From contig CM114271.1 in assembly GCA_050084515.1 (NCBI GenBank), forward strand, positions 24,924,001 to 24,988,000: DNA of 64,000 bases. The letters are read 5' to 3'. Numbering within the stretch: position 1 is the stretch's first letter; each line of letters starts with the position of its first letter. The translations under genes and the position numbers were made by a program. Shown here piece by piece: positions 1-64,000 of the stretch. A model generated the notes under the pieces. That model made no database searches. It saw only the letters and a program-made list of their open reading frames with translations, and was not told where the DNA came from. The DNA comes from Blasia pusilla. Lineage: Eukaryota.

Positions 1-78
1 GAGGAACAAATAATCGATCCTATTTTGAAGAGCTTCGCTTTGTGATCGTTAAAACGATAGTCAATCTGAAATCTTCAC

Positions 79-3000
79 CTCAATAATTCCGTGTCCGAAA
101 CTCGCTTCCCTATACGCACTCCACTCGGGTTGAGAGCTCCAGCAAAAACGTCCTGCTGCAGGACCCGAGTCGAAATTGAATCCACAGTATCCTCCCAGAG
201 AATCTGGCGTACTTGCAGGTTCAGGACACCGGGATGGTTTATCGTCGGCATGCGTCAATGCCATCTTTTCATGATTCCCACCATCGCCAACTGTGATATG
301 CACTGGGCCACAATTGTCTAGTGTGTAGTTGAATACCCGGTTCATTCGTTCATAGGCATGAATCTGCTCAGTTCGGCAAGCACACATCAATATAAGTTCG
401 TGTAAGAAGGATGAGCTTCAATTGCAAAGTCCAACTTATGCGCTGACTCTAATCATCATGTTTCCAATGCCAGGATCTCACGCCCTTACAGATGGAGAAC
501 TTGACTGAGAAATCTACAAGCAGGAAGGGTGTTTACACGGATTTACGTTTGTTGAGCAGACAACCAGTTTATGCAGACAACTCTCTCGTGTAGGAAGAAG
601 AGCTTCTTCTATCCTAAACTAGAATATGAATCAGACAGAGAAAGATTGGGGAAGTCCAGAACTGTACATGTCCAGTCAAGACCAAGTCCACTCCATTTTT
701 GTATAAAAGTTCCTCCATGGATATGCGCATGCACTCCACCTCCCGATAATGTGCAGTGTAACTGTTATACCATGGTGGATGCCATGTAGCTACAAGCCAA
801 GGTGTGACGCTCCGATCCACTTTCGCCAAGTCCTGTTCAATCCACTTCCACTGCTCGCCTGCCATCGCATCCACCATCGAGGTCAGTCAGTGTCAGCCGG
901 TAGCTCATGTCCATGAAAGACCGGCAAACAAACATCTTCGTCGCTCGCGTGCAAACATAAAACGAAAGAAGCGTCATCCCAGGGTAAGCAACCTCGAAAT
1001 GCAGACTTCACAGGTTAAGCGCTTACTCGTTTTGTTGTAGTCTATGTACGCTCCGAGCATCAGAAAGTGAATGCCACCCGCATTGAATGAATAGTAGAAA
1101 CTATTGGGCGATCCACTTTCTCTGAAAGGAACAGCGAATCGTGCTTGGTATGAGACGAACGTTTTACTGTTGATCTGAATCTCACGCTCATGATTTCCTT
1201 CAATTACCATAAAAGGTACTCTTGACGTTAATGGCTCCATGAATCTGCCACCGTGAAGGTCAACTTGTCAAACGAAAAGCACAGGAGAAAATTCTGCTCA
1301 CACACATAGGAAGATGGACCACTGACATTCCCCAATTCCAAGATTGTAATAGGGTGAACGGTCAACTGCAAAGACTACGGATCAATACAACTGGTCGCTT
1401 TTCACGTCGTCAACGAAGACCAGAACCACAGTATGCAACTGCTACCGCCTAATCTTAAGCAGTACTCGTTGTTCTTGAGCTCGGGCTATTGGCGGACCGC
1501 CACAGTCACCTTCTGCCTCAAGAAAACTGCTTTCAATTTCAACGATGCCTAAATTCTCGATCAAGAAACTCCTCATACCCAAACCTAATCACGAAAGACA
1601 AGCCACAAAGGGTCCAAAAGTAACTAGCGATGTAAGTACATCGCTAAAGCTCGACGATTCAGTGGACATTGGATAGTGGACCCACCTGCCCCATAGATCC
1701 CATCTCGGTTGATAAGTCTCGTGGATAGGGGTATCAGGAAATGCTTTACTGTAAGACGATGCTCCAGTGCCATTGGTAACGTAGAGGTCGGCATACACAA
1801 AATCGCCCACCATTAGAACTACATCAGGTTTGTTCTGCCGCAAATGGTCAATTGTGGAGGTCGAATTGTAAGTCAGCCCCAAGTCTCCGATGACGGCAAT
1901 GCGGGCAGGGAAATTGGTGGCTCCTGGAGTTGGCAAAGTTGTGAACGAATACTCGTTGCTCATCGCTGAAATTGCGGGATCTCCCACCCTGTAGAAGTAC
2001 TGGGTACTCGGCTTCAAGCCTACCAAAGATGCAGACACAGTTGTCAAAATCAGCTCACACATCCACTGCCGCAACAACGCAAAGGAAAAACGTCTTAACA
2101 CGACTACTACTCACCTCATCAGCAATCCCAGCATTCTTTACACCACAGTCAAGATTCAAAGCTTCATTCTCTCCGTCTATCCAATGAACACAGCAGTTCC
2201 GGAGGATGGAATTCTAACTGTTATCTTTAAACTATGCAGTAGTCTACCTGACGAGAGAACAGCATGCGACTCCACAAAAAAACAAAAAACAAAGAAACAT
2301 TCCTTCGCTTTACAATTCACTCATGGCGAGGTAAGTAGACAGGGAGTTACGACTCAATTGGGCCATCAAATCTTCTTCTATCAAATCAATGACTACACGC
2401 GTTGGTCATATCGATAGACGAGCAATCCAACGCAGGAAGGAAAGATAATATTAGCTGGGTGCTGCTTGGGAAGCAGGGACAGATGCGTTGGGTGTGCTCC
2501 ATGTTATCAAGAGCTTCTTACTTCTAGGTAAAAGGCTGGTGGGTACTACGGGTCCTAAGACTAGACTCGACAAAGTGAGGACGATTCCGGAGATAAAAAC
2601 CAAAATCTACACGAAACGGATTGGAAAAAATCGGCATAGATTGGGTATGGTATCAAAAGTGAGGAGCTTCGAATCGTCATGAATGATGGAATTGACGAGT
2701 TGTGTACCCTTAATCCGAGCGTGGTGGATGATGCCAGATGTGTAGTTCAGTAGACCCTCAAAGGGATACAGCTGACTGTAGACTTCCGCAGTTCCATACA
2801 CAACATCCGTATACTTCCTGCTCTCGGTTCCGTACACGACCACGCTCGCCACCGTGCTGGGGTCCAAAGGCTCCACATTCTCCCCCATTTGTGCAGCTCC
2901 TGTGTCAACCCACAAGGCATGAGCGCCGTCTTCGACCACCAAGTGAAGAAACTCCTCATCACAGAGCGGACCTCCCCCTCCCATGGCTGTTCTTATCTAA

Positions 3001-3430
3001 ACCCTCAAACCACATAAAAGCTGAGGCAAACCCCGTCAAATCTCTCCCTCTCTGCCCCTAATCTCCCCCTCTCTGCTCTGAAGTGCCCCTAAAGTCACTC
3101 ACATACTCACGTACGAACAAACAATTTGGCATTACGTAGTGCGCTCTCACCGGTGATCCACGATACCCACATAGCATCCGGAGTGGAGAGAGCGATGAAA
3201 ATCTGCTCAGGTTGCATGCCAGTCGCGGTTCGCACGACACGAGGATCGGAGGCATTGAGATCTTGGCTGCCCAAACTCAAGGAGTCGTTGAATGGTATAG
3301 TCCGTGGCGTGAACGGACCTTCGAGTGTGGAAGGGATCTTTCCTGCATTACTCTGCTGCACCCCACAAAGCATCAGAATTGCCAGCAACAACAACGTGAG
3401 CCTCTTGCCTCTCGCTCTGCGCTCTCCCAT
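79..3430 (-). CDS. PAP: Purple acid phosphatase, PAP15/phytase-like, secreted; 3' end lies beyond the window start. Exons about 3430-3151, 2899-2708, 2019-1686, 1244-1027, 858-668, 363-79
   Basis: Signal-peptide-like N-terminus followed by IPSTLEGPFTP. Metal-ligand motifs GDLG, GDFVYAD, GNHE, VATWH and GH|IHAYER. GT-AG boundaries that keep the frame were found for all six exons. Confidence 0.95.
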
Positions 3431-6400
3431 TTGAGCAGTGCATTCTCTGATCCCGCAGAGAATACTAACACAGATTTCTAGTACCTCCGGACGCTCGCGA
3501 CCGTCGCCTCCATTTCACTCTGGAAAAGAAGGGAGCTTTATACGCCCGTGAGGAATGACACGAAAGAGTTTCAGTTTCAAGAAATAAACGGCGAGCCTCC
3601 TGCGATTCTAAACCTCGCATGCTGAATTCCCAGCTGACACGAACGAAAAACCACCATACCGCTTCCTATCTTCGGCTCCCAAAAATAGGACGGTCTCTAC
3701 CTGCGGCTCTTCTTCACCATTCGCCTTTCCACTGCGGATGATTTGCTCCACTCCGCAGCCCAACAGAATCAAACACATAAGCATCCCCGCAATATTCACG
3801 AAGTGCCCAGCTTTCGTTCGGGCAAACCCCCCAATCTCCCCATAATCACCTTCTCCGTCCTCCTCAATTCTCCGATAACTCGCCATTTTTCGCTCGCTCT
3901 CCCAATCAATCGCCTTCTTAATCCGCGCAAACCCTCCGCACCTTCAGATGTACTCAACCCCCACGACTCCTCCCTCCGGATCTCTCCCCGTCGCCGATCC
4001 TCGACATCAGCAGTTCTGCAGTGCAACGTCCACAGCCTTGCCCAATTCCCCAACTCGTTCGCGGCCTCGGCTCCTGAAACGAGCGGATCCTCTAAAGGTC
4101 GCCACTGCGTGGCAGCGCCTGTTCTATATAGCACGAATTCACCCAGTTTCTGCGGCGGAATCCTGTCGGCTTCTATTAGCGTGCATATTCTATTGTCCGG
4201 GGATATCCCCTCAACAGGTCTTGTCACGGGATTTCCGACTATCACTTCTCCAGGACGCCTGCCCCACACGTGTCTGCTCCAGAGGGAATCCTGACGTGGA
4301 AGACTCGCACTCCTGGGAGGCCACCGTCGTCGTCTTCCAAATCGGCAGTTTGTAAGATTCGCCGACGCGTCGTGTGACTCCGACGGCGCTCCTCCACTGG
4401 TGCGAGTCTGCGAGATGCGGCAACGGTTATGTTTGTCCCTTGCTCTACTAGTTTGGCGAGACGTCTGTCACAGAGCAAAGTGCTAAATCCGTGGGCTGAT
4501 ATACCCGGCGTCCCACATCCGTCCACAAACGGGTGCCGATTTCGGTCCCGGGATGCTCATCCTGCGCAGGAGAAAACGACGCGTGTTTTCTAGACGACAT
4601 CACGGCGTGTCTGTTATAGGGGTCCGACTTGTGAGTCGGGATTCAGATGGACAGAATATGCGGTTTTTTTTTATACGCATTTTATGCCATTCATTTTAAG
4701 ATATAATTTAACAAATATGGAGTTATTGAAATATGTCATGAAACAAGTATGCGGCTTAAGTAATGTGATTAATATTGTGGAAAATACAAAATGGTTGTAA
4801 TTATAATGATAATGGTAATTGTAAAAGTACAAAACGGCAGGCAATTGGGGTGCAAGAATGTTTGAAAAAATTTTGGGTTTTAAAATTAAATATTATTGAG
4901 GGTGCAAAATTGTAATATGGATATATGATTAAAGTTGAAAACATGTTGGGCTTTTGCATAATGGCTGGTTGGGAGGTGTTTAAATTGGAGAAGAAATGTA
5001 AATGAAAATTTTGTGGGACTAGTGAAATGGATATACTGTAAAGAAAATGCAAAAAGTGACTTTCGACATTACGAATGGATTTAGAAGTGAAATATTGTGG
5101 TTTGAGATTGAGGCTTGTGGAGAATATATGTAAACTATAAAATTTGGAATCGGAAAGTCCAGAATTGTCATTGCAAATAAGTGTAATTAGCACTCAGAAA
5201 GAAAATATGAAGAATGCAAATGACAGGATTTTGTCACTGTTTGAAGGAAAGAACGAAATGAAGAACATAGCTAAGAATACTCAGAAATGAAATTTTCTGT
5301 AAGGTCCTAGGCAGATTTTGAAATTGTTTTGTTTCAACAACATAAAAGAGATAGAAAGCATAAATGATTTGCTCATTTTGAAGTTATTGAAAATGAGCAG
5401 CATGTTAGAACATGCAACTTGATTGAGATAGGCTGGAAATTGATCCTAAAAGACACAATTATACAGTAATACCATGTGCCAAAATTTCTTATGAAAAATG
5501 GACTGAGTTTATGCATATGTCACACAGCTCGGAAGAGTACTCAGTAAAGCAAAGATGCTTGAAGGTTAGAATTGAAGAACTCTAACCTCTATAGTCACGT
5601 AACATTGATTGTAGTACAAGCAAGTGCAATGAAAGTTTGGGACTGGATTCAAATAGTGGGGCAACATCTTTTGCAAAATCAGAAAGTTTTGCCCTGCAAT
5701 CTTTAAGTTGTGTTTTAAGTGCCCCTATCTCAGCAACATTCTGCTGATTATCTTATATTGCATCTTGCAGCAAAGTCTTGAGAACGCCAACTTGAGTTGA
5801 TAAGCTTGAGATGTGGTCTTGAGCAGCATGTAGATCAGGATCAAAGTTTTGGTAGGCATCTAGTAGGTGTGGTGATGACACTTGCTGCTGGTGGTGGAGT
5901 CTTGTATCCAGGTCAACGTTGTGACACAATGCTTGATGAGATGCATTTGGTCTAGCTTGATGAAATGGACCACATTGTGAGGGTCTGCGTGTTCGTAAGT
6001 ATGACCTCTCAAATAACATGAACAAAAAAATATATTAATTCTAAAGGAGGGTAGGAGCAGCATGTTAGAATAGGCAACTTGATTGAGATAGGCTAAAATC
6101 AATTGAATGGAATGTAGAAGAGAAGAAATAAATCTCATATGCAAAGGTTCCAAAAATGGAGTTGAAACATCACTGCAAGTAGACTACATGCATACAGTTA
6201 GAAGAGATATAATATGAATCATAGAAACACAATGAATTAGCATTTGGCAAACTCAACCTATAGGAGCACTCATCTTTTTGAGCCATAGGCTCAATCAAAA
6301 TTAATTTTAAATTATACTTGAAAATTTTGAGAGGTAATGATCATTTCGAGAAGTACACAAGTGTTTTATAAAAATATAGATGTGTCAACCATGCTAGCAT

Positions 6401-7807
6401 GGTTTCACACATTCTTGTAAGTTTCAATCATTTTATAATTGTATAGCTTTTGGTTAAAGATCCCTTCATATTACAATGGATCTCTTTAATCATGTGATAT
6501 TATTAAAACAAGGATGTTTCTCTCTATATTAGCTTTTCTATTATTTTTCTTCCCCGAGTTAAATAATAGGATTCTTGACTATGTTTTTTTATGAGAAATT
6601 TTGATTGCTTAACACATTACAATTACTAACGCTTATATTCTATGTTTGGTTTGACTTTTTCAATGTCGTCAAGCAGTAACGATATTGTCAAACAAGAATT
6701 ATGACCCTTTGTAATTGCATTCCACATAAATGATTAAAAATTATATGCTTGTACTTTTCTCTAAACTTACATATAACTATTTTATCCATGAATTGATCTT
6801 ACCTCCCTTATACTTGTTTGTCTCATCGTTTCTACTATTCACTTGGGGAGGGGTTGGATACTATACAAAAAAGTTCTTTGAAAAAGAAGTGAAGTTTTTT
6901 TCAAAGAGGAAATATGAGATATCATCTTATCCCAAATGGAAAGAAATCAGTATGAGTCATTTAGTTACATATAGCTATCCGTGAATGAAAATTTTAATGA
7001 TTCATCTTTATCATAATTGAACTAAAGAGATAATTTTAATAATATTCTAAAAGATAAGAAGCCTGATGATAAAATCATGAGGAATCTAATGCTTTCCCAA
7101 GATTTTTTCTAGTTGGAGTATCTTAACCATGAATTTTATATGAGATTCAATTTTTTTTACAAAAAGATATACATTAATAAAAACATATATTTATTATTTG
7201 AATTATAAATTAAGGATTAGAGAATGCTATTTTGATGCCAAAGGCAAGGTGTTATGGGACAAAATCTGTCTTACTTATCTTTATTTGTGAAACCATGACC
7301 ATAAGTCTCTAGTTTCAAAATCTAAAATTATTTCTCAACAGGAACAGTCTATATATACCTCCTACATTATATACAACGTTTTGGGGTCGGAAAATCCTAA
7401 CTTATTGTAGGAAAGAAAATATAATGCAAATGAAGCACAACTGAAGAAATTATCCAACTGAAATGTTGATGCGCAGTTGAAGTATTAAAATACAAATGCC
7501 TTTTCCTATTCCTGTTCCAACATGTAAGCATTACAGGAAGAAATGGCACCATATGTTGGCCATAGATGCACTTGAAGGTAATAATATAGAGAAGATTAAA
7601 TTGAAAAAAAATCTGCTAACATCTAATGGTAATTTTGAGTTAGAGAGCTGATCTTGATCGGCAAGCTAGAAAGACCTACAGAAAAAGGCGTATAGAAAGT
7701 GAGTTTAAGTGAATGATGAAATCTTTCCACAATGTAAAGATATATAAACTTAAAGGCAGAGCTTCAATGGAGCAATTGGAAGAATAAATACCTAGACATG
7801 AAGGAGC

Positions 7808-9170
7808 TTAAGAACATTTGCGCTTATTTGGTGATGCAAGAGTAGGAGCGGGTGTGTAATTGTCACTTGACGGAGTGGGAAAGGGTTCATTCTTAAGAGG
7901 ACTTCCAAACACGTTTGGAGTCTCAGATGGTGTGTTGTTGCTACTTCCATGTGTTGAAGATATAGTGATAATATCATCAAATTCAAGAAACAACAGAAAA
8001 TTGTGGGAATTATCTAGATCTATTGGAAGAGGCACAAACTCAGGCAATTGGCCATCATCATGTGCGGTCTTCATGCGCTCAAGCAAGTGGCTTGCTTTCA
8101 CTGAGGTAAGGTCCAAGACCATGCCAATAGGCAAATGAAACTCATACCTAAGCATACGTAGTTGGTCTAGGCGTATTATGCCATATACAAGGGTATTGAT
8201 AGTCAAGACGAGTCATACTTGTATCACTCGCCTAGTAATATTGAGTCATAAACAACGACTCATATGTTTAAATGATTTCATGCTCCTGTGTTATCGTATT
8301 TTTTTTATTGTTGTTGGGATATAATTTCTTACCCTAAGTTTCAAAATCATTTTTTTCTCTATGTTCGTGGGATTGGAGTGCCCCTTTGGCAAACGTTTCC
8401 TGATTTTTGGACCCCTAGTTGAGGGGGAGGGTAGAAAAAGAGGGATCAAGAAGGAAGAGGAGGGATTTGAGAATAATTTTTCCAAGTCTTCATGCCATAT
8501 TCATGTAAATATGGAAGGTATCTTTGTTTCCAACCATTGGATGGTGTTGAAAAGGAGGTGTCATGAAGGAAGAGAAGGGCTTCAAGTAAGATTCTTTCGA
8601 GTCTTTGTGGCATTTTCATGTCAACATGGAGCTATCTTTACTTCCAACCATTGGATGGTGATGAATATTGGCACAAGCCTTTTCATTGAATCTCTCCAAA
8701 ATTTCAACGGTTTAGATTTTCCATTTAGTCCCCCATGCTCATACCAAAACTCAAAGACCTTGTTTAGGGTTTACGATTTTTAATTCCGTCTGTGAGTTAT
8801 CATTTGAAGTTTTTTCTTAAGGTTATCTAGGTACTTCATCTGGTTCTCCGTGGGACTTATATATCTGGGTCTGATGTCTTCTTAAACTATATTTATGTCG
8901 TTCAAGATCATATTTGCAAAGTCTAAATAATTCACAAGGACCTGATGAAAGAATGTTAGCTCAGATATGCGGGAGCTTGAGGATAGCAAGAAAGGAATGA
9001 TGATAGAAATAACAAACCTCTGGTGGTGACTCGCTGTGCTGATTCACTGATGTGGAGTGAAGTGTGTTGTTGACATTGCTTGGATTCTCGTCTTGCTGAT
9101 TGGCTGTAGGGTGAGTCTGGTTGGATGATTTGCTTGAGTTTGTCCTTGAAGAATTCCCGCGTGAAGCCAT
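7808..9170 (-). pseudogene. Helitron-1 downstream accessory gene of unknown function, probably spliced and degraded
   Basis: ATG about 60 bp after the helicase stop. Peptides YLDFANMILND and GIIRLDQLRMLRYEFHLPIGMVLDLTSVKASHLLERMKTA match the equivalent region of Helitron-2 (61463-62510). Confidence 0.6.
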
Positions 9171-9229
9171 TATAACTTTTGTAGAAAGAGATAAGCGTAT
9201 AGTGAGTATTGTCACAGAGTATCAAATAC

Positions 9230-9932
9230 TTAAAAATCATTAGGTACCAAAGTGCCAAAAATTCTCAGTTGGTTTCTACTCTTAACACGGGATAACATGA
9301 CATATGCAAGTCCTAGTGCAAAAATAGACCTAACAACCAGAAGGAAACGTCCAAAAATCGTGGAACCCTGACTTTTACGAGCTGTCATGGCATACCTAAG
9401 TGTAAGAGGAAAAAAAATTTTAACATGTTTGCGGTCCAACTCATACGTTAATGCTGCAAACTTTGTTCTAGATATAGTAACAAACTTACCGCCGGAGAGA
9501 ATCATAACTTTAATCTGTACTACCTCATTATCTTTATATATAAGTTTAACAACTTTTGCTAAAGATCCATTAGCAACCTGTATTCTCAAGTTGATGTTGG
9601 CTGTTAGCATCACTTTGTAGTGAAGGGCTACAAAAGGCAATTGGTGAAATGTCTCATCTTATATCCAAGAAATAAACTTAGGTGTTGTAGGAGCATCTGA
9701 CATAACATTTACTTCTACAACGGATGCATCACCAAAGAGCATTCTAAGTGCTAACACATTGAAAATTTGACACATCTTCACAATGAGTGCAAACTATTAG
9801 TGTCTCAGAGTTAATAAAGTCAATGGCAGCATCTTCAGAGACAAAAGAAGAAGATAGATATTCATTTATCTTATCTTGAGTGGGAATAGAAAGCCTAATT
9901 GAGTTAAAAAAGGAGAGATATGGCGGATCTGC
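9230..9932 (-). pseudogene. Helitron-1 PIF1-like helicase, C-terminal part (split from the rest by retroelement copy A)
   Basis: VANGSLAKV, YAMTARKSQGST and AYVMLSRV motifs. Removing the insertion and one TSD rejoins LTTPMTHA to ADPPYL. Confidence 0.9.
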
Positions 9933-9936
9933 AACA

Positions 9937-10304
9937 TGTCATGACAATACGGATTAGGTCGTAGAGTATAGTGTGCTAGTAGAGACCATACCTTATGTAG
10001 GGCCGCAATGTCTAGGTAGAGATGCGATTTCATACATAGGGTTGGGGGTTACTCAGTTGAGGGTGACTTTTCCAGTAGGGCCCGCTCTTAGGTTGGAGGA
10101 TATAAGGTGGAGTGTCTTCAAAGAACACTTAGTTCTTTGAGTTGAGCCTGTTGCATTGGGAGTTAGCCTTGGTAGTGAGTAGAGCTCTTGGCTATGGTGT
10201 TTCCCGCAAGCTTCGACCTAGATTCTCCCATCGTGGAGTGGGTTTGGCTCGATTGTATGTGATTCTATACGTGTTTTATGACAGTAGGTATTTCACGGAT
10301 TTCA
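9937..10304 (+). repeat. Terminal repeat A1 (368 bp, TG...CA) of copy A, containing the TATA box
   Basis: Direct repeat of 17900-18267 with the same length; TATAA at 10101. Confidence 0.95.
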
Positions 10305-10315
10305 CTCAAAGAACT
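10305..10315 (+). promoter_or_regulatory. Putative self-priming primer-binding site CTCAAAGAACT
   Basis: Abuts the CA end of A1. It is the exact reverse complement of AGTTCTTTGAG at 10131-10141, 30 nt downstream of the TATA box. No TGG tRNA-type PBS is present. Confidence 0.75.
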
Positions 10316-11604
10316 AACGTAGATCGATGGTAGCTTCGATTGTGGATCAGTAGGATCTGGTTAGGGCTGATTGTGTACTCAGTCGTGGATGTTCGTGGCT
10401 TGTGGCCTATGTTGGAGGTGTGAATCTGGTGCGTGGTTGGTTGGGAAAGAAGCGCCTTGCTGAGAGCTTTCCAACGCGCTTTAGATTCCAATTGAATTCT
10501 GGTCGAAATAGATTCAATTTTGGTCAAGGATTTGTGAAGTAATTGCTGATCGAAATTTCGCGTACTAGCTCAAGGTCTGGCAATGGTGGAGAGCGGATCA
10601 GAGGGGCTCGTTGGTTGGTGACTCGTTCATTGTTGGAGACGCCTATCCCGTTGGGGGCGCCCTGGTTGGAGAGACGTTGAGGCTTCGAGGCAACTCGTGG
10701 TAGCTCGGGGCGAGTGGGCGTGAGAGGCGGAGCAAGGAGCAAGCAAGCAAGCTTGCTTGCTTGGGCGTGAGGCAATTTTTGCAGGATTTGTGATTTGAGT
10801 GTTGCATAACTGGTCACCCATCTTTGGGTTATTCTGCCTGGAAGACGCTTAACTGCTGAGTTCTTAACTATGCCAGTGTACACACTGGCATAGCTCATTT
10901 GGTGTTGTTTGGAGATGTGTTAGGCGCTTTATGCATCTCAGGTTTTTGGTTGATGTACCTCTAGCGCATAGTACGGTGTAGCCTCTCCATGCAGGTGATA
11001 TTTTCAGGTGCTGCGAGTCCGACTAGCACGTCATCGACCCGCCGCGGAGTAGCTATTGCGTTAGAATTGTGTGGTGGGTTCTGTGGATTCAGGGGGCGCC
11101 ACGTTTGGTGGATTGTGTTACCTTGATTTCCATTTGCGATTGGAGGGTTGTCGTTGGACTTCGTGTGTTTGGATCCCCTCCATCGTTGCTTCTTGCTTGT
11201 GCGCCCATTGTTAGGGTTGACGCTGATTTCCAGAGTAGTGTTACTCCTGTGTGCTACCGGTAGTGAGGTGGAGTGATGACCGATGAGACCGTGGGAGGCT
11301 TCTTGTGGTGATGACAAAGGTTAGGTTGCCTACACCCATAGCTAGTAGAGCTAGAATAGTATAGCGACATCGACGTCACTTGGTTACTTAGTGGTGGTAA
11401 TTTGGTGGTGGCGCGGCATTGGCGTTGGTCATCACGGAGCTGTCGGGTGGTCTGGTTGGGGACCGTGGTGGTTTCACATGGAGTGGATTTAGGTATCGGC
11501 TACCTTCTCCACTTCCGACGGTTGATGAAGAGGAGGACGAGGGTGTTCCAAACACCGAGTCTTCTACGTTGTTATCGAGTGTTGCAGCTCCATTGATTTG
11601 GGAC

Positions 11605-13830
11605 ATGGACGGGATATATGGGGCCATGAAGGGCCCACGACGATACTCGGGTGCAGTGGGCACCATTGAGTTGGAGGACTTCATGCAGGAGTTTGATACG
11701 TGGTGTGATATGCAGATGTTGCGGAACGCCACGTTGTTTACACCCTTCTTGGCTTGAAAGGGGTTGTTTCAGCACTTGGAGGGACCACCCATGGATGATT
11801 ACCATGAGTTTAGGAAGGACCATGTTGCTGAGATTGAGGCATGGAGACAATATTGGTCTCTAGGCTATATGTCTATCACCCATGGTGGTATTGGTAGTAG
11901 TGCTCCTACTATGCCAGCCAGCCCAACGTTGAGTGGTACGAGTACGAGCGGGAGTGGGGGTACTAGTGGAGGTACCCATGGAGGTACCAGTGGGGGTACT
12001 AGTGGAGGTACTAGTTCCCCACCATCGTTTAGCCTGGTTGCAGAGTTCTTCAAGAGGTTGAAGAAGAACTATCAGGGAGTGAAGACAGAGAAGTTGATGA
12101 GTCTTCAAGAATTTGAGCGAAAGACTGGTGAGAGTCTTCGTGAGGCATACACTCGTATGCGACGCTTGATTTCGATTACCTAGGGTATGGCGAGGCTCGA
12201 GCGATCCGATTTTGGTATGGGATCTTGGACGAGAGAGTTGCGCCGTAAGGGTGCGTGATGCTACTCTTATGAGTGATGATTCACCCACATTGACCCATGT
12301 GTTTGCTCTATCTGAGAAGATTGAGCTTAACATGCTGAAGGAGAGAGTGGTGACATCCGCATTCAGTAGGAATACAACTACTACTTCTCGTGTTCAGCAA
12401 CCCACCTCACAGTCTCGTAGTAGTAGTGGTGGTAGTAGTAGTGGGAGTCGTGGGGGATACACACGACCTCAGTCAGGTCCTAGAGGGACATTTGCGTAGA
12501 GACCATTGCCTTCATTTGCTGCCCCGCAGCAAGGACAGTCATGTTGGACATGTGGAGGTAATCATGTTAGGAAGTTTTGTCCCCAAGAGGGTGGGAGACG
12601 GACTTTGGAGGATGGACCTCAGTCGGCCCCAACTCAGTGTGATCATTGCGGGAGACCAGGTCATCCTCTAGAGCGTTGCTTTGATCTTCATCCAGAGTTG
12701 AGATCAGGCCGCGACCGTGGTGGAGTAGCTCTGAGAGGACGAGATGGTAGAGGTGGACCAGTGGTTGGAGAGCCTACATTGGCTACCCCTACCACTACGA
12801 CAGAGTCAGCTATGGCTTCCAGGATTGAGCAGTTGGCTACTATGGTTGGTATCCAACATAGATCACGTTTGGGAGCAGGGGCTTCCACCTCTTATGGAGG
12901 GGATGATCTCTCTTATATGGCGAGTGCATCACAGGTTGAGGCATCGGCTGCAGTTATGAGAGGAGCCACTCAAGCGTCAGAGCCACGTGGTGCTCTTGTG
13001 GAGTTGGACCCCAGAGGGGTGAGGTGGGGGCGGGCTAGGCTTCCCGGTCATTCTTGTTGTCTAAGGTGCTTAGGACTCCATCCATGGTTCCTCACGAGCC
13101 TATTGAGCCGCATGTGGGGACTAAGGCATCTACATCGCGTGTAGTAGACACGGATGCAAACATCGATCAAGATATTGCGGATGGCAACCGGTGTTGGGAT
13201 CCCCATTGTTTTGGTCCGAGGCGATGGCTTTAGGAGTTGACTTAGCTCCTGTATTTCAACTAGCAGCCACGTTGTGTGAACGTGGGGGTGTTACTACTAC
13301 ACGTGCTGAGGTGGATGAGGGTGTGCGGTGGAGCGACCCTCTATGTCAGGTGTAGCATTGAGTACCGGTGCTACTTGGCGGCGGCGGCGGCGAAGATGGA
13401 TGCATTACCCGGCCCGGCCAGCCATTGATCGTGAGAGGCTTACACCTGGTGTATGTATGTTGGACAACCAGAGTGGGATATTCCGATTGGTGAGTCCTAC
13501 AAGACAAGTGTATAGACGAGATAGAGTCTTGTTAGACTCTGGTGCCCAACCTTTGATGTTGGGAAAGGCAATATGTATTGGTTTGGGTATTTGGAGGTCA
13601 GAGCTTGAGCCTTGCCCATTCCAAATTCAGACATCACTTGGAGGTGCCAATGATAGGTCTCATTTCATGACACGGGGGAAGTTTTCTGTATAGTTGAGAC
13701 CAGATGATGCGATTGATAGCTCCAGGTTGGGAGTACCTGCAGTGGTCACATCGGCCAAGTCATATGATGTACTAGTTGGAGGAGCAATATTGTACCCGAT
13801 GGGTTTTTAGATGGACTACTGGATTGAGAC
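11605..13830 (+). pseudogene. Copy A gag (two CCHC zinc knuckles) and aspartic protease
   Basis: ELEDFMQEFDTWCD; CWTCGGNHVRKFC and CDHCGRPGHPLERC; VLLDSGAQ; several stops and frameshifts. Confidence 0.9.
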
Positions 13831-14262
13831 AGCGTCTTATAGACCTGGTTGGCAGTCTGGGGATGGACGTATGAGCGAGGTTCCTGTGAGATTTATTTAT
13901 TGGGCTCAACCAGGAGGGTCTTCCCCAACAGTGTTAGCATATGTCGTTGGTTTTAGTGGAGAAGTCACTTGGCCAGGAGACTTTTTGGAGGGTACCATTT
14001 CTGCTATGGATTCTCCTGTGCATGAGGAGGTAGAGGAGGTCCCTAGTATTGCAGCAATGGTATCCTCATCGTTGGATGTGCCACTTTGGAGTTCAGGCGG
14101 TGCACTACGGCAAGAGGCTGGTCGCCTAGTGCAGGAGGCTTGGTGTGAGGGTGTTATACCTCACGAGGAAGAGGAGGCCCCACGGCGGACTTTTACTTCT
14201 GGTCCACTTGGGTTATCCCCTTTGGATACTACACCATTGTATGGCAGTATCCACCGGAGGGC

Positions 14263-14620
14263 ATTTGTGTGTTAGATCTCTTTGGTGGGATTAGCATTGG
14301 TTTGGTTGCAGTGTTGCAGGTCGGTATTCCTGTGCGGAGATAAGTGTATGTGGAGCGATATGAGACGGCCCAGAGAGTCTCATCCTGACATATTGGTTAG
14401 TTGATGCGGAGATATCATGAGTTGTTGCCGCCATCAGCTATTCGTGGGTACCAGTGTGCTTTGCCGTCACACATTGCATTGTTGGGGGCGCAAGACCTTG
14501 AGAGGGTTGGTCCTGTGGATTTGGTGATTGCTGGATGGCCATGTCAGGGTCATACACGTGCTGGTCGTGGTGAGGGATTACACGACCCTAGGTCTCGATT
14601 GTTTTGGGAGATGTTACGGG
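14263..14620 (+). pseudogene. Copy A DNMT3-like C5 cytosine methyltransferase, N-terminal half (motifs I-V)
   Basis: ICVLDLFGGISIG (motif I), YVE (motif II) and GPVDLVIAGWPCQG (catalytic motif IV); truncated at TTACGGG. Confidence 0.9.
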
Positions 14621-17600
14621 AGGTGAGAAACGACGCTTGACACAGTTCCTACGTGCTTATAGGAGTTTTTTTGCCTTTAGCATGAAGGATTTGGGTGCTC
14701 TGGTTGGACCCGGTATACGGATTGATTTGGCTAGTGATATGCCAATCTTCCGTCGTCCCTACCGATATAGTCATATGGAGAGGCACCTGATTCAGAGTAG
14801 GACGTTGGACCTTTTGGAGGCTGGATTAGTAGAGATGTTGCATGGAGAGTATGCATCGACGCCCTTTGTCATGCTCTGCTAAAAGGATATGCATGGCAAC
14901 TACACGGATAGGCGGATGTGTGGAGATTACCGTCCTATCAATCGGCAAACCAAGGCCAATAGGTATGCCATGCCTACACTTGAGGAGATCTTTGATGTGG
15001 TGGGACAGGCAAAGATTTTCAATACTTTGGATCTTCGGGCAGGATACCATCAATTGCCGATTCGGAAGAGTGACAAGGCCAAGACAACATTTTGGGGTGT
15101 CAACTCTCATGGTAAGGATTGTTTGTACCAGTGGAAATTCTTACCCTTTGGGTTGAAGAATGCACATGCTGAGTTTCAGAGAGTGATGGACAGGATCCTA
15201 GCAGGATTGGATTTTGTTCGGTGTTACATTGATGATATCTTGGTGTTCAGTAACACGGTGGAGGAGCATCAGATACATTTGCAGATGGTGTTTGAGCGGT
15301 TGAAAGCTCATGGTCTACGTTTGTATCCAGGAAAGTGTAAGTTCTTCCATGAGGATGTTGAGTACTTGGGTCATGTGATCTATCCAGGTGGTTTGGGAGT
15401 TCAGCAAGCAAAGATGGAGGCTATTGCACTTATTCCGCGTCCGGTAGATGTGAGTAGAGTTCGAGCATTCATGGGATTGGCGAACTACTATCGGAGGTAT
15501 GTGAAGGGATTTAGTGCTATGGCAAAGCCTTTGAACCAATTGCTGAAATCAGATCAAGAGTGGCACTTTGGGAGATGATCGGAGAGAGAGCTTTTGTGGA
15601 GCTTAAGGCCCAGTTGGTGGCGGCGCCTATCTTGAGGAGACCTATCGAGGGCGCCCATTTCAGATTACACACGATTGGAGTAGGTTGGGACTTGGAGCGG
15701 TGTTGACACAACATGATGATGAGCACATGGAGTTTGTGGTGGCCTATGCTAGTCGTTCGAATAATGCAATGGAGTCGCGCTATAGTTCATATGAGGGAGA
15801 GTGCTTGGCAAGAGTGTGTCTTTGTGGCACACTTTAGGTGTTACTTGTTTGGCACACGATTTACCCTTGTTACTAATCACCCGGCCGCTCAAGTGGTTGA
15901 TGGAGTCGGACAAGCTTACAGGGAAGCTTGCACGGTGGGCTCTTATCTTACAAGAGTATGACTTCAGGTGGTACATAGACCTGGAGTTGCCAACCTTGAT
16001 CTTTGATGGGTTGAGTAGGAACCCATGTACTAGCCAAGAGGATACAACTGGGGCTAGATGGCATGGCGAGGTTGATGAGGAGATGGTGCTAGGTTGGCAT
16101 GCATCCGCCTTTTTATGTTGGTTAGGGGTGGACTCTAGTATGGAGGACCACATGATATCTTACTCTAGTCGAGGGTAGATGGCACCTTGAGATCCTAAGG
16201 TTGGAGATGGTGGTACGGATCAGCGTGATATTCATGATGATGCATTGGTGTTGGAGTTCCTACGGACCAGTAGGGTGCCAGGCATAGTGAGTGCCAAGGA
16301 GCGAGACCGTGTTCTTCAACGTGCTAAGAGGTATCGATTGGAGGGAACACATATTCTCCGTGTGTGGGAGGATGGTAGAGTACGAGTAGTGCCGCATTTG
16401 GCTCATAGAGAGCGCATTGTGCGACATGCCCATGAGGAGTTGGGACATTTTGGGGTAAAGCGTACGTATAGCTTACTCCTTGGTCAGTATTGGTGGCGTG
16501 GCATGCATACTCAAGTGCAGCAGTTGGTGTCATGTTGTATGGTTTGTGACCGGGTGAGGGCATCATTCAATGCCTCTACACCACAGTTACACCCTTGCAT
16601 ATTATGGGGTTGGAGTTCTTGTTGGAGTGTGAACTTTCGGGACCGTTACCGTTGGTATGCGACATCATCGATATGTGTTGGTGATGGTGGAGCACTTCTC
16701 CAAGTGGATTGAGTTGGTGGCATTACCGGACAAGGCAAGTGAGGGAACGGCGTATGCGTTTCTTGATAGAGTGCTTAGTCATTTTGGTGCACCAGCTGAA
16801 GTCTTTGACCGACCGAGTCTGAGTTTGGGGTGAGTTTCAGGTCTTGTGTGACAAGGCGTTGATTGATCATCGGACCACATCTCGAGATCATCTAGAGGCG
16901 GATGGTTTGGCTGGCGTGTGGTTCAAGACGGTGAAGAGGGCATTGCGCAAGTATGGCCTACAGAAGGGGCATCTTGGAGACTGGGATATTGAGTTGCCAT
17001 GGTTAGCCATGGGGTATAGGTTCAGTCGCCAAGCATCCTTGGCTTCCTTCTCACCTTATTTTTTGTTATACAGCCGAGATCCAGACTTGCCAACAGCAAT
17101 TCGTCGCGAGTCTAGTGAGGTGGTGAACCTTGATGACCCAGAGATGTGGATGAGAGTGTGTTCTCAGCGGGCAGAGCTCTTTCGGAGAGTTATGCCAACA
17201 GCCTTTGAGAATCTTGCCATTGCTCAACACACGGATACGTTGCGGTATGCAACCATTTGGGATGGAGGTTATCGACCATCGATTCGTAGGTTCCATGTGG
17301 GGGACTATGTCTATTTGCAGCAGATTGCACCGACAATGTTGGATGTGACGGTAGGCCACACTATTTTACGAGTGCGCAAGGTGTTAGCTTCTGGAGTTCT
17401 AATGTTGGAGGGTCGTGATGGAGTTGTTTGGAAGGACCATGTGTGTAATTCTGCGCCATGTCATCTTCCAAATGTGGATGGTACTGTTGACCCAAGCTTA
17501 GCCATGATACGTGCTAGCTTGAGGTGCATGTTGTGGGTGCTTTGTGTAACGCGGCCCGTATGTTGGTGTGTGATCGGTGTTCTAGGGGTTGGCACATGAT

Positions 17601-17663
17601 GTGTTTGACTCCACGTATGGATGTTGTTCCTATTGGAAGGTGGGTTTGTCCTCGATGTACTTA
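14621..17663 (+). pseudogene. Copy A reverse transcriptase, RNase H, integrase and C-terminal PHD finger
   Basis: RMCGDYRPIN, LDLRAGYHQ, LPFGLKNA, YIDD; EFVVAYAS; HAHEELGHFG...CMVC; frameshifted PHD at the end. Confidence 0.93.
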
Positions 17664-17779
17664 GGAGAGGTAGATGGGGCAACCTAGCACTCGGCCTTCT
17701 GATTCGGGCACCCAAGAAGGTGTATAGCATGTAGTAGATGTATAGGGCTACCTGGGAGTTAGAGGGACCTAACCGCCAG

Positions 17780-17791
17780 TTAGGGGGGCGA
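17780..17791 (+). promoter_or_regulatory. Putative polypurine tract (TTAGGGGGGCGA) immediately before repeat B1
   Basis: Purine-rich run directly upstream of B. The same position is seen in copies B and C and in the older relative. Confidence 0.65.
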
Positions 17792-18373
17792 GTTGTGGTA
17801 CACTTGTGTTTTTGGATGCTCTTGTCTTTGTTATGTATGTATGTGAGTATGGTATGTCAGCGATATATATTGTATGACGATGTGGATTCGCACGACAACT
17901 GTCATGACAATACGGATTAGGTCGTAGAGTATAGAGTGCTAGTAGAGGCCATACCTTATGTAGGGTCGTAGTGTCTAGGTAGAGATGCGATTTCATACAT
18001 AGGGTTGGGGGTTACTAAGTTGAGGGTGACTTTTCCAGTATGGCCCGCTCTTAGGTTGGAGGATATAAGGTGGAGTGCACTCAAAGAACTGTTAGTTCTT
18101 TGAGTTGAGCCTGTTGCGTTGGGAGTTAGCCTTGGTAGTGAGTAGAGCTCTTGGCTATGGTATTTCCCGCAAGCTTCGACCTAGATTCTCCCATCGTGGA
18201 GTGGGTTTGGCTCGATTGTATATGATTCTATACGTGTTTTATGACAGTAGGTCTTTCACGGATTTCAGTTGTGGTACACTTGTGTTTGTGGATGCTCTTG
18301 TCTATGTTATGTATGTATGTGAGTATGGTATGTCAGCGATGTATGTTGTATGACAATGTGGATTCGCACGACA
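17792..18373 (+). repeat. 3' terminal array B1 (17792-17897) - AC spacer - A2 (17900-18267) - B2 (18268-18373)
   Basis: Two 106-bp B copies flank a 368-bp A copy. Junctions read CACGACA-AC-TGTCATG and GATTTCA|GTTGTGG. Confidence 0.95.
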
Positions 18374-18377
18374 AGCA

Positions 18378-21300
18378 TGCGTCATTGGAGTGGTAAGTTG
18401 AAAGGTTAAGATATCACTGAAGAATTTTGAGGAGATGATGTGACTACTCCTATAGAATTCAGAGCATTTATGATTACAAACTGGTGGTATTTGGCAAAAG
18501 TCTCCAACCATGAGTACTAATTTTCCACCAAAAGGTGTTAGAGATGATGAAGATGATATTTCATTTAAACTCATGCCCACAATTTGAAGTAACTTGGGTG
18601 TGAGCATTGAGCACTCATCTATAACTATAACTTGAGATGTCTTAAGTTTCAGAAAATTTTCAGACGCAACATGCATACATGGAAGATCACATTTTATTGG
18701 TATTGCAAATGCTGAATGGGTAGTGGTAGCTTCACGGTGAAGTCTAACAGCAGCAATATCTGTTGTCGCAATTAAAATTGGAGATATCTAATTGTACTTC
18801 CAGTTACTATACATGAATGAAATAAAAAATGTTTTCCCACATCCAGGTGGTCCTTTGAGTAGTACTAGACCATATTTCATGTCTTTGAAGAGATTGAAAA
18901 GTTCGGATAGTTCGTTGTTCAGTTCAACTAGGTCAAGTGCAGTAGGATATGCTATGTCTAATGTTGGTTCATCGGCTTTGGAGGAGATTGATCACACATA
19001 AGTACTGCAATATTAACCTGTAGTTCAAGTTGTATAAGATCATGGACTTTTTCAAGGATCTCTCCTACATGGACCTGACTCCAAAGATTTTTTAATGTAT
19101 GTGCTTTAACTAGTGTGTAAACATCCTCAATGGATTTAATTATTTGCCTGAAAATACATTCATGGATATAAGTCCACTTGATTGAAGTTGAGGAAAATAT
19201 AGTACTTTCAGAACCGAACGAAACACTGGAAAGAAGAACTACATAAAAGAACTAATTGGTTTGGTGAAGTGGATGAAATTCAGTAAACCTAACTACACAA
19301 GTAGTTATTGAGACTATATTACCTAAGTTGTCTAAGCCGATGTAAGGTGAAATCTGTTTCGGATAATTTTTTAGCAACTGATTATTGCTCTAGTAGTCTA
19401 TGAAGGTCAGATCCTCAAAGACTTGTGGTCTATTGCAATGTAGGACAACTAGATGAATACATGGAACCAAAGCATTTTTATACAAACTCCTTTTATGGGG
19501 AGGATTACAGTCAATGTATGTGACAAATTGAGATCTATAGATTATGGGTATCTGCATGGATGTTATTGCACCTTTTGTGGAAGACACGGACCGTTGAGGA
19601 CCATTCCATAAATCAACTTTAGTTTTATCTCATCTATTCCCCCAAGTTCTAGGCATTTGGCAGGATTCAGTATCAATATCCAAGGATCCCTTGGGCTCAA
19701 ATTTAAGGACATACTTTAGTAAATAAAAGCTCTAGTCAGTATTGGTGACATGATGTATGTTCATATGAGCTCCCCAGAGAAGTAATATGAGTGGATGGTA
19801 TGCAATCACATTGCGATGTTGAGGTGGTGACCTATAGTAATTCCACTTCATTGTCAAAGGATCAATGAGGGGAACTAGTTCAAGGTTAATAGGTGATGGA
19901 AATCCAAGACGACAATGTGACTTTGCTTAGTTTTTACGTACAACACAAACACCATCTTTGCACCTATGTAAAAAAAAAAATCAATACATATGTTAGCAAA
20001 GTATCAAATGTCTTCTTTTGAGACTGTGAAAAATTGTGGCGTCGCATATTAATAGTTTCTGTGGGTATGTATGTACATATCTCTGATGTTACTTGGTCTA
20101 CATCTGAAGGGTCCAGCCATAAAATCATGTGACAATGAAGACTATCCCTACCCTGCAACTCATAACGTAGCAAGCAATTAACCACCCTCCCAAGTAAGTG
20201 TGGTCCATTGAAAATAAATTGGTTGAGGAAAGAATTCGACCTAGTGTGAAACAATTGTGCACATTCATCAAGGGCATCTCGCCTTGTGAAAATGGGGTTT
20301 AAGTTCTTGAGCAAGGTTTCCATATTTGTGATCTCAGGCCACCGTGTTTCTGAGATTTCATTTAGGATTTCATTAGAGGTCAAAGTGAGGAAAAAGTGTG
20401 GCATCCCCCCATTTATGGACCATAGCTTTTAAGTCTTTCAAATGCCTTCTATGCCAAGCTGGGCTACTTGGTAATTGGGAACTAATGGAGTATTTAGAGA
20501 GATGAGCATACAAATCTCCTTCACGTACATCAAGTTTCTGTTTTCTTAGGTTGTCTAATTCTCTGTTTAGTATGAATGTCCTACTATTTGATCATAGAGA
20601 AATGGATTGACAAAGCTGGTGCATTAATAAGGCATAAGGTGGATACAAGGAGAATTGACTGAATAACCGTTTAGAACAATTGCGCAAATACTCGACAAAC
20701 ATAGAGTGGCCAGTGAAATAACCCCGAAGGTAAGGAAAAAAATTTGAAAGAGTCATGTTTCTATAGTAAGAAGTGGGTCTAGAGAATTTCCTTTGTTATG
20801 GGTAAGTAAACTTTCACGTACGCATGCATATGCACGCAATGTTATACTACCATTGTCAAAGATGTCAGTGGATCTACGCCTCCTAGCAGGTAATGTATAG
20901 GCTACATCTTGCAGAATATTGAGTTCAGGTTGGTAAGGATCACAACTCATACTAAAGGTTACTTGACCTTTTTCTTGAGATTGTTTTATTATGCTATTGA
21001 TTGATGTAGAAGGAAGTATGACAAGGCCAGTGGAAGGATTAGGTAGCTCTACTAAGGCTTTGTAGTGTTTGTATAAGCTATTTATTTGAAGATATATTCA
21101 TTACAAACATATCCTTCACATTTTTTGAAAGTGAACTTCCACTTGGGGATAGAGGATTGCTACAATTAAACGCGACAAGAGGAGAGTCTAGAACAGATGT
21201 CATATTGAAAAAGCCTTTATGAAACCCATTGAACTTCTCCTCAATGCTTATCATGGAGTCTACTATAGATGAAAGTTGCAGTTCAAGGGGATTAACACTT

Positions 21301-21800
21301 AGGATGTTTCTAATGTTTGAAGGTGTCATATATACATTGAAGTTAGTTTATGGCTGGTTTGAGGTACATAGATTACAAATGTGGAAGTGCTCTCGTTTTG
21401 GTATAATATAATCTTTTAGGAATCCATTACATAGTGAATAGGGTGGATATGTTGATGAGTGCACTACACACATCTTTGTTCGTTGTTTACTGTAGAGAAC
21501 ATTTCCACAATACCCACAACATTGCATGTCTCTAAATGTAGAGGAGTATATGTTCTTCCATTTAAGTAGGTAGCTATCTGCAAATGACCAACCATTACAA
21601 TAGGGTTGGCAATGTTGTTTTCTACGGTGGGAAAAATTTTTGGCTGATCTTTCTTTGTATTGCTAAACGATTCTTATTCAATGTATATGACTGCCTTCTT
21701 GAGGTTTTGACCATGTTGCTCAGGTTCAATGAGACCAAGCAATTTAACTTTAGTAAAGAAGTAGTAAAACACAAAAGGTAGTAAAGGTTTATTCTGAATT
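18378..21800 (-). pseudogene. Helitron-1 Rep (HUH) and helicase N-terminal part; element ends not determined
   Basis: FFLTLT, YELQGRDSLHCHMILW, YLLKYVLK, Walker A GPPGCGKT, VIVIDECSML, GDFCQIPPV; N-terminal CCGYCG. Confidence 0.9.
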
Positions 21801-24800
21801 CCCTGGTTTGGTCGACAGATGGAATAGTTTTGAGATAGCAGTAATTGAACTGCACATTCAGAGGATGTGTTTGTACGCTCTGTGTCTAGAGGCTTTGTTA
21901 TTTAAAAGCTCATATTGGAACGCTCGTTCACTTTCATTAGCCATCTACACACTTTCTATCCGTCAGGTAGAACCACTCCTTGAACAATTTCTTCCCACAA
22001 TGATAGTAAGCAATTGCGTAGAGAAAATATATCACCGGAAAATGTTGGAACAATTCAGGCTCACTAAAATGCTGCCTCCAAGGGGAGGCAGCTGAACGAC
22101 TGGGAGAACTAGCGAAAAAGAATCAGAACAGGCCTCGGGACGATTAAGAGTTACCGAACATACAAATCAACATGTACCATTGGAATAAAAAATTTGTTCA
22201 TATAACGCAGGGACTAGATGGCTAACACAGAGGTTGAGATGAAAATTCCGGAACAAGTTCTGAGAACACGCGCTGCGCAGCTTCAAAGGAACCTACCAGT
22301 TTGAAGAAGGCACGAAAGAGATGATCCTACAATGTCATACTACAAAGGCTGGCTTCCTCTCCTCTTATACAGGCGCCTTCACAAACACTAGCATCGTGCC
22401 ATTGAGGCATACAAAGCATCCGTTGCATCTCTACAATGTTTACATAAGGCAAAAACACCCAGAATGCTCGGAAATGTGATAGTAACAATTTAACAAACCA
22501 CTCATCCACAATGGACCGCGTCGGATTTTCTTGCACTGAGTTTTCCTAGATAACTGCACATTTCAATCTATCCTTGGCAGCCGAGAGTAAGCCACGTTGG
22601 CTAATTAGGAAAATGCTAGCATGCGATGTATAAAGAATCTATAGCGTTTATCGCTACAGTTGAAGCATTATCTAGGTAAGGAACGAGAGATAAGAAAAAC
22701 ACCAGCAAAGGAAAACTTATGAAAATTGAGTAGGTCCGAGGGCCGATGGATGGGATACACGCGGCAAGAGTACTAGCAGAGGACGTTCAATGATTCGAAA
22801 ATATTTTAACATAAGCCAAGAATGCAGTACACAAAGTTGGAGCAAGGCAAGAAGCTATGAATGTGTTACCTATAATCAAATAATAAGTCTCAACACAAAC
22901 AGTTATCGAGCGGACGAATTTGAGGGTTTGGTAAAATTGCACAGGTAGTGTTGAAGAAATACACCAATACCAACCAAAGTACTAACCGAAAGAAAGAAAG
23001 AAGAGAACAAGCAGAAGTGCGTCGTCTACCCAACAATCAGTAGAGCAGACGGAGCACAAGCACAATATCGAAGAAACTAACAACACGAAGAAGAGCAAGA
23101 ACCGAGGTACTAAACAAACGATTACAAATGCAGAGGAAAGATTATATATCAGTACACCAAGTGCATCGTTTGCTCCAAGTAAAGAAGACCCAGCAGAAGC
23201 ACAACTCCGACGAAGGTAAGAGCACCAACAAAAGCAAAGAGTAAAATGTAGTGACTGCAAATGGAGATGGAAAAGCAACAAGCGTGCTTTGCGCGTATCG
23301 ACAATGCAAAGAGACTGTGCCGAGAATGTTCCGGGCTATGGTAATAGTAGCTTGCAACATGTCGACTTGCCATTACAGGAACAAAGTCAGAGTACGTAGG
23401 GTAGGTGTGATCGGACGGAGTCACACGATTGAGGCCTTCACTAGGAGGAAACAAGCTCAATCATTGCTAGATATCTAACAAATTCAGATTTGATCACTGT
23501 TGGAAATCAATCAGATTCAGCTTTGATCAATCAGGAGGGCATCACGACCGGAACGAGGATTCAAAATCAGAAAGTAAATAATAAAAAATTGGCAGATATC
23601 GAGAATAAACGACGGAAGAACTCGGAACAAAATCCTTGTATAGAAAAAAACACTCGAAGGTCCTTGCAGAAAAATCCACCTTAACGATGCAAAACTTGGA
23701 ACGACGGCAAAACTCAGATCAAAAACTCTGTACAAAAAAAACACTCGAAAGCTCTATACATGGTAGCGATGCAAAACTTGGAAACAACGGTAGTAGTCAG
23801 AGAAAAAATAAACGTATCTTCGTGTGACACGTAAGCAAAATGTCGACGTGGCTACTCTTGCTAATGAGGGGAAAGAAATGGGATGTGGCGCACTCCCAAC
23901 ACGGGATATAATTTCGCACGTACTTGTAAAGGTTGCAAATAAAATTAAGTATTAAATTTTATAAAGAAATTTGTAAAAAATCGTTTTGAAGATGGAGATT
24001 ACTACTATAAGAAGGAAATATATTATAAAAACAAAAAAATTTATGAAGAAATATGAAATTTGATACTACCTCTTATGAAAATGAAAAATGTGAATTAAAT
24101 TCATAGATCATCTGTATTATTAATGGAGAATGCCCCTTTATTTTTCAAACTCATATCTTCTAAATACTTGGCACTCTCAACCAAAGGGATTCTCACCTTA
24201 TGAGCCACTAAGATCTCTCAAAATTAATTTTAAGCTGACATTTGGAAATTTTGAGAATTAATTATGTTAATCACATACGCTTATACCAACGTTTGATTGG
24301 AACATTTAATAGTTTCATGTATATTATAACTTAAAGAAGATCCGTTATGTATCGTGGAAAGAAGGGAATGTTTGTATCTCTTAGCTTCTATAGAGTTATA
24401 CGGAATAATTTTTTCATAACTTTTTAATGAAAAATAAATGATAAGATAAAATAATTTTGAAAATGGAGATGAATCTCTTATACGAAAAATTTAAATTTTT
24501 TTAATAAGATGTTGATACAGCCCATATGCATTTTTACTATGTCTCATTAGTTGTACTAAGTGAAGAATATTTGTGCAATGTATTTGGAGAGGATGGGCAT
24601 TAACACAGGCATATGAGAAATGACTTTATGGGAAGTAGGAAATATGCATGTGAAGATTGCCCCTATTTTACATCATATTTAGGAAGTCCACATTGACTTG
24701 CTATTCAAGGTTAGGGTTGGAGAAGTGGCGTGCATGCACCAATTACCAATTAAGAAGAGATTTTGGAAGGGAGGGAAAAGGTATATCTCAAGGGGAGGGA

Positions 24801-26632
24801 ACTCTCTCTTTGTAGGTAATCCAAGTCTTTCACCATGAGAGTGGGTTTGGTTTGACATAAGAGAATGAGAGAAAATATGTTAGATTTGATTTTTCAATTC
24901 ACATAGAGAGAATGAAAGGAACCTTATGAGAGATTTGTTGGGAGAGCTACTCTACTATTTGGGAGAGTTAGAGTAAGATCTTTATTATCTTCTCATTGAT
25001 TTTACAAGCTAGGGATCATTGTCCGTAGCGCCTATGAGTGCCCTTATAAGTCTAAGTTTGCTCTTTTTTAAATTAATTAAGTGGATTTTTCTAGTAGAAC
25101 CAATGCATGTAAAATCATTGCCAAAAACTTTGGTGCTTCCCCTTCAAAATTTTGAATTAGGTTTCCGAATCAAAAGTGTGTTGGGAATTCTTTATTAAAC
25201 TCCCCAAGTGTGATAGTCAATAAATAACCTTGCTATTGTCCAAAGCACTCTCCTCACAAAAGGTTTTGGGAACAGCGCTGCTATATACAAGGCGATTGGA
25301 ACTCTCTCCAAGCCCATCAAAACTCATATTACGAGCTACATTGAGGTCAATCAAAGTACCTCTTGGGTCCTCAAAAGTCTCCTCCCCCTACTAGACTCGC
25401 CCTTTGTTTTCATTTTCTTCATGTATCTCCTTTTTGGTCAGCCAATTTCTTTTCTGTCCATCCAAAGAAGATAGTAGGCCTCTCATGCTTCTCAACAATC
25501 CAGCATGAAAGTGTTGGTATGATAACTCTTGTTGTGGTAGAACCACTCCTTGCTCTCCTCCATGTGATCGAGGAGATTATGGCTGATGTTCATGTCGAGG
25601 ATATAAGCCCATACTTCCAAAGTTTGGTAGAATATGAACCCTTAGTAATTTTGACTACATCGATGGGGATATTTCATCTTGTGCTCTCGATCTCTTATCT
25701 CTTCTTGAAGACCCGTCCTCCACATTGCCATAATGAACCTCCATGACCTTCATCAACTCTCCGACTTTGAGCTTGACAAATACCTTGCTCACTAACTTCC
25801 TTTTGTTTGGCAAGAGGTCTTCATAACTTGCAAGGACATTGAACAAGTCCCAATCCTTCTTCTACTCTGTTCTCCCACTTTCCTTGAAAAATCACCAAAC
25901 GTACAATCCGACCACTTGAGCCGCAACTTCTTGAATTCTATGTTTATGACAGATTTTTGGTCACATTGTGGTGGTAATAAAAATCCCATCACCATACACT
26001 CAATGAGCTTATTATGTACATGATCTTAATCCTGGATTTTTATTATCTACACCTAATATTCTTGCATTTGCTCTTATATATGCAATAATACACTCTAGGC
26101 TTTTACGATTAGAGTGGTTTGGAGCTAATATCCACTTTCAAATCCTTTCCAAATAAGTCCATTTAACATTCACGTAGCATCCTCGACAATGATGTTGTAT
26201 GTCACATAGTTCAATTTTTTCACAATCATTCTTATGGCATAGATTTTTATGGCTATGCTAAAAGGAAGATTCTTAGGTCATGTTGTCAACTCCGACCAGT
26301 GCTATGTATCCATCATGATTTTTTTGTTCATGGTTGGGGCCACCATCTCTAAGGCAAGACAAAGCACACATCATCCCATAAAGCATTTCCCCAATCTCCA
26401 ACCCCAATATATGGCTCAATGTTGGATCCAAAATGGATGAAAGTGTTCCTAGCATGAAGATCGGTATAAAAAAATTCACGCTTGTGGACAATCTCCATGG
26501 TAACAAGCAGGGCAACTACAAGTTGTCAGACATTTGATGCTATCCATCGCTACACATTTGATCTTCTGCAACTCTGCTAAACTTACCCTCCATTCTTCAA
26601 TGTATGGCACACTCGTATCCAATTTTCAAGGT

Positions 26633-29600
26633 TTTTGTACGCATACAGATCGCTACCCAACCCACATCATTGGTCACTTCTACACACCACTTAACACCCA
26701 TCTTCCCCACACTTGAGTCGATCCATCCATAAACCAAAAAAACACACATATATACATTGAGATCCCACAAAAAAAATTAGAGTAAAAATAATACATCCTG
26801 CCTAAAACTCCACTCTTGAATCTACATTGGCATATGGAGCCTCATCCATCCTCTTCCATCAGGGAATTTTGGACGCTAGAACCCTGGTCCTATCTCACAC
26901 ACGAGAAAGAGAGGTGCTCCAACGGCCCAACATGAGAAAGATGGATTGGGAAAGCCATCTCTCACCCTTATATAGGAATGGGAAGAACCAAAAGGCTCTT
27001 CCCCTAAAAATAGCAATCCTCTTGGTAATTTACGCGCACAAATTACCATGGGCGAGTGAACTACTCAACGAGTCACCCGATTGTGAAAGACCCAAATAGG
27101 ATTTTTTTTGGAAACGACATTCCTCATATAACAGACTATCCTCAACCTCATTGGACAACTCAAGGACAAAGTTACATTGAAGATAGTCTGTTGGCTCTCT
27201 ATGACATCGCTACGATAGATCTCTACCTATCAGCGACTACGATGTGACAATTATCGTGCGTGTGCATATCACTACACAACCCACATTGTTGGTCATATCT
27301 ACACATCACACAACATTGATCTTCCCAACGCACGGGTCAATCCATCCATAAACCAAACAAACTCTCACATATACAACGAGACCCCACATGCACAACCGCC
27401 CCTCTAATTGGAAGTTGGATCCCCCTAACTCCAAATAGTAAACACCTATGAACCTGACATGATCTACTATCCTATACACATCTAGCACCATCAATGTCGT
27501 CATCCCCGCAACACTACAACACTGCAAATACCTGCCGTGTTGATCCCTCCGAAGACCAAACCTGCTCCAAACGCTGCCACATAACAAGTATGGTACCCAA
27601 ATATTTGAAGTCTCCATCCCAAGAGCACGAACGTCACATGACTCTATCTCCTCCAAGACACACGCACTACTCCACGCCTGCCTCACGAGCTCCTTTGTAC
27701 CACAAGGCTCGTACCTAACAACGATAAAGAAAAATCTATACCATGGGAAGAGACACCCACCTTGGCATGTCTCTCCATGGGACTATCCGCTATGGGAATG
27801 TCTTCCATATGTATGCTCCTCTCCCCAAACTCTCCTAATCAACTAACACCACTTGTGAATGCTGCCAATGTAGTCACCGTATCCTCACGTGGTCGACCAC
27901 CACTATCCCATGCAAATTGCACTGGTGGATGGCTCACTTGTCCATCACCTGATCGCCACCCTGGCCAATAAGAAACCATCTCCTCCCAGAAATCCAAGAT
28001 AAAACCAAGGGGTTACAACACGGTACTCCCTACCAACACATCATACAACTCTATCGATGTCATAATTGCTCGAGTGCGCACCATCACACTATCTGTCTCA
28101 TGCTCTGGCTGGAGTCTAACCACCAACTCATGTCAAGTCATGTATTGCATGGGTGATACGCCCCCAATAGAGGTCTGTATCTAAAAGGGACAACATTTGA
28201 TGTTGCCTTTCTGTAATCCCAACACTTAACATGCAGCCTTCCCTAACAACAAGGGCTACGCTCTTGAATCAAGTATGACGCGTTTAGGGTGGTACACTCT
28301 GCCTATGCGACTAACCAAGCAAAACACTCCAGCTTGATTATCCAAAAACACCACATCAGGTGTGATCATGGATCGCTCTATTGTTGTCCTAGTTGGCATA
28401 TCTACCAACTTTGTCACCGTAGCATGCTATGACTGAGTGGGGGACGTTCCAAGCACATGCGCCAAGGGCAAGTCCATCACCTCCTCAACTACCTGTGAAC
28501 AAGAGACAGTCACTACCTCTCCAAACTCACAGAATGTGGCGGCCAACCGGAACACCACCGCGCGCTAGCTGGTCTGACTCCCATCTTCGCCAACTCCATG
28601 GCGGAAAACAATGAAGCCTATCTCATCCTAGTGGCCACCTCCAACCACATGGTTGACACTGACTCCATCCGAGTCGACATAAGAATTGTCTCTCCCACTC
28701 CTCGTGATGTGGATGCACTAGTCCCACCCGTGGGCACTACTGGTCGTCGGGGCACCATCAACGGTGTATGAAGTACCTCCAACAACGTGAACGACTAGGG
28801 AACCCTAGCTTGCCACCCATCGGTTCCCTCTTGTGGGTCAATCTCAACCCCACCTCTTGGTGGCTGGGTTACTCTCGGAGCACCCTAGGTCACCACCGTA
28901 GTAGCCTCAACCTGAGCCGCACTACACATAAATCCCATACCACAAGAATCCTCACCCGTGTCGTGGTAAGATGTGGAGGCTTGAGCCACACTAGCTACTC
29001 TCGGCTCCGTGCCTATCCCTAGTTGCATTAGCGTCATGGCAGCAAAACTCTACTCCAAGTGATCCATGCGAGAAAGCGTTGCATCGACTGCACTTCCTCC
29101 ATCTCTTGTGCTTGATGATGGAACTCTACCACCAGGATCATCCACTTCTCAATCTCCACCAACTCTCTCGCTCTCAGGTCCTATGCCTACCTCTAGACGT
29201 ACCTCTCGGCAAAGATCAAAACACCTATCCCTAATGTGACCATTTCGGTGACAATGATCACACTATAACTACGGTGAGGCCATCCGAAGGTGGCTCCTCA
29301 GCAATCGGAGGTGCCCTCAATCCTCTATCATGCTGTGGGCATTCCCTCTGCCTATGTGGCCCACCACACATCCAACAAGCCAAACCTGGTCCCTGTTGGA
29401 TGATATATGTCGGTACGGGTCATTGCCTCATCGGCTCACAATACCCGCCCTACTCTTTGGGCCCATCGGCCCGCTCTTGTGGTACTAGTGCATGTTGGGT
29501 CACTTGTTGGGCTACTCCTACTCGCAAACCCATCGAATCTCTGAAAATCCCGTGGTCACCAACTGCTCCTCACTCATATTGAGCTCTACCCGCTTAGACA

Positions 29601-30670
29601 ACTCGGAGACCATCTTCAATTTGGGCTTCATCATGTGGAGTAACATCGCATCCCAAACTCCCCTCCATAGCTCATGGTCCAACATCTCATACCAATACTG
29701 AACTGAATGCACCTCAGTCACCCCATATGTTGCAATGATCAATCTTTGCATGTGCGTAAATGCCTCTCTTAGACTCTCACCCGATCTCCAATGAAAACCC
29801 TGTAGACTCTTCAGCTTGTCCGTCCGCACGCCTTGATAGCTCCTCCCCAATTGTCGGAAGAACTCCACTGTAGGACTGAAACTTGGTGGCCCTCTACCAC
29901 CAGAGGTCTATGTCACCTCACCACCCTCATTGCCATCCTCTCCATCTAGTCCCCGTGTTGATGGTGTGGGTCTCTCCGTCCTCACTATCCCATTATATGC
30001 CTCGCGGCCACTAGTGGATACATACCCTGGAGCACAATACATCCTCTAGGCATCGATCTCTAGTGAGTGTAGTGATCGAAACTCCATGTAATCATCCATC
30101 GGAGGACCCTCCAAGTGTTGGAACAAACCCTTCCAAGCCATAAAAGGGTTGAACCGCGTTAGGTCTCGTATCTCCTGAAAGTCGCACCATGCATCGAACT
30201 CTTGGATGAAATCGTCTAAGTCAATGGTGCTTACCGCACCTGAGAAACAATGCATGCCCCAATGGCCCATGTCATCCATCTCCTGCCAAGTGACATTGTC
30301 CCTAACTGCGATCTCGTCACTAGACTTGCTGTCTAGTGATGATAATCCAGCTATGGACAGATGTCGAGGTAGCTCCTCACTCCACTCCGTGTCACACCAC
30401 CACTACTGCTCAAACTACCCCATTCTTCCCAACCCTGGAAGAACGGCGTGATGATCACCATGTCTCACCGGCTCAAGCACTCAGACTCATCGAGAGTCTC
30501 CCACACTCCTCACTAGCTCACTTATGCTAATGATAATCCCATAAGGACACACCCAACCTCACGCACACTATGTCCCTTTTGGATTTAGACATTGTTGGAT
30601 ACATCCCAGTTTATCACATGTCAAGTGCGCCTACACATGGCCATGGCTAGCCCCAACATTGTGCTTGACA
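26633..30670 (-). mobile_element. Older diverged relative of the same Gypsy lineage, internally deleted, 5' end not found
   Basis: Gag DLDDFIQEFDAWCD...WKGLFQHLEGPPMDDY; protease VILDS; FGGINT methyltransferase motif I remnant near 27537-27554; B-A-B-like terminal array at about 26633-27396. Confidence 0.8.
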
Positions 30671-30674
30671 CATG

Positions 30675-33600
30675 TGTCGTGCGAATCCACATCGCCATAC
30701 AACATACATCGCTGACATACCATACGCCCATACATACATAACATAGACGAGAGTATCCACAAACGCAAGTGTACCACAACTGAAATGCGTGAAAGACCTC
30801 TTTGTCATAAAACATGTTTACAATCACATACAATCGAGCCAAACCCACTCCACGATGGGAGAATCTAGGTCGAAGCTTGGAAACACCATAGCCAAGAGCT
30901 CTACTCACTACCAAGGCTAACTCCCAAGCAAGAGGCTCAACTCAAAGAATGATCGTTCTTTGAGGGCAAGCCACCTTATATCCTCCAACCTAAGAGCGGG
31001 CCCTACTGGGAAAGTCACCCCCAAGTGAGTAACCCCCAACCCTATGTATGGAACCGCATCTCTACCAAGCCACTACGGTCCTACATAAGGAATGGCCTCT
31101 ACCAAAGACACCATACTCTACGACATAATCCGTATGGTCATGGCGGTGTCGTGCGAATCCACATCGTCATACAACATACATCATTTGACATACCATACGC
31201 CCCCATACATACATAACATAGCGAGTATCCACAAACGCAAGTGTACCACAACTCGCCCCCCTAACTGGCGGTTAGGTCCCTCTAACTCCCAGGTATCCCT
31301 ATACATCTACTACATGCTATACACCTTCTTGGGTGCCCGAATCAGAAGGCCGGGTGCTAGGTTGCCCCATCATTAGTCGCACATCTGTAATCCATATCAT
31401 GCAAAGATCAAGTCATCTACCTCTCCTAAGTACATCGAGGACAAACCCACCTTCCAGTAGGAACAACATCCAAACGTGGAGTCAAACACATCATGTGCCA
31501 ACCCCTAGAACACCGATCACACACCAACATACGGGTGCGTTACCGATACCCACACAACATGCACCTCAAGCTAGCACCTATCATGGCTAAGCTTGGGTCA
31601 ACAATACCATCCACATTTGGAAGATGACATGGCGCACAATTACGCACATGGTCCTTCCAAACAACTCCATCACGACCCTCCAACATGAGAACTCAAAAGC
31701 TAACACCTCACGCACTCGTAAAATAGTGCGACTGCCGTCACATCCAACGTTGTCGGGCAATCTGCTGCAAATAGACATAGTCCCCACATGGAACCTCTGA
31801 ATCGATGGTCGATAACCTCCACCCGAATGGTTGCATACCGCAAGCGTATCCTGTGTTGAGCAATGGCAAGATTCTCAAGGTTGTTGGCATAACTCTCGAA
31901 AAGAGCTCCGCCGTTGAGAACACACCCTCATCCACATCTGGGTCATCAAGGTTCACCACCTCACTAGACTCAAGAATTCTTTCTTTGGCAAGTCGGATCT
32001 CGGCCGTATAATGAGAAAATAAGGTGAGAAGAAGCCAAGGATGCTTGGCGGTGAACCTATACCCCATGGCTAACCATGGCAACTCAATATCCCGGTCTCA
32101 AGATGCCCCTTACTGTAGGCCATACTTGCGCAATGCCCTCTTCACCGTCGAACCACACGCTCAGCCAAACCATCCGCCTCTAGATGATCTCGAGGCGTGG
32201 TCCGATGATCAATCAACGCCTTGTCACACAAGACTGAAACTCACCTGAAACTCTGTACCCTGGTCGGTGAGCACTTCGGTGGTGCACCAAAATGACTAAG
32301 CACTCTATCAAGAAAGCATCGCCGTTCCTCACTTGCCTTGTCGGTAATGCCACCAACTCAATCCACTTGGAGAAGTGCTCCACCATCACCAACACATATC
32401 GATGATGTAAATGCGATCATGATAACGGTCCCCATAAAGTCCACACTCCAACGGTAACCCAACCCCATAATAGGCAAGGGGTGTAATTGTGGTGTAGGGG
32501 CATTAAATGATGCCCTCACCCGGTCACAAACCATACAACGTGACACCAAGCTGCTGCTGCACTGAGTATGCATGCCACGCCACCAATACTAGCCAAGGAG
32601 TAAGCTATCGTCGCTTTACCCCAAAATGTCCCAACTCCTCATGGGCATGTCGCTGTCGCTCTCTCTGAGCCAAATGTGGCACTACTCGTACTCTACCATC
32701 CTCCCCACACGGAGAATATGTGTTCCCTCAATCGATACCTCTTAGCACGTTGAAGAACACGGTCTCGCTCCTTGGCACTCACTATGCTGGCACCCTCTTG
32801 GTCGTAGGAACTCCAACACCAACGCATCATCATGAATATCACGCTGATCCGTACCACCATCTCCAACCTTAGGATCTGAAGGTGGCCATCTACCCTCGAC
32901 TAGAGTAAGATATCATGTGGTCCTCCATACTAGAGTCCACCCCTAACCAACATAAAAAGGCGGATGCATGCCAACTGGCACCATCTCCTCATCAACCCCG
33001 CCATGCCATCTAGCCCGAGTTGTATCCTCTTGGCTAGTACATGGGTTCCTACTCAACCCATCAAGCATCAAGGTTGGCAACTCAGGTCTATGTACCACCT
33101 GGAAGTCATACTCTGTAAGATAAGAGCCCACCGTGCAAGCTTCCTGTAAGCTTGTCCGACTCCATCAACCACTTGAGCGGTTGGTGATCAGTAACAAGGG
33201 TAAAGCGTGTGCCAAACAAGTAACACCTAAAGTGTGCCCACCCACACTCTTGCCAAGCACTCTCCCTCATATGAACTATAAGCGTGACTCATTTGCATTA
33301 TTGAACGACTTGCATAGGCCACCACAAACTCCATGTGCTCATCATCATGTTGTGTCAACACCGCTCCAAGTCCCAACCTACTCCAATCGTGTGTATGGCT
33401 GAAATGGGCGCCCTCGATAGGTCTCCTCAAGATAGGCGCCGCCACCAAGCTGGGCCTTAAGCTCCACAAAAGCTCTCTCGTGATCATCTCCCCCAATGCC
33501 ACTCTTGATCTGATTTCAACAATTGGTTCAAAGGCTTTTTGCCATAGCACTAAATCCCTTCACATACCTCCGATAGTAGTTTGCCAATCCCATGAATGCT

Positions 33601-36600
33601 CGAACTCTACTCACATCTATCGGACGGAATAAGTGCAATAGCCTCCACCTTTGCTTCTTTGAACTCCCAAACCACCTGGATAGATCACATGACCCAAGTA
33701 CTCAACATCCTCATGGAAGAACTTACACTTTCTGGATGCAAGCGTAGACCATGAGCTTTCAACCGCTCAAACACCATCTGCAAATGTATCGATGCTCCTC
33801 CACCGTGTTCTTTGAACACCAAGATATCATCAATGTAACACCGAACAAAATCCAACCTGCTAGGATCCTATCCATCACTCTTTGAAACTCGGCGGTGCAT
33901 TCTTCAACCCAAAGGGTAAGAATTTCCCTTTGGTACAAACAATCCTTGCCATGAGAGTTGACACCCCAAAATCTTTGTCTTGGCCTTGTCACTCTCCCGA
34001 ATCGGCAATTGATGGTATCTGCCGAAGATCCAAAATCTGAAAATCTTTACTGTCCCACCACATCAAAGATCTCCTCAAGTGTAGGCATGGCATACCTATC
34101 GGCCTTGGTTTGCCGATTGATAGGGACGGTAATCTCCACACATCCGCCTATCCGTGTAGTTGCCATGCATATCCTTTTTAGCGAGCATGACGGTGGTGAT
34201 GCATACTCTCCATGCGACAACTCCACTAATCCGGCCTCCAAAGGTCCAACGTCCTACTCGAATCAAGTCCCTCTCCATATCACTATATCGGTAGGGACGA
34301 CGGAAGATTAGCGTATCACTAGCCAAATCAATCCGTATCCGGGTCCAACTTGAGAGAACCCAACTCCTTCATGCTAAAGGCAAAACAACTCCTATAAGCA
34401 CGTAGGAAGCTGTGTCAGCGTCGTTTCTCACCTCCCGTAAGCTTGGGCCCAAGTAATGGCTCCCAAGTCTCCTCCTTTGGCACACTAGAGGAGAGGGCGA
34501 TGCCATTGGGGTTGCTCATAACCCCCTCACAAGATGGTACACCCTTAGCTACACCATCATCGAGCAAATAACTCCTCCACCAACATGAGCAACCAACTCC
34601 ACATGCCCAGCCATTACATCCCATCTACTCCAAGGATGCAAAATACTACTCTCCTCGCCCCAACCGATGCCTCTACCGTCCGGTAGCCATCGAGCTCATT
34701 ACAAGGGTGGAAGACCCACAGACATAGTCGAAGTCGATTTATTTGCTCGGCCATACCAAGACTCAAAATCCAAGTCAAACAATTCAGGTCCATGGCTTTG
34801 ACCCAACACATGGCGTCGTGAAGCCTCGAGAAATAGAAGCAACCATTTGTCACACGATAGTAAATCCCGCCGCGCGCTCTTTCTCTCATCAGCGTTAGGC
34901 TCCACCAACTATCGCACATGAGAATCCCATACAAGCCCGGACCACCTTCCCTGTAGGCATGTGGCGAGGAAAACTCACAAATGTGGGTAGTGCCATCCTA
35001 GGTGGCCCACACGGTTCCTTGCCATGGGTGACCGATCAATAACCCTCACCACTTGGGAAAGTCGCCCGGTATCAAGATACTATCCTTTGTAAGGCGAGGA
35101 TCGCCTTTGCATCATATGCTCGACGTAGAACCTCCCTAGGCAACAAGTTTGTCCACCACAAGCGTGGGCGATGTGCATCTTGAGCCAACTCATGTTGCAT
35201 CCAACAACACCACTGGTCCAATCCAAGAGCGCACCTCATGAACACTCGCCATCATCCGGGTCGAGTGTCACCCAACAATGGAACATTCTCGAATGTAAGC
35301 TAGAGCACGTGTGCGATGAACTGAAGATGTCGTAACACCCGTAACATCTCCCAAAACAATCGAGACCTAGGGTCATGTAATCCCTCACCACGACCAAAGA
35401 CGTGTATGACCACGACATGGCCATCCGGCAATCACCAAATCCACGGGACCAATTCTCTCAAGGTCCTGCGCCCCAACAATGCAATGTGTGATGGTAAAAG
35501 CATTTGGTACCCACGAATAGGTGATGGCGGCAACAACTCAGGATATCTCGCATCAAGCGACCAATATGTCGGGATGAGACTCTCTGGGCCGTCTCATCTC
35601 GCTCCACATACACGTATCTCTCATGCAGGGAATACCGGCTGCAACACTGCGACCAAACCAGTGCTAATCCCACCAAAGAGATCTAACACACAAATGCCCT
35701 CCGGTGGATCGCCATACAATGGGTGTAGTATCCAAGGGATAACAAGCTGGGCGTAGTAGGAGTCCGCCGTGGGGCCTCCTCTTCCTCGTGAGGTATGACC
35801 TCACACCAAGCCTCTGCACTAGGCGTCGCCTCTGCCGTAGTGCACCGCTTTGAACTCCAAAGTGGCACATCCAACGATGAGGATGCCCTTTGCTGCAAAA
35901 ATAGGGACCTCCTCTTCCTCCTCATCATGCGGGAGAATCCATAGCGAAACATTACCCTCAAAAAGTCTCTGGCCAAGTGACTACTCCACTAAAACCCGAC
36001 CCACGGATGCTAACACTTTGTTGGGAAGACCCTCTGGTCGAGCCCGAAATAAATCTCACAGGAACTTGGCTCATCGTCCATCCCGGACTGCCAACCTGGT
36101 CTATAAGATCTTTGTCTCGATCCGATAATCCATCGAAAACCCATCGGGTACAATCTGCTCCTCCAACTAGTACATCACACGACTCGGTGATGTGACTACA
36201 TGAATACTCCCAACCGGGAGCTATCGATCGCATGATCTGGTCTCAAGCTGTCAGAAAACTTCTCCGTGTCATGAATTGAGACCTATCATTGGCTCCTCCA
36301 AGTGATGTTTGAATCTGGAATGGGCAAGGCTCAAGCTCGACCTCGAATACCCAAACCAATACATGCCGCCTTTCCCAACATCAAGGTTGGGCACGAGTCT
36401 AACAAGACTCTATCTAGTCTATACACTGTCTGTAGGACTCACCAATCGGAAGATCCCACTCGGTTGTCCAACATACATACACCAGGTGTAAGCCTCTCAC
36501 GATCAATGGCTGGGCGGGTGGTAATGCATCCATCTTCGCATTTCTTTGCTTTGCCTGTAAGTAGCTTTGGTACTCAATGCTACTCGACATAGAGGGTCGC

Positions 36601-39600
36601 TCCACGCAACACCCTCATCCACCTCAACACGTGTAGCGATAACACCCCACGTTCACACAAGCGTGGTGCTAAGCTGAAATACTGGAGCTAAGTCAACTCC
36701 TAAAGCCATCGGCTCCATGGCGAAAATAATGGGGATCCCAACCTTTGAAGTTGCCATCCGCAATCTTTGCATTGGATCTTTGCATCCGTGTCTACTACGC
36801 GATGTAGATGCCTCGATCCCCACTGTTGGCTCAATAGGCTGCCTAGGAACCATGGATGGAGTCTAAGCACCTCAGACAACAAGAATGACCAGGGAAGCCT
36901 AGCTGCCTCCCGGCCTCACCCCTCTGTGGGTCCAACTCCTGAGTAGCACCACGTGGCTCGGCGCTCAAGTGGCTCCTCTAAATAGCTGCGGCTGATGCCT
37001 CAACTTTGTCTTTGCACTCGCCATATAAGAGAGATCATCCCCTCCATAAGAGGTGGAAGCCCCTACTCCCGAACCTGATCTATCTTTGGATACCGACCAG
37101 TAGTAGCCAACTGCTCAAGCTGCTCAATCACGGCGACCATAGGCGACTCTGTCGTAGTGGTAGGGGTAGCCACCGTAGGCTCTCCAACCACTGGTCCACC
37201 TCTACCACCCCTACCACCTCTACCACCTCGGCCTCTCGGAGCTACTCCACCACGGCCACGGCTGATCTCAACTACGGATGAAGATCAAAGCAACGCTCTT
37301 GTGGATGACCTAGTCTCCCAATGATCACACTTGAGTTGGGGCCGATTGAGGCCCATCCTCCAAAGTCCGTCTCCCATCCTCTTGGGACAAAACTTCCTAA
37401 CATGATCACCTCCACATGTCCAACATGATTGTCTTTCTTTGGGGCAGCAAATGAAGGCAATGGTCTCTGCACAAATGTCCCTCTAGGACTTGGATCGAGG
37501 TCGCGTGTACCCCCACGACCCACTACTACTACCACCACCACTACTATGAGGCTGTGAGGTGGGCGGTGAACACGAAGTAGTAGTTGTATCCCCTCTTGAA
37601 TGCGGATGTCACCACTCTCTCCTTCACCATGTTAAGCTCAATCTTCTCAGATAAAGCAAACACATGGGTCAATGTGGGTGAATCATCACTCATAAGAGTA
37701 GCATCACGTACCCTACGGCGCAAATCTCTGTCCAAGATCCCATACCAAAACTGGACTGCTGATCCTCGTCACACACTGGGTAATAGCTGAAATCAAGCGT
37801 CGCATACAGTGTATGCCTCACGAAGACTCTCACGATCTTTCGCTCAAAGTCTGAAGATTCCTCAACTTCTCCGTCTTCACTCCCTGATAGTTCTTCTTCA
37901 AACTCTTGAAGAACTCTGCAACCGGGTTGAACGATGGTGGGGCACTAGTACCTCCACTAGTACCCCCACTAGTACCTCCACTGGTACCCCCATTCCGGCT
38001 CGTACTCGTACCACTCAACGTCGGGCTGGCTGGCATAGTAGGAGCACTACTACCAATACCACCATGGGTGATAGACACATAGCCTGGAGACCAATATTGT
38101 CTCCATGCCTCAATCTCAGCAACATGGTCCTTCCTAAACTCATGGTAATCATCCATGGGTGGTCCTTCAAATCTTTGAAACAACCCCTTCCAAGCCAAGA
38201 AGGGTGTAAACAACGTGGCGTTCGCAACATCTGCATATCACACCACGTATCAAACTCTGCATGAAGTCCTCCAACTCAATGGTGCCCCCTTTGCACCGAG
38301 TATCGTCGTGGGCCCTTCATGGCCCCATATCCACCGTCCATGTCCCAAATCAATGGAGCTGCAACACTCGATAACAACGTAGAAGACTCGGTGTTTGGAA
38401 CACCCTGATCCTCCTCTTCATCAACCGTCGGAAGTGGAAAAGGTAACCGATACCTAAATCCACTCCGTGTGAAACCACCACTGTCCGCACCACGGTCCCC
38501 AACAGACCACCCGACAACTCGTGATGACCAACGCCGATGCCGCACCACCACCAAATTACCCAAGTGCGTCGATGTCGCTCTACTATTGTAGCTCTACTAG
38601 CTATGGGTGTAGGCAATCTAACCTCTCATCACTACAAGAAGCCTCCCACGGTCTACGGGTCATCCCCAGCCCCACTATCGGTAGCACACGGGAGTAACAC
38701 TACTACGGAAATCAGCGTCAACCCTAACAATGGCGCGCAAGCAAAAAGCACGATGGAGGGGATCCAAACACAGGAAGTCCAACGACAACCCTCCAACCGC
38801 AAATGGAAATCAAGGTAACACAATCCACCAAACGTGGTGCCCCCTGAATCCACAAAACCCACCACACAATTCTAACGCAATAGCTACTCCGCGGCGGGTC
38901 GATAACGTACTAGTCGAACTCGCGAGACTGAAAATATCACTGCATGGAGAGGCTACACCGTACTATGCGCTAGAGGTACATCAACCAAAAACCTGAGATG
39001 CATAAAGCGCCTAACACATCTCGAACATCACCAAATGAGCTACAACGGTGTGTACGGCATAGTTAAGAACTCAGCGATTAAGCGTCCTCCAGGCAGAATA
39101 GCCCAAAGATGGGTGACCAGTTATGCAAAACTCAAATCCCAAATCCTGCAAAAATTGCCTCACCTCCAAGCAAGCAAGCTTGCTTGCTTGCTCCTTGCTC
39201 CTTACTCCGCCTCTCACGCACACTCGCCCCGAGCTACCACGAGTTGCCTCGAAGCCTCGAAACGCCGAGACATGCCCCTATCGCCCCGTTCGCCACGCTT
39301 CGCCATGCTTCGCTATGGAGAGAGGTCCAACCAGGGCGCCCCCAACGGGATAGGCGTCTCCAACAATGAACAAGTCACCAACCAACCAGCCCCTCCGATC
39401 CATTTGTCCACCATAGCGGACCTTGAGCTAGTCGCGAAATTTCGATCAAAAATTACTTCACAAATCGTGACCGAAATCAAATCTGTTTCGATCAGAATTC
39501 AATTGACCACCATAGCTATCTCCCCACAAAAACTCAGCTACAACCGAGCTCCGTACTCGAGCTAAAAATCAGACAAACTTCTTTGTCCATACACCTCTAG

Positions 39601-40391
39601 AACCGCCAAATCCCGGCGCTTCCGCCAAGTTTCATGCACGCAGAAATCCATAACGCTCCACGCACTTGAGCGAGATAGCTTCACATGAGATCACAATACA
39701 AGTAGCAATAGGAACCTCTCACCCGATCTGGATGAACTTCAACAGAGCTTCCGACTCCAAGCTCTCCACATCGGAAAAGCGTCGAACCACACGAAGAATC
39801 TTCAATGCTTGATAACTTCCAACTCCCTTGACGAAATCCGCGATCTACAGCGTTGGAAAGCTCTCAGCAAGGCGCTTCTTTCCCAACCAACCACGCACCT
39901 GATTCACACCTCCAACATAGGCAACAAGCTCCGAACATCCACGGCTGAGTACACAATCAGCCCTAACCGAGATCCTCTTGATCTACAATCGAAGCTACCA
40001 TCGATCTACTCCAGTTCTTTGAGTGAAATGCGTGAAAGACCTACTGTCATAAAACACGTTTACAATCACATACAATCGAGCCAAACCCACTCCACGATGG
40101 GAGAATCTAGGTCGAAGCTTGCGGGAAACACCATAGCCAAGAGCTCTACTCACTACCAAGGCTAACTCCCAACGCAAGAGGCTCAACTCAAAGAACTGAC
40201 TGTTCTTTGAGGGCAAGCCACCTTATATCCTCCAACCTAAGAGCGGGCCCTACTGGGAAAGTCACCCCCAAGTGAGTAACCCCCAACCCTATGTATGGAA
40301 CCGCATCTCTACCAAGCCACTACGGTCCTACATAAGGAATGGCCTCTACCAGCACACCATACTCTACGACATAATCCGTATGGTCATGACA
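30675..40391 (-). mobile_element. DNMT-PHD Gypsy copy B, about 9.7 kb, A-internal-B-A-B, many indels
   Basis: Perfect TSD CATG (30671-30674 and 40392-40395). A1 40024-40391, PBS 40013-40023, B1 about 31147-31252, A2 about 30781-31145, B2 30675-30780. All domains are present as fragments. Confidence 0.95.
34750..35695 (-). pseudogene. Copy B DNMT3-like methyltransferase domain, full span but frameshifted
   Basis: Fragments YVYVERDETAQRVSSRHI, EPNADER and CWVKAMDLNCLTWILSLG are collinear with copy C. Confidence 0.85.
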
Positions 40392-41503
40392 CATGCTCCT
40401 CTTGAGCTTCACCATGGGGCATCAATGCACTCGCCTTTACCATATGTTGTTATGTCTACATGCTTCCTCCTATTGGATTATAAGAGGTCTACTTGAAACT
40501 GGGTATAACCTAGCTTATCACTTGTCAATGATGAGGCTTTGTCTAGAGCACTAGAAAAAAGGATTAGTTTTATGGTGATGGATATGCTAGCTTGTTGTCA
40601 ATGGGATTTATTGGTGAAGTGATAGAGTGACGATTTAGAGAGGTCACAACACTTAAAGTAGTTAATGGGTTCCTTCCTTATTTCTAAAATACAAAAACCT
40701 CAAAATGGACAAATGAGATCTCTCTTAGTTTTTCTCGGGGTTTTTCTTAGGTTAGGAAATTTCTAGAATAATTTGAAATTATTTTAAGAAAAAATATATT
40801 TTTCTAAAATGGAAAACTCTCTATCATTCATAATACTTAAAATATTTAAATAGGACACTAGTATATCACACATGCATTATTACCATACATTTGAATGACG
40901 TTAGTTCATATTAATCCTCATATCTGTTTGATGCATGATTTTAAAAAAAATTCCAACATCTCTTTCCTACCATATTCACATGCTTCCTCTTACTTCCTAA
41001 ACCATCTCTTTCTATCTAAATCCCCCTTGCCACCTATTCATTCAAAAAACTCTCCACCTCCATCTTACTATTTTGAAAGAAAGATTCCATACTCCATCCT
41101 TAATCCCCTCTTAGCTGTTGATATATTGTAAAACCTTCAATCCCACTTTTTTCTTCCTTGAACTTATCCACCTAGTTTTAAACTACCCTAAACCCCAACC
41201 CCAACCCCAACCCCATCCTTCTCACCCTCCCAATTTCTTCATTTAGAAATCCTCCCATTCTCACCTTCTTATTTTGGGGAAAAAAATAAAATAAGAGAAA
41301 TTCTTCCACCCCCATCCCCTTCCTTATTTGGGCAAATGAATAAGCCTTCTTGATTCCCACCATGTCATTTAAAAGAAAAGAAAAGAAATTAAACCAAACT
41401 TACTCATGCTACTAACCTTGAACTCCCATATCTCTCATTTCCTTATTTTGGAGAAGAAAACCCTTCCCCATGCCACCAAGGGAAATAATATCCTAGGGCG
41501 TTA

Positions 41504-41507
<4 letters not shown>

Positions 41508-41543
<36 letters not shown>
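41508..41543. repeat. (TA)n microsatellite
   Basis: Uninterrupted TA run of about 18 units. Confidence 0.95.
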
Positions 41544-41545
<2 letters not shown>

Positions 41546-43435
41546 TTGGTGCGCGTGCGATGGAAGGATGTATAATTTTGAATTACCCATCCCAAATGTA
41601 TAATTGAATGTGATTAATTCTATTGGCTAAAAAAGACTTGTGCCAAAGGAGAGGTGATCTCAAAATGAAGAGACACTTTCCAACAATAATATCGATTTAT
41701 TTGATAAAACCCCTAAGACAACATTGCACCTTTCTTTAGCTCATAGTCTTACTAAGCATTTTAACCATTTTTTCCATAAGCTCCTAAAAAATCTTGATTA
41801 TAATGGATGACCCTATATGCAAAATAGGACAAAACACTAAGATAGGAAGAGAAAATACCAACATGTTTGAATTGATTCATATTAAATGGGTAGAAAAAAT
41901 GAATTTGAATAGAAGAGGAATTAATTTTTATTAATTGATAACTTAATTAATTTAGATTATAATGGGTGATCCTAAGTATAAATAAGACAAAATAATGGGA
42001 TAATTTTCAAAAATAATTTTTTTCCCTTAATTCATATTTGATAGGAAGGGAAAATGAAATTTAATGGAGAAATACATATGGTTTAAATTTTATGGGAGGA
42101 TGGAATTATGTAGGGTAGTAGGGGAGTGGAATGTTATCATTCTTCTAATATTTAAGAAAAAAAATTGAAATAAAGAAAAGTATTGATTTTAAAAATAATC
42201 ATATTAGTTCACATTTGATATTTTGGGAAAGGATAATCGACTCAAATACAATTAGAAAATGATTTCATTAATTAAAGTTAACTAATAATTTAGTGGATGT
42301 TATTTGGTGGGAAGTATGGAAGGAGAAGAATAGATATTCTTTAAACTTTTGTGGAGGAGTGAAATTATTGAGGGGAGTTGGATATTATTTAAATTTAAAT
42401 TTAACAGTAAGTTTATTTTAAAAGTGAAATCTTAGAACTGTTTGAAGATGTAAGAAAATGGAAATTATGTTTTAATTTTGAAATAAAAATTAATTTTCAA
42501 TTATTAAAAGTCATTTTCATGCGGAAGAGGATACATATTTTCATTCCTCTATCAGTTTTTATTACGGCCCCTACTATAGCCCTTAAACTTCGCAATTAAG
42601 CGTGGTGAACACACATCACATAACCGGATAGAGAGAGGGCAGGGCAATGAAACTATTGACAAGCAGCCGTGGAAATAGTAGAGCTGCTAGATTGACTCCC
42701 CAGTTGGCTCTTCATGTGGGGATGTGGTGTGGCATCAATCTATGCGACAGGAAGGGTGATGGCATAGGAGGTGCGCGGGGTCCTCTGTGAGAGGAGTGCG
42801 TCGTGATGAAGGTCCTACCTGCCCCTTTTGAATCCTACCTTTTTCGCGCAGGTAGCGGTGTTTTGGCTCTTGTTTTCTGTTGTGCTTGTCTTTCGTGTGT
42901 AAAATGTGAGTTCTCGGTGCGAGAGGTAGGAACGAAATGCACTAGTAATCAGCTGGCACTACATGCCATATCTCGGCCCCATTTCCATTTCGAGCTACGG
43001 AATTTTCTTGCCTTCTTTTCGGCTTTCCTACTTCAACAACGTCGCAAGAATGCCAGCACACACCAAACCTTTGGTCTTCTCAGGTTTGAATACGCCTTGC
43101 ATTTCGAGCCGGATCAGCGCGCCGTCGACATCTCAAGAGGGAGAAACAAGGAAAGATCTTCTCCCCTTGCTTTCTCGCGCTTTGCTATTAAGTTTCCTTC
43201 TTACACTCTGCACCATGCGCATTCGTGATCAGGGTTGCAGTGTGTGGGTATTTACGGCATTCCAATTTCAGCTCTGTTCTGTACTATTGATTTCATTGCG
43301 CACATTTGTGAAGGCTCCAGTTGAATGAGTGCATTCGTGAACGTTTGATTCGTCCATGTTTGTGTCCCTCAATATGAGTGAGATTTAGAAATGGAAAAAA
43401 ACTACCAAACTTCCCTAATTGAAACTGCTACCCGT

Positions 43436-44696
43436 TGTCGTGTCGAGAGTCTTTCTTCGAGTAAGGGTAGGCCTTCTAGCTGCGATAGACGCGGTCGATG
43501 CAAGATGAACTCTCTGAGAAGATCTCCTTTTTCAATATAAAATTATATGTATACTCTCTATTCTCTCACGACAGGTATCACAAATGGAAGTGCAGAGGCG
43601 ATCACTTCTTCGTAACATCGGACCCCGAAATTCCTAACTATAAAATCCCTATAAACTATTTTACGCTTGTATACGAGGAAGATAGCACAACTAGTGTTAA
43701 ACCCTACTTGAGCAGGCCTCTAGACGTCCATGGATCGCTATATAAGGATATACAAAGTACAATCCCATGTCCTTCCATATGTGACGATAGGAAGGATCAC
43801 CGGAGTTGGAGATTGGATGACCTGGTTCATGAACGCCTCCCCAAAATGATAAACTAAATAGCGAGTGAACCCGTGCCTATCTACAAAGAGTATCTTGACA
43901 TTATATGGATTAAGGAAAGGAAAGTCGGGCACTACTCGTGCTCCACCCCTATCCATGCTTGACAGACATTCTCTACTCTCCTCAAAAATGGGTTTTGGCG
44001 GAGTTATTCTCCCAAGAGGGGTAATCCACTCTCATTGAGAAAGTAACAAGCCAAAACATTCACTATTTTAGTATGACTAAACTCCTCTAAGGTGACAAAC
44101 CTGTCATCTCCACACACACACCACACTCTAGAAACCTCTCGAAGAATAGACCATGGTTAAGTTACTCTCCCAAGAGGGGTGATCCACTCTCATTGGAAGA
44201 GCAAGCAATCCCAAAGCCATACACTCAAGAGTGACACGAAAGACTCAAGATGTGGAATAGAAGGTGATAAACCCTTCAAGGTCCCTCCTCTTTATATACT
44301 CACAAGAGACCCACAAGAGTACGAAATAGAGCTAATCTTATCTTGTGCCACATGGCTTCCTCTCAAGACTTAGCGAAGCCTTGAGAGGAAGCCATATTAC
44401 ACAAGTAGATTTCCTCTTATCTCTTCCAAAATATCCTCTTTTATCCACTTGATATTTTCCAACCAAGCCTACTTTTGTTTTCATTAAAGCACCAACCTCA
44501 CTACTTTACTTTTATAAAGTCATCATTTATTTATTACCTCTTTTCTTAAAGTTGGGCCCATATAAAAGAGGCACCATAAAGAGGTTTAAACATGGGAATT
44601 TCCTTTTCCCAAGCTAATTTACTTAATACTAATAAAACTCTCTCTAACACTTAACGAGGAAGGAGTTTACACGATGGCTGATTTTACTATACAACA
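43436..44696. mobile_element. Solo LTR-like element of a second family (1261 bp)
   Basis: TGTCG...CAACA termini with perfect 4-bp TSD CCGT; a homologous fragment lies at 54956-55372. Confidence 0.8.
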
Positions 44697-47600
44697 CCGT
44701 CAATTCACAAAGTTTGTTTTATTTCACAATCAACATTATGAGATTCTGCCATTGGGAAAGTGAGAATGCTCAGGTACGTTTCCAATGAATCCTGGCCTAC
44801 CTGAACTATGGTGGCTATCCATAATTGAGAGCGTGCAATCGCCCCGGATTGTTCCTGCATTTTTTTACGTTGTCAAGGGTGGTGGCCATACTCATTGGGA
44901 TTCTCTCTTGGGCAGCCGTTTCCTCTTATGTGTCTATTGGATTGCGGCTTACGGTCGGGTCTGACTCTCCTCCCCAAGCGGATCTAAATGTAGCAACCCC
45001 GGCTTAGTGTTGTATGCTCTTCCAGGCTTTTGCCGAGCTACCCTAAGTTTTGCTCCAGGATCCCATATTCTCAGTGGCCCGTATACCTTTGTATCACTCC
45101 TCTGCGGCTTTGTGTGTATCTATGTGCTTTCCGCGGCCTGTCGGTGTCCGTGTCATCCACCTTCTTGTCACATGAAAGCGGTAGCCAAAAACACCAACAG
45201 CGACCCACAACAGAAACCTCAATTTGCCCACTCGGCTGTACTTGTTTGTGTGTAAACATCAGGTAACACTTCATGGTTCACCAGGATTTTAATTCACTTT
45301 TATAGAATAGTTGTAAGCCTATCTCTCAACTGTGCGCTTGCCAATAGTACGAAGTGCGTTTTCGAATATCCCCACATTCAACATAAGCGACACCAAATTT
45401 CTTTTTTCAATCCCTGATGCAAACCTGGCTGAATTTTATTTGTATGTGGTGGACAGTGTTAAGCTCATAAGGCAATAGTAGCAATTCTTCAGGTATGTAC
45501 AAGGAGGCCCTATTTTTTCAATCAGGTTTTATCGTTCTTATGTGCTGAGTTTGCTTTTGCTTTGGTAATTCTCTCACTTTCCATCTTCTGTTCATTATGA
45601 ATTTCATACTCTATACAGACACCATCGATGTACGTTCCTTAGATATAGTTTCCGTTCAGCTGTAGGTCTGAATCTTGGCAATGCATCCAGAGCACTTTGA
45701 TTTACGTCTCATAGGCTTCGTTGTCAGTAAAGAATTTAAGGCAGATTTACTTACATTATCACTTTATTCCTTCACGTGATCGATGATGAAGCACCTGCCT
45801 ATCCGTTGTTGCTAAGGTAGTCTATCCATGCGTCATAGTTAACTACTTTCTAACTGACAAACACCCACTACTGTTGAAGTACTGCCTATGGCCAATTGGC
45901 TCAGCTGACTTTGTGGTGGTATTTCAGAATGCACGCAAATGCACGACCCCTCATATAAACTTTTGCACTGCCAATCACTCCTGCACAATATGGCCGTGTT
46001 GCAAACAATGGAAGTAAGTTCCACTTAGTTGACGTAGCCATGTCCAATGGGTTTCAAGCCATGCGTATGCACAGTGGTAAATGTTAAACTAGACTCACTT
46101 GCTCATACTCATGAAGAACTCAGCTCCCACCAACAACATGCCATCGACATTTCTTAGTATTGGCTAAGTGTACACTAAGCGAGTTGCTAAAGGGAGATCT
46201 TACGAAGGTTCTTATACGACAAGCTCAAGAATTCGAGGGTGTTTTCCGGGAGCGCCAGCTGAAATTGTTTCTTTAAAACACCTCCTCAATCATAATTTTT
46301 GTTGGTAATGTTAAAGACCATACCAGATTGTTTCTGTACATTTTTTAGGTCTTAAACTACATTTTCTGGGGGGTTGACAAACCCTCTTGTAACGGAAACA
46401 ACATCAACAACGATAGTAAACGCATAAAAGCTAGATAGTATAAACCTAGTATCAAAACTCGTAGCTACCTGTACAACATTTTAGTCGTATTTCAACGTGC
46501 ACTTATAGATCTTGTTTTTTGAGGCTACTCCTCAATCATTTCTAGTGTTCATATTGTAAAATACCAAACCAAATTGTTTTTGAATATTTTCCAGTGCTAG
46601 TGCTATACCGATGGAGGGGTTAAGCAAGCCCTTTTAACGACAACACCGACGACTGCAGTAAACTGACCATAGTTGGATGGCATTTGCCTAGTATTGAAAA
46701 TCTACAGCTCCTTGTACTGCGTTATAATTCCCTCACTAGCTATGTAAAGCTTCCATTTTTCATAATCAGCCTACAACACACTTGCTTTGTCCAGTCACAG
46801 GTTTATCTGCTGCATGTGGAAGAATTAGAATGCAGAAATGTTAAGTAACATTACAACTGAGTATACCTCAACAACACATTGCAGCACAACACTTACCTTA
46901 ATTTATCTTCACAATTCACCTGAACCTATAATACTCACGACAGTGGTAGTAAAGTCTATAGGACCGTCCAATCAATTCCAAGTACGTGGACACTATAGCT
47001 TACTATGCCAGTTTCAGGATACATAAGCATTGTCAAAACGAGATCATGCTAGCCCTTGAACCTCACGTGAGCCACAATTCACAAGGACTATAGCTGCCCA
47101 TTGCTACACTGATACATTAGTTGCAATACTGTCCCTTCAATTATTCAGAAACAAGTCCGTTCCATTGCTCCGTCATCAATTATTTATTTAGTATAGCACG
47201 CCCATAACATGGTATGGCCTAGAAGGGCTATACAAAACAGATCGATGCTTCTACTAGATAAAGTAAGGTTATGACGGTGCAAACTTCAGGTTGTGAGCAG
47301 GATACCACATTCAGCTAGGCTCCAGAGACAGCATGTATCTACTACTTGGCCTAAAATCGATGTTCTACTTCAGAATTGGGAAACATTTTGCTCAAAACTA
47401 ATTACACAGATGAAATGTTGTGGCTAATGTGGTGATGTATCATATAGTACAGGTCAATTGAGGATGACTATTACAGTGAGTGAAATTTACCCACCTTATG
47501 CACTTTGTAATGCATTCATGATGTCGTGCAAATCCACATCGTCATACAACATACATCGTTGACATACCATACTCACATACATACATAACATAGACGAGAG

Positions 47601-47800
47601 CATACACAAACACAAGTGTACCACAACTCGCCTCCCTAATTGGCGGTTAGGTCCCTCTAACTCCCAGGTATCCCTATACATCTACTACATGCTATACACC
47701 TTCGTGGGTGCACGAATCAGAAGGCCGTGTGCGAGGTTGCCCCATCGTAAGTCACACATCTGTAATCCATATCATGCAATGATCAAGTCATCTACCCCTC

Positions 47801-47941
47801 CTAAGTACATCGAGGACAAACCCACCTTCCAGTAGGAACAACATCCATACGTGGAGTCAAACACATCATGTGCCAACCCCTAGAACACCGATCACACACC
47901 AACATACGGACTGCGTTACCAGTAGACCCACACAACATGCA
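47801..47941 (-). CDS. PHD finger (C4HC3) at the integrase C-terminus of copy C
   Basis: CMLC-x11-CDRC-x4-HMMC...WVCPRC in the same ORF as the integrase core (47801-48535). Confidence 0.92.
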   Translation of the reverse strand, partial: CMLCGSTGNAVRMLVCDRCSRGWHMMCLTPRMDVVPTGRWVCPRCT

Positions 47942-50930
47942 CCTCAAGCTAGCATGTATCATGGCTAAGCTTGGGTCAACACAACCATCCACATTTGGAA
48001 GATGACATGGCGCACAATTACGCACATGGTCCTTCCAAACAACTCTGTCACGACCCTCCAACATGAGAACTCCAGAAGCTAACACCTCTCGCACTCGTAA
48101 AATAGTGCGGCCTGCCATCACATCCAACGTTGTCAGTGCAATCTCTTGCAAATAGACATAGTCTCCCACATGGAACCTACGAATCGATGGTCGATAACCT
48201 CCATCCCGAATGGTTGCATACCGCAACGTATCCGTGTGTTGAGCAATGGCAAGATTCTCAAAGGCTGTTGGCATAACTCTCCGAAAGAGCTCTGCCCGCT
48301 GAGAACACACTCTCATCCACATCTCTGGGTCATCAAGGTTCATCACCTCACAACACTCCCGAAGAATTGCTGCTAGCAAGTCTGGATCTCGGCCGTATAA
48401 CAAAAAATAAGGTGAGAAGGAAGCCAAGGATGCTTGGCAACTGAACCTGTACCCCATGGCTAACCATGGCAACTGAATATCCCAGTCTCCAAGATGCCCC
48501 TTCTGTAGGCCATACTTGTGCAATGCCCTCTTCACCGTCTAAACCACACGCTCAGCCAAACCATCCGCCTCTAGATGATCTCGAGATGTGGTCCGATGAT
48601 CAATCAATGCCTTGTCACACAAGACCTGAAACTCACCCTGAAACTCTATACCTTGGTCGGTCACCACCTGAGCTGGTGCACCAAAATGACTAAGCACTCT
48701 ATCAATAAACGTATACGCCGTCCCCTCACTTGCCTTGTCAAGTAATGCCACCAACTCAATCCACTTGGAGAAGTGCTCCACCATCACCAACACATATTGA
48801 TGATGTCGTCTAGTCAACGATAACAGTCCCGCAATGTCCACACTCCAATGTTAGACCCAACCCCATAATAGGCAAGGGGTGTAACTGTAGTGTTGGGGCA
48901 TTAAATGATGCCCTCACCCGGTCACAAACCATACAACGTGACACCAACTACTGCACCTGAGTATGTATGCCACACCACCAATACTGGCCAAGAGTAAGCT
49001 ATACGTACGCTTTACCCCAAAATGTCCCAACTCCTCATGGGCATGTCGCACAATGCGCTCTCTCTAAGCCAAATGCGGTACCACCCGTACTCTACCATCC
49101 TCCCACACACGGAGAATATGTGTTCCCTCCACTCGATACCTCATAGCACGTTGAAGAACACGGTCTCGCTCCTTGGCACTCATTGTGCCTGATACCCTAC
49201 TGGTCCGTAGGAACTCCAACACCAACGCATCATCATAAATATCATGTTGATCCGTACCATCAACTCCAACCTTAGGATCTGAAGACTGGCCATCTACCCT
49301 CTTACTAGAGCAAGATGTCATGTGGTCCTCCATACTAGAGTCCACCCCTAACCAACATAAAAAGGCAGATGCATGCCAAGTAGCATCAACCTGGCACCAT
49401 CTCCTCATCAACCTCGCCATTCCAAGTAGCCCCAGTTGCATCCTCTTGGCTAGTACATGGGTTCCTACTCAACCCATCAGCATCGAGGTTGGCAACTCCA
49501 GGTCTATGTACCACTTGGAAGTCATACTCATGTAAGATAAGAGCCCACCGTGCAAGCTTCCATGTAAGCTTGTTAGACTCCATCAACCACTTGAGAGGCT
49601 GGTGATTAGTAATAAGGGTTAAGTGTGTGCCAAACAAGTAACACCTAAAGTGTGCCACAACCCACACTACTGCCAAGCACTCTCCCTCATATGAACTATA
49701 GCGCGACTCCGCTGCATTATTCGAACGACTTGCATACGCCACCACAAACTCCATGTGCTCATCATCATGTTGTGTCAACATTGCTCCAAGTCCCAACATA
49801 CTCCTATCAGTGTGCAACTGAAATGGGCGCCCTCTGATAGGTCTCCTCAAGATAGGCGTAGCCACCAACTCGGCCTTGAGCTCCACAAAAGCTCTCTCTT
49901 GATCATCTCCCAAGTGCCACTCCTGATCTGATTTCAGAAATTGGTTCAAAGGCTTTGCCATACACTAAATCCCTTCACATACCTCCGATTGTAGTTCACC
50001 AATCCCATGAATGCCCGAAGTCTACTCACATCTATTGGACGAGGAATAAGTGCAATAGCCTCCACCTTTGCTTGTTGAACTCCCAAACCATTTGGATAGA
50101 TCACATGACCCAAGTACTCAACATCCTCATGGAAGAACTTACACTTTCCTGGATGCAAACGTAGACCATGAGCTTTCAACCGCTCAAACACCATCTGCAA
50201 ATGTATCTGATGCTCCTCCACCGTGTTACTGAACACCAAGATATCATCAATGTAACACCGAACAAAATCCAATCCTGCTAGGATCCTGTCCATCACTCTC
50301 TGAAACTCGACAGGTGCATTCTTCAACCCAAAGGGTAAGAATTTCCACTGGTACAAACAATCCTTGCCATGAGAGTTGACACCCCAAAATGTTGTCTTGG
50401 CCTTGTCACTCTCCCGAATCGGCAATTGATGGTATCCTGCCCGGAGATCCAAAGTACTGAAAATCTTTGCCTGTCCCACCACATCAAAGATCTTCTCAAG
50501 TGTAGGCATGGCATACCTATCGGCCTTGGTTTGCCGATTGATAGGACGGTAATCTCCACACATCCGCCTATCCGTGTAGTTGCCATGCATATCTTTTTTT
50601 AGCATGACACGGTGGGCGATGCATACTCTCCATGCAACAACTCCACTAATCCAGCCTCCAAAAGGTCCAACTTCCTATTCTGAATCAGGTCCCTCTCCAT
50701 ATCACTATATCGGTAGGGACGACGGAAGATTGGCGTATCACTAGCCAAATCAATCCGTATACCGGGTCCAACCAGAGAACCCAACTCCTTCATGCTAAAG
50801 GCAAAACAACTCCTATAAGCACGTAGGAACTGTGTCAAGCGTCGTTTCTCACCTCCCGTAAGCTTGGGTCCAAGTAATGGCTCCCAAGTCTCCTCCACTG
50901 GCACACTAGAGGGAGAGGACGATGCCATTG
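47942..50930 (-). pseudogene. Copy C reverse transcriptase, RNase H and integrase
   Basis: ORFs 49946-50605 (YIDD), 49386-49961 (RNase H), and 48539-48841 plus 47801-48535 (DDE core: VDIAG, VTDQG, GLAER). Confidence 0.95.
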
Positions 50931-51174
50931 GCAGCTACGCAACCCCCTCACAAGATGGTAGACCCTTAGCTACACCATCATCGAGCAAATAACTCCTCCA
51001 CCAAAGATGAGCAACCAACTCCACATGCCCACCATTACATCCCATTTACTCCAAGGATGCAAAATACTACTCTCCTCGCCCCCAACCGATGCCTCTACCG
51101 TCCCGGTAGCCATCGAGCTCATTACAATGGGTGGAAGACCCACAGACATAGTCCGAAGTCGACGCTGCGCGCTC

Positions 51175-52130
51175 GGCCATACCAAGACTCAAAATCCAAG
51201 TCAAACAATTCAGGTCCATGGCCTGACCCAACACATCACGTCGTAAAGCCTTAGAAATGGAAGCAACCGCTGTCACACCAGTAGCAAATCCCATCGCATG
51301 CTCTCTCTCATCAGCGTTAGGCTCCACCAACTGTCGCACATGAGAATCCCATACAAGCCCCGGACCACCTTCCGTGTATGCATGTGATGAGGGAAAACTC
51401 ACAAATGTGGGTAGTGCCATCCTAGGCTGGCCCACACGGTTCACCACTGCCATGGGTGACCGATCAATAACCCTCACCACCGAGAACGCCGCCAAAGATC
51501 AAGATACTATCCTTTCGTAAGGCAAGGATCCCGATGCACTGCATCATATCCTCGATGTAGAACCTCCCTAGGCAACAAGTTTGTCCACCACAAGCGTGGA
51601 CGATGTGCACGCGAGCCAACTCGCGCTGCATCCAACAACACCGCTGGTCCAATCCAAGACCGCAGCTCATGAACACTCGCCATCATCCGGGTCCGAGTGT
51701 CACCCAACAATGGAACATTCTCCAGAATGTAAGCTAGAGCATGTGCCTAATGAACCTGAAGATGTCGTAACACCCGTAATATCTCCCAAAACAATCGAGA
51801 CCTAGGGTCGTGTAATCCCTCACCACGACCAGCACGTGTATGACCCTGACATGGTCATCCAGCAATCACCAAATCCACAGGACCAACCCTCTCAAGGTCT
51901 TGCGCCCCCAACAATGCAATGTGTGACGGCAAAGCACGCTGGTACCCACGAATAGCTGATGGCGGCAACAACTCATGATATCTCCGCATCAACTAACCAA
52001 TATGTCGGGATGAGACTCTCTGGGCCGTCTCATATCGCTCCACATACACGTATCTCCGCACAGGAATACCGGCCTGCAATTTTGCAACCAAACCAGTGCT
52101 AATCCCACCAAAGAGATCTAACACACAAAT
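51175..52130 (-). pseudogene. Copy C complete DNMT3-like C5 cytosine methyltransferase domain with in-frame stops
   Basis: Motifs in canonical order: VLDLFGGISTG (I), DLVIAG*PCQG (IV), ILENV (VI), AHRPRLWWTN (VIII), EREHAMGF (IX), RRDVLGQAMD (X). Confidence 0.93.
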
Positions 52131-52559
52131 GCCCTCCGGTGGATACTGCCATACAATGGTGTAGTATTCAAAGGGGATAACCCAACTGGACCAGAAGTAA
52201 AAGTCCGCCGTGGGGCCTCCTCTTCCTCGTGAGGTATAACACCCTCACACCAAGCCTCCTGCACTAGGCAAGCAGCCTCCTGCCGTAGTGCACCGCCTGA
52301 ACTCCAAAGTGGCACATCCAACGATGAGGATACCATTGCTGCAATACTAGGGACCTCCTCTACCTCCTCATGCAGAGGAGAATCCATAGCAGAAATGGTA
52401 CCCTCCAAAAAGTCTCTTGGCCAAGTGACTTCTCCACTAAAACCAACCACATATGCTAACACTGTTGGGGAAGACCCTCCTGGTTGAGCCCAATAAATAA
52501 ATCTCACAGGAACCTGGCTCATACGTCCATCCCCAGACTGCCAACCAGGTCTATAAGAC

Positions 52560-54800
52560 GCTGTCTCAATCCAGTAGTCCATCTAAAAACCCATCGGGTA
52601 CAATACTGCTCCTCCAACTAGTACATCATATGACTTGGCCGATGTGACCACTGTAGGTACTCCCAACCTGGAGCTATCAATCGCATCATATGGTCTCAAC
52701 TATACAGAAAACTTCCCCCGTGTCATGAAATGAGACCTATCATTGGCACCTCCAAGTGATGTCTGAATTTGGAATGGGCAAGGCTCAAGCTCTGACCTCC
52801 GAATACCCAAACCAATACATGTTGCCTTTCCCAACATCAAAGGTTGGGCACCAGAGTCTAACAAGACTCTATCTCGTCTATACACTTGTCTTGTAGGACT
52901 CACCAATCGGAATATGCCACTCCGGTTGTCCAACATACATACACCAGGTGTAAGCCTCTCACGATCAATGGCTGGCCGGGCTGGTAATGCATCCATCTTC
53001 GCCGCTGCTGCCTGCCAAGTAGCACTGGTACTCAATGCTACACCTGACATAGAGGGTCGCTCCACCGCAACACCCTCATCCACCTCAGCACGTGTAGTAG
53101 TAACATCCCCACGTTCACACAACGTGGCTGCTAGCTGAAATACAGGAGCTAAGTCAACTCCTAAAGCCATCAGCTCCGTGGCCGAAAACAATGGGGATCC
53201 CAACACTGAAGTTGCCATCCGCAATACTGCACTGGATGTTGCATCCGTGTCTACTACACGCGATGTAGATGCCTGAGTCCCCACTGTAAGCTCAATAGGC
53301 TACGTAGGAACCATGGATGGCGTCCTAAGCACCTTAGACAACAAGAATGACTGGGGAGCCTAGCCTGCCTCCCAGCCTCACCCCTCTGTGGGTCCAACTC
53401 CACAGTAGCACCACGTGGCTTTGACGCCCAAGTGGCTCCTCTCATAACTGCAACCAATGCCTACACTTGTGGTGCACTCGCCATATAAGAGAGATCATCC
53501 CCTCCATAAGAGATGGAAGCCCCTGCTCCCGAACCCGCTCTATGCTGGATACCAGCCATAGTAGCCAACCTCTTCTCCAACTGCTCAATCCTGGCAGCCA
53601 TAGCTGACTCTTTTGTAGTGGTAGGAATAGCCGCCGTAGGCTCTCCAACCACTGGTCCACCTCTACTACCCCTACCACCTCGGCCTCTCGGAGCTACTCC
53701 ACCAACGCTGCGGCCTGATCTCAACTCTGGATGAAGATCAAAGAAATGCTCTCGAGGATGACCTCGTCTCCCGCAATGATCACACTAAGTTGGAGCTGAC
53801 TAAGGCCCATCCTCCAAAGTCCATCTCCCATCCTCTTGGGGACAAAACCTCCTAACATGATCACCTCCACATGTCCAACATGACTGTCCTTGCTGCGGGG
53901 CAGCAAATGAAGGCAATGGTCTTTGCGCAAACGTCCCTCTAGGACCTAACTGAGGTCGTGTGGACCCCCCACGACTCCCACTACTACTACCACCACCACT
54001 ACTACAAGACTATGAGGTGGACTGCTGAACACGAGAAGTAGTAGTTGTATCCCTACTGAATGCGGATGTCACCACCCTCTCCTCCACCATATTAAGCTCA
54101 ATCTTCTCAGATAGAGCAAACACATGGGCCAATGTGGGTGAATCATCACTCATAAGAGTAGCATCACGTACCCTACGACGCAACTCTCGCTCCAAGATCC
54201 CATACCAAAACAGGACTGGGTGAGCCTCAGTCACACCCTGGATAACTGATATCAAGCATCGCATACGAGTGTATGCCTCACGAAGACTCACCAGTCTTTC
54301 GCTCAAATTCCTGAAGACTTCTAAACTTCTCTGTCTTCACTTCCAGATAGTTCTTCTTCAACCTCTTGAAGAACTCTGCAACCGGGCTAAATGATGGTGG
54401 GGCACTAGTACTTCCACTAGTACCCCCGCTGGTACCTCCATTGGTACCCCCACTCCGGATCGTACTTGCACTACTCAATGTCGGGCTGGCTGACACAGTA
54501 AGAGCACTACTACCACTACCACCATGGGTGATAGACACATAGCCTGGAGACCAATATTATCTCCATGCCTCAATCTCAGCAGCATGGTCCCTCCTAAACT
54601 CATGGTAATCATCCATGGGTGGTCCCTCCAAGTGATGAAACAACCCCTTCCAAGCCAAGAAGGGTGTAAACAACGTGGTGTTCCGCAACATCTGCATATC
54701 ACACCACATATCAAACTCCTGAATGAAGTCCTCCAACTCAATGGTGCCCACTGCACCCGAGTATCGTTGTGGGTCCTTCATGACCCATACATCTTGTCCA
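52560..54800 (-). pseudogene. Copy C gag and aspartic protease
   Basis: ELEDFIQEFDMWCD, zinc knuckles and VLLDSGAQ. Confidence 0.9.
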
Positions 54801-54955
54801 TGTCCGAAATCAATGGAGCTGCAACACTCGATAACAATGTAGAAGACTTGGTGTTTGGAACACCCTCGTTCTCCTCTTCATCAACGGTCGGAAGTGAAAA
54901 AGGTAGCCGATACCTCAATCCACTTCGTGTAAAACCACCACTGTCCGCACCACGG

Positions 54956-55372
54956 TGTCGTATAGTAAAATCAACAAGTATGTAAATTCCTTCGTCATTA
55001 AGTGTTAGATAGAGTTTCATTAGTATTAAGTAAATTGGCTTAGAAAAAGGAAATTCTTATGTTTAAACCTCTTTAGGGTGCCTCTTTTATGCGGGCCTAA
55101 CTTTACAAAAGGAGGTAATAAATAAAAGATGACTTTATAAAAGTAAAGTAGTTGCTTTAATGAAAAGCGAAAGCAGTCTTGGTTGGTGGCTAGGTTAGTT
55201 GGGGTACTTTGGAAAATATCAAGTAGGTAAAAGAGGATATTTTGGAAGAGATAAGAGGAAATCTATTTCTGTCAAAATGTGATTGGCTAAGCCTTGAGAG
55301 GAAGCCATGTGGCACAAGATAAGATAAGCTCTATTTCATACTCTTGTGGATCCCTTGTGAGTATATAAAAAG
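54956..55372 (-). mobile_element. Truncated fragment of the second-family LTR nested in copy C's leader
   Basis: Reverse-complement similarity to about 44290-44696. One intact end (TGTCGTATAG); the other end is lost together with about 250 bp of host sequence. Confidence 0.85.
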
Positions 55373-57929
55373 AAAGCAAGAAGCAACGATGGAGGGGATC
55401 CAAACACAGGAAGTCCAACGACAACCCTCCAATCACAAATGGAAGTACAAAACGGAAATCAAGGTAACACAATCCACCAAACGTGGCACCCTCTAAATCC
55501 ACAGAACCAACCACACAATTCTAACGCAATAGTTACTCCGCCGGTGGTCGATGACGTGCTAGTCGCACTCGCAGCACCTGAAAATGTCACCTGCATGGAG
55601 AGGCCACACCGTACTCTGCGCTAGAGGTCCATCAAACGAAAACCCGAGATGCATAAAAGCGCCTGACGCATCTCCAAATAACACCAAATGAGCTACACCA
55701 GTGTGTACAATGGCATAGTTAAGTACTTAGCAATTAAGCATCTTCCAGGCAGAATAGCTCAAAGATGGGTGACCAATTATGCAACACTCAACTCACAAAT
55801 CGTGCAAAAACTGCCTCACGTCCAAGCAAGCAAGCTTGCTTGCTTGCTCCTTAATCCTTACTCCGCCTCTCACGCCCACTCGCCCCGAGCTACCACGAGT
55901 TGCCTAGAAGCCTTGAAACACCAAGAAATGCCCCTATCGCCACGCTTCACTATGCTTCGCTATGGAGAGAGGCCCAACCAGGGCGCCCCTAGCGGGATAG
56001 GTGTCTCCAACAACGGACGAGTCACCAAACGCCGAGAAATTCTCGAGACATGCCCCTATCATCCCGTTCGCTATGCTTCGCTATGCTTTGCTATGGAGAG
56101 AGGCCCAACCAGGGCGCCCCCAGCGGGATAGGCCTCTCTAACAATGGACAACTCACCCTTCGATGTGCTGTCCACCATAGCCAGACCTTGAGCTAGTCCG
56201 CAAAATTTCAACCAACGATTTCTCCACAAATCCTCAACCAAAATTGAATTTTTTCCAACCAAAATTCAATTGGCCACCATAGCTACCTCTACACAAAAAA
56301 TCAGCTACAACCGAGCTTTTTACTCTGAGCTAAAAATCAGACAAACTTGTTGTCCATACACTTCAAGAATCGCAAATCCGACAGCGCTTCCGCCCAGATT
56401 CATGCACACAGAAATCTGCAACACTCTTTCACCATAGCAGCAATCCGCTCCACACACTCAAGCAGATAGCTTCACATGAGATCATAGTAGAGGTAGCAAT
56501 AGGAACCTCCAACCTACAGAGCTTCCACACTCCAAGCTCTCCACATCAGAAAACCGTCCAACACGAACCACAATCTTCAATCTTTGATAACTTCCAACTC
56601 CCTTGACAAAATCCACCGATCTAAAGTACATTGGAAAGCTCTCAAAAAGGTGCTTCTTTCCCAACTAATCATGCACCAAATCCACACCTCTAACATAGGC
56701 CATAAGCCACGAACATCCATGGATGAATACACAATCAGTCTAACCACATCCTACTCATCTATGATCGAAGCTACCATCGATCTACTCCAATTCTTTGAGT
56801 GAAATCCGTGAAAGACCTATTGTCATAAAACACATATAGAATCACATAAAATCGAGCCAAACCCACTCCACGATGGGAGAATCCAGGTCGAAGCTTGCGG
56901 GAACCACCATAGCCAAGAGCTCTACTCACTACCAAGGCTAACTCCCAACGCAACAGGCTCAACTCAAAGAAATAATTGTTCTTTGAGTACACTCCACACT
57001 ATATCCTCCAACCTAAGGGCGGGCCCTACTGGAAAAGTCACCCTCAACGGAGTAACCCCCAATCCTATGTATGAAACCGCATCCCTACCTAGACACTACG
57101 GCCCTACATAAGGTATGGCCTCTACTAGCACACTATACTCTACGACATAATCCGTATGGTCATGACAATGACCCGTTATGTCATACCATCTCATGGAAAA
57201 TTTTACGTATATGCCCATTTCCTGAATGGAAATCAAAATACATCCCAAAATGTGTACATGACACCTGCATATATTCGCGTGATGTACTAAATTTTGAGCC
57301 GCTTTACCTTCAATTTCTTTCCATAGTTGATTCTAGATTAGGTATAGAGACAAAATAAAATGGGTTTCATAGTGGTTTTTTCCTGGTTGACTCACTTATT
57401 GATTGCCCCCTTATTGGCTGGAATGTCTCATTGCCACTTTCAACAGACCCTAATTTCCTTTACAGAAAAATAAGGAGTGTTTTACTAGTGAATCTCAGGG
57501 TTAATCAATTGTACTCTCAGTACGTTCCCTTGATAGAGCTTCCTAATCCAACCTGTGGTCTTATTATTATGCCTTCGTCCTCTTTTAAATCCATTCTAAG
57601 GGCGTCATGAGACAAGGGTCAGGTCACGCACAGTATGAATATTGATCCGTAGACTATAGAGCTTAATGTTCTGCAAGATGTTCCATATACACTTCTAGTA
57701 AAAAAAAGGCATTCCTTTGATATTTTCCACATGGCAGTATATTCCTAAGGGAGCAAGCCCACACTAGAGAACAATTTTTTAGTGACAATAATGGCATATC
57801 ACCGGATACCAAGCTCACTATTGAGACTGGAAAATTCCCATTTCTCTTCCCGTATCTTCGAGGTTTTTTTACGGGGCACTATTCTTTTGCCGACTACCTT
57901 CGCAATCAGACAAGACTACTGTTCAACGT

Positions 57930-58046
57930 GTTCATATTATATAAACCCTACCTTCTTATTATGCACCAGCTTCGGCAGTCCATTGGAGGTTCACATTATA
58001 TAAACCCTACCTTCTTATTATGCACCAGCTTCGGCAGTCCATTGGA
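57930..58046 (+). repeat. 59-bp tandem duplication inside Helitron-2 Rep
   Basis: GTTCA(T/C)ATTATATAAACCCTACC...GTCCATTGGA occurs twice in tandem. Confidence 0.9.
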
Positions 58047-58260
58047 TTAGCATCCACAACCCGTTCTTGTGCTTTGAATAGAGAACTTGATGAACTTAAG
58101 CGCATATATCCAGCTCTTGCCATGCACAAACTTTATTCTCACTTATCCAAGTATACCATTAGTGCACAGATTCCTGGCAGCCCAAGTTGGCACAGGAAAC
58201 ATTTGAGAGACCTTAAGACTATGGTTAAAAAATGGGGCATGCCTGATTTTTTTAACACTT

Positions 58261-58734
58261 TGTCATGACCATACGGATTATGTCGTAGAGTATGGTGTGC
58301 TGGTAGAGGCCATTCCTTATATAGGACCGTAGTGGCTTGGTAGAGATGTGGTTCCATACATAGGGTTGGGGGTTACTCACTTGGGGGTGACTTTCCTAGT
58401 AGGGTCCGCTCTTAGGTTGGAGGATATAAGGTGGCTTGCCCTCAAAGAACAGTCAGTTCTTTGAGTTGAGCCTGTTGCGTTGGGAGTTAGCCTTGGTAGT
58501 GAGTAGAGCTCTTGGCTATGGTGTTTCCCGCAAGCTTCAACCTAGATTCTCCCATCGTGGAGTGGGTTTGGCTCGATTGTATGTGATTGTAAACGTGTTT
58601 TATGACAGTAGGTCTTTCACGGATTTCAGTTGTGGTACACTTGCGTTTGTGGATACTCTCGTCTATGTTATGTATGTATGTGCGTATGGTATGTCAGCGA
58701 TGTATGTTGTATGACGATGTGGATTCGCACGACA
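58261..58734 (+). mobile_element. Solo terminal unit A (58261-58628) + B (58629-58734) of the DNMT-PHD Gypsy family
   Basis: TGTC...GACA termini with perfect TSD ACTT, inserted in the Rep FLTLT motif of Helitron-2. Confidence 0.95.
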
Positions 58735-61462
58735 ACTTACCTCTGATGAGGTCTCTGGTACCAAATGGCCTGAAATTCTGCTCATTGAGGAGGTGCTAAA
58801 AAGGATAAACCCTGCATTCATATGGTACGACGCACCAGCTGAGTGCACTATACTCTTTCACACTAGGCTTAAGAAATTTCTCCAGGCCTATGTATTAGGT
58901 GGATCTTGCATTCTTGGCACTGTGCACAACTACTTCATCAGGTATAAGCTCCAGGGTAGGGGAAGCCTACAATCCCACATTATCATGTGGGTCGACAAAA
59001 AAGATGTCCGTAGGGTCACCACAGAGATTTGCTGCTATATTCCTCGGCTCAATTGTTCTATAGACGGCAACCATATTCAGTATTCGGCACTTCATAAACT
59101 ACACCACTATGTGACTACTAAACAGATGCACTCTTGTAGCCAGGGCGGTTGTATTGTTGGTGCAACAAGGGACCATGCTCCATATTGTCATATGGGCTTC
59201 CCGTCTGCCACAAATACTGAACTAGATCCATTAATTTATCCAAAATATCTCAAGTGGACCTACTATAGGCCAAGGCATGAGGACTGTAATGTTATTCCAT
59301 ACCACCCCGTTGTTCTACTGCTTTGGGGGGCCCATATGAACTTGCAAAGAGTAACAAATGTACAGTGGTCCTTTTATCTATTGAAATGTGAACCCCAGGG
59401 CGCCCTTAACATTACTATAGAGTGTGCAAAACCTCTTAGAAGGCTTAGATGAGACAAGGTTGCGATTAGTTTCTGGTGTTTTGCTAAACCTCCATGTATC
59501 ATCCACCGAAGCTGCTCTCACCACACTAAGAATCCCAATTATACAAAGGTCTCAAGGGGTACAGTATATAGATTCCAGCCCATCCCATAGACAAACAACA
59601 CTGTATAGGAATGCAACAACAATATGTATACACACAACTACGTTGTATTTCCATAGGCCTCAGTGCTTATCTCAAATGACTTTCATTCAGTTTTGGACTC
59701 ACCATGACCTTGTAAAGCTCAGAACAGGTAATGTAAAAAAATTCGTTGGACTTGATATGATAGGAAACTGGGTGACACAGATAGGCTTGTCCGATTCACT
59801 TAGTACCACCCCTTGCACCAATGGAATGAATTTTTTCATTCCACACTCCTTGATAATATATGTTTTAGAGTTGAGGCTGAAATCTTAACTATATCCTCTC
59901 CTAGTTGGACTTATTTACATGAGTGCATATTCAGAAAAATATTTAAGATAATTTCTTGTGTAGTAGACCAAATACAAAAACATGCAGAAGCTAACCTCTG
60001 GAGTGAGGTACATATAAGTGAAGTAATCTCTAAGACACTTGACATCATAAAGCCAAATCTTCAATTTGACACCCTTCCATAGACATTTTCTAAAAACTCC
60101 GCTACTTCAAATATATCAAACGTGCCGTCTGCTCCTGATATAGACTCACTATTTCCAGTGGAAGTACTCAATGCAAAGCAACTCCGTTTATATGAAAATA
60201 TTAGGTTGCTCTCGTTTGGATTGGTGTTGATAACAGGCCCGCTCGGGTGTGGCCAAACCTATTTTATTCATTTCCTGCAGTCCTATTGGGCAAAGAAGGG
60301 TATCCCTACACTATTCTCAGCCACCACTCGTATTGCGGCCATTAGACTGCATTCCACAACAGTAATTGTCCACTCAACATTTGGCATACCGCTCACAGGT
60401 GATTTTCCCTCCATGCATTCAGCTTCAGACTAGTATATTCGCATTAAGAATGCTGGAGTTGTCGTTATCGATGAGTGCTCGATGCTGACAACCAAATTGC
60501 TACAGATAATTGCTATGCGCTTACACCAAGTATGCCCATCCTCCACCGATGCTTTCTCCACCAAGCTTGTAATAATATTAGGTGATCTATGTCAACTCCC
60601 CCTTGTTTGCAAGCATAAAGAGAAGCCATTTTGCACATTGTGTTATATCTCTTCTTCTCCATTCTATTCAACAGCCATTAGATATGAATTGACCACACCA
60701 ATGAGACACGCAAATGATCCAGACTTTCTGAAGTTTCTATCAGATATCAAGACTACTTGTCCACTGCAAACACACATAAGCCAGTGTCTTCACACTTGTT
60801 ACATTGATTAGGACAGAGCGCTAGATTTTATTGATGAAGACACCTAGATTATATGCACGCATCGTGTCGATGTTCAAGTATTCAACCTCATCACACTAAG
60901 GAGACTATTTGGCGTAGTTGAGATAATCCAGGTTAACATATCTATAGATGCCCTACCTGACCCCCAATTTACCAAATGGATATCTGATCAGACATTCCAT
61001 CAATTAGACTTCCTTGCTATAGGTTGTAGGGTTCTTCTCACTTCTAATGTGGACATAGGCATTCATGCAGCAAACGGTGCATCTGCAACTGTTGTTGATT
61101 ATATCTACAAGAATGACGAGTTGACATTTATTCTAGTTCGTCTACAATTGAACGATGCACTATTGAGAATAAGTAGAACAAACTTTGTACATTCAGACAT
61201 GGTCCAGATGAAAAATACCACAAAAGGACGTTTCCCCTTGTTCTAGGTAATGCAATGACGGTCCACAAAATCCAGGGTCTCACTGTTGCGGAAAAATGCG
61301 TCCTACACGATAGATCAACTTTTGCTCCCGGTCTTGTATATGTAATGTTGTCACGTGTCAAGTGTAGATCAACACTACAAATTCTTGGAAACCTTGTCCC
61401 TGGAAATTTCTCAGTGTTTGGCAAGGACCCTTGATTTAGCTCACACTACCAAGTTTCACACA

Positions 61463-62510
61463 ATGGCAAGCAACGAAGGAAGTTTCAGAGGTCGAGGCCA
61501 AAGATCGACAGCAATTTCAAGTCCACCAATGGTCCCAGACGTCCCCACACCTCTGTTTGGTGCTCCCAGCCAATTATCTTAAGCGACAGTGGCTCTTACA
61601 ACTATAATAAGCCTGCAGCACCTCCACACACCAAGTTTCAGCATGACAACAGCCAACAAGACACTCATGTTTGTAGTTGATGATTTAGGGTCACCTCTCG
61701 TCTTATTTTTCTGCAACCATCTACTAACCTTTATGCTCAAGTGCCAAGATCCTACATTGATTTTGCAAAAATGATCCTCGAAGACATGGCTAGCCTTCTC
61801 GATGAACCAGCTGTTCAGTTTGTTCCGCCCACAGACGCTCAACTTAGATATGCAAACAGCCTAGGTGTGGATCACTCCCATTTGTACGACGGCATTGCTA
61901 GCCGCCAACTCAGCAAGATAATCGATCAGCGAAGGAACTGGGCAGCTTCGTTTCATGAGTTGAGAAAGCAGCCACTAGCAACTGGTACACGCACCACCTT
62001 TCTTTCAATTCATGTTTTTTTCCTTTTTCAATATCAATGCCAATATATTTCACATTCTAATATGCTTTTTATTTTGACATCTATGTCACGAATCCAAAAA
62101 GAAGTTATGGAGTACAAGAATGTTCACTTAAACGAGCCAGACCTCACCCGATAACAAGCTGCTATCCATTATTCTAGATTGACAGGTGGTATTAAGCCTG
62201 ATCAATTTAAGGAGCTACGCATGATAATGAAACTACCAATCAGCATGTTGATAAATGTGTCAGCTCCAAAAGCCGCACATTTGCAGGAACGCATGAAGAT
62301 CGCCAAAGAAGCTGGTACACTTGTTACTGAACCAGCAGATGGTGGTAGCATTTCTAACAGCTACTCAGACACACCAAGTTCTAGCCAAAATCTGTTACCG
62401 ACACCACGATTCCAAGGTTCTTGGGTGTACAGCGACACAACACCCTACTAGGGACTGTTGCTGCCCGAGTCGCCGAACAAAAGGAAATATGTTTGATCAT
62501 GGTAACTGAC
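61463..62510 (+). pseudogene. Helitron-2 downstream accessory gene of unknown function
   Basis: MASN start just after the helicase. YIDFAKMILED and GGIKPDQFKELRMIMKLPISMLINVSAPKAAHLQERMKIA are homologous to the Helitron-1 accessory gene. Confidence 0.6.
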
Positions 62511-64000
62511 CTATCCTGCTTACGTGTAATAAGTGATTTTGTTTCATTCTAGCTTTATGACAACTCTTTCATGTACACTCTATTTCGTGATCTAATCCGG
62601 CTTTCTGTGTTGATCTTGTATCAGGGAAACTCCATATTGCAATAGCATGACAAAACCACCATAGTGGCTACTACTACCGACTATATACTATGTTATATTT
62701 GCTGCTAGACTTGTGTTTATTCAGCAAAGGGACGTTTCCCTACTCACACTAATCTAAACTTATCAGTTATGCTCTCTATATACACATAGTTACTTTTCGG
62801 ATATTCAAACCATGGCTTATCACTGTCAACTGAGCTATTTTGCAACATATTATTCCAACTGTAACCGCTTTGATGCATCAATTTTTGTTCCCTTTGCATC
62901 ATGTTTTTTTAATTAATATTTTCCTAATGCCATAATGTTTGTCGTCACTACATTATAGGTCTCATTATGTTCAATGATATTCGGGCATTCCCATTCCTGG
63001 ATTTAATGTTTGTTGTTGTATCTTTGATGTTATTTAGTATGTGCAATCTATGTCTCATTTTTCAGTCTCTACTTAGTAGCTTCTTCAGTACCTATACACT
63101 GTTGCATGTAGCTAGCAACTAGCAGCTTAGCAGATTGTATATAGCACATTTAATTAATGAAGACTCTTCTGCTACGTGCAAATGTATTGTAATTCATGTG
63201 GCAGGACGTCTCCTCATATCGTGGAAGTGATCCTTACCACACTCCTGGCTCATGGAAGGTTGCACCACGTAAAAGAAGAAGACAATGTTGTTCACCTAGC
63301 ATAGAGATTGAACTTCCAAAGATGGGAGATCCGACCTACTGCAGTGACACACAGTTCCAATTTCTTTGTTCGATGCAACGCTCACAAACATCAGCATAAT
63401 CCAAGACCGTCTTGATGAAAGTGAATATCAGAATGATATTCTATGCATAGTGATGGGATCAGTGGCTGAAGACAAGAACTTCAGTGTTGAGAAGGCCTTA
63501 TGTTTCTGACAATGAATCAAGGCTATTCTTGATGGCATAATTTCGCTTGAGACTCACTATATACAAAATTATAACCGCGATGTAGATTTTCATAAGCAGC
63601 TTCTGGAAATAGGTCTTCTGACCAAACACAGTGCAGTTCCTGAATAAGTATATCTCAAGTTAAGTTAAAAGCTAACCATCTTGGTTGTTTAAGGTGGAGC
63701 TATTGTTATTTCCATAAAGTAAAATTCCACGGAGCTTACATCTTGGCTTGCATTCAGTATTTCTCGCTATTTATTATCTGCAAGCTCTACTCTCTCATAG
63801 TTGGAATTTCTTTTCTTGCTTAACACTATCTATTCCCACGTCTTCTATTTTGTAAAGTTGGTGACCAGCTAACTCAGTCGCCATTAAAGGAGTGTTGGAA
63901 TTATGTCATCCATGCTGCAATTTTATTTTTAAATGTGAATTCCAGCAAGCATAGAACACATATTTGTATATGTCTTCTTTGTGTTCAGCTTACTTGCTAA

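Follow-up and report, generated by a model that had tools for sequence, protein, structure and literature searches.

The stretch of DNA analysed here (the window) comprises 64,000 nucleotides of Blasia pusilla contig CM114271.1 (GenBank assembly GCA_050084515.1, positions 24,924,001 to 24,988,000) and holds three full copies of a retroelement (A, B, and C), one shorter insertion (D), and the 3′ end of a diverged relative (family E). Copy A lies on the forward strand and opens with a repeat, L1 (9937 to 10304, TGTCATGAC...GGATTTCA), which was delimited in an alignment of six copies and is 95.4% identical to positions 17896 to 18267. The CA end of L1 is adjoined by an 11-nt putative primer binding site (PBS), CTCAAAGAACT (10305 to 10315), which is followed by an internal region (10316 to 17781) characterized with Pfam, translations, tblastn, and blastn and interrupted by many stop codons, and by a polypurine tract (PPT), AGGGGGGCGA (17782 to 17791). 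The PPT adjoins a repeat of a second kind, X1 (17792 to 17897), which ends in ...GCACGACA; after a spacer of 2 nt (17898-17899) comes L2 (17900 to 18267), and a second X, X2 (18268 to 18373), is joined directly to the end of L2 and forms the right end of the inserted element. Target-site duplicates, AACA on the left (9933 to 9936) and AGCA on the right (18374 to 18377), enclose the whole.

Copy B (30675 to 40391, reverse strand) repeats this layout, with L1 at 40391 to 40024, the PBS at 40023 to 40013, X1 at 31253 to 31147, L2 at about 31142 to 30782, X2 at 30781 to 30675, and a CATG/CATG duplication outside. Both copies can thus be written L-PBS-internal-PPT-X-L-X, with 4-bp target duplications outside the L start and the X end. 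Copy C (47522 to 57167, reverse strand) runs from L1 (57167 to 56800) through the PBS (56799 to 56789), the internal region, and the PPT to a single X (47628 to 47522) and then the flank; it is without L2 and X2 and has a TCAT/TCAT duplication. Copy D (58261 to 58735, forward strand) consists of L and X alone, between ACTT and ACTT. Family E, of which only the 3′ end lies inside the window (26646 to 27432, reverse strand), shows a PPT, X1 (27388 to 27265), L (27264 to 26770), and X2 (26769 to 26646), and its L carries a TATA box and an imperfect hairpin at a distance matching that in copies A to C. One match to the predicted PBS of family E (41213 to 41223, one mismatch) lies in low-complexity DNA with no L-like surroundings and was taken as chance. 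The element is 8.4 to 9.3 kb long, and its copies are old and degraded, with an L1/L2 identity of 82 to 96% and many stops in all three full copies.

The sense strand encodes a weak gag match, a protease-like part, a C5 DNA methyltransferase, a reverse transcriptase (RT), an RNase H, an H2C2 finger, an rve integrase core, and a PHD finger. Within copy A, Pfam places the methyltransferase (PF00145) at 14401 to 14637, the RT (RVT_1) at 14883 to 15578 with the RNase H (RT_RNaseH) after it, the integrase zinc finger (Integrase_H2C2) at 16191 to 16712, and the DDE integrase core (rve) at 16633 to 16830, all on the forward strand. The methyltransferase scores 30 bits against a cut-off of 22, and its motifs LDLFGG, PCQ, ENV, and RxR, which we take to be motifs I, IV, VI, and VIII, are recognizable by eye; relative to copies B and C, a deletion has removed about 900 nt from copy A near 14617. 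Of the relatives with a solved structure, the Ty3 RT is the best match to the RT here (E 8e-45). In copy C, the PHD finger forms the C-terminal end of the Pol region, and Pfam found no chromodomain. A tyrosine recombinase (Phage_integrase) had no match in the 64 sense-strand ORF pieces.

Given that the PPT adjoins X and the PBS adjoins L, the LTR defined by reverse transcription is X+L, and the cDNA reads X-L-PBS-I-PPT-X-L, with a left end GTTGTGG... and a right end ...GGATTTCA, to which an 11-nt primer copy is sometimes attached. X1 is then the 5′ part of the functional U3 and L1 the promoter and R-U5 part of a functional LTR; what the original prediction called repeat A is only this part of it. 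The ends of the inserted element lie elsewhere: they form an inverted repeat, TGTCATG...CACGACA, whose left terminus is 106 to 115 nt inside the PPT-defined LTR and whose right terminus is the end of a second X past the PBS-defined end. The copies therefore do not show the canonical arrangement of two identical terminal LTRs with a duplication directly outside. The predicted cDNA right end, ...GATTTCA, stands as an end of the cDNA, because at what we call the L|X joint it abuts the left end that the PPT defines; it does not stand as the inserted end, which is ...GCACGACA, about 106 nt further. At the other joint (X|L), the X end, the spacer, and the L start together make up an inverted repeat, GACA-NN-TGTC, with AC, GC, AT, or TC as the spacer, depending on the copy.

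Pairing between the predicted RNA start and the putative primer binding site

Self-priming is established for Tf1 and Tf2 of Schizosaccharomyces pombe and has been proposed for the Tf1/sushi group. Tf1 primes reverse transcription with the first 11 nt of its own RNA, and we know of no experimental proof of self-priming outside these two fission-yeast elements. A priming site of this type had been predicted for the present element, and its coordinates hold to the base: the 11 nt after the CA end of L1 (10305 to 10315) are the exact reverse complement of AGTTCTTTGAG (10131 to 10141, hereafter arm2), which starts 30 nt after the TATAA (10101 to 10105) of a TATA box, TATAAGG (10101 to 10107). On the strength of this match and of the conservation, folding, and covariation described below, we predict arm2 to be both the RNA 5′ end and the self-primer. 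The exact pairing claimed for copy B was recovered (11/11, arm2 at 40197 to 40187), as was the single mismatch claimed for copy C, where the PBS, CTCAAAGAATT, and arm2, ATTTCTTTGAG (56973 to 56963), form 10 of 11 pairs; there, a PBS change and an arm2 change fall on the same pair and leave one U.U mismatch without compensation. An upstream copy of the PBS letters, arm1 (10117 to 10127 in copy A, 40211 to 40201 in copy B), can pair with arm2 in a hairpin, as had also been proposed, across a gap of 3 to 5 nt. In L1 of copy A, arm1 has private changes, and the exact 11-mer is present in L2 (18080 to 18090), followed by 3 nt and then arm2 (18094 to 18104).

With at most one mismatch allowed, the 64-kb window holds 15 occurrences of the 11-mer where 1.63 are expected; none of 100 shuffles gave so many, and 13 of these 15 matches are arm1, arm2, or PBS positions in six repeat copies. 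By simple arithmetic, the exact complement of one 11-mer would occur in one 373-nt repeat by chance about 9e-5 times. The pairing in copy A can be extended to 13 to 14 bp (10142 with 10304; 10129-10130 with 10316-10317), and the paired stretch may be 12 to 14 nt rather than exactly 11. Since CTCAAAGAACT is without the initial TGG expected of a PBS for a tRNA 3′ end, it is not the complement of such an end. It always lies exactly at the end of L, and no other PBS candidate was found 3′ of L. tRNA genes were absent from the 64-kb window and, in an aragorn search, from the window together with the 80 metagenome loci introduced below.

Three stranded RNA-seq runs carrying the same species label all contain sense-strand transcripts of the family. 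Read depth across position 10131 changes from 83.2 to 89.5, from 151.5 to 150.9, and from 88.6 to 98.5 in the three runs, with neither a step nor a pile of read starts, a pattern in which reads from the 3′ L would mask a start. Coverage of L (80 to 196) is 4 to 10 times that of the leader (10 to 30), and in each run 60 to 83 reads cross from X1 into L; the bulk of the L reads therefore stems from 3′ copies, among which a start at 10131 would be hidden. The only pile of read starts near the site, at 10098 (one run only, 30 molecules), was not taken as the transcription start. Depth declines from about 10190 to the end of L, which fits RNA 3′ ends near the L end, and the read groups listed include no prominent one leading from L to X2.

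Conservation, covariation, and candidate footprints of priming

Using the RT of copy C as a query, we found 170 relatives in metagenome contigs and kept 80 loci, which we call the M family, the window copies being the W family. Loci with identical flanks were merged (L004/L006, L005/L007, L012/L013, L014/L018, L024/L031/L035/L068, L026/L030, L034/L036, L038/L041, L055/L056, and L076/L078). The M family has the layout seen in the window, with an L of about 339 nt and an X of about 115 nt; the four loci at 60% RT identity (L074, L077, L079, and L080) are rearranged and yielded no 5′ end, and viral contigs contained no relative of the element. W and M repeats are 68 to 71% identical over aligned columns, with 63 to 92 gap columns, and the longest identical runs between L1 of copy B and L1 of L007 are arm2 plus 8 nt (19 nt), TTTCA plus the PBS (16 nt), the L start (13 nt), and arm1 (11 nt). 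Both families keep arm2 about 30 to 32 nt from the TATA box despite differing lengths of the hairpin loop. Arm1 matches the other sites in conservation, although the self-priming model assigns it no necessary role; it may serve to mask arm2 in the 3′ repeat or act as a promoter element.

The exact 11/11 complement of PBS and arm2 is also present in the M copies L004 and L007. A scan of 43 loci for CA plus an 11-mer with its exact complement 90 to 260 nt upstream returned the known site in L004, L006, and L007 and one unrelated match in L020. Across 21 distinct 5′ junctions, the complementarity is 11/11 in four, 10/11 in seven, 9/11 in two, 8/11 in one, and 7/11 with an indel in one, while the hairpin or the PBS has been lost in the remaining six.

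Candidate footprints of priming were found in three M copies. L050, of which there is one copy, truncated on the left by the end of its contig, begins with X1 and an entire L. The next segment is a reverse complement of L that spans the L start up to and including arm2 and ends in GGTCATGACA before the flank; the joint falls exactly at the boundary between the U5 end and the PBS. Such a structure could have arisen if a strand with U3 and arm2, not trimmed to 11 nt, had primed at the PBS and been copied into the plus strand; the integrase would then have cut at the first CA site to give the right end. L014/L018 carries exactly the 11-mer plus GCTA inserted between the L end and X, and L008 has a 20-nt filler that ends in the PPT tail CGAG. 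Reportedly, a primer copy can remain at the end of the cDNA of Tf1 (Atwood-Moore 2006). The start of L homology at arm2 in L014/L018 was considered as a mark of the RNA 5′ end and dropped, this copy being heavily rearranged, with inverted L and gag pieces.

The original prediction had named covariation of the two 11-mers as a check, and we found it in two places. The first is L034/L036, one locus on two contigs, where the PBS reads TTCGAAGAACT and arm2 of L2 reads AGTTCTTCGAA, an 11/11 match; arm2 of L1, AATGCTTCGAA, has the two diagnostic changes seen in L2 and two private ones. Compared with the family standard, two pairs have changed on both sides in this single lineage, by four substitutions that are all transitions, and since both L1 and L2 carry the two diagnostic changes, the pairs changed in a replicating lineage. 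Arm1 kept the standard letters here, so that the PBS tracked arm2 and not arm1. This bears on the idea that the arm1/arm2 palindrome is a promoter or initiator and that the PBS is nothing more than a second copy of arm1 that takes no part in reverse transcription. The identical letters of arm1 and the PBS would be explained by it, as would a conserved palindrome between the TATA box and the predicted start; given the behavior of the PBS in the L034 lineage, its invariable position exactly at the L end, and the structure of L050, we nevertheless regard this idea as extremely unlikely.

The second place is a 12th pair in the window itself, 10130:10316, where copy A has T:A and copy B has C:G. 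In the RNA reads of the three runs, C at 10130 (34/84, 82/145, and 44/89 reads; 40 to 57%) and G at 10316 (14/30, 5/10, and 16/24; 47 to 67%) have similar shares, the reads not linking one position to the other. Over 16 aligned 5′ regions, a helix of 14 pairs has 87.1% of its cells paired, compared with 30 to 45% when the partner is slid, and five of its pairs have changed on both sides, with a covariation score that 0 of 500 shuffles reached, these being the same 16 sequences that defined the helix. A fixed host primer would leave no room for a PBS that changes in step with arm2, as seen in L034/L036 and at the 12th pair of the window. That reverse transcription starts from a host RNA (a tRNA half, an internal tRNA fragment, or another small RNA), the likeness to the site in the repeat being mimicry or coincidence, has a precedent in the half-tRNA primers documented for plant Ty1/copia lineages, as described in Neumann et al. 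2019 (PMC6317226). For the present element we consider it very unlikely, also because the apparent primer copy in L050 is the element's own U3 and the PBS is without the initial TGG.

Folding gave a divided picture of the helix. In one W and one M sequence, the first 12 nt are paired with the PBS, in the minimum free energy structure as well as in the centroid; RNAalifold did not return the arm2-PBS helix for the 16 sequences and instead paired the last 5 nt of arm2 and the next bases with a GU-rich partner. This competing helix for part of arm2, together with the fact that a conserved, covarying long-range stem does not by itself reveal its purpose, would suit a structural stem in the leader, serving packaging, dimerization, or translation control, with priming left to something else. 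We think this unlikely for several reasons: the paired site sits precisely where a PBS has to be, at the end of U5, with no other candidate after L; the L|X joint puts the right end of the cDNA exactly before the 11-mer; and L050 and the 11-nt insertion in L014/L018 are footprints, at the level of DNA, of priming and primer copying. Taken together, the conservation of the blocks, the compensatory changes, L050, and a PBS without TGG support the Tf1-like self-priming that had been predicted, which makes the 11-mer after L1 the minus-strand PBS of a Ty3/gypsy-type element and which we regard as the best reading and a likely one. The site is real, and we are fairly confident that it was functional in the active ancestors of these copies.

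Ends of the cDNA and ends of the insertion

The layout of copies A and B, ending in X-L-X, is shared by eight distinct M elements, and that of copy C, ending in PPT-X-flank, by 13, with the PPT sequence of copy A before X in most of the elements compared. Among 14 two-ended insertions, the 4-bp target duplication is perfect in 10 (B, C, D, L004 AAGG, L008 TCTC, L031 CATA, L018 CACA, L007 TGTT, L070 TACA, and L030 TACA), matches at 3/4 bases in three (A, L028, and L044), and at 2/4 in one (L056). Three more diverged families, E, L054 (seen only by its 3′ end), and L071 (seen only as PPT-X-flank), show either a PPT-X ending in ...ACA and then a start with TGTCA..., or PPT-X-flank. X1 and X2 of one element share element-specific variants: A and B differ at five positions in X1 and X2 alike, and four M elements have one to three such shared variants each, with alignment-edge columns set aside. 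We used these counts of shared variants because a nearest-neighbor test is confounded by one locus appearing on several contigs. The variants held in common, along with the RNA read groups listed, indicate that X2 is rebuilt in each cycle, like an LTR.

The genomic order L-PBS-I-PPT-X-L-X is that of a permuted cDNA whose two ends meet at L|X and whose new ends fall at the X|L site within the left LTR, and from its sequence the L|X joint looks like the junction of a 2-LTR circle. A replication scheme can be proposed on this basis. Transcription would start about 30 nt after the TATA box, at or 1 to 3 nt before AGUUCUUUGAG, and the RNA 5′ end would fold onto the PBS about 160 nt downstream through 11 conserved pairs, up to 13 to 14 in individual copies. 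By analogy with Tf1, RNase H would cut behind this duplex, and RT would extend the freed 3′ OH through U5-R, the plus strand starting at the PPT in front of X. The ends of the cDNA would then be joined, through ligation of the 2-LTR-circle type or through a template switch from end to end; this joining and the RNase H cut are steps that we infer. The DDE integrase would cut after CA on both strands of one X|L site (GACA-NN-TGTC), and the permuted linear form would be inserted with a 4-bp duplication. Two forms, L-I-X (copy C and 13 of the M elements) and L-X (copy D), could follow from the cutting of both X|L sites or from direct cutting of the linear cDNA, and unequal recombination between repeats explains them just as well.

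It is tempting to speculate that in this lineage the self-primed cDNA has to undergo end-to-end joining before the DDE integrase opens it at the inverted repeat inside U3, a proposal that we put forward only tentatively. If it is true, the provirus retains L|X as a circle junction and X|L as an attachment site to spare, and the L-I-X copies and L-X mini-insertions are products of cutting both sites. The element would then be a working intermediate form, with ordinary LTR retrotransposons on one side and split-repeat DIRS/Ngaro elements on the other, and the split-repeat layout would gain a concrete replication scheme with known primer sites.

Relation to known retroelements

Retroviral 2-LTR circle junctions with PBS or PPT remnants or filler, and the cleavage of such junctions by integrase, have been described for HIV-1 and foamy virus; such circles are mostly dead ends, and the palindrome in them coincides with the ligated junction. 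The L|X joint is comparable in that a U5 end is joined to a U3 start, with variants that hold PBS or PPT remnants or filler, and the X|L inverted repeat, with its CA...TG, also resembles these junctions. The proposed cut site, in contrast, is here one that pre-exists within U3, and the provirus retains the ligated junction.

With Tf1 the element shares a PBS directly after the 5′ repeat that complements its own predicted RNA start over an 11-nt core and is no complement of a tRNA 3′ end, and L014/L018 and L050 are comparable to retained primer copies. Unlike Tf1/sushi elements, it has a DNA methyltransferase domain in Pol, split permuted repeats, a 4-bp duplication, and the extra arm1 hairpin, and, judged by its domains in Pfam, a C-terminal PHD finger in place of a chromodomain sets it outside the Tf1/sushi (chromovirus) clade. 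Among plants, self-priming has been predicted for 83% of Tcn1 chromoviruses and 89% of TAR Ty1/copia elements, according to the account in Neumann et al. 2019 (PMC6317226), which places Tcn1-clade chromoviruses in mosses and clubmosses and describes them as elements of about 6.4 kb with 5-bp duplications, chromodomains, and ordinary LTRs. For a Selaginella Tcn1 element, the relevant passage of Novikova et al. 2010 (PMC2864245) reports neither a tRNA PBS nor evidence of self-priming. Like Tcn1 and TAR, the present family is a green-lineage LTR element without a tRNA PBS; unlike Tcn1, it combines a 4-bp duplication, a PHD finger, a DNA methyltransferase, and split repeats in 8.4 to 9.3 kb.

In topology, the repeats resemble those of DIRS-type elements (DIRS, Ngaro, PAT-like), for which a split arrangement A1...B1A2B2 with a B1|A2 joint that mimics joined termini is described in PMC7192593 and PMC5890265. 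For DIRS-1, PMC7192593 presents the primer as still unknown and an internal complementary region as needed after first-strand synthesis. Unlike DIRS, the present element encodes a DDE integrase (rve, H2C2), makes 4-bp duplications, and has a PBS and a PPT exactly at the repeat borders; DIRS/Ngaro elements encode a tyrosine recombinase, which had no match in the 64 sense ORF pieces, and insert without duplicating their target. A closer likeness, drawn from description only, is to KnitGypsy-Dnmt3 of Klebsormidium nitens, which de Mendoza et al. 2018 (PMC5890265) describe as having a Dnmt3 domain in a Gypsy Pol and DIRS-type repeats: the Gypsy domain set is shared, with a Dnmt3-like domain inside Pol. 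The layout has been noted once before, for this Klebsormidium family. The main text of that article contains no mention of self-priming, target sites, or PHD, and speaks of primers only in connection with PCR. The present copies have PR-RT-RH-IN with a C5 methyltransferase in Pol, and copies A and B and eight M elements show the layout A-coding-B-A-B, as L-I-X-L-X, all of which fits the description of Gypsy-DNMT3 elements; a 2026 preprint also makes passing mention of Gypsy-DNMT3 in streptophytes. The literature searched, including the main text of PMC5890265, gave no description of priming or integration for Gypsy-DNMT3 elements.

The element is most likely Tf1-like at priming, and it is Ngaro/PAT-like in topology and Ty3/gypsy in its enzymes. 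Self-priming is a known kind of mechanism; its occurrence in a split-repeat DNMT/PHD Gypsy lineage is undescribed as far as our searches show, and the same holds for cDNA ends that are defined by the PBS and PPT and differ from the integration ends, with 4-bp duplications. Programs that search for LTRs and take L as the LTR would miss the PBS and the target duplication and report wrong ends. Beside the two plant lineages for which self-priming was predicted earlier, this family would be a third and very different one, supported by compensatory changes and by one copy that preserves a by-product of priming. As the PBS and PPT can be read directly, the ends made by reverse transcription and the cuts made at integration are both visible and do not coincide, and the long-standing puzzle of how retroelements with split direct repeats rebuild their ends becomes testable.

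Leader complementarity and hairpin loss

In the related metagenome loci (the M family), we found that the leader immediately 3' of the PBS, the 11-mer that follows the first L part of the split repeat, has a sequence (nTGTTTTTTGGGAG; L004:2018-2033, and other M copies) similar to that of the loop and arm1, the upstream PBS-like copy, when these are reverse-complemented. At L004, the complementarity to the repeat spans 16 nt. This likeness may be the trace of an old, longer primer copy, or the start site may lie a few nucleotides upstream. The hairpin that arm1 forms with arm2, the predicted RNA 5' end and self-primer, is missing in whole or in part from several metagenome copies (L008:1929, L028:4372 and 13256, L029:4585, L042:4585, and L070:4687), and at L028 the extent of the deletion is unequal between the two repeats. 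These losses look like palindrome instability after insertion.

Rearrangements of the repeat and the internal region

Reads from all three RNA runs (4, 9, and 5 reads) contain a joint from 10254 to 9966 of the window, which leads 289 nt backwards within L across a 4-nt microhomology; no DNA contig contained it. The joint could stem from an L variant with a partial duplication, or from template switching. Among the relatives, L018:11000-11898 (the same insertion as L014:5050-5819) is a rearranged copy that runs from the internal region through inverted L(140-246), an inverted gag piece, L(180-end), the 11-nt PBS, and GCTA to X, the other part of the repeat, and is flanked by a perfect CACA target duplication. 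This arrangement looks like a product of aberrant reverse transcription or of autointegration. Four further relatives with RT about 60% identical (L074, L077, L079, and L080) share one unusual arrangement, in which the segment from the DNA methyltransferase N terminus to the RT N terminus is inverted inside the element, with inverted copies of the methyltransferase N-terminal part on both sides.

Domains of Pol and a neighboring element

Pol carries the protease, then a C5 cytosine DNA methyltransferase domain (PF00145, E = 4.6e-7), and then RT. The domain lies at window positions 14401-14637 (+) in copy A, 50600-52250 (-) in copy C, and 34200-35800 (-) in copy B; that of copy A is about 900 nt shorter than those of B and C. 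Copy B appears to have inserted beside or within an element of the diverged family E, of which protease-like and gag-like remnants lie at 27725-28561 and 30079-30244 (-), the protease region being joined to the PPT through a large internal deletion. At the extreme C terminus of the integrase, at the end of the integrase region of copy C (47804-47940, -), a PHD finger (PF00628, E = 3.6e-10) occupies the position at which chromoviruses instead carry a chromodomain, and it may guide target choice.

Follow-up and report, generated by a model that had tools for sequence, protein, structure and literature searches.

A permuted-repeat Ty3/Gypsy element with a DDE integrase in the bryophyte Blasia pusilla and its possible insertion from joined cDNA ends

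Results

Anatomy of the element copies

We analysed a 64,000-nucleotide stretch of the Blasia pusilla genome (assembly GCA_050084515.1, contig CM114271.1, positions 24,924,001 to 24,988,000, forward strand), referred to here as the window; all coordinates are positions within it. The copy c1 occupies positions 9937–18373 of the plus strand and is composed of two repeat blocks, A and B, in the order A-internal-PPT-B-nn-A-B, with the ends TGTCATG...CACGACA. The first block, A1 (9937–10304, 368 nt), starts with TGTCATG, ends with GGATTTCA and contains a TATA-like box, GATATAAGG, as well as a candidate self-primer sequence, TTAGTTCTTTGAG, at A position 193. The adjoining PBS, CTCAAAGAACTAA (10305–10317), is the exact reverse complement of A positions 193–205. 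Degenerate gag-pol sequence spans positions 10318–17781, as delineated by Pfam, comparison of copies and three-frame translation, and retains Pfam matches to RVT_1 (14913–15380) and Integrase_H2C2 (16401–16562), a remnant of rve (approximately 16633–16830) and a PHD finger (approximately 17530–17662). Relative to copies c2 and c3, approximately 900 bp are gone from c1, the DNMT part included.

The polypurine tract AGGGGGGCGA (PPT, 17782–17791) is located directly 5' of B1, within a block (17755–17791) that is common to other expressed subfamilies and shows loose ends at 17755 and 17791. B1 (17792–17897, 106 nt, GTTGTGG...CACGACA) is connected by a 2-nt spacer, AC (17898–17899), to A2 (17900–18267, 368 nt), which is directly followed by B2 (18268–18373, 106 nt). 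The spacer separates two abutting inverted repeats, CACGACA and TGTCATG, and is missing from the inserted ends. Direct reading bore out the lengths of A and B and both joints of the original prediction, GGATTTCA|GTTGTGG and CACGACA-AC-TGTCATG, with coordinates correct to within one base. At the A2/B2 joint (18267/18268), the cDNA end set by the PBS is fused to the one set by the PPT, as had been claimed; the joint is identical in c1, c2 and a solo A-B copy. The listed differences of two DNA runs included no indel at 18267/18268. Among the flank loose ends listed for the same runs, where flank|B or A|flank forms were sought, there was no consensus.

A repeat search of the window recovered the A family (D1) as three copies at 91–95% and the B family (D7) as three copies at 93–95%. 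Copy c2 (30675–40391, minus strand) has the layout A-internal-B-cc-A-B and is flanked by the target duplication (TSD) CATG/CATG at 40395–40392 and 30674–30671. Copy c3 (47522–57167, minus strand) consists of A-internal-B only, flanked by TCAT/TCAT, and encodes, on the same strand, DNA_methylase (51687–51878), RVT_1, RT_RNaseH (49524–49829), rve (48584–48850) and PHD (47807–47941) domains. The solo A-B unit lies at 58261–58734 on the plus strand between copies of ACTT. The predicted 4-bp TSDs are thus perfect in three of the four window copies; the exception is c1, in which AACA (9933–9936) and AGCA (18374–18377) agree at three of four bases. A second family, approximately 60% diverged at the nucleotide level, is represented by a 5'-truncated copy (26632–30404, minus strand) with gag/PR present, a conserved PPT block (27432–27391), B1' (27388–27251), the spacer "at", an A2' of approximately 481 nt and B2' (26769–26632). 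Reading frames were broken in every window copy and in all 14 related loci checked; the translations used for domain searches carry X in place of each stop.

Protein domains and class

The encoded domains follow the order gag-PR-DNMT3-like-RT-RH-IN-PHD, in which RVT_1, RT_RNaseH, Integrase_H2C2 and rve adopt the Ty3/Gypsy pol order. The integrase is composed of H2C2 plus DDE domains, both conserved in all relatives. Among solved structures, the best match of the RT was Ty3 RT (8e-45) and that of the DNMT-like domain was DNMT3A (5e-11); the latter domain, upstream of RT, matched PF00145 in c3 (1.1e-8) and in locus L029 (2.6e-7). The C-terminal PHD finger matched PF00628 (3.6e-10), and the profile searches gave no match to a chromodomain. 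Phage_integrase (PF00589), the tyrosine recombinase profile, was found neither in six frames of c3 (E<=1 sense, E<=0.1 antisense) nor in three sense frames of L029 (E<=0.1), in agreement with the prediction of a DDE-integrase Ty3/Gypsy element that lacks such an enzyme. For the IN-PHD fragment, the nearest named relatives came from Marchantia polymorpha and Calypogeia fissa (80–82% identity), with Sphagnum also among the named relatives.

The short TSDs and TG...CA termini are those of Ty3/Gypsy elements; the two identical terminal LTRs of that class are absent, the ends being A ... B-nn-A-B. Split direct repeats are shared with DIRS elements, from which the copies differ in lacking a tyrosine recombinase and in having 4-bp TSDs. 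Both a DNMT3-like domain inside pol and DIRS-like repeats on a Gypsy body are present, as in KnitGypsy-Dnmt3-type elements.

Priming sites

In all nine elements with an A1, a stretch of 7–14 nt that begins 0–2 nt downstream of A1 is reverse-complementary to A positions ~150–197, the c1 pairing being a 13-nt match at offset 0. The pairing covaries in c2, L006, L061/L079 and L065/L069, and three distinct PBS sequences (CTCAAAGAACTA.., AAAATCCAGAAAA and TCTAGAAAAACT) covary between families. In predicted folds, it closes a domain of ~170 nt (z -1.85 and -3.05). Because the bases right after A pair with the element's own A site and covary between families, these sequences point to Tf1-like self-priming of minus-strand synthesis at the first base after A. 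A tRNA-type PBS, TGGTAGCTTCGATTG, 26 nt after A, was also considered and dropped, as diverged copies do not carry it, yet keep CTCAAAGAAC directly after A.

A G-run occurs directly before B1 in 29 of the 29 loci listed and in the second family of the window, and the start of plus-strand synthesis at the PPT just before B is strongly supported. In every family examined, the PPT lay before B and the PBS after A, as had been claimed.

Transcription

In two stranded RNA-seq runs, sense depth was 85–280 across internal-PPT-B1-AC-A2, 30–42 in the last A2 bin and 1.5–3.7 in B2. RNA thus enters A2 from B1 and ends inside A2 or at its end, and because coverage stops there, B2 and the A|B joint are essentially untranscribed. 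Transcription that begins inside A1 and terminates in A2 is strongly supported. Read-through RNA carrying A2|B2, as in DIRS models, was rejected as the main species based on the depth of B2 (1.5–3.7, against 30–280 upstream); a rare read-through template across A2|B2 may exist. The sole RNA-seq start cluster, at 18061 (A position 162; 28 molecules in one of the two runs), does not coincide with A position 193, where the primer is predicted to start. An RNA joint 18217->17929 was also present (4+10 reads).

Related loci

The comparison set consisted of 80 related metagenome loci together with the window copies. The ORF-B-A-B layout was identified in 32 of the 80 loci, corresponding to 23 distinct insertions as judged by 3' flank, and A-internal-B-A-B occurs in at least three diverged families that share 46–83% identity in IN-PHD and have separate flanks and TSDs. 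Among distinct 3' ends, A-internal-B accounted for 18 (17 once the flank-sharing L044 and L045 were merged) and B-A-B for 23; A-internal-B copies with TSDs include c3 (TCAT), L002 (ACTA) and L040 (TGTG). For insertions with both ends visible in the window and related loci, the 4-bp TSD was perfect in 8/12, agreed at three of four bases in 2/12 and showed no match in 2/12, chance giving a perfect one at 1/256 per insertion.

The B/A spacer measured 2 nt in 26 of 26 readable related loci (~20 distinct), and its sequence varied (AC, CC, AT, GC, AA, GT). The abutted-end junction follows the pattern CA(C/T)GA(C/T)A-nn-T(G/A)TCA.., and the genomic ends are inverted repeats, TGTCATG/CATGACA, which abut around this spacer inside each RT-defined LTR. 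Direct reading confirmed that removal of the 2-nt spacer from the internal B-nn-A inverted repeat gives the genomic ends. B was found upstream of A1 in none of 15 distinct 5' ends (window and related loci). Three observations had been set in advance as refuting the original prediction, namely mostly conventional LTRs, an encoded tyrosine recombinase and plus-strand priming next to A; we made none of the three.

Discussion

In the textbook account, LTR retrotransposons insert a linear cDNA bounded by the LTR ends, and LTR circles are dead ends. For the Blasia element, assigned by its domain set and repeat layout, the reading that we favour, with a probability of roughly 60%, is that it belongs, as a bryophyte representative, to the streptophyte Gypsy-DNMT3 lineage and that RT and integrase define different repeat units in it, the cDNA being joined, permuted and then inserted. 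Because transcript limits lie in A1 and A2, self-priming would occur after A and the PPT precedes B, ordinary reverse transcription is expected to yield a linear cDNA of the form [B-nn-A]-internal-[B-nn-A]. As read from the copies themselves, A-internal-B-nn-A-B corresponds to a circular permutation of this expected cDNA, with the predicted cDNA ends precisely fused at A|B. The two cDNA ends would first be connected head to tail; the product could be a 2-LTR circle, or RT could switch templates from one end to the other and so generate an open circle or an extension. Cleavage by the integrase would follow at the abutted repeats of the LTR immediately downstream of the joint, on each strand 3' of CA; the 2-nt spacer would be lost and the permuted molecule inserted. 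The 4-bp TSDs mark the reaction of a DDE integrase.

We infer the joined-end intermediate from the inserted product itself. The original prediction had the integrase cutting a circular cDNA at an internal site: the ends at B-nn-A agree with this, whereas the product A-B-nn-A-internal-B, expected from a symmetric circle, is represented by 0/15. Just one of the two identical B-nn-A sites, that next to the joint, seems to be used. Because a symmetric 2-LTR circle predicts A-B-nn-A-internal-B in equal measure, the intermediate was probably not a symmetric closed circle but an asymmetric molecule, such as one with a nick or flap at the B-nn-A site. Copies of the A-internal-B and solo A-B forms may have arisen when these intermediates were inserted through a different pair of ends, or afterwards by B/B and A/A recombination. 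Further points count against the proposal: copies of the A-internal-B form almost equal full copies in number; the RNA start cluster lies off the predicted primer; and the near-invariance of the A|B joint is tighter than would be expected were every joint formed by error-prone end joining. Current activity of the family is unproven, all copies seen being degenerate.

A doubtful but serious variant is that the integrase normally cuts plain linear cDNA, or a 1-LTR circle, internally and inserts A-internal-B, with A-internal-B-A-B copies arising as rarer joined-end products that are the sole replication-competent ones. The similar frequency of the two kinds of 3' end (18, or 17 when merged, versus 23), the existence of c3 and the TSDs of the three A-internal-B copies named above are as this scheme would have them. 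Recombination between B1 and B2 of full elements would, however, yield the same copies with the TSD kept, and the sequences do not separate the two origins. This variant refines the joined-cDNA explanation and does not displace it.

We consider it improbable that RT itself makes nn-A-internal-B-nn-A-B-nn by unconventional priming or extra strand transfers, with no joined-end intermediate and with the integrase just trimming one or two bases per end, as usual. Such a direct linear route accounts for the missing A-B-nn-A-internal-B copies (0/15 5' ends) and for the constant 2-nt spacer, which resembles untrimmed LTR ends. It is at odds with the sequence before A, where the CACGACAnn end of B stands in place of a purine run, and with the conserved PPT before B and the covarying PBS right after A. 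The A|B joint, moreover, consists of exactly the PBS-defined and PPT-defined ends, as if a complete conventional cDNA had come first. Homology-guided strand transfers were worked through on paper (extra PPT, primer copying, rolling circle and dimer transfers); the products were B-A LTRs, 1-LTR tandems or hairpins, and in no case did B come to lie after A to form the A|B joint.

To our knowledge, tyrosine-recombinase elements make no TSD. A mechanism of the DIRS/PAT/Ngaro type, in which a tyrosine recombinase (unrecognised in cis, or acting in trans) inserts circular cDNA and the DDE integrase is not the inserter, would match the A1-internal-B1-A2-B2 repeats, the split-direct-repeat layout described for PAT-like and Ngaro elements (PMC5890265), and is nevertheless very improbable and already close to refuted by the Phage_integrase searches of c3 and L029, the perfect 4-bp TSDs in 8/12 insertions, the TG...CA inverted-repeat ends and the H2C2 and DDE domains kept in all relatives. 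It is scarcely credible that the copies stem from one damaged or misassembled copy of an element whose LTRs are really conventional A-B units: A-B alone is indeed bounded by TG...CA and also occurs solo with a TSD, but the layout recurs in 23 distinct metagenome insertions and two window copies, across at least three families with their own flanks and TSDs, the PBS and PPT positions suit B-nn-A and not A-B, and RNA-seq reads span PPT-B1-AC-A2 continuously.

In IS3/IS30/IS256-type circle junctions, abutted inverted repeats with a short spacer are the active substrate, and HIV-1 integrase reportedly cleaves the palindromic junction of 2-LTR circles. Foamy-virus integrase cuts 2-LTR circles at their palindromic LTR-LTR junction (PMC1180852), and Gypsy-type integrases act as cut-and-paste transposases in Ginger elements (PMC2836005). 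Joined-cDNA insertion in Blasia would resemble these retroviral reactions in that a DDE integrase cuts abutted inverted ends (CA..TG) in a joined molecule to give insertion-ready ends. In the retroviral case, the palindrome cut is the cDNA-end junction and the reaction a side route; here the palindrome that would be cut is internal to the RT-defined LTR, the inserted copy retains the joined cDNA ends uncut and the route seems obligatory. The IS elements and Ginger likewise provide integrase-like DDE enzymes that act on ends embedded in longer DNA (for Ginger, PMC2836005), although they are DNA transposons without reverse transcription. Circle-junction transposition also shares the abutted inverted ends with a short fixed spacer lost on insertion (26/26 readable loci here).

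PAT-like and Ngaro elements (order DIRS) have the same split A1-internal-B1-A2-B2 repeats, with a B1/A2 junction that holds both element ends inside the transcript; the present elements differ in their DDE integrase, 4-bp TSDs, TG...CA ends, Ty3-closest RT and lack of a tyrosine recombinase. The Tf1/sushi elements and plant Tcn1 chromoviruses are self-priming Ty3/Gypsy elements whose PBS adjoins the 5' repeat and is complementary to their own R region rather than to a tRNA (PMC6317226). This likeness concerns the priming feature; those elements carry conventional identical LTRs and a chromodomain, in contrast to the permuted repeats and PHD finger found here.

The supposition that such a layout was undescribed for Gypsy elements was overstated. 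KnitGypsy-Dnmt3 of Klebsormidium nitens has DIRS-like A-coding-B-A-B repeats on a Gypsy body (de Mendoza et al. 2018, Nat Commun 9:1341, PMC5890265, Fig. 4c legend) and, like the Blasia element, combines Ty3/Gypsy domains with a DNMT3-like methyltransferase inside pol. The two are likened here by domains and layout, the present host being a bryophyte rather than an alga and its element having a C-terminal PHD finger. TSDs, end sequences, the junction, PBS and PPT positions and a mechanism are absent from the 2018 main-text account (section 9 and Fig. 4c legend; PMC5890265), and a literature search, with the 2018 supplements outside its scope, found no insertion mechanism, TSDs or junction for such Gypsy elements. 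The repeat layout itself was already known from one alga, where it was left unexplained.

The inserted copies of this large, transcribed, plant-side Gypsy lineage cannot derive directly from a textbook linear cDNA, and the precise anatomy (2-nt spacer, TG...CA repeats, 4-bp TSD, self-priming PBS, PPT before B and RNA ending in A2) makes the question testable. LTR finders built around a pair of identical terminal repeats will overlook such elements or misplace their boundaries, and classifiers may file them as DIRS. The finding also bears on the origin of DIRS-type split repeats. More tentatively, and at somewhat less than even odds, a whole streptophyte clade of DDE-integrase Ty3/Gypsy elements may obligatorily replicate through head-to-tail cDNA that the integrase cuts at the abutted ends inside the joint-adjacent RT-defined LTR only. 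If so, these elements would embody, in natural and fixed form, the circle-junction model that was abandoned for retroviral integration, the split repeats of DIRS, Ngaro and PAT elements would stem from the logic of reverse transcription and joining rather than from the tyrosine recombinase, and the present elements would be placed near a Gypsy-to-DIRS transition.

In one related locus (L008=L010), B-gc-A-PBS(14 nt) is followed by an inverted A(1 to ~180) whose end is CATGACA|flank. Snapped-back plus-strand strong-stop DNA would be expected to take this form, and the locus, read in that way, shows that such DNA runs B-nn-A-PBS.

Anatomy of the element copies in the window

The region 17780–18377 constitutes the 3′ terminus of copy c1, a + strand element of 8.4 kb (9937–18373), as delineated by sequence reading and a repeat search. 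The first copy of repeat segment A (A1, 9937–10304), identified by both approaches, is followed by the internal region, a purine run AGGGGGGCGA (17782–17791), the first copy of segment B (B1, 17792–17897, 106 nt), a spacer AC (17898–17899), and the second copies A2 (17900–18267, 368 nt) and B2 (18268–18373, 106 nt), all on the + strand. A2 shares 95% identity with A1 over the 300 nt compared, and B2 shares 95% identity with B1. The termini of c1 are TGTCATG...CACGACA. A2 meets B2 at the joint GGATTTCA|GTTGTGG, and B1 meets A2 across the junction CACGACA-AC-TGTCATG. The split repeats, TGTC...GACA-type ends, joint and junction of the original prediction were all recovered by direct reading and by the repeat search.

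Copy c2 (30675–40391, − strand) has the same layout as c1 and is flanked by the target site duplication (TSD) CATG/CATG. Copy c3 (47522–57167, − strand) is composed of A-internal-B only, with TSD TCAT/TCAT, and a solo A-B (58261–58734, + strand) is flanked by ACTT/ACTT. Stop codons are abundant in every copy in the window. A 5′-truncated copy of a second family (26632–30404, − strand) directly adjoins the 3′ end of c2; this family shows ~60% nucleotide divergence in gag/PR and ends in polypurine tract (PPT)-B′-at-A′-B′ (26632–27432), and no A1′ was found within the window.

The permuted layout across related loci

Using a profile of the integrase and PHD finger region, we drew 80 related loci (46–83% identity) from metagenome contigs and annotated the A and B segments of each from its own repeats. 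The 3′ end reads ORF-B-A-B in 32 loci and ORF-B followed by unrelated DNA in 21; B-A is interrupted by the contig end or otherwise odd in five, B is interrupted by the contig end in one, and B is not recognisable in the remaining 21, which belong to other families or are truncated. Judged by 3′ flank, these correspond to 23 distinct B-A-B insertions and 17 distinct B-only insertions, the latter corrected from 18 because L044 and L045 proved on inspection to have a flank in common. The complete A1-internal-B1-nn-A2-B2 arrangement, where nn is the 2-nt spacer, is present in six loci (L006, L028, L061, L065, L069 and L079), with L061 and L079 sharing their flanks. The B1/A2 junction follows the consensus CA(C/T)GA(C/T)A-nn-T(G/A)TCA.., with a spacer of exactly 2 nt but variable sequence in 26/26 readable loci (~20 distinct). 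This confirms the permuted layout as a trait of the clade and extends the observation beyond the window.

The 4-bp TSDs of the original prediction hold for most insertions but are imperfect in c1 itself, which is flanked by AACA/AGCA. Among the 12 insertions in the window and loci with both ends visible, eight have a perfect TSD (CATG, TCAT, ACTT, AAGG, CATA, ATGT, ACTA and TGTG), c1 and L004 match at three of four bases, and L065 and L044 show no match. Several independent insertions (L004, L022, L040, L045, L048, L059, L069 and L070) have TGTN or ATGT as the first four bases of the 3′ flank, which may reflect a target preference resembling the element's own end sequence.

Encoded domains and comparison with known elements

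Pfam searches of open fragments and of whole frames, translated with X at stops, matched RVT_1, RT_RNaseH, Integrase_H2C2, rve and a C-terminal PHD finger, with a C5 DNA methylase domain upstream of the RT; locus L029 encodes a domain set identical to that of the window element. Among solved structures, the RT is closest to Ty3 RT (8e-45) and the methylase domain to DNMT3A (5e-11). The closest named relatives of the integrase-PHD fragment are proteins from Marchantia polymorpha and Calypogeia fissa (80–82% identity) and Sphagnum fallax. Together with the intron-containing purple acid phosphatase gene at the start of the window, these relatives identify the host as a bryophyte and probably a liverwort. 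In agreement with the original prediction, profile searches identified no tyrosine recombinase family in the three sense frames of c3 (E ≤ 1), its three antisense frames (E ≤ 0.1) or the three sense frames of L029 (E ≤ 0.1).

Because it has no tyrosine recombinase and is flanked by TSDs, the element is not a member of DIRS. In contrast to conventional LTR elements it does not have identical terminal repeats, although it shares their enzymatic features. The original prediction knew of no description of cutting at an internal site for Gypsy elements; the repeat layout itself is, however, in print for KnitGypsy-Dnmt3 of Klebsormidium nitens, with repeats arranged as in DIRS and Gypsy domains (de Mendoza et al, 2018, Fig. 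4c legend, PMC5890265), and a 2026 preprint mentions “streptophytes (Gypsy-DNMT3)”. The accessible text of these two sources contains no mention of TSDs, end sequences, the 2-nt junction, primer binding site (PBS) or PPT positions, RNA ends or mechanism, and a literature search beyond them returned nothing further on such elements. The window element is a bryophyte, PHD-bearing member of this already reported kind, with a Gypsy body and DIRS-like repeats.

Priming sites and transcript

Each of the 29 loci listed, like both window families, has a G-run directly 5′ of B1, and no purine run precedes A in the loci and families examined for a PPT. In 9/9 elements with A1, the 7–14 nt starting 0–2 nt past A1 are exactly reverse-complementary to a site at A positions ~150–197. 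This pairing is kept while the sequence differs among families (CTCAAAGAACTA../..TAGTTCTTTGAG, AAAATCCAGAAAA/TTTTCTGGATTTT, TCTAGAAAAACT/AGTTTTTCTAGA), and predicted folds close on it. A PBS complementary to the element's own A sequence matches the way in which Tf1/sushi elements self-prime and in which plant Tcn1 elements are predicted to do so (PMC6317226). A TATA-like box precedes the primer sequence by ~30 nt. Immediately 5′ of the primer, a PBS-like copy, CTCAAAGAAC, forms a local hairpin that is also conserved in other families, a hint of alternative starts or pairings.

In two stranded RNA-seq runs whose species label matches that of the best DNA data set, sense RNA is unbroken at a depth of 85–280 through internal-PPT-B1-AC-A2, drops to 30–42 in the last A2 bin and to 1.5–3.7 over B2. 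The transcript therefore includes the B1-nn-A2 junction, without the A2|B2 joint or B2. The sole reported 5′ pile-up, comprising 28 molecules from one run of the two, falls on the TATA-like box at 18061 (A position 162); it precedes the predicted self-primer start (A position 193) by 31 nt, a caveat to self-priming. An RNA-seq joint from 18217 back 289 to 17929 connects A position 318 to A position 30 (four and 10 reads in the two runs, 5-nt overlap); it could represent a tandem-rearranged copy, a template switch during library preparation or something else.

Permutation and insertion

Given R-U5 within A, a PBS that follows A and a PPT that precedes B, ordinary reverse transcription is expected to give [B-nn-A]-internal-[B-nn-A]. 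The inserted form, A-internal-B-nn-A-B, is a circular permutation of this product: the A|B joint is the exact fusion of the PBS-defined A end and the PPT-defined B start, and the genomic ends are the B-nn-A site opened, with nn lost. The topological argument of the original prediction thus stands. An aberrant copy (L008:3242–3878, equivalent to L010:1293–1929) adds independent support. It consists of B-gc-A-PBS (14 nt) followed by an inverted A (1 to ~180) with CATGACA at the flank, and looks like plus-strand strong-stop DNA (B-nn-A-PBS) that folded back onto its own primer complement, with the inverted A start presumably taken as a right end by the integrase. Permutation with integrase-mediated insertion at an internal abutted-end site is well supported. 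Neither a predominance of conventional identical LTRs, nor a tyrosine recombinase, nor plus-strand priming next to A, the observations named in advance as contradicting this reading, was found.

The insertion mechanism is now sharply testable. On each strand of CACGACA-nn-TGTCATG, a DDE integrase would cut 3′ of CA, leaving two recessed CA-3′OH ends with 2-nt 5′ overhangs; such ends are what concerted insertion with a 4-bp TSD normally uses. The cDNA ends would need joining first, because both must sit on one molecule in the right order. B lies upstream of A1 in 0/15 distinct 5′ ends (16 loci, 12 of them distinct by flank, plus c1–c3); we therefore favour an asymmetric joined-end intermediate over a closed circle. 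One example would be an open circle, in which the plus strand at the A end switches to the minus strand's other end and copies B; such a switch would create a nick or flap precisely at GACA^nn in the LTR adjoining the joint. A linear intermediate extended by a terminal B would yield A-internal-B-A-B, A-internal-B and solo A-B, and not A-B-A-internal-B, matching the observed classes, but the A-internal-B and solo A-B copies can equally have originated from later B/B and A/A recombination.

A closed 2-LTR circle would be the simplest carrier of the joined ends. Foamy virus integrase is documented to cleave palindromic LTR-LTR junctions (PMC1180852), and in Ginger transposons Gypsy-type integrases carry out cut-and-paste transposition (PMC2836005). 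However, this circle contains two identical B-nn-A sites, and cutting the other one would give A-B-nn-A-internal-B; under random site choice the chance of 0/15 is ~3e-5, and quicker A/A recombination of such copies could erase some but hardly all of them. Of the proposal that a circular cDNA is cut at an internal site, permutation and insertion at abutted ends are retained, whereas the closed circle is disfavoured in its simple form.

Variation among the copies and neighbouring sequence

c1 is a deletion derivative missing ~900 bp of c2/c3, covering much of the DNMT-like region; its deletion point (14614–14620) corresponds to c3 element positions 5395–6307. Another ~420 bp in the c3 5′ region (54952–55372) are absent from c1 and share 85% identity with 44288–44700 (+ strand), probably representing a small unrelated repeat inserted there. 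c2 and c3 carry a tandemly repeated unit of ~114–131 nt in their 5′ untranslated region (family D8 of the repeat search; 39266–39379, 55913–56026 and 56044–56157), which is absent or reduced in c1. Adjoining the c1 3′ end is a 161-aa open frame (18302–18787, − strand) with a P-loop-like motif by eye. A host purple acid phosphatase gene with introns (Pur_ac_phosph_N, Metallophos and Metallophos_C) occupies positions 1 to ~4000 on the − strand.

Follow-up and report, generated by a model that had tools for sequence, protein, structure and literature searches.

A Ty3/gypsy copy lacking terminal repeats within a Helitron, and the split-repeat family to which it belongs

The locus

The window analysed here is a 64-kb stretch (64,000 nucleotides) of Blasia pusilla contig CM114271.1, and it contains four insertions of one retroelement family, referred to as copy 1, copy 2, copy C and a solo A-B. 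Copy C occupies positions 47522-57167 on the minus strand (47518-57171 with its target site duplications) and consists of an A segment of 368 bp, an internal region, a polypurine tract (PPT) and a B segment of 106 bp. By direct reading, the left border is ...TTC ATGA followed by TGTCGTGCA, with the element beginning at 47522, and the right border is ...CATGACA followed by ATGA CCCG, with the element extending to 57167. The left and right duplications, both ATGA, were read directly at 47518-47521 and 57168-57171. The chance of one such 4-bp match is 1 in 256; perfect 4-bp duplications are present at three of the four insertions in the window, and the fourth matches at three of four bases.

Copy C interrupts the RepHel frame of a Helitron on the plus strand. 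Removal of the copy together with one ATGA yields a 70-aa stop-to-stop frame containing CNAFMTRYVIP, as expected from the original prediction that excision restores the Helitron frame. Colinearity was followed by tblastn with the full RepHel database protein P0121 (1346 aa), which crosses three insertions. Upstream of copy C, residues 33-94 of P0121 align to 47347-47523, and downstream, residues 127-1346 align to 57272-61419 in a frame that carries Helitron_like_N and PIF1 domains and is broken by the solo A-B. Across copy C, the alignment stops with residue 94 at 47523 and picks up again with residue 127 at 57272, leaving 33 residues for 100 nt. At the solo, residue 438 falls at 58265 and 437 at 58736. 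Copy 1, which lies in a second, minus-strand Helitron, is crossed with residue 1111 at 18374 and residue 1112 at 9932.

In its own orientation, copy C starts with TGTCATGACC at 57167, the first base of the A segment (56800-57167, minus strand). This segment contains a TATA at 57003-57000, a predicted transcript start and self-primer at about 56973-56963 and an inverted repeat of the form CTCAAAGAAC-loop-GTTCTTTGAG. The predicted self-priming PBS lies at 56789-56799 on the same strand and reads CTCAAAGAATT, the counterpart in copies 1 and 2 being CTCAAAGAACT. At the 3' end, the polypurine tract AGGGAGGCGA (47628-47637, read from 47637 to 47628 in minus-strand order) stands directly upstream of B, the same place being taken in copies 1 and 2 by AGGGGGGCGA. 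The sole B of copy C (47522-47627, minus strand) ends ...GCACGACA at 47522 and matches the B segments of the other three insertions at 92.5-95.3% identity. A BLAST comparison of copy C with the 64-kb window found no second A or B inside it. Direct reading and BLAST thus bear out the structure first proposed for copy C, A-internal-PPT-B between two ATGA repeats and with no terminal repeat; the proposed 106 bp for B is correct if counting begins at GTTGTGG, and becomes 107 bp if the preceding base A, common to both contexts, is included. The copy had also been regarded as a replication dead end, and this agrees with its anatomy, since the predicted R region sits in A and a 3' end without A has no 3' R, so that further replication should be impossible.

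Coding domains and classification

The pol region of copy C is split into many frame pieces. Those on the minus strand include a reverse transcriptase frame at 49946-50674 (Pfam PF00078, E 3.4e-34), an RNase H frame at 49386-49964 (PF17917, E 7.9e-34), an integrase catalytic core (rve) at 48542-48850 (PF00665, E 1.7e-12) and, in the final pol frame at 47804-48538, a C-terminal PHD finger (PF00628, E 3.6e-10). Read along the coding strand, the order RVT_1, RT_RNaseH, rve and PHD is that of a Ty3/gypsy pol. A further part of pol in a broken frame (51352-52100, minus strand) resembles cytosine-5 DNA methyltransferase (DNMT), aligning by tblastn to residues 235-484 of Marchantia protein P0003 with 68-77% identity, and the DNMT region of P0021 likewise aligns to copy C. 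In copy 1, Pfam identified Integrase_H2C2 at 16191-16712 and the DNMT domain PF00145 (E 4.6e-7) on the frame at 14401-14637; PF00145 also occurs in the precomputed Pfam lists of relatives. Tyrosine recombinase (Phage_integrase, PF00589) gave no match in 63 translated frames, comprising all but three of those of copy C and all but 15 minor ones of those of copy 1, and it is likewise absent from the precomputed Pfam lists of intact relatives, in which rve is present.

The best named relatives are proteins of Calypogeia fissa and Marchantia polymorpha (81-82%), and a Klebsormidium nitens protein (P0043) is found among the reverse transcriptase relatives at 49% identity. The family is a very abundant Ty3/gypsy family whose pol encodes reverse transcriptase, RNase H and an H2C2 and DDE integrase, together with a DNMT domain and a PHD finger at the C-terminus. 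Copy C, with 89-93% identity to the other copies by BLAST within the window, is an old, broken, one-unit copy (A-PBS-gag/pol-PPT-B) of this liverwort-type family.

Anatomy of the family

Copy 1 (9937-18373, plus strand) is of the full type, A-int-B-AC-A-B, with A1 at 9937-10304, B1 at 17791-17897, the spacer AC, A2 at 17900-18267 and B2 extending to 18373. It lies within the RepHel frame of the second Helitron between the flanks AACA and AGCA, lacks about 910 bp as judged by BLAST within the window, and has A and B pairs that are 95.7% and 95.3% identical, respectively. Copy 2 (30675-40391, minus strand) is also of the full type, with a degenerate junction between B and the second A, a CATG duplication and identities of 99.1% for A1/A2 and 97.1% for B1/B2. 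The solo A-B (58261-58734, plus strand) has an ACTT duplication and splits the Helitron_like_N domain. Copies of the family terminate as TGTCATG...CACGACA, that is, as TG..CA. Full copies in the window can be summarized as A-int-B-nn-A-B, in which the LTR defined by PBS and PPT (B-GC-A) is intact just once, internally; neither they nor copy C are bounded by the two identical long terminal repeats of a Ty3/gypsy element.

Immediately after A1 lies an 11-mer that is the reverse complement of AGTTCTTTGAG, found at A positions 195-205, about 30 nt downstream of TATA. The match is an exact 11-mer in copies 1 and 2 and an exact 9-mer in copy C, and the 11-mer arose in only 3 of 20000 shuffles of A. 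Such a complement fits a self-primed PBS and would place the U5 end at the 3' end of A, while the G-rich purine tract adjoining B1 would place the U3 start at B. With a PBS after A and a PPT before B, the reverse-transcription LTR would be B-GC-A, and the A2-B2 joint would be exactly a U5 end followed by a U3 start. Copy 1, copy 2 and the solo all carry this joint (..ATTTCA/GTTGTGG..) without any difference. A palindrome internal to the reverse-transcription LTR, GACA-GC-TGTC, is the place at which the integrated ends are found.

Relatives retain much of this arrangement. The same G-run adjoins B in a sister family about 80% identical (locus L013), in L001 and at six loci of a second, AT-rich family; at those six loci, the order of PPT, B, palindrome, A with TATA and hairpin, and B is kept, and L001 shows the start of the PPT-B-palindrome-A order. 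The B-GC-A joint is present in contigs of two sequencing runs at depths of 474 (X1) and 443 (X3), compared with 2.6-4 for flank contigs. Contig depth is several-fold higher at A and B positions than near the PPT, a weak sign that repeat-mediated loss, giving solos, is common in the family. Among 12 readable 3' ends, 10 are of the full type (two in the window and eight at other loci) and two are of the one-unit type, the second being an int-PPT-B end joined directly to flank in L013. At L007, the end of pol is joined to the middle of A2, which represents another deletion at the 3' end.

A proposed course of replication and integration

From the anatomy, duplications and motif positions read in these copies, we infer a course of priming, end joining and integrase cleavage. 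The replication-competent integrated form would be A-int-B-GC-A-B, with transcription starting within A, about 30 nt past TATA. The RNA would use its first 11 nt to prime minus-strand synthesis at their complement just after A1, as in self-priming of the Tf1/sushi type, and plus-strand synthesis would begin at the purine tract preceding B. The integrated ends would not be LTR ends but would derive from the GACA-GC-TGTC palindrome within the LTR, at which the integrase would act at one internal site to give TG..CA termini and a 4-bp duplication. Since integrated copies hold the exact joint of U5 end and U3 start, the cDNA ends would have been joined, either in a form resembling a 2-LTR circle or just after integration. 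Collectively these features suggest, without proving, an ends-joined (circle-like) intermediate for the family. The original prediction of a circle model finds backing at the family level from the PBS, PPT, A2-B2 joint and palindrome; its use of copy C as the direct product of a one-LTR circle does not stand in the same way, as the sequence fits a deletion between B1 and B2 equally.

A broader and still speculative proposal is that the streptophyte Gypsy-DNMT-PHD clade cannot end-integrate linear cDNA. Its DDE integrase might instead use the intra-LTR palindrome on ends-joined cDNA, such that a circle-like form would be obligatory and the DIRS-like split repeats would have arisen by convergence. 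On this view, one-LTR circles or double cuts, rather than deletions, might have given rise directly to copy C and perhaps to many of the solo A-B copies.

As a separate observation, the reciprocal permutation A-B-GC-A-int-B, which would also be expected from a random cut of a 2-LTR circle, was found at none of four readable 5' ends; the family model leaves this absence unexplained.

Origin of copy C

The favored reading, to which we assign a probability of about 0.55, is that copy C was inserted into the Helitron as a full-type element and later lost A2 and one B. The two 106-bp B repeats would have recombined or undergone single-strand annealing, leaving A-int-B and the original ATGA duplication in place. 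These repeats are direct and only about 370 bp apart, and the age of copy C and its fragmented pol are in keeping with a later loss, as are the 3'-end deletion at L007, the missing segment of copy 1 and the depth excess at A and B. The predominance of the full type among readable 3' ends further argues that integration clearly favors the full form. Against this reading, a recombined B would carry no trace to distinguish it from an original one, and the read and contig data, in which contigs at this site are short, showed no B-A-B allele here. B-A-B is moreover retained in copy 1 (95% between its B segments) and in all six old AT-rich-family copies, whose B1 and B2 are 84-92% identical, so B-B loss is not fast. 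In addition, the family model itself predicts A-int-B from a one-LTR circle or from cuts at both palindromes, and the L013 end provides a second one-unit case.

Alternatively, and with less confidence, copy C may have integrated directly as one-unit DNA. The integrase would have acted on the one palindrome of a one-LTR circle, or on each of the two in a linear or 2-LTR cDNA, to give A-int-B with two processed CA ends and a 4-bp duplication. In foamy virus (PMC1180852) and HIV-1 (PMC1905944), the integrase is reported to cleave LTR-LTR junctions that are palindromic. The ends of copy C are the exact integration termini of the family, flanked by a perfect duplication; any one-LTR form cut at GACA-GC-TGTC would yield A-int-B, and the L013 end is of this kind. 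Among circular forms, however, the one-LTR type is usually the most frequent. Were it a good substrate, A-int-B should dominate rather than account for just two of the 12 readable 3' ends; simple deletion yields an identical structure, and no A-int-B copy found here is demonstrably young or polymorphic.

It is improbable that the assembly collapsed a full A-int-B-A-B copy by merging B2-A2-B1 into one B. The very high copy number of the family could invite such an error, and the sole contig bridging the flank (X1, 337 nt, 0 differences) enters B by 28 nt, which is compatible with both forms; yet B-A-B is properly resolved in copies 1 and 2 of the same assembly and window, and the B of copy C has variants of its own, such as a T at 47559, a position read as C in nearly all contigs of the family. 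The least credible reading, that of a DIRS-order (PAT/Ngaro-type) family inserting by tyrosine recombinase with copy C as a truncated member, matches the A1-int-B1-A2-B2 topology described for PAT/Ngaro and SymbioDIRS, but is rejected given the absence of Phage_integrase from the 63 frames and from the lists of intact relatives, the presence of H2C2 and rve domains, and the 4-bp duplications and TG..CA termini, neither of which is expected of DIRS elements.

Comparison with known systems

The combination of DIRS-like repeats and Gypsy domains has been published before, the case being Klebsormidium nitens KnitGypsy-Dnmt3 (de Mendoza et al. 2018, PMC5890265, Fig. 4c legend). As described in parts of that paper, KnitGypsy-Dnmt3 resembles the Blasia family in having a Gypsy-type pol with a DNMT inside the polyprotein and shares the A-coding-B-A-B layout of copies 1 and 2, copy C being without the final A-B. 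It differs in host, which here is liverwort-like by the best named matches (Calypogeia fissa, Marchantia polymorpha). The passages of PMC5890265 consulted do not give target duplications, a palindrome, priming or an integration mechanism. What would be new here, as read from the DNA, is the 11-nt self-primer complement at the PBS position, the PPT adjoining B (and hence the LTR as B-GC-A), the ends at GACA-GC-TGTC and the A2-B2 joint as a putative U5 end plus U3 start.

PAT/Ngaro elements of the DIRS order share with the family the repeat order A1-int-B1-A2-B2, an internal B1-A2 junction that mirrors the joined element ends, and a rationale built on an intermediate that is circular or has its ends joined. 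They use a tyrosine recombinase, whereas the family has a DDE integrase with an H2C2 zinc domain, 4-bp duplications, TG..CA termini and repeat borders that coincide with PBS and PPT, as in LTR-type reverse transcription. Tf1/sushi elements and the plant Tcn1 chromoviruses, as covered in passages of Neumann et al. 2019 (PMC6317226), self-prime and, like the family, lack a tRNA-type PBS; the putative PBS of the family would pair with the first 11 nt of its predicted transcript, self-priming being a sequence-based prediction in the present case. At its C-terminus the family has a PHD finger in place of a chromodomain, and its integrated copy is permuted relative to the LTR.

For the 2-LTR circles of PFV (PMC1180852) and HIV-1 (PMC1905944), the CA..TG palindrome of juxtaposed ends is likewise proposed as an internal integrase substrate, cleavage of which gives two processed ends. 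In the family, each LTR would instead include the palindrome, within U3 and with a spacer of 2 nt, and use of this palindrome appears to be obligatory and not a side pathway. Solo-LTR formation is a further parallel, in that recombination of direct repeats removes the intervening DNA and keeps the duplication. Unlike ordinary LTR elements, split repeats give two deletion products, with A1xA2 leading to solo A-B and B1xB2 to A-int-B, the latter being of the copy C type without any terminal repeat.

Circular cDNA of retroviruses and LTR retrotransposons is generally regarded as a dead end. If the proposed course is true, a DDE-integrase lineage with a U5-U3 joint and internal-palindrome ends would be a natural case of joined ends in a productive pathway, and split direct repeats could no longer serve as a signature of tyrosine-recombinase elements. 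Liverworts, among them a laboratory model species, supply the nearest named relatives, which makes the question testable. Transposon classification is also affected, as LTR finders will miss or misfile the family, and copy C illustrates that it yields repeat-less copies that are structurally unrecognizable to annotation pipelines.

Structure and insertion sites of the four copies

By BLAST of 47001-57700 against the whole window, combined with direct reading of the borders, one retroelement family with two repeat modules is present in four copies. In element orientation, module A (368 bp) reads TGTCATGACC...GGATTTCA and module B (106 bp) reads GTTGTGGTAC...GCACGACA. Around an internal region (int), copy 1 (9937-18373, + strand) is arranged as A-int-B-AC-A-B between the 4-mers AACA and AGCA, while copy 2 (30675-40391, - strand) is arranged as A-int-B-(degenerate junction)-A-B between two CATG 4-mers. 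The solo copy (58261-58734, + strand) consists of A-B flanked on each side by ACTT. Copy C, the Ty3/gypsy copy under study (47522-57167, - strand), is a one-unit copy, A-int-B, between two ATGA 4-mers, and the BLAST search against the window found no second A or B in it. The termini TGTCATG...CACGACA are common to all four copies by direct reading. By BLAST, copy C shares 93% identity with copy 1 and 89% with copy 2, and its pol is broken into many frame pieces; it is therefore considered old and dead.

Several peculiarities of individual copies were also seen. At 54956-55373 of copy C, a 418-bp stretch replaces some 245-255 unrelated bases of copies 1 and 2 and is 85% identical to window positions 44288-44700 on the opposite strand. 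The repeats of copy 2 are near-identical (A1/A2 99.1%, B1/B2 97.1%), yet its internal region, broken into 55 short frames and 89% identical to that of copy C, is the most decayed. Copy 2 may have inserted recently from a non-autonomous lineage that was defective by then, or homogenisation may have made its repeats alike. Adjoining copy 2 is a piece of a relative that is older and more distant (27932-28561, - strand, and 30079-30244), with 39% identity to the N-terminal part of the Marchantia protein Mp_2g26090.

The original prediction described copy C as A-int-B with ATGA on both sides and held that its removal restores a Helitron frame. Both observations stand. The flanks of copy C encode Helitron_like_N and PIF1 domains, and excision of the copy with one ATGA in silico yields a 70-aa open frame containing CNAFMTRYVIP. 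A full-length RepHel relative from a protein database, P0121, is colinear across three insertions: across copy C, residue 94 falls at 47523 and residue 127 at 57272 (33 residues for 100 nt); across the solo copy, residues 438 and 437 fall at 58265 and 58736; and across copy 1, which interrupts a second, opposite-strand Helitron, residues 1111 and 1112 fall at 18374 and 9932. By this colinearity and the restored frame, A-int-B-A-B, A-B and A-int-B each behave as a single inserted unit. The DNA sequences of the two Helitrons have diverged too far for a comparison of paralogous empty sites, and protein colinearity was used instead. The two diverged RepHel genes occupy 9224-9932 and 18374-21608 (- strand), and 47347-47523 and 57272-61419 (+ strand). 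Three of the four family insertions (copy 1, copy C and the solo copy) lie within them, a clustering that may reflect targeting of repeat chromatin by a PHD finger or the mere survival of insertions in dead transposons.

Coding content and abundance

Stop-to-stop frames were scanned against Pfam in two sets, the first with seven frames each from copies C and 1, and the second with 30 of the 36 copy C frames of at least 50 aa and 19 of 34 from copy 1; the 55 frames of copy 2 were left out. The domains found were RVT_1, RT_RNaseH, Integrase_H2C2, rve and a C-terminal PHD finger, together with a DNA_methylase fragment in copy 1 and a weak gag match. No tyrosine recombinase was found in the scanned frames of copies C and 1.

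A search with the reverse transcriptase (RT) frame against longer proteins gave 484 matches at E<=1e-20 among 1310 candidates. The closest named relatives are from liverworts, namely Calypogeia fissa (81%) and Mp_2g26090 of Marchantia polymorpha (82%), the latter carrying RT, RNase H and DNA_methylase domains. Next come environmental proteins that combine rve and PHD, some of them also with DNA_methylase, and more distantly proteins of Closterium and Klebsormidium (about 48-49%). Along copy C, the alignment of the Marchantia protein spans 53314 to 49349 and takes in the DNA methyltransferase (DNMT) part at 52100-51352.

Contigs of four public sequencing runs were aligned to 46300-58000. Summed contig depth, which does not equal copy number, reaches thousands over the element against 2.6-4 for the flanking contigs, and the family is therefore very abundant.

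Predicted priming sites

An alignment of six A copies places a TATA box at position 165 of A, followed downstream by the inverted repeat CTCAAAGAAC-(5-7 nt)-GTTCTTTGAG and, 30 nt past the box at positions 195-205, by AGTTCTTTGAG. Directly 3' of A1 in copies 1 and 2 are the 11 nt CTCAAAGAACT, the exact reverse complement of AGTTCTTTGAG; copy C differs from them by one change. The 11-mer occurred in only 3 of 20000 shuffles of A. Such a self-primer complement is the signature of self-priming of the Tf1/sushi type, which is thus predicted for this family. Self-priming is also predicted for the plant Tcn1 clade (PMC6317226), and the likeness to both groups would lie in a primer binding site (PBS) complementary to the predicted start of the element's own transcript.

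At the other end, border reading finds the purine run AGGGGGGCGA, a candidate polypurine tract (PPT), directly before B1 in every copy. Because the predicted PBS directly follows A1, the end of U5 would coincide with the 3' end of A, and because AGGGGGGCGA abuts B1, U3 would begin at the 5' end of B. The predicted positions of the PBS and PPT therefore suggest that the LTR of reverse transcription is B-GC-A rather than A-B.

Two other assignments were considered. A tRNA-type PBS, TGGTAGCTTCGATC, lies 23 nt after A1 and was rejected because the similarity of A1 and A2 stops at ..TTTCA, so that U5 cannot reach it. The A 5' and B 3' termini also fail as direct cDNA ends, the end of B not being purine-rich and the start of A having no primer complement. 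Separately, every A copy contains the PBS sequence a further time, 5-7 nt before the point where transcription is predicted to start, and there it can form a hairpin with the self-primer. The hairpin is kept in three families (window 18080-18110; 6797-6840 of locus L012 and about 8800-8860 of locus L001, both in metagenome contigs), and the extra copy would lie in U3, hence only at the 3' end of the RNA.

Junctions and a candidate route of integration

The B1|A2 junction reads ...GCACGACA-nn-TGTCATGACC.... In contigs crossing it, GC stands between the arms at a depth of 474 in run X1 and 443 in run X3, with GCTC and C as minor spacer variants in X3 contigs. Arms and GC spacer together form the 10-bp palindrome GACAGCTGTC, and its two arms are precisely the termini of each of the four integrated copies. 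The second junction, A2|B2, reads ..GGATTTCA|GTTGTGG.. identically in copy 1, copy 2 and the solo copy. Judged by the predicted PBS and PPT positions, it would join the last base of U5 to the first base of U3, and a joint of this kind is the expected product of ligating the two ends of a linear cDNA. No strand-transfer scheme was found that gives the A2|B2 joint or a linear cDNA with A-5' and B-3' ends. Among the joints listed, A|B joints in runs X2, X3 and X5 have low depth, varied positions and inserted letters, and none appears among those listed for X1. These varied joints could be made anew at each insertion, but short unitigs and the limited listing could account for them just as well, and they are not counted as evidence.

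The simplest reading, for which we infer the entire mechanism from sequence, combines end joining with a cut at the palindrome. The cDNA ends would be joined, whether in a 2-LTR circle or through repair once integrase has inserted the two ends made at one palindrome. Integrase would cut a single internal palindrome behind both of its CA dinucleotides, and the resulting 2-nt GC overhangs would resemble ordinarily processed ends. If the cut falls in the LTR upstream of the PBS, the product would be A-int-B-GC-A-B, which would be replication-competent as its RNA would extend from the R of A1 to that of A2. If it falls in the other LTR, A-B-GC-A-int-B would result, a form absent from the four 5' ends that could be read. 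A-int-B would arise from cutting both palindromes or the single palindrome of a one-LTR circle. The proposed cut resembles the integrase cleavage of palindromic LTR-LTR junctions reported for foamy virus (PMC1180852) and HIV-1 (PMC1905944).

Relatives in metagenome contigs

Metagenome contigs were scanned with an alignment of 18 relatives, which matched 592 stretches, 528 of them encoding relatives. The best 80 of the 528 were retained, loci of at least 6 kb were self-compared, 15 were examined more sensitively, and the sequence downstream of pol was read in seven. An AT-rich family of six loci (L004, L005, L012, L033, L034 and L064) follows one common order: a G-run PPT, a B of about 100 bp ending in ..GACA, a 2-nt spacer (AT, GC or TC), A, and B again, with similarity ending directly after the second B. 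Its A has a TGTC-like start, a TATA-like box and the hairpin CAAATCAC-ttttg-GTGATTTG. In the DNMT-bearing L001, the PPT and B are followed by ..CACGACA-GT-TGTCAC.., a hairpin and the contig end. A sister family of six loci (L002, L007, L008, L013, L019 and L022) has about 80% DNA identity to the family in the window. Within it, L007 (3321-3602) has a deletion from the end of pol to mid-A2 with the A|B joint kept, and L013 (3482-3596) passes from pol through PPT and B into unrelated flank, a second one-unit 3' end like that of copy C. With this order in the AT-rich loci and its beginning in L001, the split layout and its palindrome are taken to be conserved across the clade. Of the 3' ends that could be read, ten are of the full type (A-int-B-nn-A-B) and two of the one-unit type.

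A search for A1 in the six AT-rich loci gave nothing above shuffles; the 5' ends of these loci are apparently truncated or beyond the limits of the contigs. Among the relatives as a whole, the only 5' end reached is A-like, has no B in front of it and belongs to the reversed second element of L012. The 19-nt motif at the end of B had six matches in prokaryote MAG contigs, dismissed as chance with at most 26 nt shared with the element, and none in viral contigs. A more distant locus, L078 (39% aa identity), has nested repeats X-Y-int-Y-X at 7077-7804 and 12589-13313 (99.7% identity), with X directly adjoining Y on both sides; it may be an LTR element within a 374-bp duplication or another permuted layout.

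Origin of copy C

Two routes raised in the original prediction, a B1-B2 deletion in a full copy and the direct integration of a one-LTR form, lead to the same sequence, and nothing within copy C separates them. We favor the deletion, with a probability of roughly 0.55. The two B repeats are direct repeats of 106 bp separated by 370 bp, copy C is old, and other deletions are found at the same end of relatives. Moreover, integration evidently favors the full form (10 of 12 ends), a bias not expected if one-LTR forms integrate well. Direct integration is predicted by the family model, has a recurrence of the form in L013, and accords with the retention of B-A-B in nine old full copies; as the origin of copy C it is a tentative second choice. 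Contigs of the four runs, none of which spans flank-B-PPT or flank-B-A, are too short to reveal a collapse, a second allele or an unoccupied site, and no empty-site joint is among the joints listed. A single contig bridges the flank, entering B for 28 nt, and the right flank (57248-57638) has no cover in X1. An assembly collapse behind the A-int-B form is very improbable. Under either origin, copy C has no 3' R and could not have propagated, in agreement with its earlier description as a replication dead end.

Relation to described elements

KnitGypsy-Dnmt3 of Klebsormidium was described by de Mendoza et al. (2018; PMC5890265), where the legend of Fig. 4c gives it repeats in a DIRS arrangement and the domains of Gypsy. 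Duplications, palindrome, priming and mechanism, set out here for the family in the window, do not figure in the main-text parts of that account consulted. Full-text literature on KnitGypsy, on Klebsormidium DIRS or Gypsy and on PHD-integrase Gypsy or Marchantia held no other description of such Gypsy elements, and that on Marchantia Gypsy elements with DNMT3 held nothing relevant. For split-direct-repeat retrotransposons, the matches listed concerned only tyrosine-recombinase elements, general reviews and unrelated topics. The family in the window thus adds a new member, of liverwort type, to a kind of element already on record, and the anatomy worked out here contributes a mechanistic reading. 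In pol, a cytosine-5 DNMT domain lies upstream of RT (14401-14637, + strand, in copy 1; 51352-52100, - strand, in copy C). The DNMT-Gypsy pol fusion, described only for Klebsormidium in those parts of PMC5890265, is common to liverwort proteins, including Mp_2g26090 of Marchantia.

Follow-up and report, generated by a model that had tools for sequence, protein, structure and literature searches.

A pseudogenised DNMT3-like methyltransferase domain in a split-repeat Ty3/Gypsy-type retrotransposon of the liverwort Blasia pusilla

The stretch of Blasia pusilla DNA analysed here (the window, 64,000 nucleotides; contig CM114271.1, positions 24,924,001 to 24,988,000) contains, at 52130-51175 on its minus strand, a C5 cytosine methyltransferase domain of about 320 codons. 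Very probably, this segment is the pseudogenised DNMT3-like domain of a split-repeat Ty3/Gypsy-type retrotransposon, a land-plant member of a 'Gypsy-DNMT3' group whose active copies would use the enzyme in the manner proposed below. The specific mechanism (a Gag-protease-DNMT precursor, stop read-through, cDNA methylation and PHD-guided insertion), taken by itself, has in our estimation somewhat less than an even chance of being right. The window contains three copies of the element, designated A, B and C, all of which are dead, and none of them can encode the enzyme. The features of copy C, followed by those of the other copies and related segments, are:

47522..57167, minus strand: copy C, of the form A-internal-B (without A2-B2), found by self-BLAST, with TGTCATG...CACGACA ends and the 4-bp target-site duplication (TSD) TCAT
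56800..57167, minus strand: repeat A1 of copy C, about 368 bp, TG...CA
53767..53880, minus strand: two gag CCHC-type zinc knuckles of copy C (CWTCGG..., CDHCGR...), from motif positions; zf-CCHC is matched in the relative P0014
52847..52864, minus strand: protease active-site motif LLDSGA of copy C, from the motif
51175..52130, minus strand: DNMT3-like domain of copy C, with in-frame stops at 51995, 51857, 51749 and 51509 and a frameshift at about 51483
50935..50937, minus strand: conserved in-frame stop TAG (then CTG CCA) at the ORF1/ORF2 boundary of copy C
50099..50578, minus strand: reverse transcriptase (RT) of copy C, RVT_1, Pfam E 2.1e-32, with YIDD at 50243-50254
49524..49910, minus strand: RNase H of copy C, Pfam RT_RNaseH, E 5.3e-32
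48584..49066, minus strand: integrase of copy C (H2C2 zinc domain and rve core), rve E 1.8e-10, Integrase_H2C2 E 8.9e-4
47807..47941, minus strand: PHD finger at the integrase C-terminus of copy C, Pfam PHD, E 1.3e-9
47522..47629, minus strand: repeat B of copy C, with the end ...CACGACA
9937..18374, plus strand: copy A (A1 9937-10304, internal, B1 17791-17895, A2 17898-18267, B2 18268-18374)
14257..14631, plus strand: N-terminal third of the DNMT domain of copy A (motifs I and IV, three stops), with a deletion junction at about 14620
30674..40388, minus strand: copy B (A1 40388-40024, internal, B1 31253-31146, A2 31142-30781, B2 30781-30674), TSD CATG
34770..35740 (approximate limits), minus strand: DNMT domain of copy B, with three stops and at least five frame changes
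58261..58735, plus strand: solo A-B unit within a Helitron-like ORF, TSD ACTT
27704..30259, minus strand: gag-protease remnant from a family that is related but more diverged, tblastn identity 38-53%

The original prediction, made from the letters of the window, placed here a methyltransferase domain of about 320 codons with motifs I to X in unpermuted order, and both the motif positions and the profile search agree with it. In copy C the order is I, IV, VI, VIII, IX, X. Motif I (LDLFGGI) starts at 52121, motif IV (G*PCQG, where TGA replaces the W codon) lies at about 51857, motif VI (ENV) at about 51728 and motif VIII (RAHRPRLWW) at 51611; motifs IX and X (REHAMGFATGVT, GQAMDLN) follow in another frame and continue to about 51193. 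All of the catalytic motifs (F.G.G, PC, ENV, R.R, IX and X) are therefore represented in copy C, over two frames. The Pfam DNA_methylase profile, which had been proposed as a check, matches above its cut-off: with stops read as X, PF00145 gives E 1.1e-8 and 35.3 bits against a cut-off of 22, the best-matching part covering only profile positions 62-120 of 324.

The prediction had also preferred a DNMT3-like to a DRM-like enzyme, and comparison with solved structures favours the same choice. In a phmmer search of the PDB, the window protein P0001 matches DNMT3A colinearly over query residues 11-217 (E 1e-12), and the other methyltransferases score far lower (DRM2 5e-4, HhaI 1e-3, DNMT2 4e-3). 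The match to DRM2 is partial and permuted, query residues 8-134 being aligned with chain residues 225-350. DRM identity was rejected because DRM enzymes are circularly permuted and the element domain is not. For an intact Marchantia relative (P0297), all 25 PDB matches at E<=1e-3 are DNMT3A/B/C, with which motifs I-VIII and IX-X align colinearly. A cluster search with residues 1270-1620 of another database relative (P0004) was less specific: the top protein cluster is DNA_methylase, with 57 members, eukaryotic and most commonly from Streptophyta. The profile match and the comparisons with solved structures support the assignment of the window domain as a putative DNMT3-like, unpermuted C5 methyltransferase that is borne by a retrotransposon between its protease and RT.

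As had been claimed, the domain occupies the same position in three of three window copies, but the copies differ in completeness: relative to a guide of 316 residues, copy C covers 315 (with four in-frame stops and one frameshift), copy B 294 and copy A 125. Copy A, which is inserted in a Helitron-like element, lost motifs VI-X in a 0.9-kb deletion between TTACGGG.GGTG microhomologies, and its motif IV, GWPCQG, is intact as reported. Copies A and C retain an intact PC, copies B and C an intact ENV, and no single window copy keeps the frame open. Most of the stops in these copies are one C>T or G>A change away from the codon of a relative. Of the 34 related loci of at least 8 kb, only six contain any ORF of at least 400 aa. 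The prediction further described a remnant of the domain in an older family. That family is indeed represented by the gag-protease homologue at 27704-30259, but the methyltransferase part is weak: a search of 25000-27900 returned only chance-level matches, and the motif-I-like VFGGINT (seven residues, at about 27536-27556), which lies at the expected offset, has by itself an E-value of 8.8.

The element shows the Ty3/Gypsy order gag-protease-RT-RNase H-integrase with an rve integrase, both in copy C and in the related locus L032, the protease being recognised from LLDSGA and from sub-threshold Pfam matches (Asp_protease_2 in the relatives P0014 and L032, scoring 22.0 and 22.4 bits where the cut-off is 24.3). 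Two identical flanking LTRs are not found; instead, its repeats are split as A1-internal-B1-A2-B2. Repeat A alone is LTR-like (TG...CA), yet the right end of the element is B2. This A-internal-B-A-B layout occurs in copies A and B and at loci L017, L054 and L060. Among 11 loci examined for repeats, the complete A...B-A-B was present in three, L001 has A1 and A2 and ends at A2, and none of these repeats was seen in the other seven within the available stretch. The solo A-B unit at 58261..58735 is the product expected from recombination between A1 and A2.

The element termini are TGTCATG...CACGACA, and 4-bp TSDs flank copy B (CATG), copy C (TCAT), the solo unit (ACTT), L017 (CATA), L054 (GGTC) and L060 (CCAA); the flanks of copy A (AACA/AGCA) differ by one mismatch. 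Such TG...CA ends and 4-bp duplications are as expected of a DDE integrase. A DIRS element was considered and rejected, since rve and Integrase_H2C2 are found, TSDs are present and no tyrosine recombinase was detected: Phage_integrase has no match in copy C (three frames, stops read as X, E<=0.01) or in either ORF of L032.

The coding organisation is seen most clearly in L032, which has ORFs of 1369 aa (a weakly matched protease and DNMT) and 1047 aa (RT, RNase H, integrase and PHD) in one common frame, separated by a single TAG. A stop is present at the homologous position in 27 of 30 copies (a group at >=70% identity, obtained by protein-anchored extraction), and the ends of five Marchantia gene models lie no more than one or two residues away from it. 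The family layout is thus ORF1 with gag, protease and DNMT, an in-frame stop, and ORF2 with RT, RNase H, integrase and PHD, the PHD finger being at the same position after the integrase in L032 and in the type-2 relatives. Read-through of the ORF1 stop is suggested by the conservation of that stop. The tobamovirus-type read-through motif is CAR-YYA, and the context found here, CAA-CCC, is only a partial fit to it. This layout corrects one part of the original prediction, namely that the enzyme would be packaged with RT and integrase. Because the DNMT domain ends ORF1, before the conserved stop and RT, it would be made with Gag, and a single polyprotein that joins it to RT and integrase would not be obligatory.

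Among the matches listed, the nearest ones that carry a species name are 13 gene models of Marchantia polymorpha, all uncharacterised, which share 55-74% identity with the window domain. PF00145 is found in seven of the eight models scanned, nine aligned models are 82-96% identical to one another, and the one model that was read through has every DNMT motif intact. No mention of six of the Marchantia gene identifiers was found in the literature searched. In metagenomes, 598 stretches matched the search pattern; 375 of them proved to be related to the query (gag-protease-DNMT), and 80 of these 375 were kept. All six motifs survive in the five that were compared, each motif being altered in some copy by scattered substitutions or a stop. 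Eukaryotic transposable-element proteins of this family also occur in bins labelled bacteria. Green-algal elements (Cymbomonas tetramitiformis, Haematococcus lacustris and EukProt transcriptomes) have a different order, RT-RNase H-DNMT-integrase-PHD.

The prediction had named neutral evolution of the domain as an outcome that would count against it, and the between-family comparison shows constraint instead. Between copy C and five sister-family loci, dN/dS of the DNMT domain is 0.21-0.24 (bootstrap CIs within 0.16-0.33; 298-306 codons), as estimated from pseudogene copies at a dS of about 0.75. For this calculation, P0341 served as the guide, HSPs were picked by local identity, and codons that were stops or aligned poorly were left out. 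The same pairs give 0.17-0.24 for gag, 0.28-0.33 for the protease region and 0.14-0.21 for RT-RNase H. Between copies C and A of the window, the DNMT value is 0.78 (CI 0.32-1.91).

Trees were calculated from 30 DNMT rows and 23 RT-RNase H rows, both sets being without K. nitens or host DNMT3 sequences. They share their major groups, for which support is given first with DNMT and then with RT-RNase H: the liverwort-type clade (100 and 99), the RT-RNase H-DNMT-integrase-PHD clade (98 and 100) and the P0014 group (97 and 99). Since dN/dS of the DNMT domain is like that of gag and RT and the two trees agree in this way, the domain is an integral part of the element, has co-diverged with RT and has evolved under purifying selection. 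Insertion of a nested host gene was rejected on the grounds that the position of the domain does not vary among copies and clades and that it has co-diverged with RT.

Relatives of the element are also present in RNA. Three raw-read runs gave 4530, 4760 and 4988 reads that map to the element, and in three bins over the domain (50940-52121) the depth is 39-76 with the first mate on the plus strand and 0-5.4 with the first mate on the minus strand. By the usual library convention, the first mate on the plus strand apparently corresponds to the sense strand of the element. Only 51-76 of the approximately 4500-5000 reads per run are at least 99% like copy C, so the RNA comes mostly from other copies.

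For active copies, we propose that the enzyme would be made within a Gag-protease-DNMT precursor, and hence in Gag-like amounts, and that RT and integrase would be obtained only via read-through of the stop. The enzyme would enter the particle with Gag and methylate the new double-stranded cDNA or the fresh insertion, and the new copy would reach the genome with host-like 5mC already in place. The PHD finger fused to the integrase would read histone H3 tails and choose the chromatin for insertion. On a larger scale, the element may belong not to a single capture confined to Klebsormidium but to an ancient group of split-repeat Ty3/Gypsy elements that spans the green lineage, combines a DNMT3-like writer with an integrase-borne PHD reader and has persisted into land plants; we give this reading somewhat less than an even chance. 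In its liverwort branch, each particle would be loaded with many DNMT molecules via the leaky stop and the cDNA would be marked before integration, and Marchantia polymorpha may carry young copies with an open gag-protease-DNMT frame. Self-methylation of the cDNA is a hypothesis already proposed by de Mendoza et al. 2018 (PMC5890265).

The enzyme could also act on host chromatin, either at the target site and its flanks after integration or at other loci, with the PHD finger directing it, and either hide the element among methylated gene bodies or heterochromatin or keep its competitors silent. DNMT and PHD indeed occur together in the window element and L032, as well as in 27 of 40 proteins that are at least 600 aa long and have the other domain order (DNMT between RNase H and integrase); in addition, placement in ORF1 predicts an abundant enzyme that the protease could release from Gag, and effects on the host epigenome are discussed in the available text of de Mendoza et al. 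(PMC5890265). However, the PHD finger lies on the ORF2 integrase polypeptide and the DNMT domain on the ORF1 polypeptide, so reader and writer are not physically fused in this family, and the sequence has no feature that separates action on host chromatin from cDNA methylation. We consider this reading unlikely, though well worth keeping in mind beside cDNA methylation, our preferred target.

It is improbable that the domain no longer methylates DNA and instead methylates the element RNA or has a structural or nucleic-acid-binding role in the Gag-protease precursor. Its position in the gag-containing ORF1 would suit such a role, for which the ORF1-borne DNMT of SymbioLINE, reported to give no DNA methylation in yeast and discussed with RNA methylation in mind, is a precedent in the published text (PMC5890265), and motif IV reads E-C rather than P-C in nine of 17 aligned family members. 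The liverwort-type clade, however, retains P-C, ENV and, in motif VIII, R.R; among solved structures DNMT3A/B are nearest (E 1e-12), with the RNA enzyme DNMT2 only at 4e-3; and both halves of the domain are constrained (dN/dS 0.17-0.29). As for the domain being a passenger, a piece of host DNMT3 drifting neutrally in one subfamily without any role in the life cycle, the stops and frameshifts in all window copies and the loss of two thirds of the domain in copy A might suggest it, but RT, gag and integrase are equally decayed in the same copies, the between-family dN/dS has CIs that exclude 1, the domain and its motifs are kept across clades only 25-45% identical and the major groups are common to the DNMT and RT trees, which leaves this idea with hardly any credibility.

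The Marchantia polymorpha relatives would make the proposed mechanism testable in a tractable model plant, for which transformation, host methylation-pathway mutants and published methylomes exist. In particular, placement of the domain in ORF1 before a conserved stop yields a testable prediction on stoichiometry and packaging. Such elements encode the class of enzyme that hosts use to silence them, and a survey of plant methylation machinery can mistakenly count their DNMT domains among host 'DNMT3' genes.

Published DNMT-bearing retrotransposons come from dinoflagellates and a single charophyte alga (PMC5890265), and the same kind of element is now placed in a land plant. The prediction that such domains are not standard in land-plant Gypsy clades is in line with the plant LTR-retrotransposon reference survey, the available text of which is without such a domain, contains no occurrence of methyltransferase, PHD or Marchantia and lists no PHD-bearing clade (PMC6317226). 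No DNMT-bearing Gypsy element of liverworts or other land plants was found in print, subscription journals and supplements lying outside the search, and the searched literature likewise yielded no description of a DNMT-ending ORF1, the conserved stop, the integrase-PHD or RNA reads of the family.

Compared with known systems, the catalytic domain is closest by sequence to that of cellular DNMT3 (animal DNMT3A/B/C), with colinear motifs I-X. The window element, however, has neither PWWP/ADD nor the plant DNMT3 companion domain, and its domain is placed after gag-protease. With DRM it shares a distant homology of the catalytic fold (E 5e-4) but not the circular permutation. In chromoviruses, a chromatin reader is likewise fused to the integrase C-terminus, which suggests integration targeting, but that reader is a chromodomain rather than a PHD finger.

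The green-algal elements have the same DNMT family (30-41% identity) and a PHD finger after the integrase; their DNMT domain, however, lies between RNase H and integrase rather than between protease and RT, and the DNMT and RT trees each set them apart as a clade of their own. No description of this green-algal group was found in the papers searched. SymbioDIRS-Dnmt3 of Symbiodinium resembles the window element, as far as its published text goes, in having a DNMT3-like domain in a retrotransposon ORF and A-coding-B-A-B repeats (PMC5890265), but it has a tyrosine recombinase and a DIRS-type RT, whereas the window element has rve, TG...CA ends and 4-bp TSDs.

The most similar system is KnitGypsy-Dnmt3 of Klebsormidium nitens, the repeats of which are described in the available text as A-coding-B-A-B 'as in a DIRS element' (PMC5890265). 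Like the window element, it has the Ty3/Gypsy domain set, an unpermuted DNMT3-like domain in the coding region and evidence of purifying selection (published Ka/Ks < 0.2, compared with 0.21-0.24 here), and a rooted tree in the same source places the K. nitens element DNMTs with DNMT3, according to the legend of Fig. 4a. Its host is a charophyte alga and that of the window element a bryophyte, probably a liverwort; by sequence this assignment is soft, since over its full length the phosphatase gene shows 64-70% identity to liverworts and 66% to a moss. The proposed kinship is drawn from architecture and repeat layout, and no row named K. nitens occurs among the 120 matches listed. The capture is described there as specific to the K. 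nitens lineage (PMC5890265), and the spread across relatives seen here argues for a wider occurrence. The window element is therefore less novel than first rated, since its kind has already been published as KnitGypsy-Dnmt3, including the A-coding-B-A-B repeats; by virtue of this shared layout, it is a land-plant member of a published kind and not a new kind.

Self-comparison of the window yields three copies (A, B and C) that are mutually 88-93% identical and therefore represent one element, of Ty3/Gypsy type. They form three blocks with a G+C content of about 50% and strong strand skew. The features used below are as follows.

Features of the window
9937-18374, + strand: copy A, full A1-internal-B1-A2-B2 form
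9937-10304: repeat A1 of copy A
17731-17790: G-rich run of copy A
17791-17895: repeat B1 of copy A, separated from A2 by the spacer AC
17898-18267: repeat A2 of copy A
18268-18374: repeat B2 of copy A
30674-40388, - strand: copy B, repeat layout as in copy A
47522-57167, - strand: copy C, form A-internal-B
47807-47941: PHD finger on the integrase C-terminus of copy C (Pfam)
50937-50935, - strand: conserved in-frame stop of copy C, TAG
58261-58735, oriented opposite to copy C: solo A-B unit
64-3886, - strand: purple acid phosphatase gene, about seven exons with short introns

The window has no host gene other than the phosphatase. One exon of this gene best matches Riccia fluitans (78%, the top phosphatase match), Marchantia polymorpha (73%) and Calypogeia fissa (71%), and the entire gene is 64-70% identical to liverworts, 66% to a moss, 61% to Selaginella and 62% to Nymphaea. 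Together with the M. polymorpha origin of the nearest named element relatives (see below), these matches point to a bryophyte host, probably a liverwort, and apparently to none of the species just named, since 78% was the ceiling of phosphatase identity.

The original prediction placed a cytosine methyltransferase domain of about 320 codons at 51175-52130, and six-frame translation of copy C agrees with it. The minus strand reads motif I (...ICVLDLFGGISTG...), motif IV (...VIAG*PCQGH...), motif VI (...ILENVP...) and motif VIII (...RAHRPRLWWTN...), and past a frameshift near 51483 a second frame continues with ...PTFVSFPSSHAY...EPNADEREHAMGFATGVT...LGQAMDLNCLTWI, that is, motifs IX and X, to about 51193. 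A Pfam scan of a three-frame translation of the entire copy C, with X standing for stops, bore out the domain as DNA_methylase (PF00145; E 1.1e-8, 35.3 bits against a cut-off of 22), together with RVT_1 (E 2.1e-32), RT_RNaseH (E 5.3e-32), rve (E 1.8e-10), Integrase_H2C2 (E 8.9e-4) and, beyond the integrase, a PHD finger (E 1.3e-9). The same three-frame scan found no tyrosine recombinase in copy C.

Among solved structures, the first 233 residues of the copy C domain (P0001) best matched DNMT3A/B/C (E 1e-12 to 3e-9), colinear across query residues 11-217; DRM2 matched only residues 8-134, at the far end of its chain (E 5e-4), which is the permuted arrangement, and HhaI and HaeIII (E 5e-5 to 1e-3) and DNMT2 (4e-3) also matched. 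With P0297, an intact M. polymorpha relative, all 25 PDB sequences matched at E<=1e-3 were DNMT3A/B/C, and its motif IX-X stretch has the same order as theirs. Because the matches of both queries favour DNMT3A/B/C and are colinear, the domain appears, at the sequence level, to be DNMT3-like rather than DRM-like, as predicted. Motif IV reads W-E-C-Q, not the usual P-C-Q, in 9 of 17 aligned family members; the liverwort-type clade keeps P-C.

Decay was scored by aligning the codons of each copy to a Marchantia guide protein with 316 domain residues.

Decay of the DNMT domain
Copy C: 315 guide residues covered, 226 identical, 4 in-frame stops (Q>TAG at 51995 and 51749, W>TGA at 51857, TAG at 51509), 1 frame change
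Copy A: 125 covered, 87 identical, 3 in-frame stops, 0 frame changes
Copy B: 294 covered, 152 identical, 3 in-frame stops, at least 5 frame changes

The low coverage of copy A is due to the loss of 0.9 kb between two TTACGGG.GGTG microhomologies, which fuses motif IV to the RT leader; the GWPCQG reported for this copy is intact. The RT-RNase H regions are likewise disrupted by frame changes, and all three copies are unable to encode the enzyme. As for the remnant claimed in an older family (27704-30259), the gag-PR homologue is real, and its supposed DNMT remnant is a 7-residue match without significance.

The coding layout is clearest in L032, the one intact locus, on a metagenome contig. ORF1 (1369 aa) contains an aspartic protease (weak match) and DNA_methylase (E 1.8e-13), and ORF2 (1047 aa) contains RT, RNase H, integrase and PHD; the two share one frame and are split by a single TAG (5083-5085), followed by CAG TTA. 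TAG or TAA stands at the corresponding position in 27 of 30 liverwort-type copies (all but copy B and the loci L007 and L050), in most cases with CAA CCC after it. Five Marchantia gene models end within 1-2 residues of this stop, and one "splices" across it. The conserved single stop therefore makes DNMT the final domain of a gag-PR-DNMT product: the domain does lie in a retrotransposon ORF, as had been proposed, but it is not internal to one obligatory polyprotein. The TAG/TAA is possibly a read-through stop, by way of which RT-IN would be made. The integrase-PHD arrangement also occurs in L032 and in most elements of the order RT-RNaseH-DNMT-INT-PHD.

Copies A and B show the split direct repeats in full, with A1 and A2 95.4% and 96.2% alike, respectively. 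The metagenome locus L017 has the same layout, and so do L054 and L060 from a clade that shares only 30-34% protein identity. The termini, TGTCATG at the start and CACGACA at the end, are constant across clades. Target duplications of 4 bp (CATG, TCAT, ACTT, CATA, GGTC, CCAA) were seen; copy A is flanked by AACA/AGCA. The internal B1/A2 junction, ...CACGACA-AC-TGTCATG..., resembles the two ends of the element joined. Directly upstream of B1, not of A2, both clades have a run rich in G and resembling a polypurine tract, TTAGGGGGGCG or CTGGGGGGGG (L017 17087-17146; L054 14988-15047; L060 15014-15073), and a conserved CTCAAAGAA follows A1 in liverwort-type copies. Of the three structural forms in the window (full element, A-internal-B and solo A-B), the latter two are the outcomes expected of B1xB2 and A1xA2 recombination, respectively.

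In addition, the window contains two Helitron-like elements (9233-9658 with 18305-21662, - strand; 57721-61243, + strand), both with a Helitron N-terminal region and PIF1-type helicase ORF fragments. Within these lie copy A and the solo A-B unit, each inserted into one of the two and at a different point.

A profile-free exhaustive search of representative proteins gave 3280 matches at E<=1e-3, 553 at <=1e-10 and 23 at <=1e-30. Among the best 150, 64 were at least 600 aa long; their domain order, checked by Pfam on 5, was (gag-)PR-DNMT(-RT-RH-INT), as in the window, in 10, RT-RH-DNMT-INT(-PHD) in 40, and DNMT alone or with gag only in 14. A profile search gave 122 matches at E<=1e-10, with names listed for 120. 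Among the matches listed, the nearest named relatives of the element are all from M. polymorpha, with 13 gene models (including Mp_4g09160, Mp_8g17980, Mp_6g11220 and MARPO_0063s0090) that are 55-74% identical to the window domain. The nine Marchantia models aligned are mutually 82-96% identical; PF00145 was found in 7 of the 8 scanned, and P0297, the sole model read through, has all motifs intact. Rows with the second order (RT-RNaseH-DNMT-INT-PHD) come from Cymbomonas tetramitiformis, Haematococcus lacustris or EukProt transcriptomes; this group (P0016, P0023, P0028, P0389 and others) is the larger, and its named rows are green-algal. Two family polyproteins or fragments, P0291 and P0163, are filed in public records under the bacterial bin names Minisyncoccia and Betaproteobacteria, which looks like mis-binning of eukaryotic retrotransposon proteins.

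A scan of metagenome contigs matched at least 598 stretches. Confirmation succeeded for 375, and the 80 loci retained share 52-69% (51 loci), 39-49% (4) or 30-34% (25) identity with the Marchantia protein. The best 25 are 75-80% identical to copy C DNA across 3.8-7.7 kb and decayed, as is copy C. Only 6 of 34 loci of at least 8 kb have any ORF of at least 400 aa.

Selection was estimated between copy C and five sister-family loci by Nei-Gojobori counting on guide-mapped codons, with a bootstrap over codons; the counts leave out stop codons and any codon whose neighbourhood shares less than 30% identity with the guide. With dS about 0.75 and every compared sequence a pseudogene, dN/dS was 0.21-0.24 for DNMT (298-306 codons; CIs within 0.16-0.33), 0.17-0.24 for gag, 0.28-0.33 for the protease region and 0.14-0.21 for RT-RNase H. 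The domain belongs to the element and evolved under selection. Both its halves are constrained (0.17-0.24 and 0.23-0.29), and the third surviving in copy A, compared with two loci, gave 0.18-0.26. Between the window's own copies C and A the value was 0.78 (CI 0.32-1.91), as expected of decay following insertion.

The trees rest on a hand-picked subset of 24 of about 400 proteins, the translations of two ORFs, and four read-through DNA copies; they come from a quick IQ-TREE search, and branch support is by SH-aLRT. The DNMT tree (30 rows) joins copy C, three metagenome loci and four Marchantia models with support 100, and unites the second-domain-order elements at 98. Both groups come back in the RT-RNase H tree (23 rows), at 99 and 100. 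The P0014 group (97 for DNMT, 99 for RT-RNase H) and the pairs P0028+P0044 and euk302+P0110 also recur, and the position of L054 differs. The shared groups indicate that DNMT has long been carried along with RT; since the trees are unrooted, they do not indicate the origin of the domain.

Three RNA raw-read runs, labelled with the organism of the best-matching DNA run, were mapped onto 47000-58800 at 90% likeness. With about 6%, 12% and 12% of the respective runs used, 4530, 4760 and 4988 reads mapped, of which only 76, 51 and 67 were at least 99% alike. Reads with the first mate on + predominate over the element (depth 39-76 in the three DNMT bins, 50940-52121, against 0-5.4 in the other orientation), and the ratio is reversed over the oppositely oriented solo A-B; under the usual stranded-library convention, the reads are sense-strand RNA of the element. 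Depth climbs toward the 3' end, and the B/A junction is spanned by 8, 20 and 7 reads at 57167/8>47522 and by 42, 55 and 52 at 58734>58261. That organism thus transcribes the family, chiefly from copies other than copy C.

Some reads skip 1008 bases at 48273-49282, with 9 other letters between (16-38 reads per run), or 6524 bases at 48191-54716 (4-5 per run). Both skips have non-canonical ends and probably reflect transcription of family members with internal deletions, not splicing. Copy C 54880-55373 shows a sharp peak of opposite-orientation reads (106-199x) and many loose ends at 54956; this stretch, which may be a nested small repeat, varies between copies and recurs in opposite orientation at 44282-44850 (+).

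The observation is real and the DNMT identification right, and the kind of element is already known. Our literature search found no description of a DNMT-bearing Gypsy element in liverworts or any land plant, and no paper naming any of six Marchantia gene identifiers searched for. In the accessible portions of the sources, a plant LTR-element reference survey (PMC6317226) says nothing of a methyltransferase or a PHD domain, and a 2026 preprint and a 2025 paper mention only streptophyte Gypsy-DNMT3 or retrotransposon DNMT3 "as previously reported". The text available from de Mendoza et al. 2018 (PMC5890265) describes Dnmt3-type domains within the Pol ORF of a Gypsy element of Klebsormidium nitens, with key residues kept, Ka/Ks <0.2 and repeats arranged as in a DIRS element, gives that layout for SymbioDIRS as "A-coding region-B-A-B", and proposes cDNA self-methylation. 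Our best-supported guess is likewise that the Gag-linked enzyme would methylate the element's own cDNA. Where chromoviruses have a chromodomain at the integrase C-terminus, the window element has a PHD finger. What it adds is the placement of DNMT in ORF1 ahead of a conserved stop, together with this PHD finger, and evidence of long-term selection on the domain and of transcription. The element has the architecture that defines KnitGypsy-Dnmt3, a likeness in domain composition and repeat layout, and with its Marchantia relatives it carries the published Gypsy-DNMT3 kind into a land plant.
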